A stretch of DNA of 64,000 nt from an uncultured virus (IMG/VR IMGVR_UViG_3300043105_000059) (taxonomy: Duplodnaviria; Heunggongvirae; Uroviricota; Caudoviricetes), in IMG/VR virus record IMGVR_UViG_3300043105_000059; one strand, written 5' to 3'. Position numbers and translations under genes: made by a program. The notes beneath the pieces are model-generated. The model did not search any database. It saw only the letters and a list, made by a program, of their open reading frames with translations, and was not told the origin of the DNA. Each line of letters starts with the position of its first letter. The first letter of the stretch is position 1. Shown here piece by piece: positions 1-64,000 of this stretch.

Positions 1-1
1 A

Positions 2-562
2 TACTCAGTTTCCTCCGTAGACATTAGTTCTAAAGCCTAGGAATATTTAGATGCTTCCCCGACTTTAGGTAATGTAGCCCTTATTAAAGATGATTCTACG
101 GAGTATAAGTATAATATTATAACTAAAGCCTATAACCCCAATAGTAAAACTTCCGAAAGCTTTAATAGTTCACACATCTATTATAAAATAAGTGATACAC
201 ACTTAGTAGACTGCAATACGTATAATATTACATAGATAGATAAGGTTCTTGGCGGTAGTAAACCATTAGGCTACTACATAGCTAATCTTGTAAACTTAGG
301 AATACTGTTCTATCAATATAATTCAGATTTAGACTACAATACTTTCTATGTAAATAGTTCTAAATTAAAGTCTAATAAAATACAAACTACTAAGTTTGTT
401 ATAGGTCGAGGTAAAACCTCTGATTCTGGTAGTGGTGAGCTTACTAATGGCAAAACATGTAAATATTAGTTATTACAAGAATCTGATAGTAGTAAGCCAG
501 CTACATATTTCACTAATGTAAATAACTCTGTAATAGCTTAGGATAAAACAAATAGCTTATAA
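2..562 (+). CDS. 3' part of a recoded (TAG=Gln) structural-module protein, 5' truncated by the window edge
   Basis: Frame starting at base 2 is open except for in-frame TAGs and ends at TAA 560-562, 2 nt before the next ATG. Confidence 0.75.
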
Positions 563-564
563 TT

Positions 565-3500
565 ATGGAAGAAAACTTTTCTTATGTTGTTAAATAGATA
601 TAGCCTAAAGGTAAATTAGTATATGAGTATAACCCACTTCATAACTTTAGAACTGCGAACAGCGATGGAGAACTAAAGGATTTTGATACATCAAAATTAA
701 ATTTTGATTTATCCCACCCTGTAACTATTGATTGTTAGGAATCGTATGATAAATCAATTAATTTAATTCTTAACGATGGCACAAATATTCCAAGAATTAT
801 AAATACTAGGTTTACAGCTAGGGAGAATAATACTTATGAAAGAGTTGATAGGTTAGGAAATACTGATACTAATATATATGATGAAGATGAATTTACTATT
901 GATACCTCTTTAGTAAAACGCTATATTAACATTCCAGAAGTAACCTTTAAAGGCGTTGCTTATGGTGGAGGACTTCCAGTAGGTAATTACACATTTTACT
1001 TTAAGTTATCCGACGCAGACGATAATGAAACTGATATTGTTGCTGAATCTGGCTTAGTAACAATTCACATAGGAGCCCTAAATTCACCACCATCTATTAG
1101 AGGTGGGGAGTAGAATGAAAATAGTGGTAAAATGGTTCAATTCCAATTATCAAATCTAGATTCTGGTTATGATTATGTAAAAGTGTATTATAGTAGAACT
1201 ACTGGAGTTGATAATGCAACTAGAACTACCACAGCCACAAGAGTAAATAATAGATTTAGAATTAAAAATAACTATTGTTTGGTTAGCATTACAGGTAATG
1301 AATCTGTTGATGATATACCTGTATCCGAATTAAGTTAGGATTTCTTTTTAGCAAGTTCTGCAAAAGCTCAAGCTATCTGTTAGAATATGCTATTTTTAGG
1401 AAATGTTTCAAAAGCTACCGCTGATTAGGGTTTAATTAATCTTAGTTTAAATTGGCTTCCCTATTATGAATCTGAAACACCTTCTGATATTACAGATGAT
1501 TTAGGAGTTTCGTATTCAAATTATACTGGCTACTATAATACAAATAATATATACAATAAGGTTGGTTATTGGAATGAAGAGATATACCGATTTGGTGTAG
1601 TATATATAATGGATAACGGTTCGTTATCTCCTGTATTTAATATTCGTGGTATAAATGGTGTTCCAGAAATAAATGAAGAAGATTCATACACAAAATTGGA
1701 CAATGACTTTAATATTGACTATGATACATAGTTAATAAATTCTGGAACCTTGGAAAATTCTGCTGGTGTATGTCGTATTGTGGATACTTCTGGAGGATAG
1801 TATTTTAAAGTAAGACACTTTAAGTTTTGTATTGACAAAGATACTTTAGAAAAAATATAGGATAAAGGTGTAAAGGGATATTTCTTTGTAAGGCAAAAAA
1901 GAATTCCTCTCATACTGTGTCAAGCCTTTATGATTGGTCGCGATACATATTCTGGTATTCCTGCTTGGACGCTTGAAAATACTCATGTTACTGAAACTTT
2001 TTTAGACTCACAAGGTTACTTAACTTAGAATTATGAAGAGCGTCTTATATAGGTAAATGATAATAAGTATTCTGTATCTGTTGGATTTGCTCCAGAATAT
2101 GAACTAAATCAACCCTACTATAATAACTTTTTTACTGGTGATAAAATGATTATTAGGTAGGAAACTGCGAAAGGGTCTTTGCTTGCTGCTAGTAATCATA
2201 TTTACTAGTTGGATAATACATCTTACACATGGGAAAATAATTCCACTATGCAAGCTAAGGTAATTTCAATACCTGATGGTACTAATGTTACTGATGGGAG
2301 TACTAAGTTTAAAGGAGTTGCTGGAGCTGCCGAAGAACTCAAATTTACGTATGTTAATAATAAAACTAATAAGCCCATTAAGAAGAATTTTTCAGGAACG
2401 AAAACTACCTACACATTTTTAAATGGGCATATACAAGTTAATACCAAAGAGACAACTAGTAAAGTAGCTATTACTAGAGGATTATATGGAACTTATCTTG
2501 GAGTTTATAACAATAATCTTATCCATGACAATAGTTTAATTAATATATATATTCCTGGATATGGTACTGAAAACATAAGTGAATACTTTAATATACGTAT
2601 TAACTGCGAGGATTAGTATTACGCAGTTTCTGATAGAAAAACTTTAAAGCTTGGTAGTGAAAAGACTATTATAGAAGATGTATATAGAGGTGACTGCTTT
2701 ATCAGTTAGTTTACTCATAGAATAAATAGAAACTTCTAGGATCCTGATGCACCTTGTAATGATACTATAGTAGAAGCTAGTACTTGGAGAGATAATTATG
2801 ATGCTGATAAAGGAACAGCTTCTGATGTTAATAGAGGTGACGTAAATGCCATTTAGATGGGAACATATATAACATTTAGATGTTATACTACCTACAATGT
2901 AGCAATGCGTGATTGGGATAGAGGTTATCCCTCAGAAGAGTCTTTAACTGGATGTAAAAGATCTTTTTATCCATTAAGTCCTATTCGCGTAGATGGACAT
3001 TATAAAATACCAGAGTCCAATTAGTTTAATTAGGGATTCTCTGCTACTACTGGAGAAAAAGCACATTTCTTATAGCCAAATGTTCCATATATAAAGAATA
3101 CTTATTAGACTAGAATTATATATTCTGATATAGCACAAACAGATGCTTTTAAAAACGGATTTAGAATATTTAAAGGTGTATCCTTTAGGGATTATTCTAA
3201 CTAGTACGGAGGAATAACTAAACTTGTATAGTGGTTAGATAATCTAGTTGTAATATTTGAACATGGTATTGGTATTGCTACAGTAAATGCAAATGCTTTG
3301 ATACCTACTGATGATGGAACTTCTATTTCTGTTGGAGCTGTTAAAGTTATTCCAGACACATTAAAAATGTTAAGCACAGATTATGGTACTTAGTGGTCTG
3401 AATCTGTAGTATGTTCCAATGCGTATATTTATGGAGTTGATACAGTAGCTAGAAAGATTTGGAGAACTCAAGGATCTGGTGTAGAATGTATTTCCGATTT

Positions 3501-5334
3501 CCATGTTTAGAAATTTTTAAATGAGAATATTAGTCTTGGAGAACGAGAATTAACGCCTTTAATAGGTGTTCGTAATGTAAAGTCACACTTTAATAATTAC
3601 AAGAATGATGTAATGTTCACATTCTATGATAATACTTATGGTTTTGAAGAAACTGTATGGAATTTATGTTATTGTGAAACTTTAAGTTCTTTTACTACAT
3701 TCTATTCTTGGCTTCCTTCTTATTCTGCTAACATTGATAATGTATTCTTTACTTTTGATCGTAACTGTTCAAAATGGGTTTCTAAATTAGCTGCTAGTAC
3801 GTGTACTAAAACAGGAAATGAAGTAACTTATAATAATGATGCTTCGGGTGTATGCTTAGATAGCGTACAAATAAACGGTTCTTCTTGGAGTGCTAATTTA
3901 TATTTAAGTCCTGACAGAACAGAATTGTTAGATCAAGATAAGTAGTACACCTTAGAGTTTACACTAGAGCGTGATAATTTTGGTAATTATGCTTATTTTG
4001 AAATAGTTAATAGTACACTAAAGGTAGCGGATTATCCAGGTTTACTTAAACACTGGTTCTTAGCTGCTGATGAATCTAAAGTAAAAACTCCGTCAGAACC
4101 TTGTATAGGATTAAATATTAAATGTACTATTTAGAGTAAAAATTCCACTGGTACATCTATTATTGATCACTACACCTTAACTAATGAAGGTTATTATTCT
4201 AATCAAATCTTCTTAACATTAGAGGATATTGTAAATAACTAGTCTAGTAAAAAAGAACTAGCCAATGGATCTGTTGCTATAACTGTACAGAATCAATTAA
4301 AGCTTAATGATATTACAGTTAATTTACCAACTTTTGAAACTGCTTTCTGGAAGCATGGTTTTGCTGGAATTATAGATACTTAGGAAAAAATAATGCCTTG
4401 CTTGTGGTATCATAAATAGCATCCATTTGAATTTGAATTCGTTACAGGTAATGATAATGCTGGTTATAAACAGTTTGATAACTTAGTAATATCATCTAAT
4501 AATGTAGCTCCAGAATCCTTCCATTATACAATTGTAGGTGATAGCTATGATTTCTCTGACTAGAAGCCTAGTATGTACTGGAGATAGGAGGCTACTAAAT
4601 ATTTCTATCAGTATAATGGTTGTGATATTTTATATGACCATAAAGTATTTGACACACCAACAAAGTATGAACCTTCTCAAGTAACTTCTAGCACTTATAT
4701 AGAAAAGACTAATGATAATACTAGTTATTTAAGACATTCATCAACAGTATCAAATGTATATCGTGATACGATGATGCCTTGGATATACACTAGACAGGAT
4801 ACCTTTAATGAGATTGAAGACTATTATAAAAGTATAACAGCTTCTGCTTATAAAGATTATCCTAATATTACTGGGGGTGAAATAGTTTGGGATTGTTAGT
4901 TTAATCATTTTAGTATTTGTAATCACGTTAAAGCTAGGGATGTTAAAAACGTAGGAAGAACCCGTGCTAATATGCAATACATTAATGATAAGTGGGTAAT
5001 TTAGATTACTCCAATTAATGTGTATAATAGAAATTACACTTGGTTTAAAGGTTCTGACGATAAGCAACATCCTAAATTAGTTATTAATAATATTCCTACA
5101 GAAGTATTTAATCACTTAAAGGGAACTATTGACTCCAATAAGATACCAAGTGATTTAGAGGCTTATAGAAATGATCCTAGTGTGGCATTTGATATGACAC
5201 CTTGGGAATCAATTGCTAATGCAAGAAAAGAAATAAAGCTTATGGATAAACAAATAAAGACAAAAATTAGATATAAAGGAGATTAGCTGGTAAATATATT
5301 AGCTGTTTCTACACAATTTAATTCTATGGTATAA
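565..5334 (+). CDS. Tail stabilization / muzzle-like protein, about 1589 aa (TAG=Gln)
   Basis: ORF-track fragments at 1132, 2209, 3613 and 5020 share one frame and each ends at TAG. Beta-rich sequence with GYWNEEIYRFGVVY, YGGITKL, IFEHGIG and YIYGVDTVARKIWR, resembling crAss-like P22 gp10-type tail proteins. It lies directly upstream of the cargo genes. Confidence 0.7.
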
Positions 5335-6626
5335 TGGGAACTTCATTTGGATCTGTTTCAGGTTCTGGAAATACTGGAGGAAGTGGAAGCTCATCATCTT
5401 TAAAGGAAAAACTATCTAATAGTGAAGCCTATAACATAGCTGTAAAAACTATAGGTGGTGTAGCAGGTTAGTTTCCCACTCCTAATGAAAATCTAAACAA
5501 GAATACTTAGCAAATAACCAGTCTTCGTAATACAGCTTCAGATGCTTTATTATCTTCTGGTAATCCATATGCAATGGCTGGTGGTGCAGCTCTTAAAGTA
5601 ATGGGTGCTACAGGTGGATTTACAGATGCTTCTGAAGGACTTGGTACTGGTACAGATAATTTAAATAAATTTGCTTCATTAGCATTACCAGGAGCAGGTT
5701 GGTTCACTAAACCTGTTGAAAAGTATTCTGTTGGTACAGATACTCAGGTTATGCAATCTGGCTATGCAAGTACTATAAAAAATAATGAAAAGGCTGCTAA
5801 AAATGCTGGAGCTAAATTATTATTTGGACGTAGTAAAGCAAGATCTATGATACATGAAGCTAAAGCTAAAGATATGCTTATTTCTAATATTAAAGAGGAG
5901 GCTGATGATAACTATGCTTCTATGGCTAGTTTAACTTAGGCTAAATCTATGTCAGATTAGTATGCTTATGAAGGAGGTTATTAGCAAGCCTTAGCAAGAG
6001 CCGGTAAATTAGGTATGAAACTTACAAAAGCTAGACAAATAGCTAATAGATTAACTCCACTATTACCTGAATTTTAGGAAGGTGGGATAATTGAAACTGA
6101 TAACCTTATTAATGAACCCGAAGAAATTGAAAAGTTCATTCCTAAAGACCCTGCAGAATTCTTTAATAATATAACATTTGATGACGTACCGGAGTTTAAA
6201 GACGGGGGTAGAGTTATTGAAGAATCTAATATTGAAAAGTTTGTTCCAACAACTCCTGAGTAGGATGCACAATTCTTTAATAGTTTAGTATTTGATGATG
6301 TACAAGAGTTTAAAGAAGGTGGCTAGATGAATGTAATTCCTGAAGGTAATTTACATGCTAGATTACACCACATGAATGGTGCGGATGAACTTACTAAAAA
6401 AGGTATTCCAGTAGTAGATAATGATGGTAATCAACAAGCTGAAATTGAATTAAATGAAATTATATTTAATCTTGACGTATCTACAAAACTTGAAGAACTT
6501 CATAAAAAATACAAAGAAGAAGGTAGTGACAAAGATAAAATAGCTATTGAAGCAGGTAAGTTACTTGCTGAATAGATAATGGAAAATACAGATGATAGAA
6601 CTGGATTAATTGCACAAGTTTAGTAA
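5334..6626 (+). CDS. Putative virion cargo/ejection protein, about 430 aa (TAG=Gln), with Gly/Ala-rich N-half and an internal repeat
   Basis: ATG overlaps the upstream TAA (TAATG). Fragments at 5574 and 6327 are in frame. Ends TAG-TAA at 6621-6626. Confidence 0.7.
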
Positions 6627-6627
6627 G

Positions 6628-7209
6628 ATGGAAACAGTTAAAGTGACTTTAGGAAAGAAAAGCTACAAATTAAAAGTAGCATCTACTAAATAGGAACTTC
6701 GTAAAGGTTTAATGGGAGTAAATCATCTTAACGATGATGAAGGTATGTTATTTGACTTCGGAAGAGAAGGTAAACATGAAATGTGGATGTACAATACTAT
6801 AATTCCATTAGACTAGATATTTATTAATGCCGAACAAGAAGTGACTAAGGTTGCTACTAGAGAACCTTACGATGAAACTTTAGTAGGTAAAGAAGATAGT
6901 CTATATGTAGTAGAACTAAACGCTAATTCAGGAGTAAAAGTTGGAGATGAGCTTGAATTTGATGATGATACATCTAATTATGTAATGCGAGTACTGTCAC
7001 CAGATGGTTCTACACAAATGAACTTGCAAGGTGGTGAACGCATATTTAGTAGAAAGAATACTAAAGTATTAATTAGACAAGCTAAAAAAGCTTACACTTC
7101 TAAGTCAGATTCAGACTATAAACGCTTAGGTAAATCTGTATTTAAATTCTTATCTATTCAGGATGGAAATAAACCTGAATATGTTCAACTACCTAACTCA
7201 AAAGATTAA
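6628..7209 (+). CDS. DUF192 family protein with C-terminal extension, 193 aa (TAG=Gln)
   Basis: Translation gives LKVASTKQELRKGLM...EGMLFDF...[15 protein letters not shown]...[15 protein letters not shown], the DUF192 signature (GLM / GMLF / WMxNTxIPLD / VLEL). Confidence 0.8.
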
Positions 7210-7220
7210 CCTTTAAAGAA

Positions 7221-7252
7221 TTTTGAATTGTTACAATAAAATCGTATTTTTA
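7221..7252 (+). promoter_or_regulatory. Candidate Bacteroidota-type promoter (-33 TTTG, -7 TAnnTTTG-like)
   Basis: TTTG at 7222-7225, a 19-nt spacer, then TATTTTTA at 7245-7252 (one mismatch to TAnnTTTG). It sits in the longest intergenic gap of the + arm. Confidence 0.4.
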
Positions 7253-7297
7253 GTTCAACTAAGATAAAATAGAGAATAACTTTAAAATTTATTAATT

Positions 7298-7597
7298 ATG
7301 TATATCAATTTTCCGAAAGTAAGACGCTTCCAAGAAGGTGGTGCGGTGCCCCCACAGGAGGCTCAAGGTGGCGCTCCAGCAGGTGGAGGTGATCCGATGC
7401 AAGAAATTTTACAGGCTGCTGCACAGGCTGTACAGAATAACGATGGTCAACTTGCTTTGCAGGTATGCCAAGCTTTAGTTCAATTAGCACAAGGTGGTGG
7501 CGGTGCCCCTGAAGGCGGTGCTCCAGCTCCTGCAGAAGGTGGCGAGGAACCCGTTTACAGATTAGGTGGTCGTCTAGCGTATCGCCAACGTTATTAA
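7298..7597 (+). CDS. Small Gly/Ala/Gln/Pro-rich protein, 99 aa, no TAG codons
   Basis: Intact ORF in either code, with higher GC than its flanks and followed by a terminator. Confidence 0.85.
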   Translation: MYINFPKVRRFQEGGAVPPQEAQGGAPAGGGDPMQEILQAAAQAVQNNDGQLALQVCQALVQLAQGGGGAPEGGAPAPAEGGEEPVYRLGGRLAYRQRY

Positions 7598-7610
7598 TTC
7601 CTAATAAGGT

Positions 7611-7645
7611 AGGAGGTATGTAAGCAATTATATACCTCCTTTTTT
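7611..7645 (+). terminator. Rho-independent terminator
   Basis: AGGAGGTATGTAA-GCAA-TTATATACCTCCT forms a 13-bp stem with one G-U pair, followed by a T run. Confidence 0.8.
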
Positions 7646-7660
7646 AATTTAATACCATTT

Positions 7661-10600
7661 ATGGCAGAACAAGAAGTAAAAAAAGTAAACATTGCTGGTA
7701 AAAGTGTTGATTATAATGAACTTGAAAGACGAGCAAAAGCTAAAGCTTATGCTTGGATGGATTACTAGGGATTGAAAGGTGATCAACGTAGGGATTTTAT
7801 AGACGCTTTTAATCGCAAAATGACTGAGTTGTATGAAGGTAATGATTATGTTCCTGATGAGGCGCATATTAATTATTACGGTAAACACTCTGGAAATAAA
7901 AAACAAGATGGTAATACCAAAGGCGGTATCTTGCGCACTGAGCGTCGCTTAGAATTTGACCCTAATAGCAGTGTAGATACATTCTTAAATGGTATTGCAG
8001 GAGTTTCTGAAGACTTAGATGAAAAAGCTAAGAGGGAGGAAGAAGCCCGCAAAGCTAAATTACCTCAATGGAATTCTTCTTTACTTGCACAAGCTGTATC
8101 AGATGCTATCTTTGGTGAAGGTAATGAATTTTCAACAGACCAATTAATGGCTTGGGCTGATGAATTAGATCCTTATACTGAAGGAAGCCCACGTTCTACA
8201 TATAATCGTAGAGCCTTTATTGCATCTGTAGTAAGAGAATACCAAAAAGGTTTACTTAATGGAAAGTACAATATAAGTGATACGGATAGAAAATCTGAAT
8301 TAGATAAAGTAGACTTAATTTTAAGCGGTGTATCGGGTTGGCAATTAAATAGAGTTGCTCCTTGGATTTCTCATCTTCTTTATACTGATGATAAATATTA
8401 TGCAACTAATGAAGAACGAGACGCTGCTAAAAAGCAAGCATTAGAAGAAGCATTAGCAGAAGCAGAAACTGCATATATTAATAATGGTACTGGTACTAAC
8501 CCTTATGATAAAAGTAAAGATCCTGATAATTATAATCGAGTAGAATAGGCTAGGGGTCTAGTTTTAGATTAGCAGTTTCAAAATAAATTTGATAATTATA
8601 ATGTTACTTCTAGTCGTTTAAGATCTCCTCACTGGTTACCTCGTTGGACTTATTTTAAGGATGGGAATGTATTTTCTGGCTATGATCCTAAAGGAGCCAA
8701 TGGTATATTATCTTTAATTGATGCTGCTTATAAAGTGAATACTGACTACTCCGATGATGGTCGAGGTTTGGATTATTAGGGAACTGTAGGATTAGATTGG
8801 GAATGGGGGCATGATAATTATACAGGACGAGGTAAAGGTGATACATCTTTATTAGGAGTTTTACCTCAGGCTTATTTTGATTCTGACGAAATTCGGGGAA
8901 ATGATGATATGCCTGACGATGTAACTCATAGTAATGTACGAGGTTATAATGTAGGACGCACCAATAATGGTGTTAAAATGAAGTTCTTATCTGATTATGC
9001 CCACTTTGCAGTTAGCACTAATCCAAATCTTTATAGATTAAAACCAGGAACTTCCATGTTCTTATTACCAGACTTGATTGATTGGAGTCGTGGTACTGCT
9101 TACGTTCTTAATGAGGGTGTGGATTAGAAAAATACTATAGAGCAAATCAACATAGCACCATATATTAAACAACTTAAAACTAATAATCCTGCTCTGTATA
9201 ATCTTTTACTACAATCATACACTAAGGCACATAAATATAAGTGGACTTAGGATCCAACCGCTGAAACAGAAACTCCAGCAGCTGCTGTAGCATCTTAGAA
9301 AAACGGAGGACGCATTCTAAAAGCACAATTCGGTGCTGCTATGGAAATGGCTAATAGTGCTTCACAAGCTGATTTAGAAGCTTAGCAAGCACGTATCGCG
9401 ATAGAGGGTTAGACGTAGTTTAATCGTGAGTTAGCTGCTTAGGATACTAAGTTATCCGCACTAGAATATGCTAGAATTGGTGCAGCTGCTGCTGATATGG
9501 CTTCTATCGCAACTTCTTATGCTCCTGGTTATGGTACTGCAGCAGCTGCAGGTTTAGGACTAGTTTCTACAGCAACTAATTTAGTTGCAGATCTTAATGA
9601 TAAATCTGTATCTACTGGAGATGCGCTCAAAGGCTTAGGAATTAATCTAGCTATGGATGTAGCTTCTTTAATCCCCGGAATAGGTACAGGTGCTGGTATT
9701 TCAAAAGTAACTAAGCCCCTTTTAAAACTGGCTCCTAAAATTTTAGCTGTTATGGGGGCAATTAATGTTGCTCCTGCCGCAATAGATTCTTTTAAGAAGC
9801 TTTGTGATGGTAAGACCCTTAATTAGGAGGACTACAAAAATATAGCTTACGGTTTAGGTGCTGTAGCCGGTATACACAATATGGGACGTACATCCTACCT
9901 TAATCATAAATATAAGAATGCAATGCCTAAAGGTGTTGCTGCAACTAAAGGTGGTGGTACAGGAGAATTTAATGTTAAGTTTAAGAGTAATGGTTCTGAG
10001 CAAACTGTTAAACTTAGTAATACCGATATTGAAGCTATTAACAATGCTGGTGCTAAAGGAAATGAAGCTGCTCGTACTAAATTCCGAGAAATACTTACTG
10101 GTAAAGGTGTAGATAAAACTATTGTTGATTAGGCAGAATTAGTCGGAACTAACTTTAGTGGTAGCCGTGTTAAACGTGTTTTTGATAAAAAATTATCGGG
10201 AGATGAAATCTTAAATGCTGATTCTGAGGGCAAAGCTCCAACTACAAAAGAAGTTCAGGATTATTATAAAAAACTTGTAGAGGAAAATCGTAAGTTAGTC
10301 AAATCGTACCAAACTAGTAAGCGTAGATGGAAGAGATGGATTGGTAATAACTTAAACACAGATGCTGAAATCTATGTAGGTCAGCAAGGAATGTTTAAAA
10401 ATCCATTCAAGGGAAAGAAGAGCGGTCTTGAAGAATAGTATGCAGCTGTTAATAAATAGATTGCGGATGAACGAAGGGTTAGAGTTCAAAAAGAGTGGGA
10501 TGAACGAAATAAACGAGTTGCTGAGGGTAAGAAATTAGCTGAAGAAGCTGGAAAAGAACGGGGTGTAGTATGGACTAAAGAATCTAATAAGAAATTACAA

Positions 10601-12976
10601 GATGATTTTGCAGCAGCGCCAGAACCTTGGGATGAGAATGCTGTCCGTGACAGAACTGTTAATGCACAAGCTGATAGTAATGCGAAGCAAGCTGCTTTAG
10701 ATGCTTTAAATGCTAATCCTGTGCAGGAATTTACGGCAGCCGATGAAGGTCTAATGGCTACTAGAAAGCAGACACTTGCTGAAGCTGAAGCTAAGTTCCA
10801 ACCTTATAAAGATCAAGAGAACGCAATAGTTGAAGCCCTAAACAGACACCAGTCAGATATTGATGCCCTTAAAAATGAGTAGCTAGCTTACGAACGTGAA
10901 AGTCATACTCCACAGCAAATTACACAAAGGAAAGCCGAAACCGATCAAAAGATTCAAGATTTAAAGGATGCTGTGCAACGTTGTGCTAAGTAGCTTAATG
11001 ATCATCAATCTAGTGTTGGTTATAAAAATGCTGAAAGGCAGATTACTAAAGCCACTAATGAGTTAGAAGCTAGTACTAGGGCTAAAAGTGAGTGGGAGGA
11101 ATTTCAGACTAAACTAAAAGACGCGCAAGATGCTTTAGATGCTAGTAAAGCTACCGAAACTGAGGCTATAAATGCTTATAATTAGTATTTGGCACAAAAG
11201 CAAAAAGTTGATAATATTAATAATGGAACCCTTAATCCTGCAACATTAACAGAGGATGAACTTAACGCTTTAGCAATAGCTGATAAAAAATATTCTCCTG
11301 AAGCTCGTGCATTACAAGCACATCAAGAATTAAGGGGCAAAGTTCGAGACTACTATAAGGAACTTAAGAATCAAGGTCGGGCATCTTCTGAAAATGAGAA
11401 AGCTGCTAGAAAAACGGGATTTGCGAAAGTTGACACTTAGGTTGATTCTAATGTAAAAAGGTATGCTTCTTGGTTAAAGGATCCTATTAAAGCTAACAAA
11501 ACATCTGAGTTTAAGAGGTTTATTAAAGATGTTGAAGCTAATTCTAATGGAAAACTAACTGAAAAGAAACTTGAGAATATTCTTAAAAATGAGGCTTTGA
11601 TGCAAAAGGTACGTAAGCTTTACGCCTTTAAGAGAGGAGGTTATGTCCCTTTTTATTCAGACGGAGATGAAATTAAGAAACCTAAAGAAGAAGAAACAAC
11701 TTCTACAGCAGAACCCCTAACTACTTCCACCGCTGACGCTACAACAACTTCTACTGCTAACACTGAAGTCCCGGTAGTTACAACAGAAACTTCTGTATCT
11801 GTAACTCCTTACGGAACAATCTCAGGCAGTGGTAGCACCTCCGGAGGTAATAACGAAAATACATCTGGAGTTAGAACAATCCTTAATTATGATAATGATA
11901 AGCCGGGAAATGGAAAAAAATCAAGCCTTCTTGGGAATCTAACTAATAAGTCAGACATGGCTATTTCAACACTAGAAGCTTGGAAATGGCATGATGCTAA
12001 ATACAAGAATGCTAAAATTGCTGCATTAGGTAAGAAGATTAAAAACCTCCATGTAACACCATTACAAAGTAACTGGAGAATATTCTCTTCTAAACCTTTA
12101 CTGGATTAGGCACAACAAGCAAGAACTGCTGGTAATCATGTAGGTCGTATGGCTGCTGCTGGTACCTCAGATCAAGCTCAAGGATTTGTTTATCAATTAC
12201 ATGGATAGAATAATGGTGAGCAAAATGCAAGACCTTATATCTTACAATCCGATGCTACTATTAAAGAAAATACTGATAAGCAATGGTAGTTAGCTAATCA
12301 AAATGCTGCTAGTAGGCATGATGCTGCTGAAAAGAATGCTGCTTCTGATGTTGCTAAGTATAACTAGGATATTTTAGTTGATCAACAATTAATACATGAT
12401 AATTCTACTAAAGATCAACAATTCCTTACAGCTGTGCAAAATGGTATTGCAAACTCTGATGCTTACTTTAAAGCTAAGAAACGAGCTAATTTCTTGAACA
12501 ATGATGCAGAATTAGTTGCTGCTTATGATAAAATGAATACATTAAGAAAGCGACGTTCTGCAGCAGGTAATACTGTTGGATCCACTTGGACTTAGGAGGA
12601 TGAAGATGCTTATATTGCAGCTAGAGATGATTACTCTGATTTACTTACTACAAAAATTCGTGAATACGATAACTTACATGGTAGTTCTGTAGGTCAATCA
12701 TTTGCTATGCCTATTTGGAGTTATGGTTCAAACTACGGTGGGTATAATTCTAGTTCATTTAGTTTTGGTGATACTGGTAACACAACTTCTAGATTCTCAT
12801 GGTTGAAAAAAGGAGGAAAAGTAGCTTCGGATTCGGAAGATAGTAAAAATAGACGTCATTCTGCTAAACAGTATTTTGAATTGTAGAAACTATTACTCAC
12901 GGAAGCTAATAAAGATTAGCGTGCTATGGGTAATGGTTATGCGTATTTTAGAAAATTAATGATGTGTAGTAAATGA
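7661..12976 (+). CDS. Large virion cargo/ejection protein, about 1771 aa (TAG=Gln), with hydrophobic Gly/Ala segments and coiled coil
   Basis: Fragments at 7772, 8909, 9497, 9881, 11189 and 11597 share one frame and are joined by TAGs. Ends at TGA overlapping the next ATG (ATGA). Confidence 0.75.
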
Positions 12977-14835
12977 GTTATATAAATAAATTCTAGAGTG
13001 GAGGGTCTTCCCTCCCTCTAGTTGATTATATGCCTTTTACTGGTGTTCAAGCTCCTGCTGCAAAACAAGCAGAAGCAAACGATGATGACATTGGTATTAA
13101 GGATATTTTAAAATTAACTAATGAATTAGATGGACTTCCTGTAGATATGGATGCTATTAAGACCTCCTTATATAACATGTATGAAGACGCATCATTATTT
13201 AGTAATGGTCAGGTTTCTACAGGATAGTTGGTAAATACATATTTATCTGCTTTACAAAAGATTAAAGTAGCTAAATATAATAAAGAATAGTTTGATAATG
13301 CTCAAAAAGAAGCTACTTCTAATGGAGGTTTACACGAAGTGGCAATTGATGAGCATGGAAATTTATTTGTTCAGGATTAGGAAACAGGGTCTGTAGGATC
13401 TATAAGCTTAGCTTAGTACAATAAGCTTAAAGAAGAGGATCCGTAGAAATATGAAGCTCTTACTAATTCTAATTTATTATATTATAGAGCAGAACATCCT
13501 GATTTTGCTTTTAAAAATAACATATTAAGAACTGTATCAAATGGTGTTGGTGAAAAGAGTGTAACTGAAACCCTTAGTAAAGTACTAGGAAGTTTTGGAA
13601 CTGATACACTTACTAAACAAGGTTATTCTGAAAAAACAGCCGAGAATATTACTTGGGGAATGGAAGCTCTAAGAGAGGCTTACGAACAAGGTATGACAGT
13701 AGATGGATTATATAAATAGTCTGCTACCGAAGCTACACAAAAGGCTCAAATGAATGCTGCTTTGTAGTATATGTGGAAAACACTTCCTCAGAATATGAAA
13801 ACATTCTTAGAGTATAAAAGTGGTGATACTGAGAATCCTGAAAGAGGTGCTATGAAACTAATGGCAGATTTAGCATTTAAAGGAACTAGTTCTACTAGTA
13901 CATATACTTAGAGTTTAGTTAAGGATCCTAATAAATCTGGAACTGCTGGTGATCAGAATGATTTAAAGAAACAAATTGAACTAGACCCTGCTAAAGCTCT
14001 TGTATTAGGAATGGGTTATTAGAAAGACTTTGTACTTAACTCTGGAAGTAGTTATGAAGCAACTCTTAGTGGTAACTACAGTGTCCTTACTGATCATTCT
14101 GGAGAACCTTTAGGAGAATTTTCTACTTTACGAGATGTATCTTCTGGTGCTATGGCTGGTATTCTTGATATGAATAACGCTACATTCGGAGGAGCTAGAA
14201 TTGATACCCTTGATAGAGCCTTCTTAAACAATGCTGATGTTATCGGTGTTGATTTACCGATTGATTAGCAATATTTAAATGATACGGGTAATATTAGACC
14301 CGATATTAAACTACTTGAAAAAGTAGAACAACTTCATACAGCTATTAAACAGAAAGTAATTGATGGTTCTAACCCAGATGAAGTTAATGCTTATTGTGAT
14401 AAAATTGGTTTACCTTAGATGTATTCTAATTTAGATGAGAATGGTATTCCACAACTTAATAAGAAATACTTTGCTAGATTTGCACGTGTTACTGCTATGG
14501 TAGATGAATCTGCTTTAGCCGATGGTTAGCAAGTTGATAATACTGTACAAGAAGTTGGAGATAATAAACGTGAGAATTTCAAAACCTATATGAAGAAAGA
14601 AAATAAGAATTATAAAATTTCTGACGGATTCTTCGGGTTAGGTAAAGATGAATTATATGAAGGTGCTATTTACATACCTATAAGACAAGATATTATTGCT
14701 GCCTCACTCGCCGGCACTGCTAAATATAAGTTACCAGGAAATGATGCTATTAATGCAGCAAGTCGTTGGGCTGATAACTAGGCAGCTTAGGATTATTAGG
14801 AAGCACCAACTTTAAGTGAACTATTAGGAGAATAA
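12973..14835 (+). CDS. Putative virion cargo protein, about 620 aa (TAG=Gln)
   Basis: ATGA overlap with the previous gene. Fragments at 13030 and 14590 are in frame. TAA at 14833-14835. Confidence 0.75.
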
Positions 14836-14841
14836 TGAATT

Positions 14842-17800
14842 ATGGCAAAGGAAAATGATTTGTTTTTAAATCAACTAGTGAATCCCGAATTCAGTGCATT
14901 TGATTTTAAAGTAGCTGGTTTAGATACAACCAATACATCCATACAAGATAAGAGTGTTTACAAAAATTTAGACTTCGTAAAGAATAATACTGCTTTACAA
15001 ACAAATGGTAAGTTTGATGAAGCTAAATTTGATGCCATGTATGATTATGCAATGTCTAATTATAACTAGATGGCAAATAATGCTGTATCTGAGGATATTG
15101 GTAGACACGCTGAATTTTTTAGAGATAACATATATGCACCAGCCGAAAAAAGAAAACAAGACTTAGGGTATTCTGTACAGCGTGTTGCTAATCCATTACG
15201 TGAGCAAAAATCTACTGTAAGAGTTGGAGAAATTAAAGAAAATCCTTTGTCATTAAGAGAAATTGCACAAACCCAACGTGTTTGGGATAGTAAAACTGAT
15301 AGCTGGCAAGATGCTCCAAATGATTCTTTTTTCGCTAATTTTGCTGATACTAGAGTATTAGCTTAGTGGGATGAGGATGGTACACACGAAGATCCAATTA
15401 CTGGCGAAATCGTAGAACATAAGAAAGGCGACAAGAAAATAAATGATAACGGTACATATTACTATGAGAACTTAAATGGTCGTAGTGTATATGGACGTGA
15501 AGTTCTTAGCAAAACAGACACACTCACGACTGATGGTTCAGCTTGGAATAAGTTTGATATATTCGATGCTGACGATAAGGATGAGAATATTACTAAAACT
15601 CTTCTTAGAAATGCCATTAAGGTAGTACCTGCATTTATTGGTGGTGTAGCACCTTGGTATATTGGTGCTAGAGTAGCGATGAATACAGCTAATTTAGTAG
15701 CTAAACTAGGCAATATCGTTACAGGAAATAATAATAGTTTATTTCATAATATGGAAGCCTATGTAGATTCATTAGGCTTCTCTCAATCTGATTATACTAG
15801 AGGAGGAATTTCTGGTACAGTAACTGGTGATAACCCAAACTCTTCTAAGTATATAACACCACATGCTTGGTCATTAGAAAGTATGTTGGGATTAGCTGCT
15901 GATACTTTTACATAGCTAGCAGAACAACGCTGGATTTTTAAGTATCCGATACAAGCCGTTAAAGGTAAGATGGTTTTTGATGAAGGTTTACAAGAAGCTT
16001 TTAAGAATAAAATTGTACAAGAGCGTTCTCTTAAAACTGGAAAAATGATTGCCGATGATATGGCTAAAGCTTATGCTAAGGGACTTGGAGAAGACTTTGG
16101 TGCTATGGAAGCAGAAGCACACATCATGAATAGCTTATATGCTCAGCAACAGCTAGATGCTTATTTAAAAGGTGCTCAAAAAATTGGTGAAAAACTTTCA
16201 TTAGCTTACATGACTGGTATTACAGTAGCTGATTCTTATGGTGAAGCTCTAGAAGAAGGTGCAACACCTACTGAAGCCGCATTACTTACTTTAGGATATG
16301 CACTAGGAGAATATAAAATTTGTGCATCTGACTTAGGTAAGTGGATTCTCCCAGAAATGCGCATGGAACGTAATAGATGGGAATTAATTGGAAAACGTTT
16401 AGCAGAGGCTGGTTTGGATGAAAGTTCAGCTCTACAATCTAAAACAAAAGCAAAAGCTAGTGACTGGGTTAGTAGAATACTTAGACTTGGAAGTCAAACA
16501 GCTCTTGGTGATTACAAAAAAGCAGCTGATGGAACTTTAAAAATGACTTCTAAAGCTTTAATTGCTAATGCTCTAGGTGAAGGTACTGAGGAAGTTTCCG
16601 AAGAATTACTCTATGATTTTACTAAGGCTCTGTATAATAATACTGTATTTAAACTTACGGGTAATAATACTAAATTATCTTCATTTGATGGTGTTTTCGA
16701 TGATCGTGGTGTTGATGGTTTAGGTGATTTATTTAATCGCTACGCTCTTAACTTTGTTGGTGGTGTTATTGGTGGAGGACTTGGTGAAGCTTTACCCACT
16801 TATAGAGAAGCTTCTTAGTTTAAAAATATGGATAAGCAACAGGCTTATGAAGCTTTAGTACAATTAGTAAAGGAAGGTTATGGTGAGGACTTCAAAAAAG
16901 TTGTAAATAAGTCTACTTGGGCACCTAAAGATTTATCTTATGATATGGATGAGTCTGGTAATTTTAAACCTGCCGAGGACAAAGAACATAGTTAGAATGC
17001 AGTTATTAAAAATCTACTTAATCAACAAGTAGATATGATTGACTCTATACTTAGTTCATAGGGTGCTAAGTTATCTGATAAGTCCTTAATCGCACGTCTT
17101 ACAGATGTAAAAGATGCTCGTAAAGAGTTTAAAGCTTTAGCATTAGGACAATCTAAAATAGCTACAAAATTCATAGAAGGCTATAATCTATTATTAACAA
17201 ATTTAGTTAAGCATAAAGCTACCTTAATAGGCTTAGATTAGGTTGCTAATGAAAAGTCCAAGGATTCTGCTAAACCAGAAGAAAACGCAGCTGCTCAAGA
17301 AGTAACAGAAAAACAACGTAAAGAACTTGAAGCACAAATAAAATAGGAAGAAGAAGCTTTACAAGAATATCTTAATGGTAAGAAGTCCCCGGAATTTATT
17401 AAAAGAGTATTATTTGAAGTTACTAACCCGTTAGTGTCTTAGTTTAAGAATACTACATTTATTAACTTTGTAGAAAATAAATACAAAAAGAAAGCTAATG
17501 AATGCACAGATTAGGAACTTGAAAGTGCTAAATCAGAATGGGAGAAAGTAAAGGACTATGAAGCTGCTGACTTAGTAGATAATATATACGACTTATTTGA
17601 GGATGTTAATTTACGTTCTACGGATATTGTTAATGGTTATGTAAATCGTTATTTTGGAAACGATAATGTTGTAAATATCTTTGGAAGAACTATTGATGAC
17701 TATGCTTAGGATGTACTTGTAAAAAATGATGATAATGTAGCTTTATCAGAAGTAAAAGGTTTTGAGGAAAGTGAAGCAAATGGTAAACAAAACTTTAATG

Positions 17801-20800
17801 TTAATGTAAGCCCCTTGACTATGCTCGCCTATAGTTTAATTAGGATGGGTAAAGAGTAGGGTATAGATGTAACACGTTACCAAGATGCTTTAAAATAGAA
17901 TTTTGAGGATTAGAATGGAGCCTCTCCAAAATCTCAAATGGCTGTAGGTTATCAAATGAATGATTTAATTAGTAATGCTGCCGATTCTTCCGGAATTCTT
18001 GACAATCCTCAATTATATAATGCTACATTAGATTTTATAAAAAACTCTCCTTATATTACAGTAGTACAAAGAAATCAACTAAAGAATACTTTGAATAAAG
18101 TATTAAATGGTTTAGATCCTGAAGGTGCTAATCATGATACCTCCGTGCAAAGAATACTGGATCTTCAAGCTGCTATTGATAATAACTAGAATTACTCACC
18201 TATTCAAGAATTTATTGATGAGTTTAGTCTTAATTTAAGGGGAAATACTCAACCTAAATTATCTGAATTAATCAGCAAAATAGATGCTTAGATTAATATG
18301 AAAGGTAATGAAGGAAGTATTGAGAGTTTTAGTTTTGATGATGAGGAAACTGAGAAACAATTAGACAATGCTTTAGGTACTATAGCTATGGTAAAAGCTG
18401 TAGTAAATGCAGCAAGAAATGATAAAGCTCGTCATGGTGATGTATTTGGTTATAATAATACAGTTAATGAACTTACTCCTGGATCTAAATTAGCTGAAAT
18501 TGATAGTAATGTAGCAGACACCATCTTACAAGAATTATCTTCCGAGGAAAATCGTCTTAACTATTATAAGAGAATTGTTGACTTAAACTCTAAGAATGTA
18601 TTAAGAACTCACGATAGAACTGGTGTAAAAGCAAAAGTTCTTTTATATAAAAAGACAAAAGAGAGATTTTCTGCATCTAATTGGCCTCCTTCTTCTTGGA
18701 ATTAGGATGCTAATCAAGAAATAAAAGACTCTTTTAATGATGATAGTTTCAAGTTACTTAATAAATTAGTAGCTGATGATACTTAGGCAAACTATAATTT
18801 AAATCCTCAAGATACTTTATAGTTAGAGCAAGAGTGGAAATTGCTTAATGAAAAGTTGCATAAATTCTTTATTGATAATTAGGCTAATATAGAAGACGAA
18901 AATAAATTAGCGGAACTTGCAGATATGCGAGTTACAGGTTTATATTAGTTAGATACTAGCATACTTAATCAACATTCTGAAGAAATATCCAACTCTTCTT
19001 GGTGGTGGTGGCTAGCATCAAGAGCTGCTATGGATGTAAATACTTATAAATAGTATGAGTTAAATACATTTAAGAGTAATGACTCTTTTGCACCTGTCCC
19101 TGGTTAGGAAATAGCTACAGAAATAGCTTTTTCTGCAATTACTAATAAGAAAATATTTAACTTATTTGGTAAAGCTTAGAATAAAGCTTTATAGGAATTT
19201 GTTAAAGGTCATGAGGATGAAAAACCTGGAGATCCTTTTTACGATTAGTACTTTCCTAATCGTGTTGATATGTTGTCAGAAATTGGTAGTGATTCTTCAA
19301 ACTCTATTAATTATGCAGCTACGGTTCTTGCGGAAGGTATTGCAGGTTCTGGAAAATCTACAGGATTTACCAAGCATTTAATAGACATGCTTGGAATGGA
19401 TGAAAACATTAAAAAGGAAGTTCTTGGTAATATCTGGTTTGTACATACTTCTAAAGCTCAAGCTTAGAATTTAGCTAAGAGTTTGTTTGGTGAAGAAGCT
19501 GCTAATTAGTTGGCAGATAATTGTTTTTCTCACCAATCCATAATGCAGCATATTGCAGGTACTAATGATAAAGGGCATACTTGGAATGAAACGTTTGATC
19601 CTACTACGGGAGATGTTATTATTAATCCTGATGATATAGTATAGGAATAGGGTAAGACCCTTCGATATAACTATGGTATTAAAACTGGGATAAAAGCACC
19701 TACTTTAATAATTACTGATGAGGTTAGTCACATGTCACAACCGTCACTTGGATTAATTAGTGATTTTGTAAATGAGACTGGTGGTGTGCATTTAACATTA
19801 GGAGATTTTGAGTAGTCAGGACTTAGGGGTATTGCCAAGGATTTAAAAATTGTAGACAATGCTGGAAATGTAGTGGGTACATCGGAAAATTACTCTTATC
19901 AATTAGATAATACTAATATAGTACATGTTCCAAAATTAGGACAATCATTACGTTCAAAAAATAAATTAAAAGATAATAACAATGCTAAATTTAGGGAGGT
20001 TAAGAGTCTAATACTACAGAATTAGGCACCAAGTACAGTTTTAAATTATCACGAAAGTTAGGAAGAAGGTTTAATTGGTGATAAAATAATCTATAAAAAT
20101 GCCATAGATTCTGATCCTAATGCGTTTGAGTAGTAGGTAGTAGACTTGTTAAAACGTACTAAAGCCTTAGGAAGTGATAAGAAACTTGGTTATATTTACG
20201 ATAAAGAATTTGATTCTAACGGTAATGAGGTTGAATCTACTACTACTAAAATTATAAAGAAACTAAATGAGTCCGAAGAATTTAAGGGTCTTGTGGATTT
20301 TAATAGTTCTTATGCTGCTTAGGGTAAGGAAAATCCATATTATGTAGTAAGTTTAAATAGGGATGTGTCTAAGGTACAAACTCCCGAATATTTAGCGGAT
20401 TTCTATACAGGATTAACTCGTGCAGAAGTTGGATCATTATTAGTACTTAATTAGGATATAGCTAACGCATTAAAAATTTCATCTTAGCATGTTGAGAAGG
20501 CTCCTAAATTTATCATTGGTGATAATGCTATTAAAGCTTATAAGGAACGTAAGTACAATTTATATAAAGAAGTTTATGGAGAACCAGAGGAAGGTAAAAA
20601 GCTTGTATTCTAGCAATACAAAGATCCTACTAGAACTATAATATCTCCTACAAACAATGCAGAACCAGAAGTTCCTGACGGAGAACCAGAAATTGGCACA
20701 ATAGTTCAGGATGGTGATGACGAAGAATGGGAAATCATTGGTTATGAGAAACAAAATAATGGTACTTATAAAGCTAAACTGAAAAATGTTAATACAGGAA

Positions 20801-23800
20801 AAGAAGTTACTATAACCACTGATGAACTGGATGATTATACTACAGTAGTTTCAAATACTGGATCTAATAGTGCAGGAGGTATTACGACTGTAAAAGGTAA
20901 TAGAAATGGTACAGAAGGTTTAACTAATAAAGGAGATGATGTGCAAATGATGCACCACTCTTTTAATGCTTATGAAACTAGTTTAGTATATGACCCAAAT
21001 ACAAAGACTTACAAGTTTAGTGAAAACTTCCTAGAAAATCGAAAAGATAATGTGATTGGTTTAGCTAGAGTTGTTAATGACATTACAACTTCTGATTAGG
21101 CAGCTAAATAGAAACTGTTAAGTCTGGATTCTACTGAGCTAAATGCCTTAAAGCAAGCTCACAAGCTTATATTTGATATTGCCAGAACTGGAACAAGTTC
21201 TGATGAAATCATAGACAGTATAAATGATGTTCTGCAAGTACGTTTTCAAGGTAAAAAGTTACCTGATGGAGCATTTGTAAGATTTGCTTACAAGTCCTGT
21301 CTACCTTACAAGGCTTTTATAGATGGTTCTGGAAAACCTGATACTACAAAAGTTAGCGCATATCATAATGAGAAGTTTGCGAAACCTTATGAAGAAAAAG
21401 TAGCACATAATGTTAATACTGATACTTAGAGTTTTTCTGATACTAATACCAGCACTATTAATATGATTGTTATTGATAAAGATGGTAAAGAACTATTTGA
21501 AATAACTTGTGCTACTGATACTAATCCAGTAACTTTAGCTTTAACTAAAGGCTTTGAAGCAGATGCTAGTGGGTAGGATATTAAAGCTTGGGTAACTAAA
21601 AGACGTGAAGAAATTTTGAATGATGCCAACATTGATAGTGATAAAAAGTTTTCGTAGTTAGTTGATGAGTTATATGCTGCTTTATTTAATCCTAACGAAT
21701 TAGGAAAGCATTCACAAGCTAAAAAACTTATTCACCAAATAGATTTATTCTGGGCACATCAGAAAATTATGATGGGTAATATAAAATTCCTAACTACTGA
21801 GGATGCTAATGGTAATAAAGATTGGTTAATTCCCGGACGTGATTGGGAATCTAGTGGTGTTATTATCAATGACTCCGAGAATATTTCTATGACTAATAAC
21901 TTACCTTATTATGCACAATATGGTGGAGAGTGGTTAAAATTTTCTGATATAGAGAGGGAAGGTGCTATATCCATGTGTGGCAAAGTTCTCATGGCTACAG
22001 CAAATACAAGAATAAATAAAAAGAATGGTGCCGTTGTAGAAATTAAAGCAGGAAAACCATTTGTAATTGTTTCTGATGATACCAATTCTTATAATAATCA
22101 ATTTACAACCCCTTAGTAGTGGATGGAAGCTTTGTATGATGAGAATGCAACTCATGTAACTGCTGTATACATTGAACCACCTTCTACGGACTTTGGTGGT
22201 TATATGCAATATCTTGTATAGTACTATGGCAATACAGCAACTACATCGGATCGTATTGGTACAGCTTCAACGTCTTATAGAATATTAAGAGAATTAATTA
22301 AATCTACAGAAGGTAAGAAGTTTTTACGAGAGCGTTTTGAAAAATTGTACCAATATAAACAACCTACACAAGTTGATGAAGGCTTGGCATCTTTAGAAAA
22401 AGTTTTAGACCAGTTGGATAGCTTAGAGGGTAAAGTTACTAGTAGCAATGAAAACGCTGTAGTTGATTTACTAAAGTCTAGAGTAGTTGATGAATACGCT
22501 ACTAAAGAATCTAGACCTAATTATATTACTAATATAGTTCGCTTGTATCCTAATACTACAATAGGAAGTTCTATTGATAGAGTATTGCGATTTGTAGTTT
22601 AGGGTTATTATCCAATTAATAAGGTTCCCGCTGATTTAGCTTTTGAAAAATTAAGTTCGGCTAATGCCCAGAATAATATAAAAACTATTGATGATTTAAT
22701 TAAATAGGGATCTACTTATCGTAGAGGTATATTTAGAAAAGTTAGTTATATACAGGCAAATACTGGCGTTCAGTATAAGGATTTCCGAGAAACTACATTG
22801 CCTATTAACGAGGCTTGGTTTAACGCAAGAATTGATACTGGTGCATGGAGAACAGTAGGTGATAGAGCTGTAGAATATCAATCCTAGAAAGATGCTATGT
22901 TACTTGGAGTAGGTAGAGCTAAAAAGATTGATTATACTGACCACGAAATGTATGTAAAAGAAGATATGAAATCATTAGCTGATCCACCTAAAGTAGTTAA
23001 AAAGCAAACTTCAATTTCTACAGTAGATTTATTTAAAAGTTTTGATATTAAAGGTAAGGATACAATAGAGTCTTTATCTAAAAAGAGTCGCACTTATTTA
23101 TTATAGAAATACATTGATACTAATTTATCTGGAGCTGGTATAACAGTTAATAACATTACTGCGGATAAGATAGATCCTGCTAAATTTAAAACTATGTTTG
23201 ATACAGCTTTAAACAATAAAGAAATATCTTATGTAGAAAATGGAACTATCTTAATTACTCCAGAGGATTTAAAACCAAATATTTTACGCACTAGTGAGAC
23301 ATTTAAAGGTTTCTTTGAAATTACTCCGGGTGTGTTGGGTTGTACTATAGAAGATTCTGCGGGTAATGAAACTAAATATAGCTTAGCCTTTAATATTGAA
23401 ATTAAAAATAATAAACATCATATAAAAGATATTGCTAGTACGCTTTATACCCCAACTACTAATCCACCATCAACAGGATTAAATTGGAATAGTGTTGATG
23501 ATGTTCGTTAGGCTATCATTACGAAATATGGTGCAAATACTAAGGTTACGAATGAGACAGCCACTTAGTTATATGCAAGATATACTGCGGCTACTAATAA
23601 TAGCGTATTAACGATAGACGATATAATTAATTCTACAGATGTATTGTATCAAAATCCTGACGGGTCTTAGGTATTATCTTCATTAGCAGACGTAGTCCAT
23701 AGTATTGAAGATAATGCTACTGATGATTACAAAAATGTTATGGACTATCTTAGAGATCCTTCTGGTAAGCTTTTTGGTTATGAGATAGCTTCTACTGATA

Positions 23801-24708
23801 TTGGTAAACCTCACAAGTACTATCAAATTAATAAATACGATGTTGATGCTTCTGGAAATCTAATATTAGATACTAGTGAAACCACGTTATAGGATTTTTA
23901 TAATGCTATAAATGAAGCATAGAATTTCCTCCAAACTAATCATATAACTAAGTATTCGGATACTGTTATTAGTCACATTACAGGTCTGGCTGCAAAAAAT
24001 TTTCATACCTCTGGTTTTAACTATAAATCTGAACTTGCTTTAGCTGTAGATTCTAGTGGTGAAAAATACTTAATATCTAAGTAGGATATTGTAGACAAAA
24101 TGAATATATCAGACTTTGGGTTTACTGAAGATAATTTTGCAGAACTCGATTTAGCTAATCATACTTATAAAGATGAGGATGGTAATGTTAAAACATTTAA
24201 TGGTGATTGGGTATTCACTCCTACAGGTGATGGTTCTTATAAGTTAGAAAATAAAACTATTAGTACTACTAAGACATTTATTGGTTTGGATGGTGTTGAG
24301 GTTGATCTTGAAAATTTAACTCCGGAAAATAGTATAATTTTAGATTCATTTGACTCATTTGGGGAGGGGTCTTAGCTCTCAGCGGACTTACAATTTCTCG
24401 GAATAACCAAGGGCTCTGGGCCTATCGCATTTAGTAACGACTTACTAGAAAGTATAGTTGCATCTATTAACGCGGCTAAACTTATTGATGTAAGTGATTC
24501 TATAAACAATGAGTTGAAATCTAAATTAAATTAGACTAAGTCTAATTTTGATAAACTTGTTAATAGGGCTAAGGGATTAAGCCCCACAGATACATCAATG
24601 ATTGCGATTCAAAATAGAATGAAAGAGTATATAAACTATTACAATTTTTTGAATGCTCTATTATATAAATTAGGGATAAACCCAGATGAAGGGACAAGAT
24701 GTAATTAA
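14842..24708 (+). CDS. Giant virion protein, about 3288 aa (TAG=Gln), containing a superfamily 1 helicase domain
   Basis: Many ORF-track fragments share one frame. SF1 motifs appear in order: I GIAGSGKS (19336), II IITDE (DE at 19717), III LGDFEQ (19798-19815), IV LGQSLRS (19936), V AAQGKE (20314), VI FYTGLTRA (20401). Confidence 0.85.
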
Positions 24709-24744
24709 CACTCTTTTACTAACATATTAAATTTTAAGTGATTT

Positions 24745-27700
24745 ATGGCATGTTCACTAGACATAAATGAAAAAGTTGATGCTTTTATAGAGATTTTAGA
24801 AAAATCAGAAGAGCCTGTAAAAAATGTACAGGCTCTTCTGACTACGTTTATTTAGAAAACATTTAGGACGGAAGAACTTAATCCTATTAAAGATGAAGTT
24901 ATTAGGGAGTTTAATTTAAGTAAAAGATCGGATCAAATATCAGATTATAGAGATTTATTTGGTAATGATGCAGTAGCAAATGCTATGGACTCTGTAAATG
25001 AGGAAATGGTTAATATTATTGTAGGAAAATATTTAAATCCAGAAGCCTATACTTAGGAAGATGATATTAAATCAAAAACAGATGAACTAGAGCATAGTTC
25101 AGAAAAGAAAGCTATCTTAAAAAATTCTAGTACATTTATCGATGATACTTATGGCGGACAATCATTAGCTAAAATGGATATGATGCAAAAGTTCCAATCT
25201 TTAATTGGAAATAGTACAATGTTCATGAAAGATTCTAATGGTGATGTCATAGAAATTGCTACTGGTAAATAGTTAAGCTAGAATTTATATCGTTTACAAC
25301 AAGAATTATATTCTGATATTATAAGAGATTTAAAAGAACTTCGAAAGGTAGATTTACCTGAAAATGTTTTTGATGGGTTTGAGTAGGTAAAAGCCATTAT
25401 GGATCAATACTATAATTGGAATCCTACCATCATTAATAATTCTAGAAGCCGTAACACCGCTCTCTTCCAAAAAAGCTATAGAACTTTTAATAACTACTTT
25501 ATATTAAGTCATTTTGATCAACTTCTACAATCTCAATGTCCTGGACTTGTAGATATAGACCAAAGATATTTTGGATAGCTTCGACAAATAGCTGATGGTA
25601 AATATTTTGCCCATAATAAGAATGAAAATTTGGGAACTAGTTGGGGAGATGATACAGAATTATCTGATGGTGTTGGGGAGTTAAATCAAAGTATGAAAAC
25701 CTTCTTAGGTAATCTTTGGTTATTTAGTAAGGATGGTACTAAAACTCGTTTACTCAAAGTACAAGAAATTGCAGATGCTTGGTGTGATTTAAAGAATCTT
25801 GTATTTCACCCAGAACTAAGATAGCTGGATGTTAATGGTAAAATAGTATGGGGATTTGCCAATACAACAGATGGTAGAAAGTTTATTAAAGAATATCTTA
25901 CCGATTCTGCTGGAAACGTACTTACAGTACATGACTTAGTAACTGATATGGTAGATGATCCTACTAAATTAGACATGTTGCTTAAACTAGCTACATCTGA
26001 TGTATTTGCAAAAAGAATGCAATTACCCATTACTAAACAGTTAATATATAAGTCTATGTACGCTTAGATGTGTGATATTAACTTAGGCGCTGGAATATAT
26101 CCTTAGAAACTTGACCTAGATGGTAATGTCTATCAAGCATTTCATAATAGCAAGGGACGAAATATAATTACAATCAATGATAAAACTCCCGGATACTATA
26201 ACCATCTACGTCAATTTTTAGATAATATTGAACGTATGAATATGAACCAATTACGTATGAAAGATACAGGTGAGTATGAAAATGTTCGATTAAGTTAGGG
26301 AGCTAAAGACGCAAACACATTATAGTATATAGGTAATATAGCTGCTACATATTCTGCATTATTAGGAAGTAAGCATGGTTTATACAGTAATGCAGAATCT
26401 GATTATTCTAATGAAATTAAATTAGGAACTATAACGATTGATCGTTCGGGATTATCACTGGAGAAACGTAGTGATAAGTATATTACCTTCACAGATGGTA
26501 AAGTTACTTTTAAAGTTGGAAGTAACTTAAAGGTTTCTATTAAATAGAAAAATGGTAACTTTACTAACTTTTCAGATTAGTCAACTTTAGCTGATGCCCA
26601 ATGGGACGTAATTAAAGAAATACTACAAATACAGGACTATCCTAAAGAAGCTTTTATAAACCAAAGCGCTTCTAATCTTATCACTGCAGAAACTTTGATA
26701 AGTCTTGCTGGAAATGTTATGTATAATTATGGAGTATCCAGTATATTACAAAATCGTAATGATCTTGATGATTTTAATATTGATGAGGAAGTAAAAGGAT
26801 ATTTTACTACTGAGGGTACTTATAAGTTAACTAAGGATAAGCAAGAATTACAACCATTTAATCCTAAAAATAATACCAAAATTAATAATCTAATGGATAC
26901 CATTGACTAGCTCAATGGTAAGATTAGAGATGCTGTTACAAAAGGAGCTGATGGTAAGATGATTAATACTATTACTACATCATAGTTGGCTTCTAAAGCT
27001 ACACAACAATGGCATCGTGATGCTAAACAATTGGGAGATGATTATGCTTGTAAAGATTTCTCTTTACATGATATATATAAAGGATTTGAAATAGCTCGTG
27101 ATGTAAAACAAAACCTTGATAGTAAGAAAGTAATTGAATTTAGTCCTGCTGAAAACTTTGCTTTTGGTTTTATTTCTGATTATGCAACTCCTATGAATGA
27201 TACGGATAAAACTATTAGAGTCCTACCATTAATTATTTCAGATAAGGAGCGCATTCTTAAAATAAAACTAGATCTAAATAAAAAAGTTTAGTTTAAGAAC
27301 TCTAAAGGATAGTCTGTAGAAGAACAACTTTGCAACCTAACTTAGGAAGATTTGTACGACTACATTAAATAGCAACTAGGAGGTTTTTATGAGCATTAGT
27401 ATAATCAAATAAAAGGGCGTTACGATAGATTAAAAAATTATGTCACCAATCCAGATGGTACTATTAATTTAGCACAATCTCAAACCTTTGCAAGTCAAAC
27501 TGAAAATTAGGATTTAAGAGAAATGCTCATAATGTTAGATGGTAATGATACATCTGGTGTAAATTATAATACTCTATTTACTGAAAATGGTATTCTTAAT
27601 TTTAAAGGAATTAATCAATTAATAGACTAGTTTATTTCAGACCACTCTGATGAAGCTCAAAATTTTGATATAGACGAAGAGGCTGTAAAGTTAGCAAGAA

Positions 27701-30700
27701 AATATGATTTAAATTATCCCACTACTTAGCTATTACTTAAAGGGGTTATTAATGAAATTAAATTAGAGGATGATACGACTTTAGAAAGACAAAAGATTAT
27801 AGACAAAATAATCAAAAGTCGTAATGATGATTTATAGGATCGAGCCATTGAAGCTGCTAAAAATCTAATTAAAGAATTACAATTAAGAGCGCAACTTAAA
27901 GGTGATTCAATTGATATTGTGGAAAATTCATTCTATAATATTGATAAAGGTCACTTTGTTCCTAATTATGGTTTAGTTGATCAACTATACCGTTGGGGTA
28001 AAATTGATTAGGTTGCGGCAGAAAGTATGTTACCTACTGGATTACTGGCAACTTCACATAGTTATGGTGCAGAAGCTGGTAAAGAGCATTTGAAATTCTT
28101 TAAAGCTAAATCATTCCAAGTTGTATCTGATATACTTCAAGAAAATGGATATATCAACTTATTTGCACCTGATGGCAAAAGAATTCCTGGAGCATTACGT
28201 AAGTTAGGAAACAAGGAAATTGCGGGGACATTAGATGCGAAAAACGGTTTAGGAAAATGGTCACAAGGTGGAAAACTAGCTTTAGCAGCTATTCGTTATA
28301 GAGAACTTTATGAAGGTGGTATTAAAGAGAAAGCACAACAAATTACAGACCTTAATCAATTAAGTGATATAGGACTTGTTTAGCAAGCTTTTAAATTTAT
28401 TAAGTATCTTAATTCTTATAAGTACGGTGTTGTAACGGGACTTACGATAGACGAAGCGGCAAAAAGTATTAGTGATAACTATTCTACTATGCGGGAATGC
28501 TATAGTTTAGATGATTATTTACGTAATCCTAAATTTAGTTTACTGACTTTAGAGAATGCTATTAATGACTACTTTAAATGGTAGGATATTGAACGTGGTA
28601 TAGCTAATTACAATTCTGATAATGGGAATGTAGATATGTATGCTGAGGTTCGCAAAAATGTTTTCGAGAACGATAAAATAGAAATCGAGAAACAGTACAA
28701 TAAGCGAATTGAGGATAGCAATACTAAATATGATAGTAATATTGCCAGCATAGATGAACAAATGGGGCTTATTACTAGTGTTGAAGAGTCTGAACGATCC
28801 GATGCTGAAAAAGAACGTCTTGTCGATTTAATTGCGGAAAAAGAGCAGTTAAAAGAAGCTAAAGCCGAAGCCGAAAAGAAATTAAAAGAATCACTTAAAG
28901 AAACAATTACTAAAGTAACTGACCGTTATAACAAAGTATTAGAGCAAGTTCCTGCTTACATAAAAGCTGTTTAGGCAAATCCTAATTTTGCCCATACCGC
29001 TGAAATAGTAATTAATCCTGATTTGGAAAAGTATAATGCTTTTAGTTTTCTGTATGGTCAAGAATATACTATAGCTACAGTAGGAACGCACTTAAACCAT
29101 CCTGGTATGAAAAATAAGGATGATTTAAAAGCTTTTGAAAGTCTTTCTTGGGCACAGCAAGTAAAACGTAATGTATCTTTAACCGCTGCTAAACATTTAT
29201 ATTCTTTAAACTCTTTAAATGGTTTTGGAACTTATTGTAAAATTGCACAGATAGTTTCTGAATCTGATGCAGTTTATAATCTTACAGGAGCATAGGATGA
29301 AATGCTTAATGATGATGGTGCTAACTACACTAATGGTGTTACTCACCGTCTTGAAAATTATTCATTAGGTAGTGACGCTGTAGGAGTTGATAAAAAGAAC
29401 TTTTTCCACATGGAAGATGGTGCTTCTGGTACTGGATTTATTGGCAAGAATGCAACTTTCGTAGGTACGAATTTACGTATCAGAAACTCTAAGGCCTATA
29501 GATTATAGAATTTCCAAATGCTTCGAGGAGCTGTAGGTTACTTAAATCCTTACTTAACTAATGGTGGTTTAAATATTACAGAAAGCTTTGAAACTTATTA
29601 CGATAGTAATACTAGAAAGTGGGAGTTCTCTAAAATGAACTACGAGGACTTTGATTATAAAATTCCCACGTCTTATAAGCCACATATTTAGTATGAAGTT
29701 TAGCTTGAGGATGGTTCTTGGACTGCAGCTAATGGGCTATTACAAGGTTATAATGTTCGTGTAATAGGAGATTCTATTAAATTTAAGGATGGTTATACAA
29801 CTTTTAAATTCTCTAATGTATCTTAGATTGATTCTACTGGAGAGGTTAAATCATTGCCTAATGCGGCAAGCTTTAATTTTAGAGTTAAATTGGATAATGT
29901 ACACGATATTTGGGAATTTTTTGGTGGTGCTTATTCTGGAAAAGCTAAAGAACAGGTTATAAATGGAGATTTGATATTAACAATGGATGAAAATAGTTAT
30001 GATGAATCTTCATTTGATTTAACTACATGGGTTGTAAATAATGTAGGAAAACGAAGAGAAGGTGTTGGTATGGATGTTAAAGTAGAATCACAAACGCAAG
30101 TAGACCAATACTTAAAAGATTCTATGATACATTATTTATCTTCCATTGAAACTATTAAATAGGGTTAGAATAAAATCAATAAGCGTTCTGATATACGAAA
30201 TGAAAACTATATTCCATTATTTATGGAAATGGATATGCACGATGCAGGAGTGCAATTAAATGCAGAACACCATTCCGATGATTCAGTTCTTTCCATGATG
30301 ACTTAGGTTTTAAATGCCTTAGGAGCTAGAGGTTATACTTCTTAGGAAGCAGATAAAACTTATCAAGCTTTGCAAGGTCTTACTAATGCTGCATTGTAGG
30401 AATACATTGATTATTCAAGAGCTGGTGATTCGCCACAAAAACGTCAACACTTAGAGAATTTCATAGCACATATAATTGGTGATACTATTCAAGCTAATAG
30501 TACTTTAGATGAAGGTACTTTAGCTGGTGCTTTAATGCACCAAGCATAGAAGTTATTAAGTCGTAATAAGAACTTTAAATTTGAAGAAGTTCGTTAGTAC
30601 TTACCTATTGATGATCCAGCCTTACTTAGAAATATGATTTCTAAATTAGCTTCTGGGTTAACAAAAAGATGTATTCGTGTTAAATTCCCAGGGTCTATGG

Positions 30701-33700
30701 ATGTCATGTCCCCGTCAAACTCTATCTATAGATTATATGACGGTAAAATGTTATCCGAGTATAATGGAGATTTAACAGCTTTAACAGAAGCTGATAAAAA
30801 GGCTCCTATATTAAAACCCCATGAAATAAAAATAGACAGAGTATATCATATAGAAGGTTGTCCCGGAGCTGATAGTAGAGGTTATATAAAAATTAATTAC
30901 CCTACCGATTACTGGCAAGTTCGTCGTTTCCTAGCAACTGCGGAAGGGCAAAAAGTAGAAGTCAGAGAAGTTCTTTCAGAAGGAAGAGAGCTTGCTTCGT
31001 TTGGTATAACTTTTGAAGCTATTGACGAAAATGGTCATAGGAATACTTATAATATGTGGGATTTAGCTACAGCTCGAGATATGTTTATTAAAGACAAGCT
31101 CGAATTGGAGAATGGAAATTCCGATTATAAGTAGAATCATGCACAAAGAATGCAAGATTTGCAAAATGCTTTATTTGCTTTAAGTGATAATCCAAATGTT
31201 AAAACCACTTAGGTTATTGATTATGATGCTAATGGTAATGTAATCTATAAAACAGTACGTATTGCAAAGGAAACTGTTAAGAAACAACCTTATGAAATTA
31301 TTATGTCTCAGCTTTATAAAACTACTTTTGGTTTAAGGGCTGGGGATTCTATAGGAAATATTATTAATGATAAGTTATTCTTCTTTAAGAGAGCTGTTGA
31401 GAATTGGGAGAATGATAAGAACAGACTTCCAGAAGAAGCTTATGATGTGCAACTAAAACAAATTAGTGGTAAGCACATTAATTTACTATATGATACAGAG
31501 TCTAATAATCCTGATGGTTTTGAGGAGTTACAATTTGATCCTTATATTGATTAGCAAGGTACTATATGGCTTACTAACAATAAAGGTGATAAAATAATGA
31601 AATTGTCTTCTAAAGATGATGTAGTTCTAAGTAATGGTTCTGGTGATATTATTATTAAAACCAAAGATTTAAAATGGTATTGTGATAATAGTAAATATGT
31701 AGACTTAACTATATCTTCTGGGCGTGATGAAAATACTCTACAAGAAATACTTGGTATATTAAGAGAATCTGATAGTAAGCAATTAAAGAGCCTGTTTAAC
31801 CGTCTTGATACTTTATGGGAGTCAAGAGATAGGAAAGAAGCTTTTGAAGACAAAACTCCAGAAGAGCAAGCAGAAGAAAGGGCTAAATTTGACCATAAGT
31901 TTATATCTGTAGGACGTTATAATTTTGAAAGCACTAAAAAAGCTTTACATAACTTTTTAAATAATCGTTATATAGATGATGAAATAAAGTATGAATTATT
32001 GGATTATGCTCTTAATAGTGATAAGGATACTTTTAATGAGGATAAGTTACGTGAAGATGTTGAATCTTACGGATTACGTGACAGTATTGCAGACCAACTT
32101 ATTAAAATGCGTAAAGGTCATATAGGTTCTATCTTTAGAAATTCTAAATATATAGGAACATCTTTCCAAAAATCTTTGGAAGTACTTGCAGCTCGTATTC
32201 CCGCACAATGTATGCAATCCTTTATGTCTATGAAGGTTGCTGGATTTGATACTAGTGGTTTGAATACAGCTTATGTAAGCCGTTTCTAGACTTGGTTACA
32301 AGGTTCTGACTACGATATAGACAAGGTTTCATTGCTTGGATTTAAATTTAGAAATGGGCACTTCATTACGTGGTCAAATTTCATGGATTTAACTTCTACA
32401 GCAACTCTTAAAGCTTCTGAAGAACTTTCTTATCCTACTAACCTAGCTGCAGAGGTTCTTGAAAATGATGCTATTAATAAAACAAGCCTAAATGAGGATG
32501 CTCTTGAAAATGTTAGACTTGATACTAGTATTGATAAAGAAAACCGAGAAGGGGTTAGAACTTTATATGTTCAAGTAGGAGCAGAAGAAGTACCTTTATT
32601 AGAAGTACGTGATGCCTTTAAATAGAATAAAATTAAAGAGTTTACTGATACTTATAATGATATTAAATCTGAATATGACGATATAAGTATAGAGAAGGGT
32701 GATGCAGAAGCAAAAACTTACTTAAAAAGTAAATATAAAGAAGTACTTGGTTAGGAAGCAGGTCGAAAATAGGTTAAAACTCTACTTAAAGAGTTAGAAG
32801 ACCATTATAAGTTCGTAGGGCAAAAGGAATAGGTAAAAGAAAATAAAAAAGCTGGAATTTTCACAATAAATCCTATAGCAGATGCTGAAACTCTTGCTAA
32901 TTACGAAACTCAAATTCAAAGAGTTGTTTATGGAGTTATCCCAACTGGTGGTGTAGTATCTATAAATGGTGCTGATAGTACAGTTATTAATGATATGTTA
33001 GTAAAGTATGGCTTTTCTCTTAACCAAAACGTACTAACATAGACTGGTGAGAATGTTTCTGTAGCTAAAGACTTCTATGATTATATTACACGTGAGGATT
33101 AGATTGCAGGAATTCCTGTCAGTGAGAATTTGGATTCTAGAATTATTATTAAAAATGAATCTGGTTACACCCTTAACTACTATCCTGGAGAATTTGCGGA
33201 TGAGAAAGTACAAGTTGCTAAAATTAAAGCCCTTGCTAAATTTATTGATGCTGTAAATAAATTTGGTGGTATTCCTAAACTATCTATTACGGAAGATTTA
33301 GACGAAGAAACTAAAGAAGCTTATGAGGAACATAATAATGCTTTATAGCAATTGATGGATGAAATCAATGAGCATAACTTGTATTTAAAAGATGGCAAAG
33401 ACTATAGTCAAGATGCTCTTTTAAACTTCGTATCTTCTAATATGTATAATGTGGGCACAAACCCTAGTAACCTTATCTAGGGTACACAATCCGTAGATGC
33501 TAAAGATGGTTCTGTAAATAGAATTAAAAAATTAGCTAACGAGGGCGACTACAAAACTAAGCTTAAACGCTATGATCCAGGTTCTATTACTAGCTTATGG
33601 AATATGGAAGCTTTAACTATTGGTGGTAAAAAGAATACTGGTATTGTTGCTGCCAATCTAAAAGTATTTGAAGGATTAACTCAATATACTAACATGCTTC

Positions 33701-36510
33701 TTAATGAGGGTACTCATGAAGAGTTACAAGACTTGCTTGCACATCGTAATATTGCTGGAAAGGATATTCATTTACTTGCAAATGTTTACCAGCAGAATAA
33801 ACATAATTTCACTACTCGTGAAATTTAGGAAGCTCTTGATGCTGTTGACCAAACTCTCGATGCTTACTTGGAATATTCTGGATTCTTGTCATTGTCTACC
33901 GACAATGCTAAAGACCCTACACTTGCCAAAATTAACGCTGGTGAGAAATTATTAGGTTTATACTTATGTGGTGTAGCAGTAGGTATTGATGTTCCCAGCT
34001 TAGTTAAAATATTAACATCTAAAGCAGCCGCAGAATCTGTAAAATTATTAACTAGTAATATGTTTAATAATGCACAAGGATTCTTTGATGTTAATGCTTT
34101 AGATCGGTATCTAGCATCTGGCCCAATTTAGGTGGTAGATGAGTTTAATGTTAGTATGCTTAACTAGCCAGTTCTTAAAGCATGGATAATAAGTGTTTGG
34201 AATAGAGAACACAAAAAGGCAGATTCCCAATTAAGTGCTAGTAGTAAAATAGGTAGAAAACACCTTTCTCATGCCATACAAAAGGATGGATGGCAAAAGT
34301 TTAATGACGCTTTAGTAGATTCTCTTAAAAATATTACAAAGGAAGTACATAAAGGTGATGATGCTTTAGAGGTAGCTGAATAGTTAGAAAATGGTAATCA
34401 AAATAATGATTCATCAGAAGTAAAGGAAGAGAGTGCAACTACTGAAAAAGCAAAAGAGAATCTTTGGGCTGTTTACAATCTTCTGAAAAAGGTTCAAACT
34501 TAGGTAAGAGATTTTGCTAAATCCTAGGAAACTATTAAAGATTGTTGGGTATAGTTACCTAATGGTAGATGGGTTCAAGCTTGGAGTCAAATTAGACGTT
34601 TAAATTAGGTAGCAAATGAATTTAAAAGATTCTCTCAAGTAGCTAAATTAAATTAGCAACTTCCTAATGCTATGGATGAGCAACTTGCTTGGATTCGTAA
34701 ATTTGAAAAAGGTATTGCATCACGAATTTCTGAAATAAGTAAGTAGGAGTTGGACAATCACCCCGAAATGTAGCAAGCTATAGACGAATTAGAATAGCTA
34801 AATAAAGAGTTATATGCTTAGATGATGCAATAGGGAATACTTTCAGGAGAATAGTTTGACCGTTTGAAATATTCCGTAAGTTTGAGTAAATTTGTAAATG
34901 ATGCAGAATACCAAAAAAAGATATGTAGTATCTATGGTAAGTTAAAGTATGTTGTAAATGTTTATGATGCAATGGCTAAACTTCCACATTACTTAGGATA
35001 TGCTAGAACTCTTGCAGCACTTAGTGAAACTATGGGAGAAACATCTAAAATATACCAAACTGTAAATTACATTTCTCAAAATGTTATAAAGAGTCTTGGT
35101 GATGAATAGCATCGTAAGAAAGAACTTACTCGTTTAATAGACTGGGTTAATGATTGTCTTACTAATGATTTCTTGTTAAATCGAGGAACTAATCTTACAA
35201 TTAAGTCTGGATCTAAGTATTATGAAAAAAGTTATGGTCTTACTACTGGTATAGACCCTACTTTAAAAACAGTTGGTGAGGGTGCTACTTCCACCATACA
35301 ATTAGGAACTTTGGAAGGCAATATGTCATTTAAATATATAATGGAAAATGAAGTATTGCCGGATTTAAAAGAGAAGTATCCTGCATTTGATTTAATAAGA
35401 GACTTAAATCAAATTAAGTTTGATAAAACTAATGATAGAAATACATTAGTAAAAATGGCAACTAAGTCTACTATGCTTCCTAGATCTGAACAAGAAATAC
35501 AAACTTTAGCTAAGTACAAGGAAGATCTCATAACTTTATCTAATATTAGGTTATCTCAATTTAACGGAGAAATTAATTTAGTAGATGCTTTATTTGCTTA
35601 CAATTTAATTGTAAATAAAGGTAAGGTATCTGGAAATTCTCTTACTAATTTGTTTGAGGATTATGCAATGAGTTAGGGTAAGTAGTAGACTGATGGGTAG
35701 CCTTCTGCTTTTATAGAAGATTATTATAATTCAAGACGAGTTCCAAACGAAAGCTTACTTGAAGAATTAGCATTTTCTGATAACTAGGTACAGAACTTCT
35801 TAATGGCTACAGCATAGTATGATCCTACTTATAAATCTAAAGCAGAGTATATCTACATACGAAATCCTTTTACTAGATAGTATGTACTAGCTCAGAAAAT
35901 AAACAAAGAGGAGATTAGAGCGCAATACACTGATGAGGATTTAGGTGTAGAAGATTACGGAATTGATGATGTTGCCGAAGATTATATTAATGAGGATTAT
36001 TCTGATTATGATGACGATGATTACGAAGGTTCAGACTCATCAAATTATAAGAATCAGCGTGCTTGGGAGGCAGGAGTTGAAGTATAGGGTTATAAAATAC
36101 TTGGAGTTTCTTCTACTGTGGACGCTTTTAATAATTTTGCAACAGCAATTTATGGAAAGTAGGAAGTCGAAAAAGTCTTTGATAATATAGAAATTAGTGA
36201 GGATGGTAAATAGATAAAATCTATTACTTATAAGTCTGGTGATGATCCAGACGCTCGCACTCTTACGTATGATGATTTATTTGAAGGTACTTCGGATATA
36301 AGATCTGAAAGACGTAAAGCCTTAGAAAAGGAATTAGGAATCAAAGCAAAAGATACTCCAGAATCTAAGCTAGAAAAAGTACTTATTAATTTTGGTTTAG
36401 TAACTAAAGATGCTGATGGTAACATACAACTAGTTTAGAATACTAATGCAAACCCTACAGTAACTTTAGGAGATGTTATAAAAATGATTAAAACAGGTAA
36501 ACCATGCTAA
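24745..36510 (+). CDS. Virion-packaged DNA-dependent RNA polymerase (crAss-type two-barrel single-chain RNAP), about 3921 aa (TAG=Gln)
   Basis: One frame joined by TAGs. RIPAQCMQS is followed by the catalytic GSDYDIDK (DYDID at 32308-32322, a variant of the crAss-type DFDID loop), and STDNAKDP occurs near 33895. Confidence 0.9.
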
Positions 36511-36511
36511 T

Positions 36512-37597
36512 ATGGCAGGATGTATGAATAAAAATGATAGAGGATACCAGTCGTTAAGTAGAATGGCTGGTATCCCTTCTATGGTATTAGACGTTTATTG
36601 TCAAAAGTATTTAGATTCATTTAATAGATTACCTAACTTAGATGAATTACCCCTTGTGGATTCATCTAAGCATTTAAATGAATCTTTAAAAACAAAATAG
36701 ATTGGAGATTCAAGTTTTGCTAGTAATGAAGCTATACAAAAAACTACAGGAGCACAGTCCTTAGGAGAAGCGCAAGTAAAGCTTAATAATACGTATAGAG
36801 ATTTACAAGTAAACTTAGTGGAAGTTACAGATAAATCATCTTTACTTGAAGTATAGCATAGACCTAGTGTATTTAAAGAACTTAATCAAGAATATACAGG
36901 GGAAAATTTTGATGTTCAATCTGATACTGACAAACGTGTAGTTCTGCGAAATATGCTTGGTAAACTAAAAGATTTTTATGGCATTAAAATTAATGAAGTT
37001 ACGTCTAAACAATTATGTGAAGGTGACTTTGCTAATATAATACCAGATGCTAAAACCGCTAAAGCCTTTATTTATAATAACGAAATATATATAAATACGG
37101 ATATTGCAGATATAGATGCACCTATACATGAATTAATGCACATATTTTTAGGTGGTATGCGCTATACTAATCCGACTATATATTTTAATTTAGTGTCTAA
37201 AGCATAGCAGTTTAAGAATTTACAAAGTCTAAGTAAGGTATATCAAGATAGAACTCAATCTGATTTTTTAGAAGAAGCTTTTGTTTCAGAGTTTTCTAAG
37301 CTTTGCGCTGGTATGCACAGTGAATTTGATTCTTGGTCTGCTGAGGATCTTAACCCGTTATTATATGAAGTCCGTAGAAATATGGACTCAGCTTTAATGG
37401 GTAATAAAAGTGTTAATAGTATTGATCCTAATGAACTTTTTAAAGCAAGTTTCTTAGATATTGCTATGCGCACAAAATCTCCTGAATTAAATAGAAGCGA
37501 TTTTAGTATTCTAAATCTCGCTGAATTACATAGACAGAATGCGAATATTAAATCTAAGATGCTAAAAGATGGTGACTTAGTTGAAAAATGTGATTAA
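36512..37597 (+). CDS. Zincin-like metallopeptidase domain virion protein, 361 aa (TAG=Gln)
   Basis: KAFIYNNEIYIN...PIHELMHIF (HExxH at 37127-37141) and a downstream EEAFV candidate third ligand. Confidence 0.8.
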
Positions 37598-37599
37598 GT

Positions 37600-40500
37600 A
37601 TGGCTTGTAAATTTATATATAAAGGCAATAGAGTTTTTAATTCTGAAATTGCACTTGATGAGTTTCTTATTAATAGTAAGAAGTATTAGGAAGGTTCTGA
37701 TATTGTATTTGAGTTAAGTACAATTTAGAAACAGCGGGGTGCTAGAATTAAACAACGTGGTAAGGCAGCTGATAAGTTAATTACTCATAATCCTGTAATA
37801 TTTGATACAGATTTATTCGAGGATTATGAAATGAATGAGTTCGGTTCTGATAACTATGGCGTTACATTCGCTCTTAAATAGTATGTAGATGCGGAAGGTC
37901 ACCCACTTTTTCCTATATTTAATCTGGAAAACTACTGGCAACATAAAATGCCAGACTGGTAGAAACAAGAATATTGGACTAAAGGTTATTAGGATGATAC
38001 AGGTGAAGTACATAAATGTGATAAGTACGAGTATCAAGCTGTTTGGGGAGATAAAGATCCTAATGATATTACAGCAGCTCCTACTAATGACTAGTTGGAA
38101 GTTGGTAAAAAAGTAATGGAGAGAGTTTGGCCTATGCAAGGTTTTATGGGTACTGGTGTACATAGAATGATTGCAGCTTATTGGAAATGCTAGACAGCTC
38201 ATAAAGGTAGGGCTAGTGCTACACAAGTTAAAGCAGAAATGACCAAAGCTCTAGATTTTCAATTAATAGGAAGTGGTAATAACAATCCTTTATTATCAGA
38301 ATTTAAAGGCATTAAATACTCAGATTTTCTTTCTGATAAAGTAGATGATACTTACTCAAAATGTAGAGCTATTCACGATGAACTTAATTCAAAGTTTTTA
38401 ACAGATGAGTAGCGTAAATCTGGTATGGAATTGTATTTCTTACCTGAAACCGCCATTACTACAGAAGTTGATGACTTTGAACATCCCGATAAGAAGAGAA
38501 ACTTATTGGGTAATGTAGACTTATTTGTAATTGATCCGTCTGGTAACATTCACATTATTGACTACAAAACTTCACCTAAAGAATATAATGAGTACAACTC
38601 AGCTAAAATTAGAACATTCTACTATTAGTTAGCTACCTATAGACGTTTGACAGAGCGTATGGGTTTTGCATTAGACCATAATTCTAATGTGTATGTAATA
38701 CCTATTAAGTTTGAAAACTTCTAGATTGATCCAGAACAAACTGATGTTACAAAGCTTTGTAAATTTGATAATCTTAAATTACGTGAGGGAAGTTCTGGTA
38801 TTTTAGAGCGTTTGGAAGTTAAGGCAAGTCTTAGTTCTACAGGTGTAAACTCCGATACTATTAATAGTAACTTGGATAAAATCATTCCTATTAAGAATAC
38901 TAAAATCATGGCTGATGGTGATATTCTGGATGATGTTAAAACTTAGATGAAAGCCTGGTTTCCAAGTTTCGGTAAGTACAATGAAATTACTAAAGAGTAT
39001 GTTGTCAAGATGCTTAAACGTAAAGGTCGTGATAAGATAAATCCGAACAGTTTGAAATATACTTATAAGGTTGGTAAGAAAACTGTAATTACTGATAGCT
39101 TTGAAGCTCTTGTAGATGGGGTATACTAGGAATATTAGAAGATGGAAGAACACGTTATGGATAGAACTTAGGGTGTTAAAACCATCTTACAAGAAGCTAT
39201 AAATAATAAGGAAAATGTAGTCATTGATACAGGATATGCTCATAGCTCTCGTAAATTTGCAAGAGAAAGTTATCTAGAAAATTTGTTAAACCCTTATACT
39301 ACTGGAGAATATGAAATCCTTGATGATTATAATGAAGCCACAGAACGTCTTGGAATAATATTACTTAAAAATATACATACCAATAAAATTGATGTATTAG
39401 TAGTAGATACTAGTAAACATGCTTTTGATGATGAAATAGCACTAGGTGGTACTGAGAATAGTCCAGGACGTAATAAGACTTTAACAGGAACTTTTATTTC
39501 TGATGTTACTGCAAGAAATAAACCTAATGAGCTAGTACTTGATAGTACTTATGGTAATATTAGAATGATGGAAGTTATGTAGGCTTTAAATAATATGTCT
39601 GCTTTATTTAATAGTGATTCCGCAGGAATGGAATCTACATTAGGAGAGATTAAAATGTTTAATCAATTTCATAATGATGGTTGGACAGCTTCTAATGAAC
39701 AACTTCTTTACAACTTTAAAGAATTACATAAGGCTAATAAAACAGAAGACTAGATTCATTTAGGTAAGGATATAAAAATGTGTAGTTAGCTCGATCTTAT
39801 TAAGCATAGGTGTAATGAGATTATGGCAAATCCAGAACATGATAGAAAATGGAATGGTATTCAAACTGCTATAGATAATACACAAAACTTTACAGTTAAT
39901 CCTATTATACTTAAATCTCAGCTAATCGGATTAGCACATGACATTGAAGAGAAATTTAAGTTAAAGAATGATACTAATGCTAGAAACTTGGAAGGTGATA
40001 AAGCAGAAGCATATAGTTTCTTAGCAAACTTATATTCTGCTATTGCAGAAATTGATGGTATTCATTTTAAATAGCAAATTAAAGACCATTCTGCTTTCTT
40101 AAATTAGTCTGGTGTAAAAAGAATTTTCAAAGAGGGTTGGTCTGGAAATAGTCTTGATAATCCAGGAATGCTTGATTCTGACACCCTTAATAAGATGGGT
40201 CAACGTCTTAATGAAGCCTACTAGCTGACTCGTGACGAGATCCAAAATATTTCAAAGAAGATTTATACATTGAGTAAAAAATTGAAGGAGGAAAACAACT
40301 TCGGATATTTGAAATCTCGAACTATCGGAAATGAAGCATCTATTTACAAAAATTTATATGATGATACTTATGAAGATGATTTAGTATTTAAAAACCCATT
40401 TGATTCTCACGGAGTAACATTGTCTGAAACTGAAAAGGAGTTTTTAAAGCAATCATTGCTTTTAATCAATCATAATCGTTATGGAGATGTAAATACTATG

Positions 40501-42567
40501 GATGACCTAGAATTAGCTATTATGCAGGATCCATATAAATATCTCCGAGTACCATTAACTGAGGGTACTAATGCTTCTAAAGTTGCATATAAAGGTATGT
40601 GGGAAACCATTAAGGAGAAGTTTAAAAACCTTATCCCTACAAAACTTAATATGCAAAGAATGTTTAAAGGTTTGCTGGTGGATGAAACTTTATTGGATAA
40701 CGAGGATGTTCGTAATAAGTATCAAAATAAGGATGCGGAACTTTGGGAAATGAATACTGCATTTGATGCTGGTGAAACTGAATAGGCTAGAAAATCCATG
40801 TTAGCTAATTATGGTAAGAATTATTTTGAGCATAATCTAGAATTACTTACCATGAAACATGCTTATGCTTATACATTAAAGAATAATATTAATAAAATAT
40901 TTCCACTATTTAAAGCATGTGCTTTACAACTAGAAATGGGTGGTGCTATAATGAATACTCGTTTCGCAGAAGACATTTAGTACTTACATGACTTTATTAC
41001 TAATAAAGTACTTAATATGTCTATCTAGGATCCTAAATGGAGAACTGCTTAGTACGTATGTGGTAACTTAATGTCTGGAGCTTCTAAACTAGCATTAGCT
41101 TTTAACCCAAAACAATTTTATCAAGCTATTGATGGTTTATGGAAAGATATTTCTTTAGTGATAAGACAAAATGAATACGATCAAGCTTTCAGTCAGTAGA
41201 ATATGAAAGATTCTTTCTGGTGGGTTTACAGAGATTTAACCCATAATTGGGGTGACGGTAAATCATTGGCTTAGGTTCTTAATGAATAGTATGGTATTAA
41301 TGATATGGATATGAATTCCTACATTGATAAAACTAAACCTAATCAATTTGGTATCTTTAATTTGGATAATGTAATGTTCCATTTCGCGTCACGTCCAGAC
41401 TTCTATAATAGAATGACTATTTTTGGAGCTCAGATGAGACATGATGGTTGCTTTGAAGCACACGACGAAGACGGTACATATCATTGGGAAAAAGACTTGC
41501 GCTATAATATCTATGCTAAATATTGTAAGGATGAAAGTGCTGTCCCAGCTTCTTTAAAAGCTGAATATAATAAGCAGAAAGCTCGTTATAAAGCTGCGGC
41601 TACACAATTTCAAGCAGAGGGTGCTAAATTTAAGAATTCTGATGGTGAAATGGAGGATTTTGTTGTAGACCTCTCTAATCCAAAGCCATTACCTAGAGCG
41701 TACACAGTTAAAGAAGCTGAAAGTATTAAATCTTTAGCAGATTTAATTTATGGATATTATTCTCATGAAAAGAAATCTATGATTCAATCAACGACTGCTG
41801 GAGCTTTATTTATGCAAATGAATACATTCTGGTCTTCTAAGAAAAACTAGTGGTTTTTACCAGGAGGAGTACGTATGTAGGGTACATATGAACATTATTC
41901 TGAAACTTAGGAAGATGGAACTAAAAAGTATTATTACCAAGATGAGAATGGTAATATTACAGATTAGGAAACGGATACACCATTCATGGTTTGGAAGGGT
42001 CGTTATTAGGAAGGAATCATGGTAACATTAGCTAATATTTTTAATGATACTTTCTATGGTGATGAAACTGGTAAGAAAGGCTTAGGTAATGCTATTGATA
42101 AGTATTGGAACGCAACTGATGAAAACCTTCGTAATGCTTATAGAAATAATTTAAAGTAGTTACTATATGATTTATTAATGTTTCTATTCTTAGGAATGCT
42201 TATTGCACCTGCTTTAGAGAATGCTGCGAAAGCTCATGCTAAAGAAGTGGGTAATGGTGACTTAGGTGATGCTATGATAAATAATGCTACGGTGAATTTA
42301 ACTTCTATGTTATCTACATCTACAGATGATTTTAACGCACTTAAATCTATTTTTGGTAGAGGTGTACAATGGACACCATTCTCTATATCTACACTTACAA
42401 ACTCTTATTAGAGAGTAAGTTCAGCTGTATCAGGTAATAGTGATTGGTATGATGCTATTGTTAAAATGTCCGCAGCAGGAAGAACATAGGAGAATATGTT
42501 TGATTACATAAAAATAAATACACTCGGTCGAAAGATTGGAGACAATGGAGTAGTAAAAGAGGATTGA
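37600..42567 (+). CDS. Large virion protein, about 1655 aa (TAG=Gln), with an N-proximal PD-(D/E)xK (RecB-like) nuclease domain
   Basis: GTGVH (38149), ETAI, GNVDL (38509), IIDYKTS (DYK at 38560) and QLATY (38626, Q encoded by TAG). Ends at TGA 42565-42567. Confidence 0.85.
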
Positions 42568-42617
42568 AAAAAAAATGGGCGACAACTTAGGAAAAATCCT
42601 AAGCTGCCGCCCATTTT
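42567..42617 (-). terminator. Rho-independent terminator between the converging arms (best on the - strand, possibly bidirectional)
   Basis: On the - strand AAAATGGGCGGCAGCTTAGGA-TTTT-TCCTAAGTTGTCGCCCATTTT is fully paired with two G-U pairs and followed by further Ts. On the + strand those two positions are A-C mismatches. Confidence 0.85.
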
Positions 42618-42628
42618 AATATTTAAAA

Positions 42629-43246
42629 TTACGTTAACAAGTCAAAGTTGTTAATCAAGTCATTTCTTAATAGAAATTTATCTAATTTAGAAATGCTTGC
42701 ATTTAATTCTGTTGCTTTTACAGAAAGATCCTCTAAAGAACCATCATTTTTTACAATAAATGAAAAACCTTTATAATCATCTAATTCAGTTTCACTTGTA
42801 TGTTTTTGCTCACTCTCGGAACCGTCTGAAAAATCGCGATTAACCCGGATTACAAGCCCACCAGCCGATTCAATTCCTTCGACCTCACTCTTGTACCTTA
42901 CGTCAGAAATAAAGGCTATATCAGGCTGCTGTGAAGCAATTTCTCCAAACAGCCTTTTAACCCAAAAATTAGTTCCAAAAGTTTCTCTAAATGCTGTTCC
43001 AACCTTTTGTAACAACACTCGATTAGTAGCGTCCCAAAAAAGATTAAAAGACTTTTTAAATTCTCTACTATCGAATAAACTAGGCTCCACTCCAAAAGCT
43101 TCGCCCGCAATGTTCTTTAAGACTCTAGCAAAACTATACTTCTTACATATTATTTCAGGGTGAGTCACTGAAAAGGTTCCTATTAACATATCAGCAAGAG
43201 TATCCTTACCTGCATTCATTTTTCCAGAAATACCTATAATCAACAT
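42629..43246 (-). CDS. Deoxynucleoside monophosphate kinase (T4 gp1-like)
   Basis: IIGISGKMNAGKDT P-loop, plus RVLLQKVGT, ISDVRY and HTSETELD motifs. Confidence 0.85.
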   Translation of the reverse strand: MLIIGISGKMNAGKDTLADMLIGTFSVTHPEIICKKYSFARVLKNIAGEAFGVEPSLFDSREFKKSFNLFWDATNRVLLQKVGTAFRETFGTNFWVKRLFGEIASQQPDIAFISDVRYKSEVEGIESAGGLVIRVNRDFSDGSESEQKHTSETELDDYKGFSFIVKNDGSLEDLSVKATELNASISKLDKFLLRNDLINNFDLLT

Positions 43247-43485
43247 TTAATTTCCATTTTCTGTTGTAAAGCTATATTATCTCCGATACTTTGAGGTTTT
43301 ATATCTTTAAATGATTGAGGATTGAGATTCCAATCTGGCGTTTCTGTAGGTAAAGAATAACCAGCATCCTGAATATCTATAATCAAGTCAACTGCTTCTA
43401 AAGCAGCCTCTTTATTTCCTTCAAAGAGGATAGTACTAAGCAATTCCCTAACCTTAGCAATTACTTCTTTTTTAGTAAATAACAT
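43240..43485 (-). CDS. Hypothetical protein
   Basis: ORF tightly packed in the - strand operon. Confidence 0.65.
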   Translation of the reverse strand: MLFTKKEVIAKVRELLSTILFEGNKEAALEAVDLIIDIQDAGYSLPTETPDWNLNPQSFKDIKPQSIGDNIALQQKMEIKC

Positions 43486-43487
43486 AA

Positions 43488-43670
43488 TTAAAATGAGTCT
43501 ATATCAGTTATATCATAATCTTTATCTTCATCCACAGAAGCTGTAGTAACAGCTCCTACCCCAGGTAGCAATTTATCGGATACAGTAATACCTTTATCAG
43601 GAAACTGCCTATGAAGCTTAATAATTGCATCCAATTGTGCTACCGTTAAATAAATTTTACTTTCCATCAA
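43488..43670 (-). CDS. Hypothetical protein
   Basis: ORF in operon, abutting its neighbours. Confidence 0.6.
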   Translation of the reverse strand: MMESKIYLTVAQLDAIIKLHRQFPDKGITVSDKLLPGVGAVTTASVDEDKDYDITDIDSF

Positions 43671-44061
43671 TTAATTCACCTAGTTTTTTACATACATAAT
43701 TAAGCATAGTTTCATCAGTAAGTCTGTTGATAGCACTGTCATTATCAACAACTTCTTGGAGGATGTCTTCAATACCTTTAATTATTTCTTTTAAGTTTGG
43801 TTCATCTACAAAAGATTCTTTATAATTAACCTTTTGACTAAAATCCCCAATTATTCTTTTTAAGTCAGATATACCATCAATCGACCAGTGACCTCCTTCT
43901 GGCAAACTTATTCTTATAAAAGGAGATACTCCGTTATTTTCAGTTTCTAATTGAATGGTTTGCCAATTATCATCATCCTCACAGCAATCCCCCGGTTGGG
44001 TATATTGAGCTATTACTTTTTCAACCTCTACACCTTCATACTTATTCTGAAAATCAATCAT
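43657..44061 (-). CDS. Hypothetical protein
   Basis: 134-aa ORF in operon. Confidence 0.7.
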   Translation of the reverse strand: MIDFQNKYEGVEVEKVIAQYTQPGDCCEDDDNWQTIQLETENNGVSPFIRISLPEGGHWSIDGISDLKRIIGDFSQKVNYKESFVDEPNLKEIIKGIEDILQEVVDNDSAINRLTDETMLNYVCKKLGELIDGK

Positions 44062-44065
44062 ATTC

Positions 44066-44245
44066 TTAAATTATTTTATGTTTTTGTAACCATGAAACTC
44101 TTGCAAAGTAAGCTTTGTTACCATACTCACTTTGTAATATTGAACTATCTATAAAGAAACAATTCTCCAAGAAACCTTCTTTAGTCATTAATATTCCTTT
44201 TGGGTCATTAACAGGAACAAATAGATCGCAATTATTCAAATTCAT
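44066..44245 (-). CDS. Hypothetical protein, 59 aa (not in ORF track)
   Basis: MNLNNCDLFVPVNDPKG...WLQKHKII* fills the gap between two genes. Confidence 0.55.
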   Translation of the reverse strand: MNLNNCDLFVPVNDPKGILMTKEGFLENCFFIDSSILQSEYGNKAYFARVSWLQKHKII

Positions 44246-44297
44246 TTTTCGTCTTATTAGATTATTGTAGTAGTATAAAGAATATTTATCTAAAACC

Positions 44298-44948
44298 TCA
44301 ACATTCGTGCCAAGCTCTTAAGAAATCTTCTCTAGATATTCTTTCCACGTGTCCTAGATAATCCCGTACACTACATATATTATTTATAGTGAGTTGTTCA
44401 AATTCGGGAGTAATAACTTTCACCAATCGTTCGTATTCTTTGCAATCGTAATCAAACTTTTGAATATAAAGTCTATACTTTTCAAACTTTGGTAAATAGG
44501 GTAAAGTGATTGGAAAGTTTTCATCTAACCAATCCAAGAAAATTAAGTTTACAGATTCTTCTGTTTCAGATACTGTATTTATACCAATAGCTCTTTTAAA
44601 ATCTTTATATACCGTAGTACCATCCTCGCAGTTACATTTAATTATGGGATAATCTCTATTGCAGGGAGTTTCAAATATTACACCATCTATATTGGATTTG
44701 ACTTTAAGATCATCATAAAAGTCTTCTGCTGTAATAGGACTTAATGGTAAATGCAGTAAGAGTCGCCGGAATATATTAGCCATTCTAACTTTTGTAAAAC
44801 TAGAAGGGCCGATTATAAAGTTATCGGTTAGTTCTTCATACGCGTTTAAAACCATTTTATAAATATCTTCTGCATGTACATCAGCTGTTTTATTATATGT
44901 AATAGCTTTAATTACCTCTAATTCTGCCCATTGCTTATTAGTATCCAT
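44298..44948 (-). CDS. Hypothetical protein
   Basis: 216-aa ORF in operon. Confidence 0.7.
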   Translation of the reverse strand: MDTNKQWAELEVIKAITYNKTADVHAEDIYKMVLNAYEELTDNFIIGPSSFTKVRMANIFRRLLLHLPLSPITAEDFYDDLKVKSNIDGVIFETPCNRDYPIIKCNCEDGTTVYKDFKRAIGINTVSETEESVNLIFLDWLDENFPITLPYLPKFEKYRLYIQKFDYDCKEYERLVKVITPEFEQLTINNICSVRDYLGHVERISREDFLRAWHEC

Positions 44949-45480
44949 TTTCAGTCTCTATATTTTTTACATTATTAAATATAATATCTTCTCTAGTCCA
45001 GTATTTAGGAATTTTTTGAAGTCTTTCTACATTATACCATAAATAGAGTACTTGACCCTCTCCAATTTCATTCCAAGCGGTTTCAATTTGTACCGAGTTA
45101 GATTCAGAATCTACTTTAGTAACTTTACCTATGTAATCAAACGTATCACTACTATGTATAGGTTTTACAATTACAGTATCATCAACCCTAATTTTAGTAC
45201 GATCTAGAATTTCATTTTCTAAATGTAATTCAAAATCTTTATACCATTCATGTAAAATAGCTTCATAAGGAGAGTCTTTGTAACCAATTTTTTCTATAAA
45301 TGATAAGACACTACGTTTGAATCCAGAACTCTCCTCAACATAAAATATAGTAGGGTTATTAATAAGTACGGATAAAATATTCCTACTAAAAAATAAACCA
45401 TTCTTTATGTAGAAGAAAAGTGAGTTTCCCCAGCGTTCAAAATCTATTTCGTAATTATGATTATTAATTGTATATTTCAT
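44938..45480 (-). CDS. Hypothetical protein, C-terminal part possibly KOW/SH3-like
   Basis: Start reassigned to the ATG at 45480, which forms an ATGA overlap with the upstream small gene. Confidence 0.65.
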   Translation of the reverse strand: MKYTINNHNYEIDFERWGNSLFFYIKNGLFFSRNILSVLINNPTIFYVEESSGFKRSVLSFIEKIGYKDSPYEAILHEWYKDFELHLENEILDRTKIRVDDTVIVKPIHSSDTFDYIGKVTKVDSESNSVQIETAWNEIGEGQVLYLWYNVERLQKIPKYWTREDIIFNNVKNIETENGY

Positions 45481-45635
45481 ACTATGCACATTAAAATTAT
45501 TAAAGTCCAAAATAAAACTAATATTGTAGCTAAAGTTACTGTAGACTGGAGATATTCTCCTTTATATATACTATACAGAAGATCTCCAGTCATAAGTAAA
45601 GCCACAACTATATATCCAGATAAAAGTCCTATCAT
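45477..45635 (-). CDS. Small membrane protein, 52 aa (not in ORF track)
   Basis: MIGLLSGYIVVALLMTGDLLYSIYKGEYLQSTVTLATILVLFWTLIILMCIV*, with ATGA overlaps at both ends. Confidence 0.7.
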   Translation of the reverse strand: MIGLLSGYIVVALLMTGDLLYSIYKGEYLQSTVTLATILVLFWTLIILMCIV

Positions 45636-45796
45636 ACTAAGAATTTAGCTAGAATACATTCCAAGCATCCCCAGAATACAACTCCCCAATTTATAAATAA
45701 GAATAATACTAAAATTGCACTATCTCTAATAGATAATATTAGCATTGCTGCAGTGCCTAATAGTATTGACATTATTATAAGTGCTACAAATACCAT
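45632..45796 (-). CDS. Small membrane protein, 54 aa (not in ORF track)
   Basis: MVFVALIIMSILLGTAAMLILSIRDSAILVLFLFINWGVVFWGCLECILAKFLV*, with an ATGA overlap downstream. Confidence 0.7.
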   Translation of the reverse strand: MVFVALIIMSILLGTAAMLILSIRDSAILVLFLFINWGVVFWGCLECILAKFLV

Positions 45797-45802
45797 AGTC
45801 TT

Positions 45803-46414
45803 TTATTTTATTGGAGATGCAGTTCTGTTACCTACACAATCATCACAGTATGGGGAGATCCAACCTTTAGTTATCCATTTAGCAGGTTTACCACACAAAA
45901 CACAAGTTCTAGAAGATATATCTTCATATTTCTCTACAACTTCATCAGTACCTTTGGTACCATTCACATCATACCATCTAAGATAACCAAACTTCTCTTT
46001 AATTTGCGATATTCTGTATTTAAATAATCCAGAATACCCTGCATCTTTAATTAAGGCTTCTTTAATTTCTTTACAGATTTCCAAACCAAAGGCTTTTCTC
46101 CATCCTGTGTCGAGTGCGTCCAGTTCAGTGTAAGAAGGTAAGCAGTGGAAGGTTTGTAGTGGATAATCATGGATCCATTCTAATACTTTTGCATAATAAT
46201 ATTTGGGTTTATTCGTAACCAATTTTCTGAAAGGATCTGTTGCGTTTCCAAATTCACCAACCCATTTTGTAGAATCCTTATATAATCTTTTGATGTATTG
46301 TTGCATCTTATAAGAATACCAATGAGTTCCAGTAAAACGATTCCTAGGGTAAAGGAAAGGAAACCGAATACACAATATAATATTGTCAACATAAGTCTTA
46401 AATTTAGTTTTCAT
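45803..46414 (-). CDS. Phage protein with QIKEKFGxLR motif and C-terminal CxxC-CxxC zinc ribbon
   Basis: QIKEKFGYLRWY and CVLCGKP...PYCDDC. Start placed at the ATGA overlap at 46414. Confidence 0.7.
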   Translation of the reverse strand: MKTKFKTYVDNIILCIRFPFLYPRNRFTGTHWYSYKMQQYIKRLYKDSTKWVGEFGNATDPFRKLVTNKPKYYYAKVLEWIHDYPLQTFHCLPSYTELDALDTGWRKAFGLEICKEIKEALIKDAGYSGLFKYRISQIKEKFGYLRWYDVNGTKGTDEVVEKYEDISSRTCVLCGKPAKWITKGWISPYCDDCVGNRTASPIK

Positions 46415-46611
46415 CTTAGATAATGTATTAAAAATAATAGTATTGCTTCTAGCATAGCTAAAACACATAAATTTTGATGTTTCTTACAAAAACCTAATGC
46501 TTTACCTTGTATTAGCAATACAATAACTATAAGTAAATTAATTACTAAATCAATAATATTTAAAAATATAGTATCAAACAGTAAAACCTTACTACCGTAA
46601 GTTATGACCAT
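46411..46611 (-). CDS. Small membrane protein
   Basis: Two hydrophobic stretches and an ATGA overlap with the downstream gene. Start uncertain. Confidence 0.55.
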   Translation of the reverse strand: MVITYGSKVLLFDTIFLNIIDLVINLLIVIVLLIQGKALGFCKKHQNLCVLAMLEAILLFLIHYLR

Positions 46612-46651
46612 TGTTATAGGCCCAAACTTTACGGATAGTAAGGTTAATTTT

Positions 46652-46864
46652 TTAGTCAGAATCGTTGGGATCTTCACGGTTATTAAAAACTATTTTATCC
46701 ATAAATTCTTTTTGTTGTTTGATGGTTTCTTTTAAATCTTTTATTGTAGTATCTTGTTTAACCATAGGATTTATTAATTGTTCCAAATGGTAAATAATTT
46801 CCGGATTAGTTTGAGCTATTATTCCCAGTTTCTGGAACAAACTGTTGAGCGGTAGCGTATCCAT
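46652..46864 (-). CDS. Hypothetical protein (short coiled coil)
   Basis: MDTLPLNSLFQKLG...; overlaps the thyX 3' end. Start uncertain. Confidence 0.45.
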   Translation of the reverse strand: MDTLPLNSLFQKLGIIAQTNPEIIYHLEQLINPMVKQDTTIKDLKETIKQQKEFMDKIVFNNREDPNDSD

Positions 46865-47738
46865 ATTTAATAAGATAATCCTTAATTTGTTTTGCAAGAA
46901 TCTGAGCTTCTGGATGTGGTTTATTACCTTTACTAGGATATGCTCTAAGATTACAGAAGTGAATCCAGTCAGATATAAAAGCTGTATGATACAATTCAGT
47001 TTTAGTATCTAATGGAAGTATTTCTCTAGCCTCTTCTGGTTTAGCTCCTAGTTCAATTAAATGTTCGTAAGCTAAATTAGCAGCACAATTAGCAAAGTAA
47101 AACCAATCCACTTTAGATAATTTACGACTACCAGTAAGAAGTATATCAAAATACTCAAGTAGATTACACTCTTGCTCTGTAACCCATAAAGGTTTGTAGA
47201 TATTTAGAGCACTCTCAGATCCAGATTTAGCATAATTACAGAATCTGGTAGACTCTTCCATAATTGAATTCTTTCTATGTCTATTATATTCTCTAGAAAT
47301 ACTTATAGAAGTAGTAAAATGAAATGTAAGTCTTTTTTCAAAGTCTTCTGTAGGCTGTTCTACTAAATATTTAGACCACTCAGACCAAGGAATTCTATTC
47401 TCTTGCAATACTCTTAGATTAGTTGTAACTAACTTATACATACGATATGTACCCTGTTCATACCAATCTACAACCTTTGTATATGGATTACCAAGAATAT
47501 CTATAATAGATCCAGTTAAGGACTGCAATGGTATCTTTAAATATACAGTTCCATGTTCTAACGGCGAATAATGTCCAGAATTTATAAGATGTTCTACAAA
47601 GGGTTTAGCTGATGTTTCAGTAATTTTATCACCACTATTCCAACAACACCTTCCTACACGTTCAATCTGTTTATAAATACCATTCTCTCCTAAATCCTGA
47701 TAAACTACTTCTAATTTTGGTTCAATTAATTTAATCAT
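46806..47738 (-). CDS. thyX: Flavin-dependent thymidylate synthase
   Basis: GHYSPLEH, SREYNRHRKNSIMEESTRFCNY (RHRxxSxxxxSxR), AREILP and FCNLR motifs. Confidence 0.92.
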   Translation of the reverse strand: MIKLIEPKLEVVYQDLGENGIYKQIERVGRCCWNSGDKITETSAKPFVEHLINSGHYSPLEHGTVYLKIPLQSLTGSIIDILGNPYTKVVDWYEQGTYRMYKLVTTNLRVLQENRIPWSEWSKYLVEQPTEDFEKRLTFHFTTSISISREYNRHRKNSIMEESTRFCNYAKSGSESALNIYKPLWVTEQECNLLEYFDILLTGSRKLSKVDWFYFANCAANLAYEHLIELGAKPEEAREILPLDTKTELYHTAFISDWIHFCNLRAYPSKGNKPHPEAQILAKQIKDYLIKYGYATAQQFVPETGNNSSN

Positions 47739-47742
47739 ACGT

Positions 47743-47928
47743 CTAATAAGTATATTTAGTTTTTGCTAAAATCCAACCCTCAGCATCAGGAAGATCTGAT
47801 TGCCTTAGAATTTCATCTACAGTAAAATTATTTGCTTTAATAGAATCTTTTACAGTGGATTCTGTCCAATCCACCGTAAAAGTTTTCCGTAAAGTCATTT
47901 CTATAGTTACCTCTATTGGATTTTTCAT
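47743..47928 (-). CDS. Hypothetical protein ending in a TAG stop
   Basis: MKNPIEVTIEM...; the TAG stop lies 4 nt before the thyX ATG. Confidence 0.6.
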   Translation of the reverse strand: MKNPIEVTIEMTLRKTFTVDWTESTVKDSIKANNFTVDEILRQSDLPDAEGWILAKTKYTY

Positions 47929-47972
47929 AGTAATTATAAACTTAGAAATGTTAAAACACAAGTTAATAAATA

Positions 47973-48275
47973 TTAATCTGAAACACTTTCTTGTAGAAGT
48001 TCTGCCACTACATCAATATTGTTCATGATTTGCCAAAATATATCAACTTTTTCAGATTCAGTTTGTGAAGGCCAATCAGATAATACTATTTCGTATTCAC
48101 AACGTGACCACCATTGATAACGAGCATGTCTTTCCACAAAAAGTTTAAAATCATCAAGAGTTCTTGGCTTATCACCCTCTTCTTTATAACATTTTACTAA
48201 ATAAGGTATTACGTTATAAGTTTCAAACTTCTTATGATTTATATTATAAATAATTGTATTAAATGTTCTTTTCAT
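47973..48275 (-). CDS. Hypothetical protein
   Basis: 100-aa ORF containing YQWWSRCEYEI. Confidence 0.7.
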   Translation of the reverse strand: MKRTFNTIIYNINHKKFETYNVIPYLVKCYKEEGDKPRTLDDFKLFVERHARYQWWSRCEYEIVLSDWPSQTESEKVDIFWQIMNNIDVVAELLQESVSD

Positions 48276-48276
48276 A

Positions 48277-48654
48277 TTATTCCGAATAATTTTCTAAATT
48301 ACAACAAACATCATCAACAGTCCAACCAGAACAATCTTTTAACATAAGTTCTTTTTGAGAATCTGTAAGATACTTTTTCTCCTTTAAGTCTTTAGCTAAT
48401 TCATGTGGTAATTCTATCTGCTCTTGCACTAGCTCTTGCAGGTCACAATCATCGAAGTTATAACTCTTATAACAAGTACCATCTTCGTAGTCTTCCTCTA
48501 CATCAACTGCATAATCTGTAGTATATACCTTAACAGTTTTACTAATAGTTAAAGACACTGTGACCTCAAGTTCTATTTCAGGTTGCTCATGCCAATTATA
48601 AGGAGCATCAGGGTCATTCCACGCCCCTGCAGGATAATAATCAGATTCTTTCAT
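48277..48654 (-). CDS. Hypothetical acidic protein
   Basis: MKESDYYPAGAWNDPDAPYN...; start reassigned to the ATGA overlap at 48654. Confidence 0.7.
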   Translation of the reverse strand: MKESDYYPAGAWNDPDAPYNWHEQPEIELEVTVSLTISKTVKVYTTDYAVDVEEDYEDGTCYKSYNFDDCDLQELVQEQIELPHELAKDLKEKKYLTDSQKELMLKDCSGWTVDDVCCNLENYSE

Positions 48655-48809
48655 ATTAAATTTAGAAGTTTTAGTAACTGGTGTAATGTTATAAGTATTA
48701 ACACAAATATTAAGTAATCTCCAGAATGTTTTTTCCATCTATCTTCATCGTAGAGACTAAAATATATAGCACTACAACATATTATAATATATGTAATTAA
48801 CGTTATCAT
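48651..48809 (-). CDS. Small membrane protein, 52 aa (not in ORF track)
   Basis: MITLITYIIICCSAIYFSLYDEDRWKKHSGDYLIFVLILITLHQLLKLLNLI*, with ATGA overlaps at both ends. Confidence 0.7.
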   Translation of the reverse strand: MITLITYIIICCSAIYFSLYDEDRWKKHSGDYLIFVLILITLHQLLKLLNLI

Positions 48810-48895
48810 AATTTTATTTTATAATATGCCCACACTAACAAAGCAATTGGTGTTGTAAATACCCCTAATAAAAATCCTACTATAAATCCTACCAT
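48806..48895 (-). CDS. Single-pass membrane peptide, 29 aa (not in ORF track)
   Basis: MVGFIVGFLLGVFTTPIALLVWAYYKIKL*; starts 11 nt after the polA stop and has an ATGA overlap downstream. Confidence 0.6.
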   Translation of the reverse strand: MVGFIVGFLLGVFTTPIALLVWAYYKIKL

Positions 48896-48906
48896 ATTTA
48901 AAGTAA

Positions 48907-50943
48907 TTAATGTATCCAATGATAACCGATTTCTGCTTCTGCTGGTATTGGAAGTTTCTTACATAGCGCCGCAGTTGCATTTTCCATACATTCCTTTAAT
49001 TTACTAAAGGCAGCATCCGCAATTTCTTTAGGAGCCTCTACAACAGCTTCATCATGTACTAAATCACATAGTAATACAGTTCCAAAATAATTATTTTCAA
49101 GTATCCATTTAAAATACAGACTCATAGCTAACTTTAAACAAGCTATTCCAGTACCTTGTGTAGGAGAATTAAGTGCCAATCTATCCCACTTAGAAGCTGC
49201 CATATTATGCTCTGCTAATTCTGTTAAAGAATACTCTCGAATTCTTACATATTCAGGTAGATCTTCGATTGCTCGCCACTTCTTAAAGTCTTGCCAATAT
49301 ATTTTATGACCTGTATATTTACAAATAACTATATAACCATGAGTTCTTACAAAAGCAGAACCTTTAGCTTTAAAAGCTGCAATACCTTTAAAACCATCAT
49401 TATAAGCAGCAGCAATCTCCTTAGCTTCTTGCATAGAACAACCTAAAGAATTGCTAATAGCTTTAGCAGAACCACCAAATTGTTGTGAAAACTCTACAGG
49501 TTTAGCCTTCTTTCTAAGATCAGGTCTCAGAGCTTTAATATCCTTTACTTCAATATTAGCTAAATCTTTTGGAAAACATGCTTTTGCAGTTAGAGAATGT
49601 ATATCCCCACTACCATGTAAATACTCTTCAATCATTGCAGGTTCATTGTATATATCTGCACCTAGTCTACTTTCTAGTGCTGAATAATCACAAGAACACA
49701 TTAGATTTCCAGGTTCACATACAAAGGAACTTCTAGTAGGTTCATCTGCTGGTAAGTTTTGTATTTGTACATAGCAACATCTATCGGGAGATATATGCTT
49801 ATATTTAGCTAAATCTGTGTTTTTAGACATTATACCACCTCCACAAGACATTCGTCCTGAGGAAGCACCTAATTGTTTAAATTGGGTATGTATACGTCCA
49901 GTAACAGGATTAATAGCATCTATATAAACTTTACCATAAGTAGAACAAACTTTTTGTGCACCTTTATAATCAAAATAGTGTTTAATAAAATCATCACATA
50001 TTCCCTTCTGCTTAGACAGAACACCTTCCACTATAGAATCCTTTTTACCACCAGTAATTTTATCATCTACTTTGGTATTAAATCCCAGTAAATGAACTAA
50101 CTCCATTACTTGACTTGGACTATTCCAATTAATAGTAACAACAGGATCAAATTGGTCATTAAACATATTCATAGGATCATAAGAAGTAAACTTTCTAAGA
50201 GCTTCTTTAGTTACTGATTCGTCGAGTAACCATTGATTAAGCTCCTTTAAAGATTTATTCATAGATTCTTCATCTAATTGCATCTTATGTTCCCATTTAG
50301 TAACATCCAGTTTAATACCACACCATTCCAAATAAGCTATAACAGGTACAAAAGCATTTTCTAATTTAGCTGCATTTATACAAGTTTTTTCTGAACACTC
50401 TGATAATTGTTGCTTATAAATATCTTCAAGATAAACAACATCTCCAGCAGCATATTTAATTACAGCGGGATCTAAACCTCTCCAGATGATTTCACCTCTA
50501 GTGGTTTTATCAATGTCTACATTTAATCTTCTAAGAGCAACATCTTTAAGACTATATCTAAAGTAACGAACATCATATCCTAGATGTAATAATTGTTCTA
50601 CAATCATTGTATCCCAGCATTTTCTAGGAATGATTTTGAACTTGTATAGGAATTGAATATCAAACTTTAGATTATGCCCAATTAAGAATTTAGTTTCTAG
50701 AAGTGTTTTATAGCTTAATATATCTACAGTAGTGGTATCTACAACTATTTGAATATCAGCCTCTCTATTACCAAATTGTACACACAATATATCACATAAA
50801 TGAGGATCTCTTCCTGAAGTTTCGGAATCAAATTGAACCGTACTCCAAGAAGAGATCATTTTTACAGAGTCTTCTACACTTAGTTTTTGGTATAAATCAT
50901 CCTGCTTGAATAATTCGTCTTGTCTACTTACTAAGTATATCAT
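48907..50943 (-). CDS. polA: DNA polymerase family A with 3'-5' exonuclease
   Basis: ExoI DSETSG, ExoII GHNLKFD, ExoIII YAAGD, motif A DYSALESR, motif B RKKAKPVEFSQQFGG and motif C VHDE. Confidence 0.95.
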   Translation of the reverse strand: MIYLVSRQDELFKQDDLYQKLSVEDSVKMISSWSTVQFDSETSGRDPHLCDILCVQFGNREADIQIVVDTTTVDILSYKTLLETKFLIGHNLKFDIQFLYKFKIIPRKCWDTMIVEQLLHLGYDVRYFRYSLKDVALRRLNVDIDKTTRGEIIWRGLDPAVIKYAAGDVVYLEDIYKQQLSECSEKTCINAAKLENAFVPVIAYLEWCGIKLDVTKWEHKMQLDEESMNKSLKELNQWLLDESVTKEALRKFTSYDPMNMFNDQFDPVVTINWNSPSQVMELVHLLGFNTKVDDKITGGKKDSIVEGVLSKQKGICDDFIKHYFDYKGAQKVCSTYGKVYIDAINPVTGRIHTQFKQLGASSGRMSCGGGIMSKNTDLAKYKHISPDRCCYVQIQNLPADEPTRSSFVCEPGNLMCSCDYSALESRLGADIYNEPAMIEEYLHGSGDIHSLTAKACFPKDLANIEVKDIKALRPDLRKKAKPVEFSQQFGGSAKAISNSLGCSMQEAKEIAAAYNDGFKGIAAFKAKGSAFVRTHGYIVICKYTGHKIYWQDFKKWRAIEDLPEYVRIREYSLTELAEHNMAASKWDRLALNSPTQGTGIACLKLAMSLYFKWILENNYFGTVLLCDLVHDEAVVEAPKEIADAAFSKLKECMENATAALCKKLPIPAEAEIGYHWIH

Positions 50944-51215
50944 TTATTTGAATACATTAAAGTGTCAGTCCATTCACCCCATTTATAAACTTCAAATGTA
51001 GGTAAATTATCACCTTCATATTTTAACTCAGTTTCTGGTAAATATTCATACTCACTTATTTCATATGATATACCTTCTGACATTAGACAATCTTCAAAAT
51101 CATATAAAGCTTTACATTCTTTAGCGATTTCTTTGATCTTTTCTTCTGTTACATCATCAACATCAATTTCAACTCGCTTCCAGATTTCTACCTTTTCATC
51201 AACACATATTTTCAT
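50940..51215 (-). CDS. Hypothetical acidic protein
   Basis: ORF with an ATGA overlap to polA. Confidence 0.7.
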   Translation of the reverse strand: MKICVDEKVEIWKRVEIDVDDVTEEKIKEIAKECKALYDFEDCLMSEGISYEISEYEYLPETELKYEGDNLPTFEVYKWGEWTDTLMYSNK

Positions 51216-51474
51216 CCAAGTACTCTTTTAACGAATCCATAATAGTATTAATAATATCCCAGTAATCATCATCCGATATATCATAATAATCCTCTATAAT
51301 TTCAGCTAAATAAAAATCACTATTATTATCAAGTTCATTTATAATAGATTTTTTACTTATTTCTGTACCATTATTGTCTAGTTCTTCTGTTATTCTATTA
51401 ACCAATTTAGCTAAATCAATAATTGCAGATGTATAAACAAGGACAGAATAATCAACTATAATTTCAGATTTCAT
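51199..51474 (-). CDS. Hypothetical acidic protein
   Basis: ORF in operon. Confidence 0.65.
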   Translation of the reverse strand: MKSEIIVDYSVLVYTSAIIDLAKLVNRITEELDNNGTEISKKSIINELDNNSDFYLAEIIEDYYDISDDDYWDIINTIMDSLKEYLDENMC

Positions 51475-51491
51475 AATAATTTAATTTTAAT

Positions 51492-51797
51492 TTATACTTC
51501 AAAACATTGTTCTGGTAACCAATGACCATTCTTAAATACATTACAAGCAAAGTAATCATCCCCAGGCTCTTCTGATAAACACCTAAAATAAATATCTTTA
51601 GTGCCTTCTGGGATAGCATCAAGAACTCTTTCTGGAAAATCCCAATTAGAGCAAAATTCGCCTTCTATAAAGTTTAAACTTTCATCCTCAAATGTAATTT
51701 CGTAATAAGCTAAGGATAAATCTTCAAAAGTTTGTTTCCATTGAGCTATATTTTCACTTTCTAGATAAAATCTATTTGTACATATATTTGCCATCAT
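51492..51797 (-). CDS. Hypothetical protein (MANxCxN N-terminus)
   Basis: ORF in operon, with FCSNW..P and EEPG motifs. Confidence 0.65.
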   Translation of the reverse strand: MMANICTNRFYLESENIAQWKQTFEDLSLAYYEITFEDESLNFIEGEFCSNWDFPERVLDAIPEGTKDIYFRCLSEEPGDDYFACNVFKNGHWLPEQCFEV

Positions 51798-52030
51798 TTT
51801 ACTATTTTATAAGTTACATTTTCTTCATTCCAACCTTCTAAATCAGTTCCTGATATACCAATACCTCTAGACTGTAGAAACTTTATTAAAGTATTTATTA
51901 TGTCTTTAGGCTTTTGTATATTTTCAGAATATCTCTTTAAAAAGTCTTCATCCGATTCTCCTTCATTTTGTTCAAAATAAAGGGTTCTATTCATATTCAA
52001 GCTTACTTGAATTCCTTTATACATACTCAT
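51794..52030 (-). CDS. Hypothetical protein
   Basis: ATGA-coupled on both sides. Confidence 0.65.
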   Translation of the reverse strand: MSMYKGIQVSLNMNRTLYFEQNEGESDEDFLKRYSENIQKPKDIINTLIKFLQSRGIGISGTDLEGWNEENVTYKIVK

Positions 52031-52887
52031 AACAACGCTTCAAATTTAGTTCTGTCTTTAGTTTGAAAATCCTTAATAAGTTTATGATGAATTTGTCTAA
52101 TCCTCTCAGAACTTAATGCAAACTTACGGGATATTTCATTATAATCCATTTCATTACACCCTTTAAGACCATACAGCATACAAATAATATCATGGTCACG
52201 ACTACTTAATTTCTCAAGTATTTGCGATATTCTATCTGCGATATAATTATTATTAGTAATAGCTTCTGGATTATCTGAAATTGGATTAGGAATGCAATCT
52301 CCAATAGTGCAATCTTCTGAATCATCAATACTAGGAGCATCAATACTTACACAGTTATTTGTAGAAGTTTGTACATCTCTAATCATATCCTCGGTAAATC
52401 CTGATAATTCTGAAAGTTCTTCAACAGAAGGCTCACGTTCATTTAACTGCTTAAACTTAGCTGTTAATTTATTTAGCTTAGTTTTAGGTTCTATTTGAGA
52501 AGTCGGAAGTCTTACATTATTTCCTGTATAATAAATAGATTTTAATATAGCTTGTCTAATCCACCATACAGCATAAGAAATAAATCGAAAGCCTCTTCTT
52601 TCATCAAACTTTGTAGCTGCTACAACCATTCCAGCATTTCCCTCAGCAACTAAGTCTTCCAAAGGAACACCTCTACCTTGATACTGTTTAGCAACAGTAA
52701 TAACAAATCGAAGATTGGCAGATACTAATTTATTAAGAGCATTCTTATCACCCTCTCTAATTCTTTTAGCTAATTCACACTCCTCTTCTTTACTAATCAT
52801 TTCAATATGACTTACATCTTTTAAATACATATTAAAAGATTCCGTATTTCTAGGGGTGATACTTTTAGTTATATTAATAGCTTTCAT
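52027..52887 (-). CDS. Sigma-70 family (RpoD/SigA-like, Bacteroidota type) RNA polymerase sigma factor
   Basis: Region 1.2 YLKDV, region 2 NLRFVITVAKQYQGRG...DLVAEGN...KFDERRGFRFISYAVWWIRQAI, region 3 REPSVEELS and region 4 LSSERIRQI. No region 1.1. Confidence 0.92.
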   Translation of the reverse strand: MKAINITKSITPRNTESFNMYLKDVSHIEMISKEEECELAKRIREGDKNALNKLVSANLRFVITVAKQYQGRGVPLEDLVAEGNAGMVVAATKFDERRGFRFISYAVWWIRQAILKSIYYTGNNVRLPTSQIEPKTKLNKLTAKFKQLNEREPSVEELSELSGFTEDMIRDVQTSTNNCVSIDAPSIDDSEDCTIGDCIPNPISDNPEAITNNNYIADRISQILEKLSSRDHDIICMLYGLKGCNEMDYNEISRKFALSSERIRQIHHKLIKDFQTKDRTKFEALL

Positions 52888-53132
52888 TCGTTCCTATAAA
52901 TTTTAGTAGTATGCCAATTATTTTTACGATATGTGTCACGTACTTGTTCTATATAATCTCTAGCTAGTGCTACACTTGCAAATTCACGTGTGCGAAGGCA
53001 AGCTGGTATATCATACGGAGTTGGGGTACACTCAAGTTTCCAACCATTCCAATGGTGACGCTCTACTAAATAACGAGCGTCACCATTATCATTTACTTGT
53101 CTAAGTATTCTAAATTTAAGCATTATCCTCAA
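52884..53132 (-). CDS. Hypothetical protein
   Basis: ORF in operon. Confidence 0.6.
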   Translation of the reverse strand: MRIMLKFRILRQVNDNGDARYLVERHHWNGWKLECTPTPYDIPACLRTREFASVALARDYIEQVRDTYRKNNWHTTKIYRNE

Positions 53133-54492
53133 TATTTACAGAATTGTCAGCAAGTTCTTGTTTAACAAAAGCAAAACATTTTAACTTAAAAGCTTCAGAA
53201 CGCATATTTTCTACCTTAATAACTAGTCCTTCATGAGGAACTTTATTATTACAACTAGGTGAAGGTTCTTCCATATAAAAATCTTTGTTATTAGTGAGGA
53301 AATTTATAAAATTCTCACAATAACTTAGATTATCATCATAGCCATTCATACCCCAAGTAAGCTTACCAGCTTCTCCGTAGTAATATTCAGTTACTGGAAT
53401 TAAACCATTATTCTTACACCATTGTTGTACTTCTTTAGCAGAAAACTCATGTACTTTACCATCCTCATTAGTTAAAGTAATTCTATATACTCGTACTTTA
53501 AAGTTTATTTCTGGTTCGAATGATACTTTACCATTTTCATCAGTTTTTGGAGGGCAACATCCATAATCATAATTCTTCTGAATGAAATTACCATTAGGTA
53601 AGTATCCAACTATCTCGTAATATAAGGACATACCTTTCCAGAGTTTGTCTTTAACATACTCATGTGCATACTTCCATATATCACAAGTTTCTTCAACACC
53701 TTGATATCTATTCTTAATTACATTCTTAGAAGAATATAAATATTCATAGCTTCTCCAGTTAATACACCAATCACCTATTGTATTAGATAACCAGTTTATT
53801 AGCTTATCTCGCCAAGATAACTTGCTCTTACAAAGTAAATATGCTGACACTCCGCTAGTACCATGAATTTTCTCAGTAATACTAACTATATCATCATAAT
53901 TTACTACATAAGGACATTTTTTAATAAGGACTGTTTGATAGTGTAGTCTAAATTGTCCATCAAGGAGGAGGTCAAATCCTCCGGAATCCTTAACTTCTTT
54001 AAATTTAGATACTTGTACTTGGTTTCTTGCTTTCTTACATATCCAGATTGATCCTCCTTTAAATTCGATTGTGTCGAATTCTTTGTTTTCGTCTTTACTT
54101 GACTCATAATCACTTATAGTTGTATAATTTTGTAACCATTCTAAGAGTATCTTATACTCTATTAAAAAGCCTTCTGAAACTAAACCCTTCAATTTAATAG
54201 CAGTTACTTTACCATTATCCTCAAAGAATCCTTTCTTACTAGTATCTGCATTAAGATTAGAATGCCTATACAAGTTTGTAAATTTCAGAAAATCAGGATT
54301 AATAGTAGATAAAGTTGGAAAATATACATACAAACCAGTAGGAGAATCAACACTAACAATAACTCTATAACCATCAACAGTAGCAACCTTTAATTTAGTT
54401 ACTTCGGGATTTGGATGATTAGAAAATTCTGTAATGTTAATAATCTTAGCAAGATAGTTAATATCTGCATTAGTACTTTTTATTAATTCCAT
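53116..54492 (-). CDS. RNA ligase (Rnl2/DRB0094-like) with N-terminal OB-like domain
   Basis: Motif I TEKIHGTS, YEIVG, motif IV EGLVIK and motif V FKLK. N-terminal KLKGLVSEG. Confidence 0.85.
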   Translation of the reverse strand: MELIKSTNADINYLAKIINITEFSNHPNPEVTKLKVATVDGYRVIVSVDSPTGLYVYFPTLSTINPDFLKFTNLYRHSNLNADTSKKGFFEDNGKVTAIKLKGLVSEGFLIEYKILLEWLQNYTTISDYESSKDENKEFDTIEFKGGSIWICKKARNQVQVSKFKEVKDSGGFDLLLDGQFRLHYQTVLIKKCPYVVNYDDIVSITEKIHGTSGVSAYLLCKSKLSWRDKLINWLSNTIGDWCINWRSYEYLYSSKNVIKNRYQGVEETCDIWKYAHEYVKDKLWKGMSLYYEIVGYLPNGNFIQKNYDYGCCPPKTDENGKVSFEPEINFKVRVYRITLTNEDGKVHEFSAKEVQQWCKNNGLIPVTEYYYGEAGKLTWGMNGYDDNLSYCENFINFLTNNKDFYMEEPSPSCNNKVPHEGLVIKVENMRSEAFKLKCFAFVKQELADNSVNIEDNA

Positions 54493-54494
54493 AT

Positions 54495-54809
54495 TTACCC
54501 TTTATTTTCAAAGCAAAGATTATCTAGATTATAAGACGCTAAAGTATTAAACCAAGCCATATAACTTTCATCTTCCAATTCTTCTGGAGTTAGTTTATTA
54601 ACATTTATGTTAACCCAATAATCATCGTTACCTTCTAAATCCTCGTACATCCCATATTCATCATGTGCATCGTCTAAGAATTCGTCTGGATTAATATTTA
54701 ACCTCTCAGTGTGTTCATCTTCTGTCATTTCAGATTCAGAATAACCTGCATAGTGTAAACTAAAACGATCATCACCGTTCAGTTCAGATGTAATAAGAAA
54801 TTTATTCAT
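54495..54809 (-). CDS. Hypothetical acidic protein
   Basis: ORF between the two ligase genes. Confidence 0.65.
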   Translation of the reverse strand: MNKFLITSELNGDDRFSLHYAGYSESEMTEDEHTERLNINPDEFLDDAHDEYGMYEDLEGNDDYWVNINVNKLTPEELEDESYMAWFNTLASYNLDNLCFENKG

Positions 54810-56001
54810 AATCTCTAATAGATTTTAATACTGGTTGTAATGGAGTACCAGCATCTGAGTAATAAAAATACTTTACAGTAGCCATTTTACCAATCAATTT
54901 ATCTAAATTATCACGATATTGTTGCTTAATTTCTCTAGAACCCATAGGTTTTGCTTTAAATGGGATTCCATCGGAAGTTATTAGCTCAAAACACATATCT
55001 TCATCACGAAGACCTTCAGATAATCCTACAATCTCGTATTCAGAATCAAAATAATGCTTGATTTTTATCATATCATTCGTGCGACCATTAGGTCTATACA
55101 CTTTTTCAGGATCTCTGATAACAAGACCTTCCCAACCTTCACTTACGTATTGATCGTGTAGTTTATTCATATTATTCCAGCCAGTAACTTGTACATGAGG
55201 AACAAATTGAATAGGTAATTCACCTTCTTCAAAGTCGTAATCAGGTTGAAATTGTAAATTAAGTGTATCTCGGATTTCCATTAGAACTTTTAGACGCTCT
55301 TTAAATGTCTTAGTAGTATCTACAATATCATACAAATAATATTGTAACCAATCCATATCATAAGCATTCTTTTCCATTCTAGCGGCACCACTAATCTGCT
55401 GCAACGACTTGCCATGTCTATATAATTCTCCGTCTAAAATTAAATTAGGATGTTCAGTAAACAATTTAACTAATCCAGGATTTTCTGTAATATGATGAGT
55501 AGAGTAATCGTAATGCTCTCCGCCTCTGGAAGCAGTATGTATAGCCCCATCTCGGAAGTACATGAGCATTCTAACACCATCAATCTTTCTTGAAGCATAC
55601 CAAACTTTATTATAGATTTTTTGATTAGTCACTTTATCAGCTTGCTTAGCAAGCATAGGTTTCATAACCCCAGCTTGATTAGTAGCTTGATCTCCAACAA
55701 TTTCACGTAATTGATCTGAAGTGTAAGTATCTGGATCATCATCTAGTTCTTTATAACCTTTATCCTTATACTCCTTGAGTTTAGAATTAAACTGAAGTCT
55801 GGCTTGTTCTGTAACAGTTCTATTAGCTTTACCGCAAGTAATTGTAATAGGAGGTTGTTCTGTTAGTTTACCACCAAATATTCCCGTAGTTCTATTTAGA
55901 ATAAATCCATGAACGTCGTCATCCCAATGAACTTCAAGTTGTACTTGTCTTATTTTATTCTTTGAGTCTATAGATACTAAATATTTATTAAGTTGATCCA
56001 T
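54802..56001 (-). CDS. ATP-dependent DNA ligase
   Basis: KPMLA, motif I RKIDGVR, LDGELY, EGWEGLVIR, MIKIK and a C-terminal OB fold. Confidence 0.92.
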   Translation of the reverse strand: MDQLNKYLVSIDSKNKIRQVQLEVHWDDDVHGFILNRTTGIFGGKLTEQPPITITCGKANRTVTEQARLQFNSKLKEYKDKGYKELDDDPDTYTSDQLREIVGDQATNQAGVMKPMLAKQADKVTNQKIYNKVWYASRKIDGVRMLMYFRDGAIHTASRGGEHYDYSTHHITENPGLVKLFTEHPNLILDGELYRHGKSLQQISGAARMEKNAYDMDWLQYYLYDIVDTTKTFKERLKVLMEIRDTLNLQFQPDYDFEEGELPIQFVPHVQVTGWNNMNKLHDQYVSEGWEGLVIRDPEKVYRPNGRTNDMIKIKHYFDSEYEIVGLSEGLRDEDMCFELITSDGIPFKAKPMGSREIKQQYRDNLDKLIGKMATVKYFYYSDAGTPLQPVLKSIRDYE

Positions 56002-56012
56002 TATAAAATACT

Positions 56013-56321
56013 TTATGATTCTGATTCTTTTGTATCTTGTTCGTATACAGACTTAGGTACTAGTTCTATGCCGTTACCTGTAAAATCTTTTGGCAAATAA
56101 GTAAAGAATACACCTATCTTACCCTTTTGAGCAATATCAAGTATATTCTTCTTATTTTCATCAGATAAATAGCCTTCTACTAATATAGAATAAGCAGTAC
56201 GTTCTTTAATAAAGCGTTCACCTACATAAGATGTTACAGCTTTAATACAATCTGGTATTAGATCAAAGGCGTCCGTAGCTCCCGCTACGAACACCACTTG
56301 AATAAATACTAAATCACTCAT
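56013..56321 (-). CDS. Hypothetical protein
   Basis: Start reassigned to MSDLVFIQ (56321), overlapping the upstream stop. Confidence 0.6.
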   Translation of the reverse strand: MSDLVFIQVVFVAGATDAFDLIPDCIKAVTSYVGERFIKERTAYSILVEGYLSDENKKNILDIAQKGKIGVFFTYLPKDFTGNGIELVPKSVYEQDTKESES

Positions 56322-56571
56322 CCAATTCGTCTTCATCATAATCACCCGGTGTACCACTTTCGTCACTATACCAATCATAATCGTAGAAAACTTTAGCATC
56401 ATTGTTAAGCTCTTTACAAGAAATCCAGATGTTAGGTTTTCCAGCGTTATTACTAACAAAATTATTAATTACTTGTTTCATTTCTCTTTCAGCATCATCC
56501 TTATCAGTGGTAATGTACAAGGGGTTAGGCTCCCCATGAAACATAATTTGAACTGTATATAAAGTCATCAT
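56314..56571 (-). CDS. Hypothetical protein
   Basis: ORF in operon. Confidence 0.6.
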   Translation of the reverse strand: MMTLYTVQIMFHGEPNPLYITTDKDDAEREMKQVINNFVSNNAGKPNIWISCKELNNDAKVFYDYDWYSDESGTPGDYDEDELDE

Positions 56572-56601
56572 AATTTTAAATTTTATTAAATTAATCTTTT
56601 A

Positions 56602-56805
56602 TTACCAATCATAACTTTTAATATTTTTATTTACTTTATGGTACTTAAAATTATGGTTAGCAATTATACATTCTAATAAATAATTTTCAACATCTCCATC
56701 TCTAAGATAAAAATTAATAATATTAAATATATAATCTTTATTTTTAGAGTTGAAATGTTGACCTGTAGAATGTATAAATTGATAAAAGAAATCTTCTGCC
56801 GTCAT
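56602..56805 (-). CDS. Hypothetical protein
   Basis: ATGA overlap with the dUTPase stop. Confidence 0.55.
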   Translation of the reverse strand: MTAEDFFYQFIHSTGQHFNSKNKDYIFNIINFYLRDGDVENYLLECIIANHNFKYHKVNKNIKSYDW

Positions 56806-56990
56806 TTATCCCCAGTATGTCCGAAACCTCCAGCACCTCTTGTAGTTTCATCAAGTGAATTTACAGGAACCCACTGAATCTTAGAAACTTGCTCTAAAGT
56901 AATTTGAGCTATACGATCTCCATGACGTACTACAAAATTATTATCAGGATCAGTATTTATTAAAATAACTCCAATTTCACCGCGATAATC
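56802..56990 (-). CDS. dut: dUTPase exon 2
   Basis: DYRGEIGVILIN, GDRIAQ and RGAGGFGHTG (end of motif 3, motifs 4 and 5). Confidence 0.92.
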   Translation of the reverse strand, partial: DYRGEIGVILINTDPDNNFVVRHGDRIAQITLEQVSKIQWVPVNSLDETTRGAGGFGHTGDK

Positions 56991-58082
56991 CATTTATGTT
57001 ATCCTAAAGACTCTTTATTCTTTAGTTCTGCAGTTTCATTAGTTATATCTGCAGGTCGGACTATATCTTCTCCAACAATATTTATAATTTGTTGGAGCAG
57101 GGCACTCGTGGTAGCATTACTATCCTCGCTAAGGACTCGGCTACTAGTCTCTGAACCTTCAAGAGTATTACTACTCAAGCTTGGCTGCTGATTGTCCACC
57201 TCTGGAGTTTCCAGCAATTCACCCTGTTTTAAGACGCCAATTATCGCTTTATATTTTTCAGATCGTTCATGTGCTTTAGTATTATGGTATGTAGTATGTT
57301 CAGAACGTGTTAGTATTTGAAGATTTTCTAAACGATTGTCTGTTTTTATTTCATTTATATGATGCACATCATATTCATCTTTTAGAACAATCCATCCATT
57401 AACATTCTCAAAATACTTAGGATCAAACTTATCATGATTTCTTTCAATTACTAATCTATGCTGTCTAACTCTAGATCCTTGAACACTTTTATCACAGGGT
57501 TTTGGATGTCCTGGACAATACTCTAACACGTAACCTAAATTAGAAATTGTTTCTTTACCCTTAAAACTTGCATTTTTATCACCAGTAAGTCCATATTGAT
57601 GATTATTTTCTCCTAAATATGTAGTTTCTCTTAATTTGTTACTACATTCTTTACTACAACAAATTTGCGTTTTAACTTTTTTTATTCTACTAGGTTTCGC
57701 ATAGAATTGGTTACCGCAAATAGGGCAAGTACAATTTAACTCAGTCTTTTTTCTAAATAAAGCTGAGCAAGTAGTGCTACAACATTGATAGGTCTTTGCA
57801 CGACTCGGAGTAACGTATTCTATTTTACCACAATAAGCACATATTACTTCTATTTTATCTACAGCATTCTTTTCATTCGGTTTTCCTTTACTGTGTTCAT
57901 CCGAACATTGTTTACAACAATATTTTCGATGAGCACTTTTCTTTCCTAAGAAAGTTTTTCCACAATTTAAACAAATATATTCTACCATACTAATTTTTTT
58001 AATATGGTTAAATATAGACAATTTTATTGGAATAACCTAATAAAAATAATAAATTGTGTAGTAACTGTTAATATATAATTTT
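56991..58082 (-). mobile_element. Group I self-splicing intron (1092 nt) in dut
   Basis: The 5' exon ends in U and the intron ends in G. P AATTGCTGGAAA (57208-57219), Q AATCAGCAGC (57184-57193), R GTTCAGAGACTA (57145-57156), S AAGATATAGTCC (57058-57069), and P3 CAGGGT/GCCCTG. Removal restores IDA|DYRGE in frame. Confidence 0.95.
56999..57988 (-). CDS. Intron-encoded HNH homing endonuclease with three N-terminal Cys-rich zinc-binding repeats
   Basis: Three CxxCGxx(F/E)...CC(S/C)xxC units, then HRLV and VHHINEIKTDNRLENL...H. ATG at 57988 chosen as the start. Confidence 0.88.
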   Translation of the reverse strand: MVEYICLNCGKTFLGKKSAHRKYCCKQCSDEHSKGKPNEKNAVDKIEVICAYCGKIEYVTPSRAKTYQCCSTTCSALFRKKTELNCTCPICGNQFYAKPSRIKKVKTQICCSKECSNKLRETTYLGENNHQYGLTGDKNASFKGKETISNLGYVLEYCPGHPKPCDKSVQGSRVRQHRLVIERNHDKFDPKYFENVNGWIVLKDEYDVHHINEIKTDNRLENLQILTRSEHTTYHNTKAHERSEKYKAIIGVLKQGELLETPEVDNQQPSLSSNTLEGSETSSRVLSEDSNATTSALLQQIINIVGEDIVRPADITNETAELKNKESLG

Positions 58083-58412
58083 AGCGTCTATACAACCTGG
58101 CGTGTTAAGAACAGTTATACCGTGTTTAAGAGCTAATCCGCTACGAGGTCTTACTTTTATTTCATAACCTTCTGGAATTGCAACGAATAAACCAGTAGGA
58201 ATAAGTGCTCTACCTCCGGGACGGATAACCACAGCACCACCTTCTGTATAAAATTGATTATCTAAGATACAATCAACTCCTTTAACATTAAGTATTCCAT
58301 GAATATCTGCTCGCACATCCATACCAGCAGAACCATCGGTTTCATAACTAGGAAGTGGATTATTCCATTGTTCATCATAATATTGCTTTTGCTTTACTTT
58401 TACTTCTACCAT
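58083..58412 (-). CDS. dut: dUTPase exon 1
   Basis: [18 protein letters not shown] and NTPGCIDA (motifs 1, 2 and start of 3). The spliced product is 172 aa. Confidence 0.92.
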
Positions 58413-58417
58413 TTTAT

Positions 58418-58669
58418 TTAAGCATTAAAAGTCCATAAATACAAACCTAACCACACAAAAAGACACCCGATTAATACAGTTAGCACTTTAAAAGTTTGTA
58501 CAAACCAAGACATCTCTTCTGGATTACGTTTTATATATTCCCAAATTTCCGGATATTTGTTGTCCGTATCTAATTTCGCTATATCATCAATACTCATGTT
58601 ACATACATTAACAGTCATACGTACATACCAGAATATTATAAACAAACCTAAGATTCGTATAACTAACAT
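58418..58669 (-). CDS. Membrane protein with two hydrophobic segments
   Basis: Hydrophobic N- and C-terminal stretches. Confidence 0.65.
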
Positions 58670-58920
58670 TTATTACGATAATAATTAATTATATCATAAA
58701 TCAATTGTTCTGGATCATTAGCAACATATACTGTTGTATACATTCTACTTATATCACAAGCTAACCCAGATAAAGGAGCATAATTCTCTTCGTAATCATC
58801 AACATGATCTTCAAAGAAATCATCGTCTACAAAATAAGGCTCGCGTGTACTCTCAAGTACTTCACCTATATTTGGAGTTTGTGTATATTGTACACTACCT
58901 AAACTTTTAAAATTAATCAT
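58663..58920 (-). CDS. Hypothetical protein ending in a TAG stop
   Basis: The TAG stop overlaps the start region of the next gene. Confidence 0.6.
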   Translation of the reverse strand: MINFKSLGSVQYTQTPNIGEVLESTREPYFVDDDFFEDHVDDYEENYAPLSGLACDISRMYTTVYVANDPEQLIYDIINYYRNKC

Positions 58921-59198
58921 AGAAAACCAACATTTAAATTAGAAATTTCTGTAGTTTTAGACACCTCATGATTATTTCTGTAATAATCAATCACATCTCT
59001 TAATGGATTGTAATAATCACTAATATACAGTAATGAATAATGTTGTGCATCACCTGCCCAAAAAATACCACTTTGCCATTCCTCACCTTTTTCCTGTTCA
59101 AAAATATCTACGTTACCATATATATGATTTCTAATCCACTTTTTATTCACAGCAAACATGGTTATAGCTCCTTTAATATTTCTGGAGTTATTTTCCAT
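58917..59198 (-). CDS. Hypothetical protein
   Basis: ORF in operon. Confidence 0.6.
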   Translation of the reverse strand: MENNSRNIKGAITMFAVNKKWIRNHIYGNVDIFEQEKGEEWQSGIFWAGDAQHYSLLYISDYYNPLRDVIDYYRNNHEVSKTTEISNLNVGFL

Positions 59199-59246
59199 TT
59201 AGGTTTTACTTTTTGCAACTCTTTACAGAATTGTTCTTCAAGTTCT

Positions 59247-59639
59247 TCACAAGTCATTTTGCACTTCGATTGAGGCTTTAGCCCATTCATCTAAGTCAAT
59301 ATGCAAACAATTATCCAATTTAAAGTAATATTTAGAATTCTGAGTAGTAAAATACTCAGAATTCCAATTAATAGACTCTATATTAGAAGTTCTATACCAC
59401 TCACTTCCAGCATCTATGTAAAGAGATACACCTTCGGCAAAGATAGCACACCAACCTTCAAACCTAAAACCATCATCTTTCCATATAATTATATAACCAC
59501 AAGAGCTATGCTGAATATTATAGATTTGTTCTGTAGACAAACCCTTTTCAGCTAATTCAATGGAATTACAATGCCATAGATTATTAAGAGGTATTAAATT
59601 AGATATTGCTATTAAATCCGTAAATTTAAGTTCTCGCAT
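59247..59639 (-). CDS. Hypothetical protein
   Basis: ORF with WYRTS and FTTQNSKY motifs. Confidence 0.65.
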   Translation of the reverse strand: MRELKFTDLIAISNLIPLNNLWHCNSIELAEKGLSTEQIYNIQHSSCGYIIIWKDDGFRFEGWCAIFAEGVSLYIDAGSEWYRTSNIESINWNSEYFTTQNSKYYFKLDNCLHIDLDEWAKASIEVQNDL

Positions 59640-59913
59640 CCTTTAAGTAATTAATTAAATCTTCTATAGGGTCTTCACAAGCTTCTTTGTAAAAGAGTTT
59701 ATTTAAGTCACCATTCTTCATAACTATAATAAATGGATTTAATCTAGCCCCATACTCACTTTTTAATTTATAAGCACTAGTTTTATCCGAGTGATATTCC
59801 GTATTTAAAATAGTGAAATAAATAGACTCTTTCTCTTTATTTACAGGTATGATAGCATCTGTAAACTTTTTTGATTCTTTAGAATTATTGACTACTATAG
59901 TTATGTTTAACAT
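59626..59913 (-). CDS. Hypothetical protein, possibly thioredoxin/glutaredoxin-like fold lacking CxxC
   Basis: Size and the YGARLNPFIIV segment resemble the cis-Pro region of the Trx fold; this is weak. Confidence 0.45.
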   Translation of the reverse strand: MLNITIVVNNSKESKKFTDAIIPVNKEKESIYFTILNTEYHSDKTSAYKLKSEYGARLNPFIIVMKNGDLNKLFYKEACEDPIEDLINYLKDART

Positions 59914-59914
59914 T

Positions 59915-60346
59915 TTAGTCCAAGGGTGTTAAGTAGAAATGATTATAATCTATATTTAAATGATAAGCACCATTAAGAACATGATCCAGCTCAAAATCAC
60001 TAAAATAACTAACCCAATCCACCTTAATATAAGGTCTTAAATTAGCAGGTTCTATAACCATAGAGTCTTCATACTCTTCCTTAAGTTGCTGAATACAATT
60101 AAATACTAATTTATCAGCATCTTTACTATCAAGAACTTGAAAGCTTCTAGTTAAGTGCCCATCATTTATAGTTACCATATTAGGAAGAATTTCCTCTGTA
60201 ACTTTTAATGCGTCGAGATTTTCAGTATCAGCATCTATAAATAACAAAGCAGCTACAACTTTATAAGGTTTTTCAAATTCCTGCTTTTTAGCAAATTCCA
60301 TGTAAACTTTAGCTGCTGCCTCATCAACAAAATAGTCTGTAATCAT
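59915..60346 (-). CDS. Hypothetical protein
   Basis: ORF in operon, weakly similar to the adjacent upstream gene. Confidence 0.65.
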   Translation of the reverse strand: MITDYFVDEAAAKVYMEFAKKQEFEKPYKVVAALLFIDADTENLDALKVTEEILPNMVTINDGHLTRSFQVLDSKDADKLVFNCIQQLKEEYEDSMVIEPANLRPYIKVDWVSYFSDFELDHVLNGAYHLNIDYNHFYLTPLD

Positions 60347-60783
60347 TTTTGTTTATACTTAGAATCGTTATCAACATTTAAAATATACATAGTTTCATAA
60401 GTTTCATGAAGCATAACTGCATCATCGCAAAAATCATAAATATCAGGAGAGTTTCTATCCCAGTAATAATCCCAGTCAATATATTCTCTTATTTCTGCAG
60501 GGGTTTTCTCCATTATAGATTCTACAAATTCTTCCTGATATGCAGTTATTTTTTCATCTAGTGCCTCTTCATTAAATACTCTGTAAATATGATCACCATA
60601 TTCAATATCTTTAGAATTTATATTTAACTCACGAATTTCAAATTTATCATTTTCTTCTAAATCTAAATCGTAAGTTAAAATTAAAGCAGCGACACATTTA
60701 TCATAACCGTGTTCATCACACCAATCTAGAATCTCTGTTTCATGCTTTTTCTCTGCTTCTAAATCAATAAGTTCATCAATCAT
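60343..60783 (-). CDS. Hypothetical acidic protein
   Basis: ATGA-coupled ORF containing EYIDWDYY. Confidence 0.65.
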   Translation of the reverse strand: MIDELIDLEAEKKHETEILDWCDEHGYDKCVAALILTYDLDLEENDKFEIRELNINSKDIEYGDHIYRVFNEEALDEKITAYQEEFVESIMEKTPAEIREYIDWDYYWDRNSPDIYDFCDDAVMLHETYETMYILNVDNDSKYKQK

Positions 60784-61100
60784 AAGCTAAGTATTATATT
60801 GTTTAAATATTCTCTAGTTCCTTTGACGCAAGCTTCTTTTAAATCTTCAATTAAATTTATTATATGTGAAGCTTCATCTTCACTCATTTGAATATCTATA
60901 GGTTGTAGATGCTCTGGTTCAATTTTTAGATTCCATTTATCTAGTGTTGTAGAAAGCATTCGTAAAACTATTTTTATTTTAATGGGATAATTGAATCGAA
61001 CTTCTTTAACACCTAGAGTTGGAACTTCTGTAACACTTGTCCAATATTTAGTTGGATTCTTAGTAAGCTTTTTAATAATAGTTTCTACTGTCTGCAACAT
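60780..61100 (-). CDS. Hypothetical protein
   Basis: ORF in operon. Confidence 0.65.
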   Translation of the reverse strand: MLQTVETIIKKLTKNPTKYWTSVTEVPTLGVKEVRFNYPIKIKIVLRMLSTTLDKWNLKIEPEHLQPIDIQMSEDEASHIINLIEDLKEACVKGTREYLNNIILSL

Positions 61101-61102
61101 AC

Positions 61103-62482
61103 CTATTGATAAATTAAAACATTCTTTTTAGTTCTAGATAAAGCTACATATTGAAGTTGCCTTCTTACAGCTTCATCATTACAACTATTTATATTACGAA
61201 TATCTACAAATACACTATCAAAGGTACTACCTTGGGATTTATGTGTACTTATAGCATAACTATAGTCAAAAGATTTCTTTCGGATTAATCTACCATCCAC
61301 GTATAAATCAATTGGTGTAGTAAAGCTTCCCATCATTTCAAAATATTTTTTCCAATAATAGTTAGCTTTTTGCCTTTCACCTAGTTGTTTTAGTTGAATT
61401 GCTTGTTGTCTGTAACCTTCAATTTTTAAAGATAAAGACTCAAGATAATCTTTAGAAATATCTTTAGATAAAATAGATATATTTTCACTACTTTTTGTTA
61501 ATGAATCATAAAGTTCCATACTAATCCCAGGCAAAGAGCCAAAATTTGGAATATGAATTTCTGTTTTAAAAGGTTCATTTACAATAATATAATCCATAGA
61601 ATTATAAAATTTGAACCCATTAAACTCAAGATTCTCACAACCAATAAGGAATTCACCCTTATGATACTGACAATCTTTACCAAAGAATGCTTGGTGTATC
61701 GCTTGATTGTAAGCCTTAACTCTATCATTCGTATAACATAAAATCTTAGTACTTAATATATCTCCTTTTTTCATAGCTTTCGCTAATGCAATTTTTGCTT
61801 CTTTCAAAAATTCCTTCATATCAGACGTTACAAGAAGACTTCCTTCCTCTCCGATGCAATTATCAAAGTGCTTCATTGAATGCGTTCTGAGTGTCTGTAA
61901 CACGTCAATAAAACCATTTTTATCGGACTGTCTGTATATCTTTTGAAGTTCTACACAGGGTTGTGTATGAATAACTTTTGAAAGAAAATCTTGTTTTACA
62001 GGCTGTAATTGTGCAAAATCTCCAGTAAATATAATCTGTGATTCTTGTTCTTGCACTTGTGCAATTAAACAGGAATACAAATCATTATTTATCATCGAAG
62101 ATTCATCACAAATCACAATACCACGCTTAGGAATAGATGTAACATTACCACTACATTTAAACATAAGATTACGAAAATCAAGAGCAAAAATGTCGAGATT
62201 AGGAGAAAGCGAGAGTAATTTGTGCAATGTAACTGCTTCTCTTTCTGTATATCTTTCAAGCACCAATGCCGCTTTATGAGTTGGGGCACATAGTGCGTAT
62301 TGAATACGATTGCGTTCACACCAATCAATTATATAATTTACTAATACACTTTTACCAGTACCAGCACTACCGTAGTAGAGACAGGCAGGTTCTTTATGAT
62401 CATTAATAAATTTTATGACCATATTAAGAGCCTTTTCCTGATCTTCTCCTAAGATAATGCTGGTATCATGTTTATTTATCAT
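61103..62482 (-). CDS. Dda/RecD-like superfamily 1B DNA helicase, ending in a TAG stop
   Basis: GSAGTGKS, APTHKAA, DESSMI, GDFAQLQPV, IYRQ, STHKSQGSTF and YVALSR. Confidence 0.92.
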   Translation of the reverse strand: MINKHDTSIILGEDQEKALNMVIKFINDHKEPACLYYGSAGTGKSVLVNYIIDWCERNRIQYALCAPTHKAALVLERYTEREAVTLHKLLSLSPNLDIFALDFRNLMFKCSGNVTSIPKRGIVICDESSMINNDLYSCLIAQVQEQESQIIFTGDFAQLQPVKQDFLSKVIHTQPCVELQKIYRQSDKNGFIDVLQTLRTHSMKHFDNCIGEEGSLLVTSDMKEFLKEAKIALAKAMKKGDILSTKILCYTNDRVKAYNQAIHQAFFGKDCQYHKGEFLIGCENLEFNGFKFYNSMDYIIVNEPFKTEIHIPNFGSLPGISMELYDSLTKSSENISILSKDISKDYLESLSLKIEGYRQQAIQLKQLGERQKANYYWKKYFEMMGSFTTPIDLYVDGRLIRKKSFDYSYAISTHKSQGSTFDSVFVDIRNINSCNDEAVRRQLQYVALSRTKKNVLIYQ

Positions 62483-62817
62483 TTCTTAAATATTGCCGTA
62501 ATTACGTATTTACCTGATTTAAAAGCCTCAGGGTATCTACCTTCAATTACTTTAGCAGCTTCATCCTTAGAGGCTGCTTCGCACCATTCACTAAAATCAT
62601 CCTCAACTTCATGAGTTTCTAAGTTAACAGAATTGACATACACTGTAAACTTAATATTACTCATACTAAGCTTAGTAGCATCAAACTCTTTTCTCGGAAC
62701 TTCTTTCTTTTCAGGAATAATATCAGTTTTCTTTAAATAGTATTTCTTACCATTTAAGACATAGTACTTACCACCTTTAGGGCCTGTAAGAATTTCTACA
62801 TTTTCTGGAATTTTCAT
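62479..62817 (-). CDS. Protein with N-terminal GPKGGKYY basic module
   Basis: TGPKGGKYYVLNGKKYYL. Confidence 0.7.
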   Translation of the reverse strand: MKIPENVEILTGPKGGKYYVLNGKKYYLKKTDIIPEKKEVPRKEFDATKLSMSNIKFTVYVNSVNLETHEVEDDFSEWCEAASKDEAAKVIEGRYPEAFKSGKYVITAIFKK

Positions 62818-63320
62818 TATACTTTACTTTTAAAATCCGTACAAATAACTCCCCACTTAACATTTGAGCAGGAGTTCATTATGATAGTAAGTTTATCACA
62901 ATCAATACCATCACATCTTTCTAAATAGGGATACTTAGTTTTAATATAAGCATCTAGATTATTTACATTTAGAGTAAATGAATCCTTTTCGTAATCGTAA
63001 CTAATCAGTTTATAAGCTTCGATTATTACTTTATTTAATTTTACAATATCAGAAGGTAACTCTTCTCCTTTACACAGATACAAATAATCAATGGCTGTTG
63101 GAATAAACAATTCTCCGATAAACTTTGTGTAATATGAGTCTAATAATGCGGGTCTGGAAGGGAAATTTCCAAATAAATTATAATTATTGTCTATTAACTC
63201 TATTTCATTACCAGATAATCTCCTAACAAAATCCTTTATATACACATAATTATCGTAACCCAAGTAGTGCCCTATCAGATTATCTAATATATCAACATGA
63301 TTCATCATTGTATTAACCAT
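62817..63320 (-). CDS. Hypothetical protein
   Basis: ORF in operon. Confidence 0.65.
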   Translation of the reverse strand: MVNTMMNHVDILDNLIGHYLGYDNYVYIKDFVRRLSGNEIELIDNNYNLFGNFPSRPALLDSYYTKFIGELFIPTAIDYLYLCKGEELPSDIVKLNKVIIEAYKLISYDYEKDSFTLNVNNLDAYIKTKYPYLERCDGIDCDKLTIIMNSCSNVKWGVICTDFKSKV

Positions 63321-63760
63321 TTAAATGTACTATTTGCATTCAGATGATAAGATAACTTATACATATCTACATTAGAAGTATCTACTTTATAAGAAAGATT
63401 ACATTCAGTATAAAGTTCATTTATATAAGATAGTAGATCCTCTAAATTAAATAAATACACATTAGTATCTTCTCTCCGTACAAATACACTATTAGGTAAA
63501 GAATCTATGAAAGCACCTTCTAGTTCACCATAAACAACAAAAGAGTTTGATGGTTCATACATAAAATCAAAGAATAATTTTACAAGTTCATAATTTACTT
63601 GTTCGTTAAGCTTGATTCTAAAAGTATCCAAAGTATCTGCATCTATTTTTACGTAATCCAGAAGATTTAATTCATCCTTGGACAACGAATCATAGAAGTA
63701 AGCAATGTCTGAATAATCCTCAATAAAGTAATCCAGAAATTGATCCTTAGTTAGTTGCAT
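63305..63760 (-). CDS. Hypothetical acidic protein
   Basis: ORF in operon. Confidence 0.65.
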   Translation of the reverse strand: MQLTKDQFLDYFIEDYSDIAYFYDSLSKDELNLLDYVKIDADTLDTFRIKLNEQVNYELVKLFFDFMYEPSNSFVVYGELEGAFIDSLPNSVFVRREDTNVYLFNLEDLLSYINELYTECNLSYKVDTSNVDMYKLSYHLNANSTFKWLIQ

Positions 63761-63917
63761 TTTTCAAAACGTGTTTAGCTTGAAACTTAGATTCTGGAGT
63801 AGCTTTCTTAGCTACTTTTGCCTTAGCTTCTTTACCTTTTACATAATGTTTCTTACCATTCTCATCCAACCAGTAATAACCACCTCTTGGGCCTTTAATC
63901 ATTTTGTGAGTAATCAT
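63747..63917 (-). CDS. Small basic protein, 56 aa, with GPRGGYYW module (not in ORF track)
   Basis: MITHKMIKGPRGGYYWLDENGKKHYVKGKEAKAKVAKK...NATN*. Confidence 0.7.
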   Translation of the reverse strand: MITHKMIKGPRGGYYWLDENGKKHYVKGKEAKAKVAKKATPESKFQAKHVLKNATN

Positions 63918-63923
63918 AATATT

Positions 63924-64000
63924 TTAACATTTAAATTCAACAATTTCTCCACTTTCTAAAGTTGCAGGTACATCTATCAGCCTTTGATTACTTGAACCTC
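63924..64000 (-). CDS. nrdG: C-terminal fragment of anaerobic ribonucleotide reductase activating enzyme (truncated by the window edge)
   Basis: GSSNQRLIDVPATLESGEIVEFKC* matches the NrdG C-terminal RGSxNQR signature. Only 24 codons are visible. Confidence 0.7.
   Translation of the reverse strand, partial: GSSNQRLIDVPATLESGEIVEFKC

Follow-up and report, generated by a model that had tools for sequence, protein, structure and literature searches.

Among the phages of the human gut crassviruses are the most abundant, and they pack and deliver some 0.7-1 MDa of enzymes, among them the RNA polymerase with which infection begins. The locus analyzed here raises the question of how: could the products of four consecutive late genes, which carry cysteines at the ends facing their neighbors, be pieces of a single chain linked head to tail? 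The locus belongs to an uncultured member of the Caudoviricetes (IMG/VR IMGVR_UViG_3300043105_000059), of which a stretch of 64,000 nt, hereafter the window, was analyzed. All positions refer to the whole window.

Gene layout and terminal cysteines of the cargo module

Under translation table 11 the plus strand block of the window fragments into small ORFs. Reading TAG as glutamine opens the block into ORFs of 3288, 3921, 361 and 1655 aa, while reading TGA as tryptophan leaves it closed. These four ORFs, the candidate chain, and one further virion protein gene are the following:

14842..24708, plus strand: first chain member, 3288 aa (TAG read as Q), from MAKENDLF to EGTRCN, Walker A sequence GIAGSGKS at residue 1499
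24745..36510, plus strand: RNA polymerase-like giant protein, 3921 aa, from MACSLD to TGKPC, DYDID at residue 2522
36512..37597, plus strand: HExxH zincin-like protein, 361 aa, from MAGCMN to VEKCD
37600..42567, plus strand: last chain member, 1655 aa, from MACKF to GVVKED, PD-(D/E)XK nuclease domain at residues 183-360
7661..12976, plus strand: 1771-aa virion protein outside the chain, C-terminus MMCSK

The summed length of the chain proteins (3288+3921+361+1655) is 9225 residues, close to the roughly 9200 first estimated. Searches of the chain proteins against Pfam and PHROGs recovered the nuclease domain as sole match (PF12705, E 4.9e-7, 30.4 bits against a cut-off of 22, residues 183-360 of the 1655-aa protein); precomputed matches to the same family occur in nearly all of 120 homologues of this protein. 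The 3288-aa protein matched neither database and its former label, helicase, is unconfirmed; its genomic place equals that of g067 in phage phi14:2 and of gp47 in crAss001. The DYDID motif of the 3921-aa protein aligns with DFDID of phi14:2 g066, in a single weak BLAST match (E 0.008). In the zincin-like protein, HELMH at residue 206 is invariant in 42 sequences, as are C4, H206, E207, H210 and C360 in alignments of 22 and of 42 sequences; D249, E252 and E253 (L004 numbering) are also invariant. An AlphaFold2 model of this protein (pLDDT 89.5) places both terminal cysteines in coil tails (residues 1-9 and 353-361). Neither Pfam nor a Foldseek search with the model at E <= 1e-3 gave a match, and in VIA-align the best match reached Z 4.4 and minimal zincins Z 3.1 and 2.9.

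The terminal cysteine codons of the row are distributed over its three junctions as follows:

24700..24702, plus strand: junction 1, upstream Cys (TGT), 2 residues from the C-terminus of the 3288-aa protein
24751..24753, plus strand: junction 1, downstream Cys (TGT), Cys3 of the RNA polymerase protein
36505..36507, plus strand: junction 2, upstream Cys (TGC), final residue of the RNA polymerase protein
36521..36523, plus strand: junction 2, downstream Cys (TGT), Cys4 of the zincin-like protein
37589..37591, plus strand: junction 3, upstream Cys (TGT), 2 residues from the C-terminus of the zincin-like protein
37606..37608, plus strand: junction 3, downstream Cys (TGT), Cys3 of the nuclease-domain protein

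Cysteine is thus present at all six inner termini and at neither of the two outer ones, and each codon starts where the original prediction had placed it. The four proteins contain 8, 17, 5 and 11 cysteines in gene order (0.24-1.39 %), of which 7, 15, 3 and 10 are not terminal. Given each protein's own cysteine frequency, all six inner termini would have a Cys within the last 4 residues or at residues 2-6 with a joint probability of 4.3e-10. As background, of the window's 37 other ORFs of at least 80 aa, 4 have a Cys within the first 6 residues and 6 have one within the last 4; with few exceptions these are Cys-rich early genes.

A single unpaired case had been pointed out from the start and does exist: the 1771-aa protein ends in MMCSK and the product of the next gene lacks an N-terminal Cys. 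None of five relatives of this protein has a Cys near the C-terminus (the closest ends in KLMMQK), and none of five relatives of the 620-aa protein that follows has one at the N-terminus. The 1771-aa protein was consequently dropped as a chain member, its terminal Cys not being conserved, and this residue is best read as a chance occurrence.

Conservation of the cysteine pairs and their loss in gene fusions

Conservation of the terminal cysteines was assessed in the window plus 73 related loci, which represent 28 lineages at 70 % zincin identity. A Cys is found at the RNA polymerase C-end, at both zincin ends and at the N-end of the nuclease protein in 74/74 loci each, that of the RNA polymerase always falling within the last 4 residues. 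These counts use corrected starts (GTG in L034, L043 and L054, the second ATG in L059, and also L052 and L029). The outer end of the nuclease protein has a Cys within its last 4 residues in 0/74 loci; in 10 of the 74, from 2 lineages, a Cys with no visible partner lies 9 residues before the end. Among zincin representatives clustered at 50 %, the N-end Cys is present in 125 of 126 informative sequences and the C-end Cys in all 133 informative ones, the terminal pair being the only cysteines in 38 of the 114 complete proteins. Homologues of the nuclease protein carry a Cys at residue 3-5 in 119/120 cases and within the last 4 residues in 1/120; the sole homologue without the N-terminal residue is a truncated gene call, and C3 is invariant in 38 aligned sequences. 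The pair at junction 1 is present in all 15 lineages read, with the Cys 1-11 residues from the end in relatives of the 3288-aa protein and at residue 3-5 in those of the RNA polymerase protein. At this junction the upstream Cys is often set back from the end by 7-11 residues, with a hydrophobic tail (for example CPITIKIKL) behind it, an arrangement that counts against a disulfide. At the other outer end of the row, no N-terminal Cys occurs in the five relatives of the 3288-aa protein that were read upstream (L080-L084). As anticipated, therefore, the inner termini keep their cysteines across homologues and the outer termini lack them.

Apparent exceptions to this rule all trace to start calling, be it GTG starts, second ATGs or truncated calls. 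The RNA polymerase gene is also interrupted in L024, L043 and L049 with no Cys at the break, which falls inside the catalytic motif, directly after WLQGSDY; in L024 the gap spans about 1.1 kb and contains a weak group I intron match, below the Rfam threshold. These interruptions are probably introns and not protein ends. A further split, in L026, consists of overlapping frames where the relative L022 is intact, and looks like a frameshift.

Natural rearrangements of the row offer a direct view of how the cysteines follow the gene boundaries. In proteins P0114 and P0158 the zincin is fused to the nuclease protein, and in P0173 the RNA polymerase is fused to the zincin. All three align seamlessly across the former junction, lack both of its cysteines and keep those of the remaining inner ends, so that the predicted disappearance of the pair at fused genes is borne out in 3/3 natural fusions. 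The converse case, a row that gains a member, is provided by loci L061-L071, in which an extra 333-aa gene is inserted. The only cysteines of its product are at residues 6 and 332, and the adjoining 549-aa zincin has them only at 3 and 548; in L072 a 977-aa form has them only at 6 and 976. None of these three forms has a Pfam match. Longer zincin relatives (663-2000 aa, 6 proteins) were also searched for further fusions and yielded no new one: P0299-P0303 contain an inserted ART-PolyVal domain (precomputed Pfam, with a re-scan of P0299 and P0302), and the sixth, P0304, has no family match.

These data bear on a role of the cysteines that is specific to each terminus and independent of pairing, for instance a zincin-recognized signal for packaging or processing, or a site of lipid or other modification. 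The residues do stand within short, loosely conserved motifs (MxKC and MxC-aromatic at N-termini, NPC and ExC as C-terminal endings), and the module includes a protease domain. Yet such motifs are missing from the outer termini and from gp45 and gp46, the other cargo proteins of crAss001, and the motifs at the two kinds of terminus would have to serve two unrelated roles that turn up together across a junction every time. We consequently assign this explanation a very low probability.

Distant crassviruses and cyanophage A4

The corresponding module of phi14:2 and crAss001 resembles that of the window in its giant DxDxD protein, in an HExxH motif in the protein that follows and in its place after the tail genes, and differs in comprising three pieces where the window has four, with the zincin separate from the nuclease-domain protein. 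The window proteins show almost no detectable sequence similarity to it: blastp against crAss001 gp45-gp50 gave no match at E <= 1e-3, and PHROGs none. The terminal cysteine rule nevertheless holds there as well. In phi14:2, g067 has one Cys, its last residue; g066 has two, at residues 3 and 2179 of 2180; and g065 has one, at residue 3, a pattern expected by chance with a probability of about 2e-12. In crAss001, the only Cys of gp47 is residue 2339 of 2341, gp50 has Cys5 and Cys2404 of 2412, and the only one of gp49 is residue 5. Because gp47, gp49, g067 and g065 each possess a single Cys, an intramolecular bond is impossible in them. The internal cysteines of the window proteins mean that pairing there, unlike in phi14:2, is not enforced by a lack of alternatives. 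The signature is also present in Dulem virus 41, cr106_1 and DAC15, and in p-crAssphage (read from BK010471, the same phage as NC_024711), where gp45 ends in SFSCM and gp44 begins with MSC. For crAss002 gp33 it fits only if the second ATG is taken as the start.

The products in question are virion components in both cultured phages. Mass spectrometry detected gp67, gp66 and gp65 in particles of phi14:2 (bioRxiv 10.1101/2020.03.07.982082) and gp47, gp50 and gp49 in those of crAss001 (PMC10172136), and both sources report that some phages fuse the three module proteins into one polyprotein. Cryo-EM maps of crAss001 leave the cargo unresolved (PMC10172136).

The gene encoding crAss001 gp47 lies on the strand opposite to gp50 and gp49, and in crAss001, cr106_1 and DAC15 alike the gp47-like protein keeps its C-terminal Cys with the partner gene on the other strand. 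As far as sequence can tell, this excludes a DNA signal at the gene junction. Cys codons arising as a by-product of a nucleotide signal at coupled junctions (translational coupling), for which the tight junction spacing of -11 to +11 nt could be invoked, also fail to account for the codon choice, terminal cysteines using TGT and TGC in a ratio of 92:18 against 179:37 for internal ones. Nor do they account for the 36-nt spacer at junction 1 of the window or for its other tight gene junctions, which lack cysteines. Taken together with the probabilities calculated above for the window (about 4e-10) and phi14:2, these observations leave a nucleotide signal or chance with a negligible likelihood.

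It might also be considered that the terminal cysteines bond elsewhere, to another copy of the same protein or to a capsid, portal or tail protein. Near-terminal cysteines with no visible partner do occur in the C1-like cargo proteins of p-crAssphage (gp47) and crAss002 (gp30). In addition, the crAss001 particle has many structural disulfides, among them intermolecular ones in tail hub and ring proteins and in the gp57 dimer (PMC10172136). The latter are a precedent for bonds between different proteins inside the particle of a Bacteroides crassvirus, although in the published account they join internal residues of ordered tail and capsid subunits and not cargo termini. Bonding to other partners would leave unexplained why cysteines occur only at ends created by gene fission and never at the two outer ends, and why gains and losses are always paired across a junction. 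We regard it as decidedly improbable, the more so as the link visualized in cyanophage A4 is heterotypic.

In the pre-ejectosome of A4 (Anabaena phage A-4L), a disulfide between gp27 Cys1715 and gp26 Cys5 was seen by cryo-EM (PNAS 2025, PMC12002296). The only Cys of its gp27 (1717 aa) is residue 1715, in the ending DNPCQF, and that of its gp26 (1114 aa) is residue 5, in the start MSKHC. These are, as in the window, products of consecutive genes with the same signature; they are capsid-internal ejection proteins, and here the bond was observed experimentally. Packing inside the capsid and ejection are predicted for the window proteins too, from the virion mass spectrometry of phi14:2 and crAss001 and from gene position. 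The A4 case differs in having one junction, in the arrangement of the linked pair as a five-fold ring (five copies) and not a linear thread, and in the lack of an RNA polymerase; the available text describes one bond in one phage and not a rule tied to gene fission and fusion. No homology to A4 gp27 or gp26 was detected in the crassvirus proteins (blastp none better than E 0.17, phmmer none). The likeness between window and A4 is one of signature, not of detectable ancestry.

The original prediction held that such links had not been described. For crassviruses this stands, as no prior report of terminal-Cys links was found in a literature search in which subscription journals were thinly covered; the words cysteine and disulfide are absent from the phi14:2 preprint (bioRxiv 10.1101/2020.03.07.982082), and cysteine is absent from the main text of the crAss001 paper (PMC10172136). 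As a general claim it needs qualifying, given the A4 disulfide (PMC12002296).

A proposed re-joining of the split cargo polyprotein

What sequence comparison shows is a conserved cysteine pattern that is coupled to gene fission and fusion and does not depend on the genes being adjacent, and the predicted pairing of the C-terminal Cys of each protein with the N-terminal Cys of the next passed every comparative test. On these grounds we consider it probable that the parts of a split crassvirus cargo polyprotein are held together again by intermolecular disulfides, in gene order and over some 9225 residues. The four genes would be pieces of the cargo module that matches phi14:2 gp67-gp66-gp65 and crAss001 gp47-gp50-gp49 and that other phages encode as fewer, larger or wholly fused proteins. 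At every cut made in this polyprotein by evolution, one Cys lies shortly ahead of the C-terminus so created and a second at residue 3-5 of the N-terminus beyond it. Fused forms contain these regions as one continuous stretch, so that in the assembled complex the flexible tails of adjacent pieces would be neighbors, and the two thiols would then bond between molecules, most probably as a disulfide. The re-joined order would be 3288-aa protein, RNA polymerase, zincin and nuclease protein. Such links may serve fixed 1:1 co-packaging and co-ejection, followed by release or loosening in the reducing cytoplasm of the host.

Two further observations count against the disulfide reading. As gut anaerobes, the hosts have a reducing cytoplasm, and the portion of the genome within the window yielded neither a thiol oxidase nor a thioredoxin gene. 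Alternatively, the paired cysteines could hold a metal ion between them (a Zn or Fe clasp) or only assist a non-covalent docking of the two protein tails, with no disulfide. Reducing, anoxic conditions, in which a disulfide might fail to form, would allow a metal clasp. The comparative data fit either chemistry equally, and a nearly invariant Glu (E358) stands two residues before the C-terminal Cys of the zincin, acidic residues being common at this place. Each side of a junction contributes one Cys, however, with no conserved His or second Cys nearby, and the identical signature in A4 was seen as a disulfide. A metal clasp or docking aid therefore appears unlikely.

Among systems that re-join the products of a split gene, split inteins also use Cys as the key junction residue. 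They require intein fragments of about 100 and about 35 residues at the junction; cysteines 0-11 residues from the ends leave no room for these, and Pfam gave no intein match, so this reading was rejected. N4-like phages eject a giant virion RNA polymerase, and T7 and P22 have ejection proteins of their own; these are large and stored in the capsid, as is predicted for the proteins considered here, and enter the host ahead of or with the DNA. We know of no covalent link between them.

A broader proposal, which we put forward only tentatively and consider rather doubtful, is that terminal cysteines constitute a general joining code of podophage cargo, in which every cut in a giant ejection polyprotein would receive a Cys pair that covalently links the pieces again. 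The particle would then contain a single thread of about 1 MDa, which would exit through the tail in gene order and be unzipped into active enzymes by the reducing cytoplasm of the host. The thread of about 9225 residues would here comprise an NTPase-like protein, an RNA polymerase, a protease and a nuclease, the disulfides would act as a redox-timed release switch, and crassviruses and A4 would share the code by descent or convergence.

The rule of terminal cysteines predicts which ends of the cargo proteins touch and, from this, the order of the cargo and its 1:1 stoichiometry. It names residue pairs in two culturable phages, Cys1797-Cys3 and Cys2179-Cys3 in phi14:2 and Cys2339-Cys5 and Cys2404-Cys5 in crAss001. 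Linked in this way, crAss001 gp47, gp50 and gp49 (262.5, 276.9 and 154.5 kDa) would add up to about 690 kDa, and the phi14:2 proteins to about 5400 residues. In recoded crass-like genomes the terminal cysteines can serve as a marker for true gene starts and ends. The rule would also account for the free splitting and fusing of cargo genes without loss of function, and it ties the crassvirus cargo to the sole case seen experimentally, that of cyanophage A4.

Recoded late genes and the four proteins of the proposed chain

Under the standard bacterial code only small ORFs are called across 565-42567 (+) of the window, and this region stays broken when TGA is read as tryptophan; with TAG read as glutamine it becomes a run of large late genes. 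In-frame TAG codons number 2-79 per gene in the late + block and 0-3 in the early - strand genes, recoding being limited to the former (565-42567) as opposed to the latter (42629-64000). The GC skew reverses at about 42 kb, where gene orientation switches as well. No tRNA genes were found in the window by ARAGORN, so a suppressor tRNA, if the phage owns one, is located elsewhere. Among the early and middle genes lies a complete sigma-70 family factor (regions 1.2, 2, 3 and 4; 52027-52887, -), in a phage that also encodes its own virion RNA polymerase.

Genes of the proposed chain, in order, with their terminal residues
14842-24708, + strand: 3288-aa protein, Walker A GIAGSGKS at residue 1499; starts MAKENDLF, ends EGTRCN
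24745-36510, + strand: 3921-aa RNA polymerase-like protein (polymerase below), DYDID at residue 2522; starts MACSLD, ends TGKPC
36512-37597, + strand: 361-aa zincin-like protein (zincin below), HELMH at residue 206; starts MAGCMN, ends VEKCD
37600-42567, + strand: 1655-aa last protein, PD-(D/E)XK nuclease domain (Pfam PF12705, E 4.9e-7); starts MACKF, ends GVVKED

Pfam and PHROGs searches of the four proteins returned nothing besides PF12705 in the last one, and the helicase label originally given to the 3288-aa protein is therefore unconfirmed. All six Cys codons at the inner termini, that is, the ends facing another chain member, lie where the original prediction placed them. The chain proteins also hold internal Cys. 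Given how often Cys occurs in each protein (0.24-1.39 %), the probability of finding it at all six inner termini by chance is 4.3e-10. Among the window's 37 other ORFs, Cys occurs in the first six residues of 4 and the last four of 6, mostly in Cys-rich early genes. The C-terminal Cys of the 1771-aa protein, noted earlier as unpaired, is present here and not conserved, being missing in five of five relatives.

Conservation at split junctions and loss at fusions

A search with the 361-aa zincin recovered 30 relatives (29-98 % identity), of which 29 carry Cys in the first five residues, the 30th having one after its second Met, and 28 in the last three, the other two being truncated. C4 and C360 are invariant alongside the HExxH residues in alignments of 22 and 42 sequences. 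Among the 148 zincin representatives listed (clusters at 50 % identity), Cys is found at 125/126 informative N-ends and 133/133 informative C-ends, and the two terminal residues are the sole Cys in 38 of the 114 complete proteins.

Gene neighborhoods were read in 74 loci from viral contigs, of which L074 (a weak partial match only) was left out; the resulting set, the window plus 73 loci, comprises 28 lineages at 70 % zincin identity. One of its loci, L001, shares 99 % identity with the window and is hence not independent of it. After correction of six wrong start calls, Cys is present in 74/74 at each of four termini (polymerase C-end, zincin N- and C-end, last-protein N-end), and in 0/74 within the final four residues of the last protein. 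In an independent set of last-protein homologues the corresponding counts are 119/120 (residues 3-5; the remaining gene call is truncated) and 1/120. At the first junction, a Cys near the first-protein C-end and a polymerase Cys at residue 3-5 occur in 15/15 readable lineages, the former lying 1-11 residues from the terminus, in many cases ahead of a short hydrophobic stretch; the first-protein N-end lacks Cys in five of five relatives read upstream (L080-L084). The expected paired occurrence and conservation of terminal Cys across junctions holds in homologues. For a few near-terminal Cys at other sites no partner is visible. In the L034 and L054 lineages (10/74 loci) the last protein has a Cys 9 residues before its C-end (LNCINQSLQED), and no N-terminal Cys is visible in the next ORF of L034.

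Three proteins from the zincin-representative search are fusions, two of zincin to last protein (P0114, P0158) and one of polymerase to zincin (P0173). In all of them the alignment runs unbroken over the junction, other residues stand in place of the two junction Cys, and Cys is retained at the remaining inner ends. Conversely, in loci L061-L071 the polymerase and a 549-aa zincin are separated by an additional 333-aa gene; Cys occurs only at residues 6 and 332 of the extra protein and only at 3 and 548 of this zincin; a 977-aa form (L072, L073) has Cys at 6 and 976 only. Loss of the pair upon fusion and presence where genes are split, as anticipated, was therefore observed in 3/3 fusions and the extra-gene loci. 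As the ends are contiguous in the fused forms, split ends would lie side by side, provided that the assembly is alike.

Five zincin relatives of 689-790 aa (P0299-P0303) contain a mid-protein insertion of an ART-PolyVal ADP-ribosyltransferase domain, one with an HD domain in addition, and have Cys only, or almost only, at both ends. Breaks of the polymerase within its catalytic motif (L024, L043, L049; after WLQGSDY, interruption about 1 kb, 5432-6520 in L024) are without Cys. These are probably introns, given that in L024 the 3' end of the model for group I introns matches weakly, at E 0.0064 and below the gathering score, the match stopping just ahead of the second polymerase piece.

The same rule in distant crassviruses

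The window proteins have no BLAST-level similarity to those of crAss001 and only a marginal match, around the catalytic motif, to phi14:2. In phi14:2 the only Cys of g067 (1797 aa) is its final residue; the structurally solved polymerase, g066 (2180 aa), carries Cys at 3 and 2179 only; and g065 (1421 aa), whose N-end holds the zincin, has Cys3 alone. All four Cys in 5398 residues are thus at two junctions (chance about 2e-12). In crAss001, the sole Cys of gp47 is residue 2339 of 2341, gp50 has Cys5, Cys2404 of 2412 and one internal Cys, and the sole Cys of gp49 is residue 5. Dulem virus 41, cr106_1 and DAC15 have terminal Cys as in these two phages. BLAST pairs g067 with gp47, g066 with gp50 and g065 with gp49; by this pairing, the window zincin and last protein correspond to a split g065.

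At the single junction of p-crAssphage, gp45 ends SFSCM and gp44 starts MSC. crAss002 obeys the rule provided that gp33 begins at its second ATG; the annotated start (MVLDYS; L092 11621-11720) is probably 32 codons too early, and residue 33 onward reads MSCTPSN, like MSCGNIK of p-crAssphage gp44. In both these Intestiviridae a C1-like cargo protein has a single Cys near its C-end (p-crAssphage gp47, L091 979-3552, QSCR; crAss002 gp30, L092 926-2599, FRCGGKKKIA) with no partner Cys visible in the next protein; crAss001 gp45 has no Cys near its C-end.

Several observations indicate a protein feature rather than a DNA feature, as judged from sequence: the gp47-like gene and its inferred partner are on opposite strands in crAss001, cr106_1 and DAC15; TGT:TGC is 92:18 for terminal and 179:37 for internal Cys, the same ratio; and the spacing between genes at the junctions ranges between -11 and +11 nt, and is 36 nt at the first junction of the window.

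Nature and novelty of the putative link

A single-Cys protein cannot form an intramolecular bond. AlphaFold2 models the zincin (pLDDT 89.5) with both Cys in coil tails outside the fold. In cyanophage A4, the gp27 C-terminal helix is described as entering gp26, stabilised by a Cys1715 (gp27)-Cys5 (gp26) disulfide (PMC12002296), and in the A-4L genome these (DNPCQF end, MSKHC start) are the sole Cys of each protein; no sequence homology to crassvirus proteins was detectable for the A4 ejection proteins. Intermolecular disulfides are also described in the tail and at the portal vertex of crAss001 particles (PMC10172136). A disulfide is therefore the best guess for the putative bond; a metal clasp at the Cys pair is less probable.

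Phages that are very distant from one another (L084, L088, L085, L090) share a similar motif around the N-terminal Cys: MSTCYTP in L084, MSKTCYTP in DAC15, MSKRC in crAss001 gp50 and MSKHC in A4 gp26. A basic residue beside the Cys might increase thiol reactivity.

The phi14:2 preprint reports all three proteins in the particle and, in some phages, as a single polyprotein; its text contains neither "cysteine" nor "disulfide" (bioRxiv 10.1101/2020.03.07.982082). Likewise, "cysteine" is absent from the main text of the crAss001 paper, which reports no cargo-cargo link (PMC10172136). No report of terminal-Cys linkage in crassviruses was found in the literature covered, which is incomplete. The original view that no description exists is not quite right, as a single such junction is described in A4 (PMC12002296). 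The crassvirus chain may be threaded through the tail in the order of its genes, with release by reduction; in A4 the linked pair makes a ring (PMC12002296). What is known already is the one disulfide junction of A4; what is new in crassviruses is an order-wide rule spanning several junctions and tied to gene fission and fusion.
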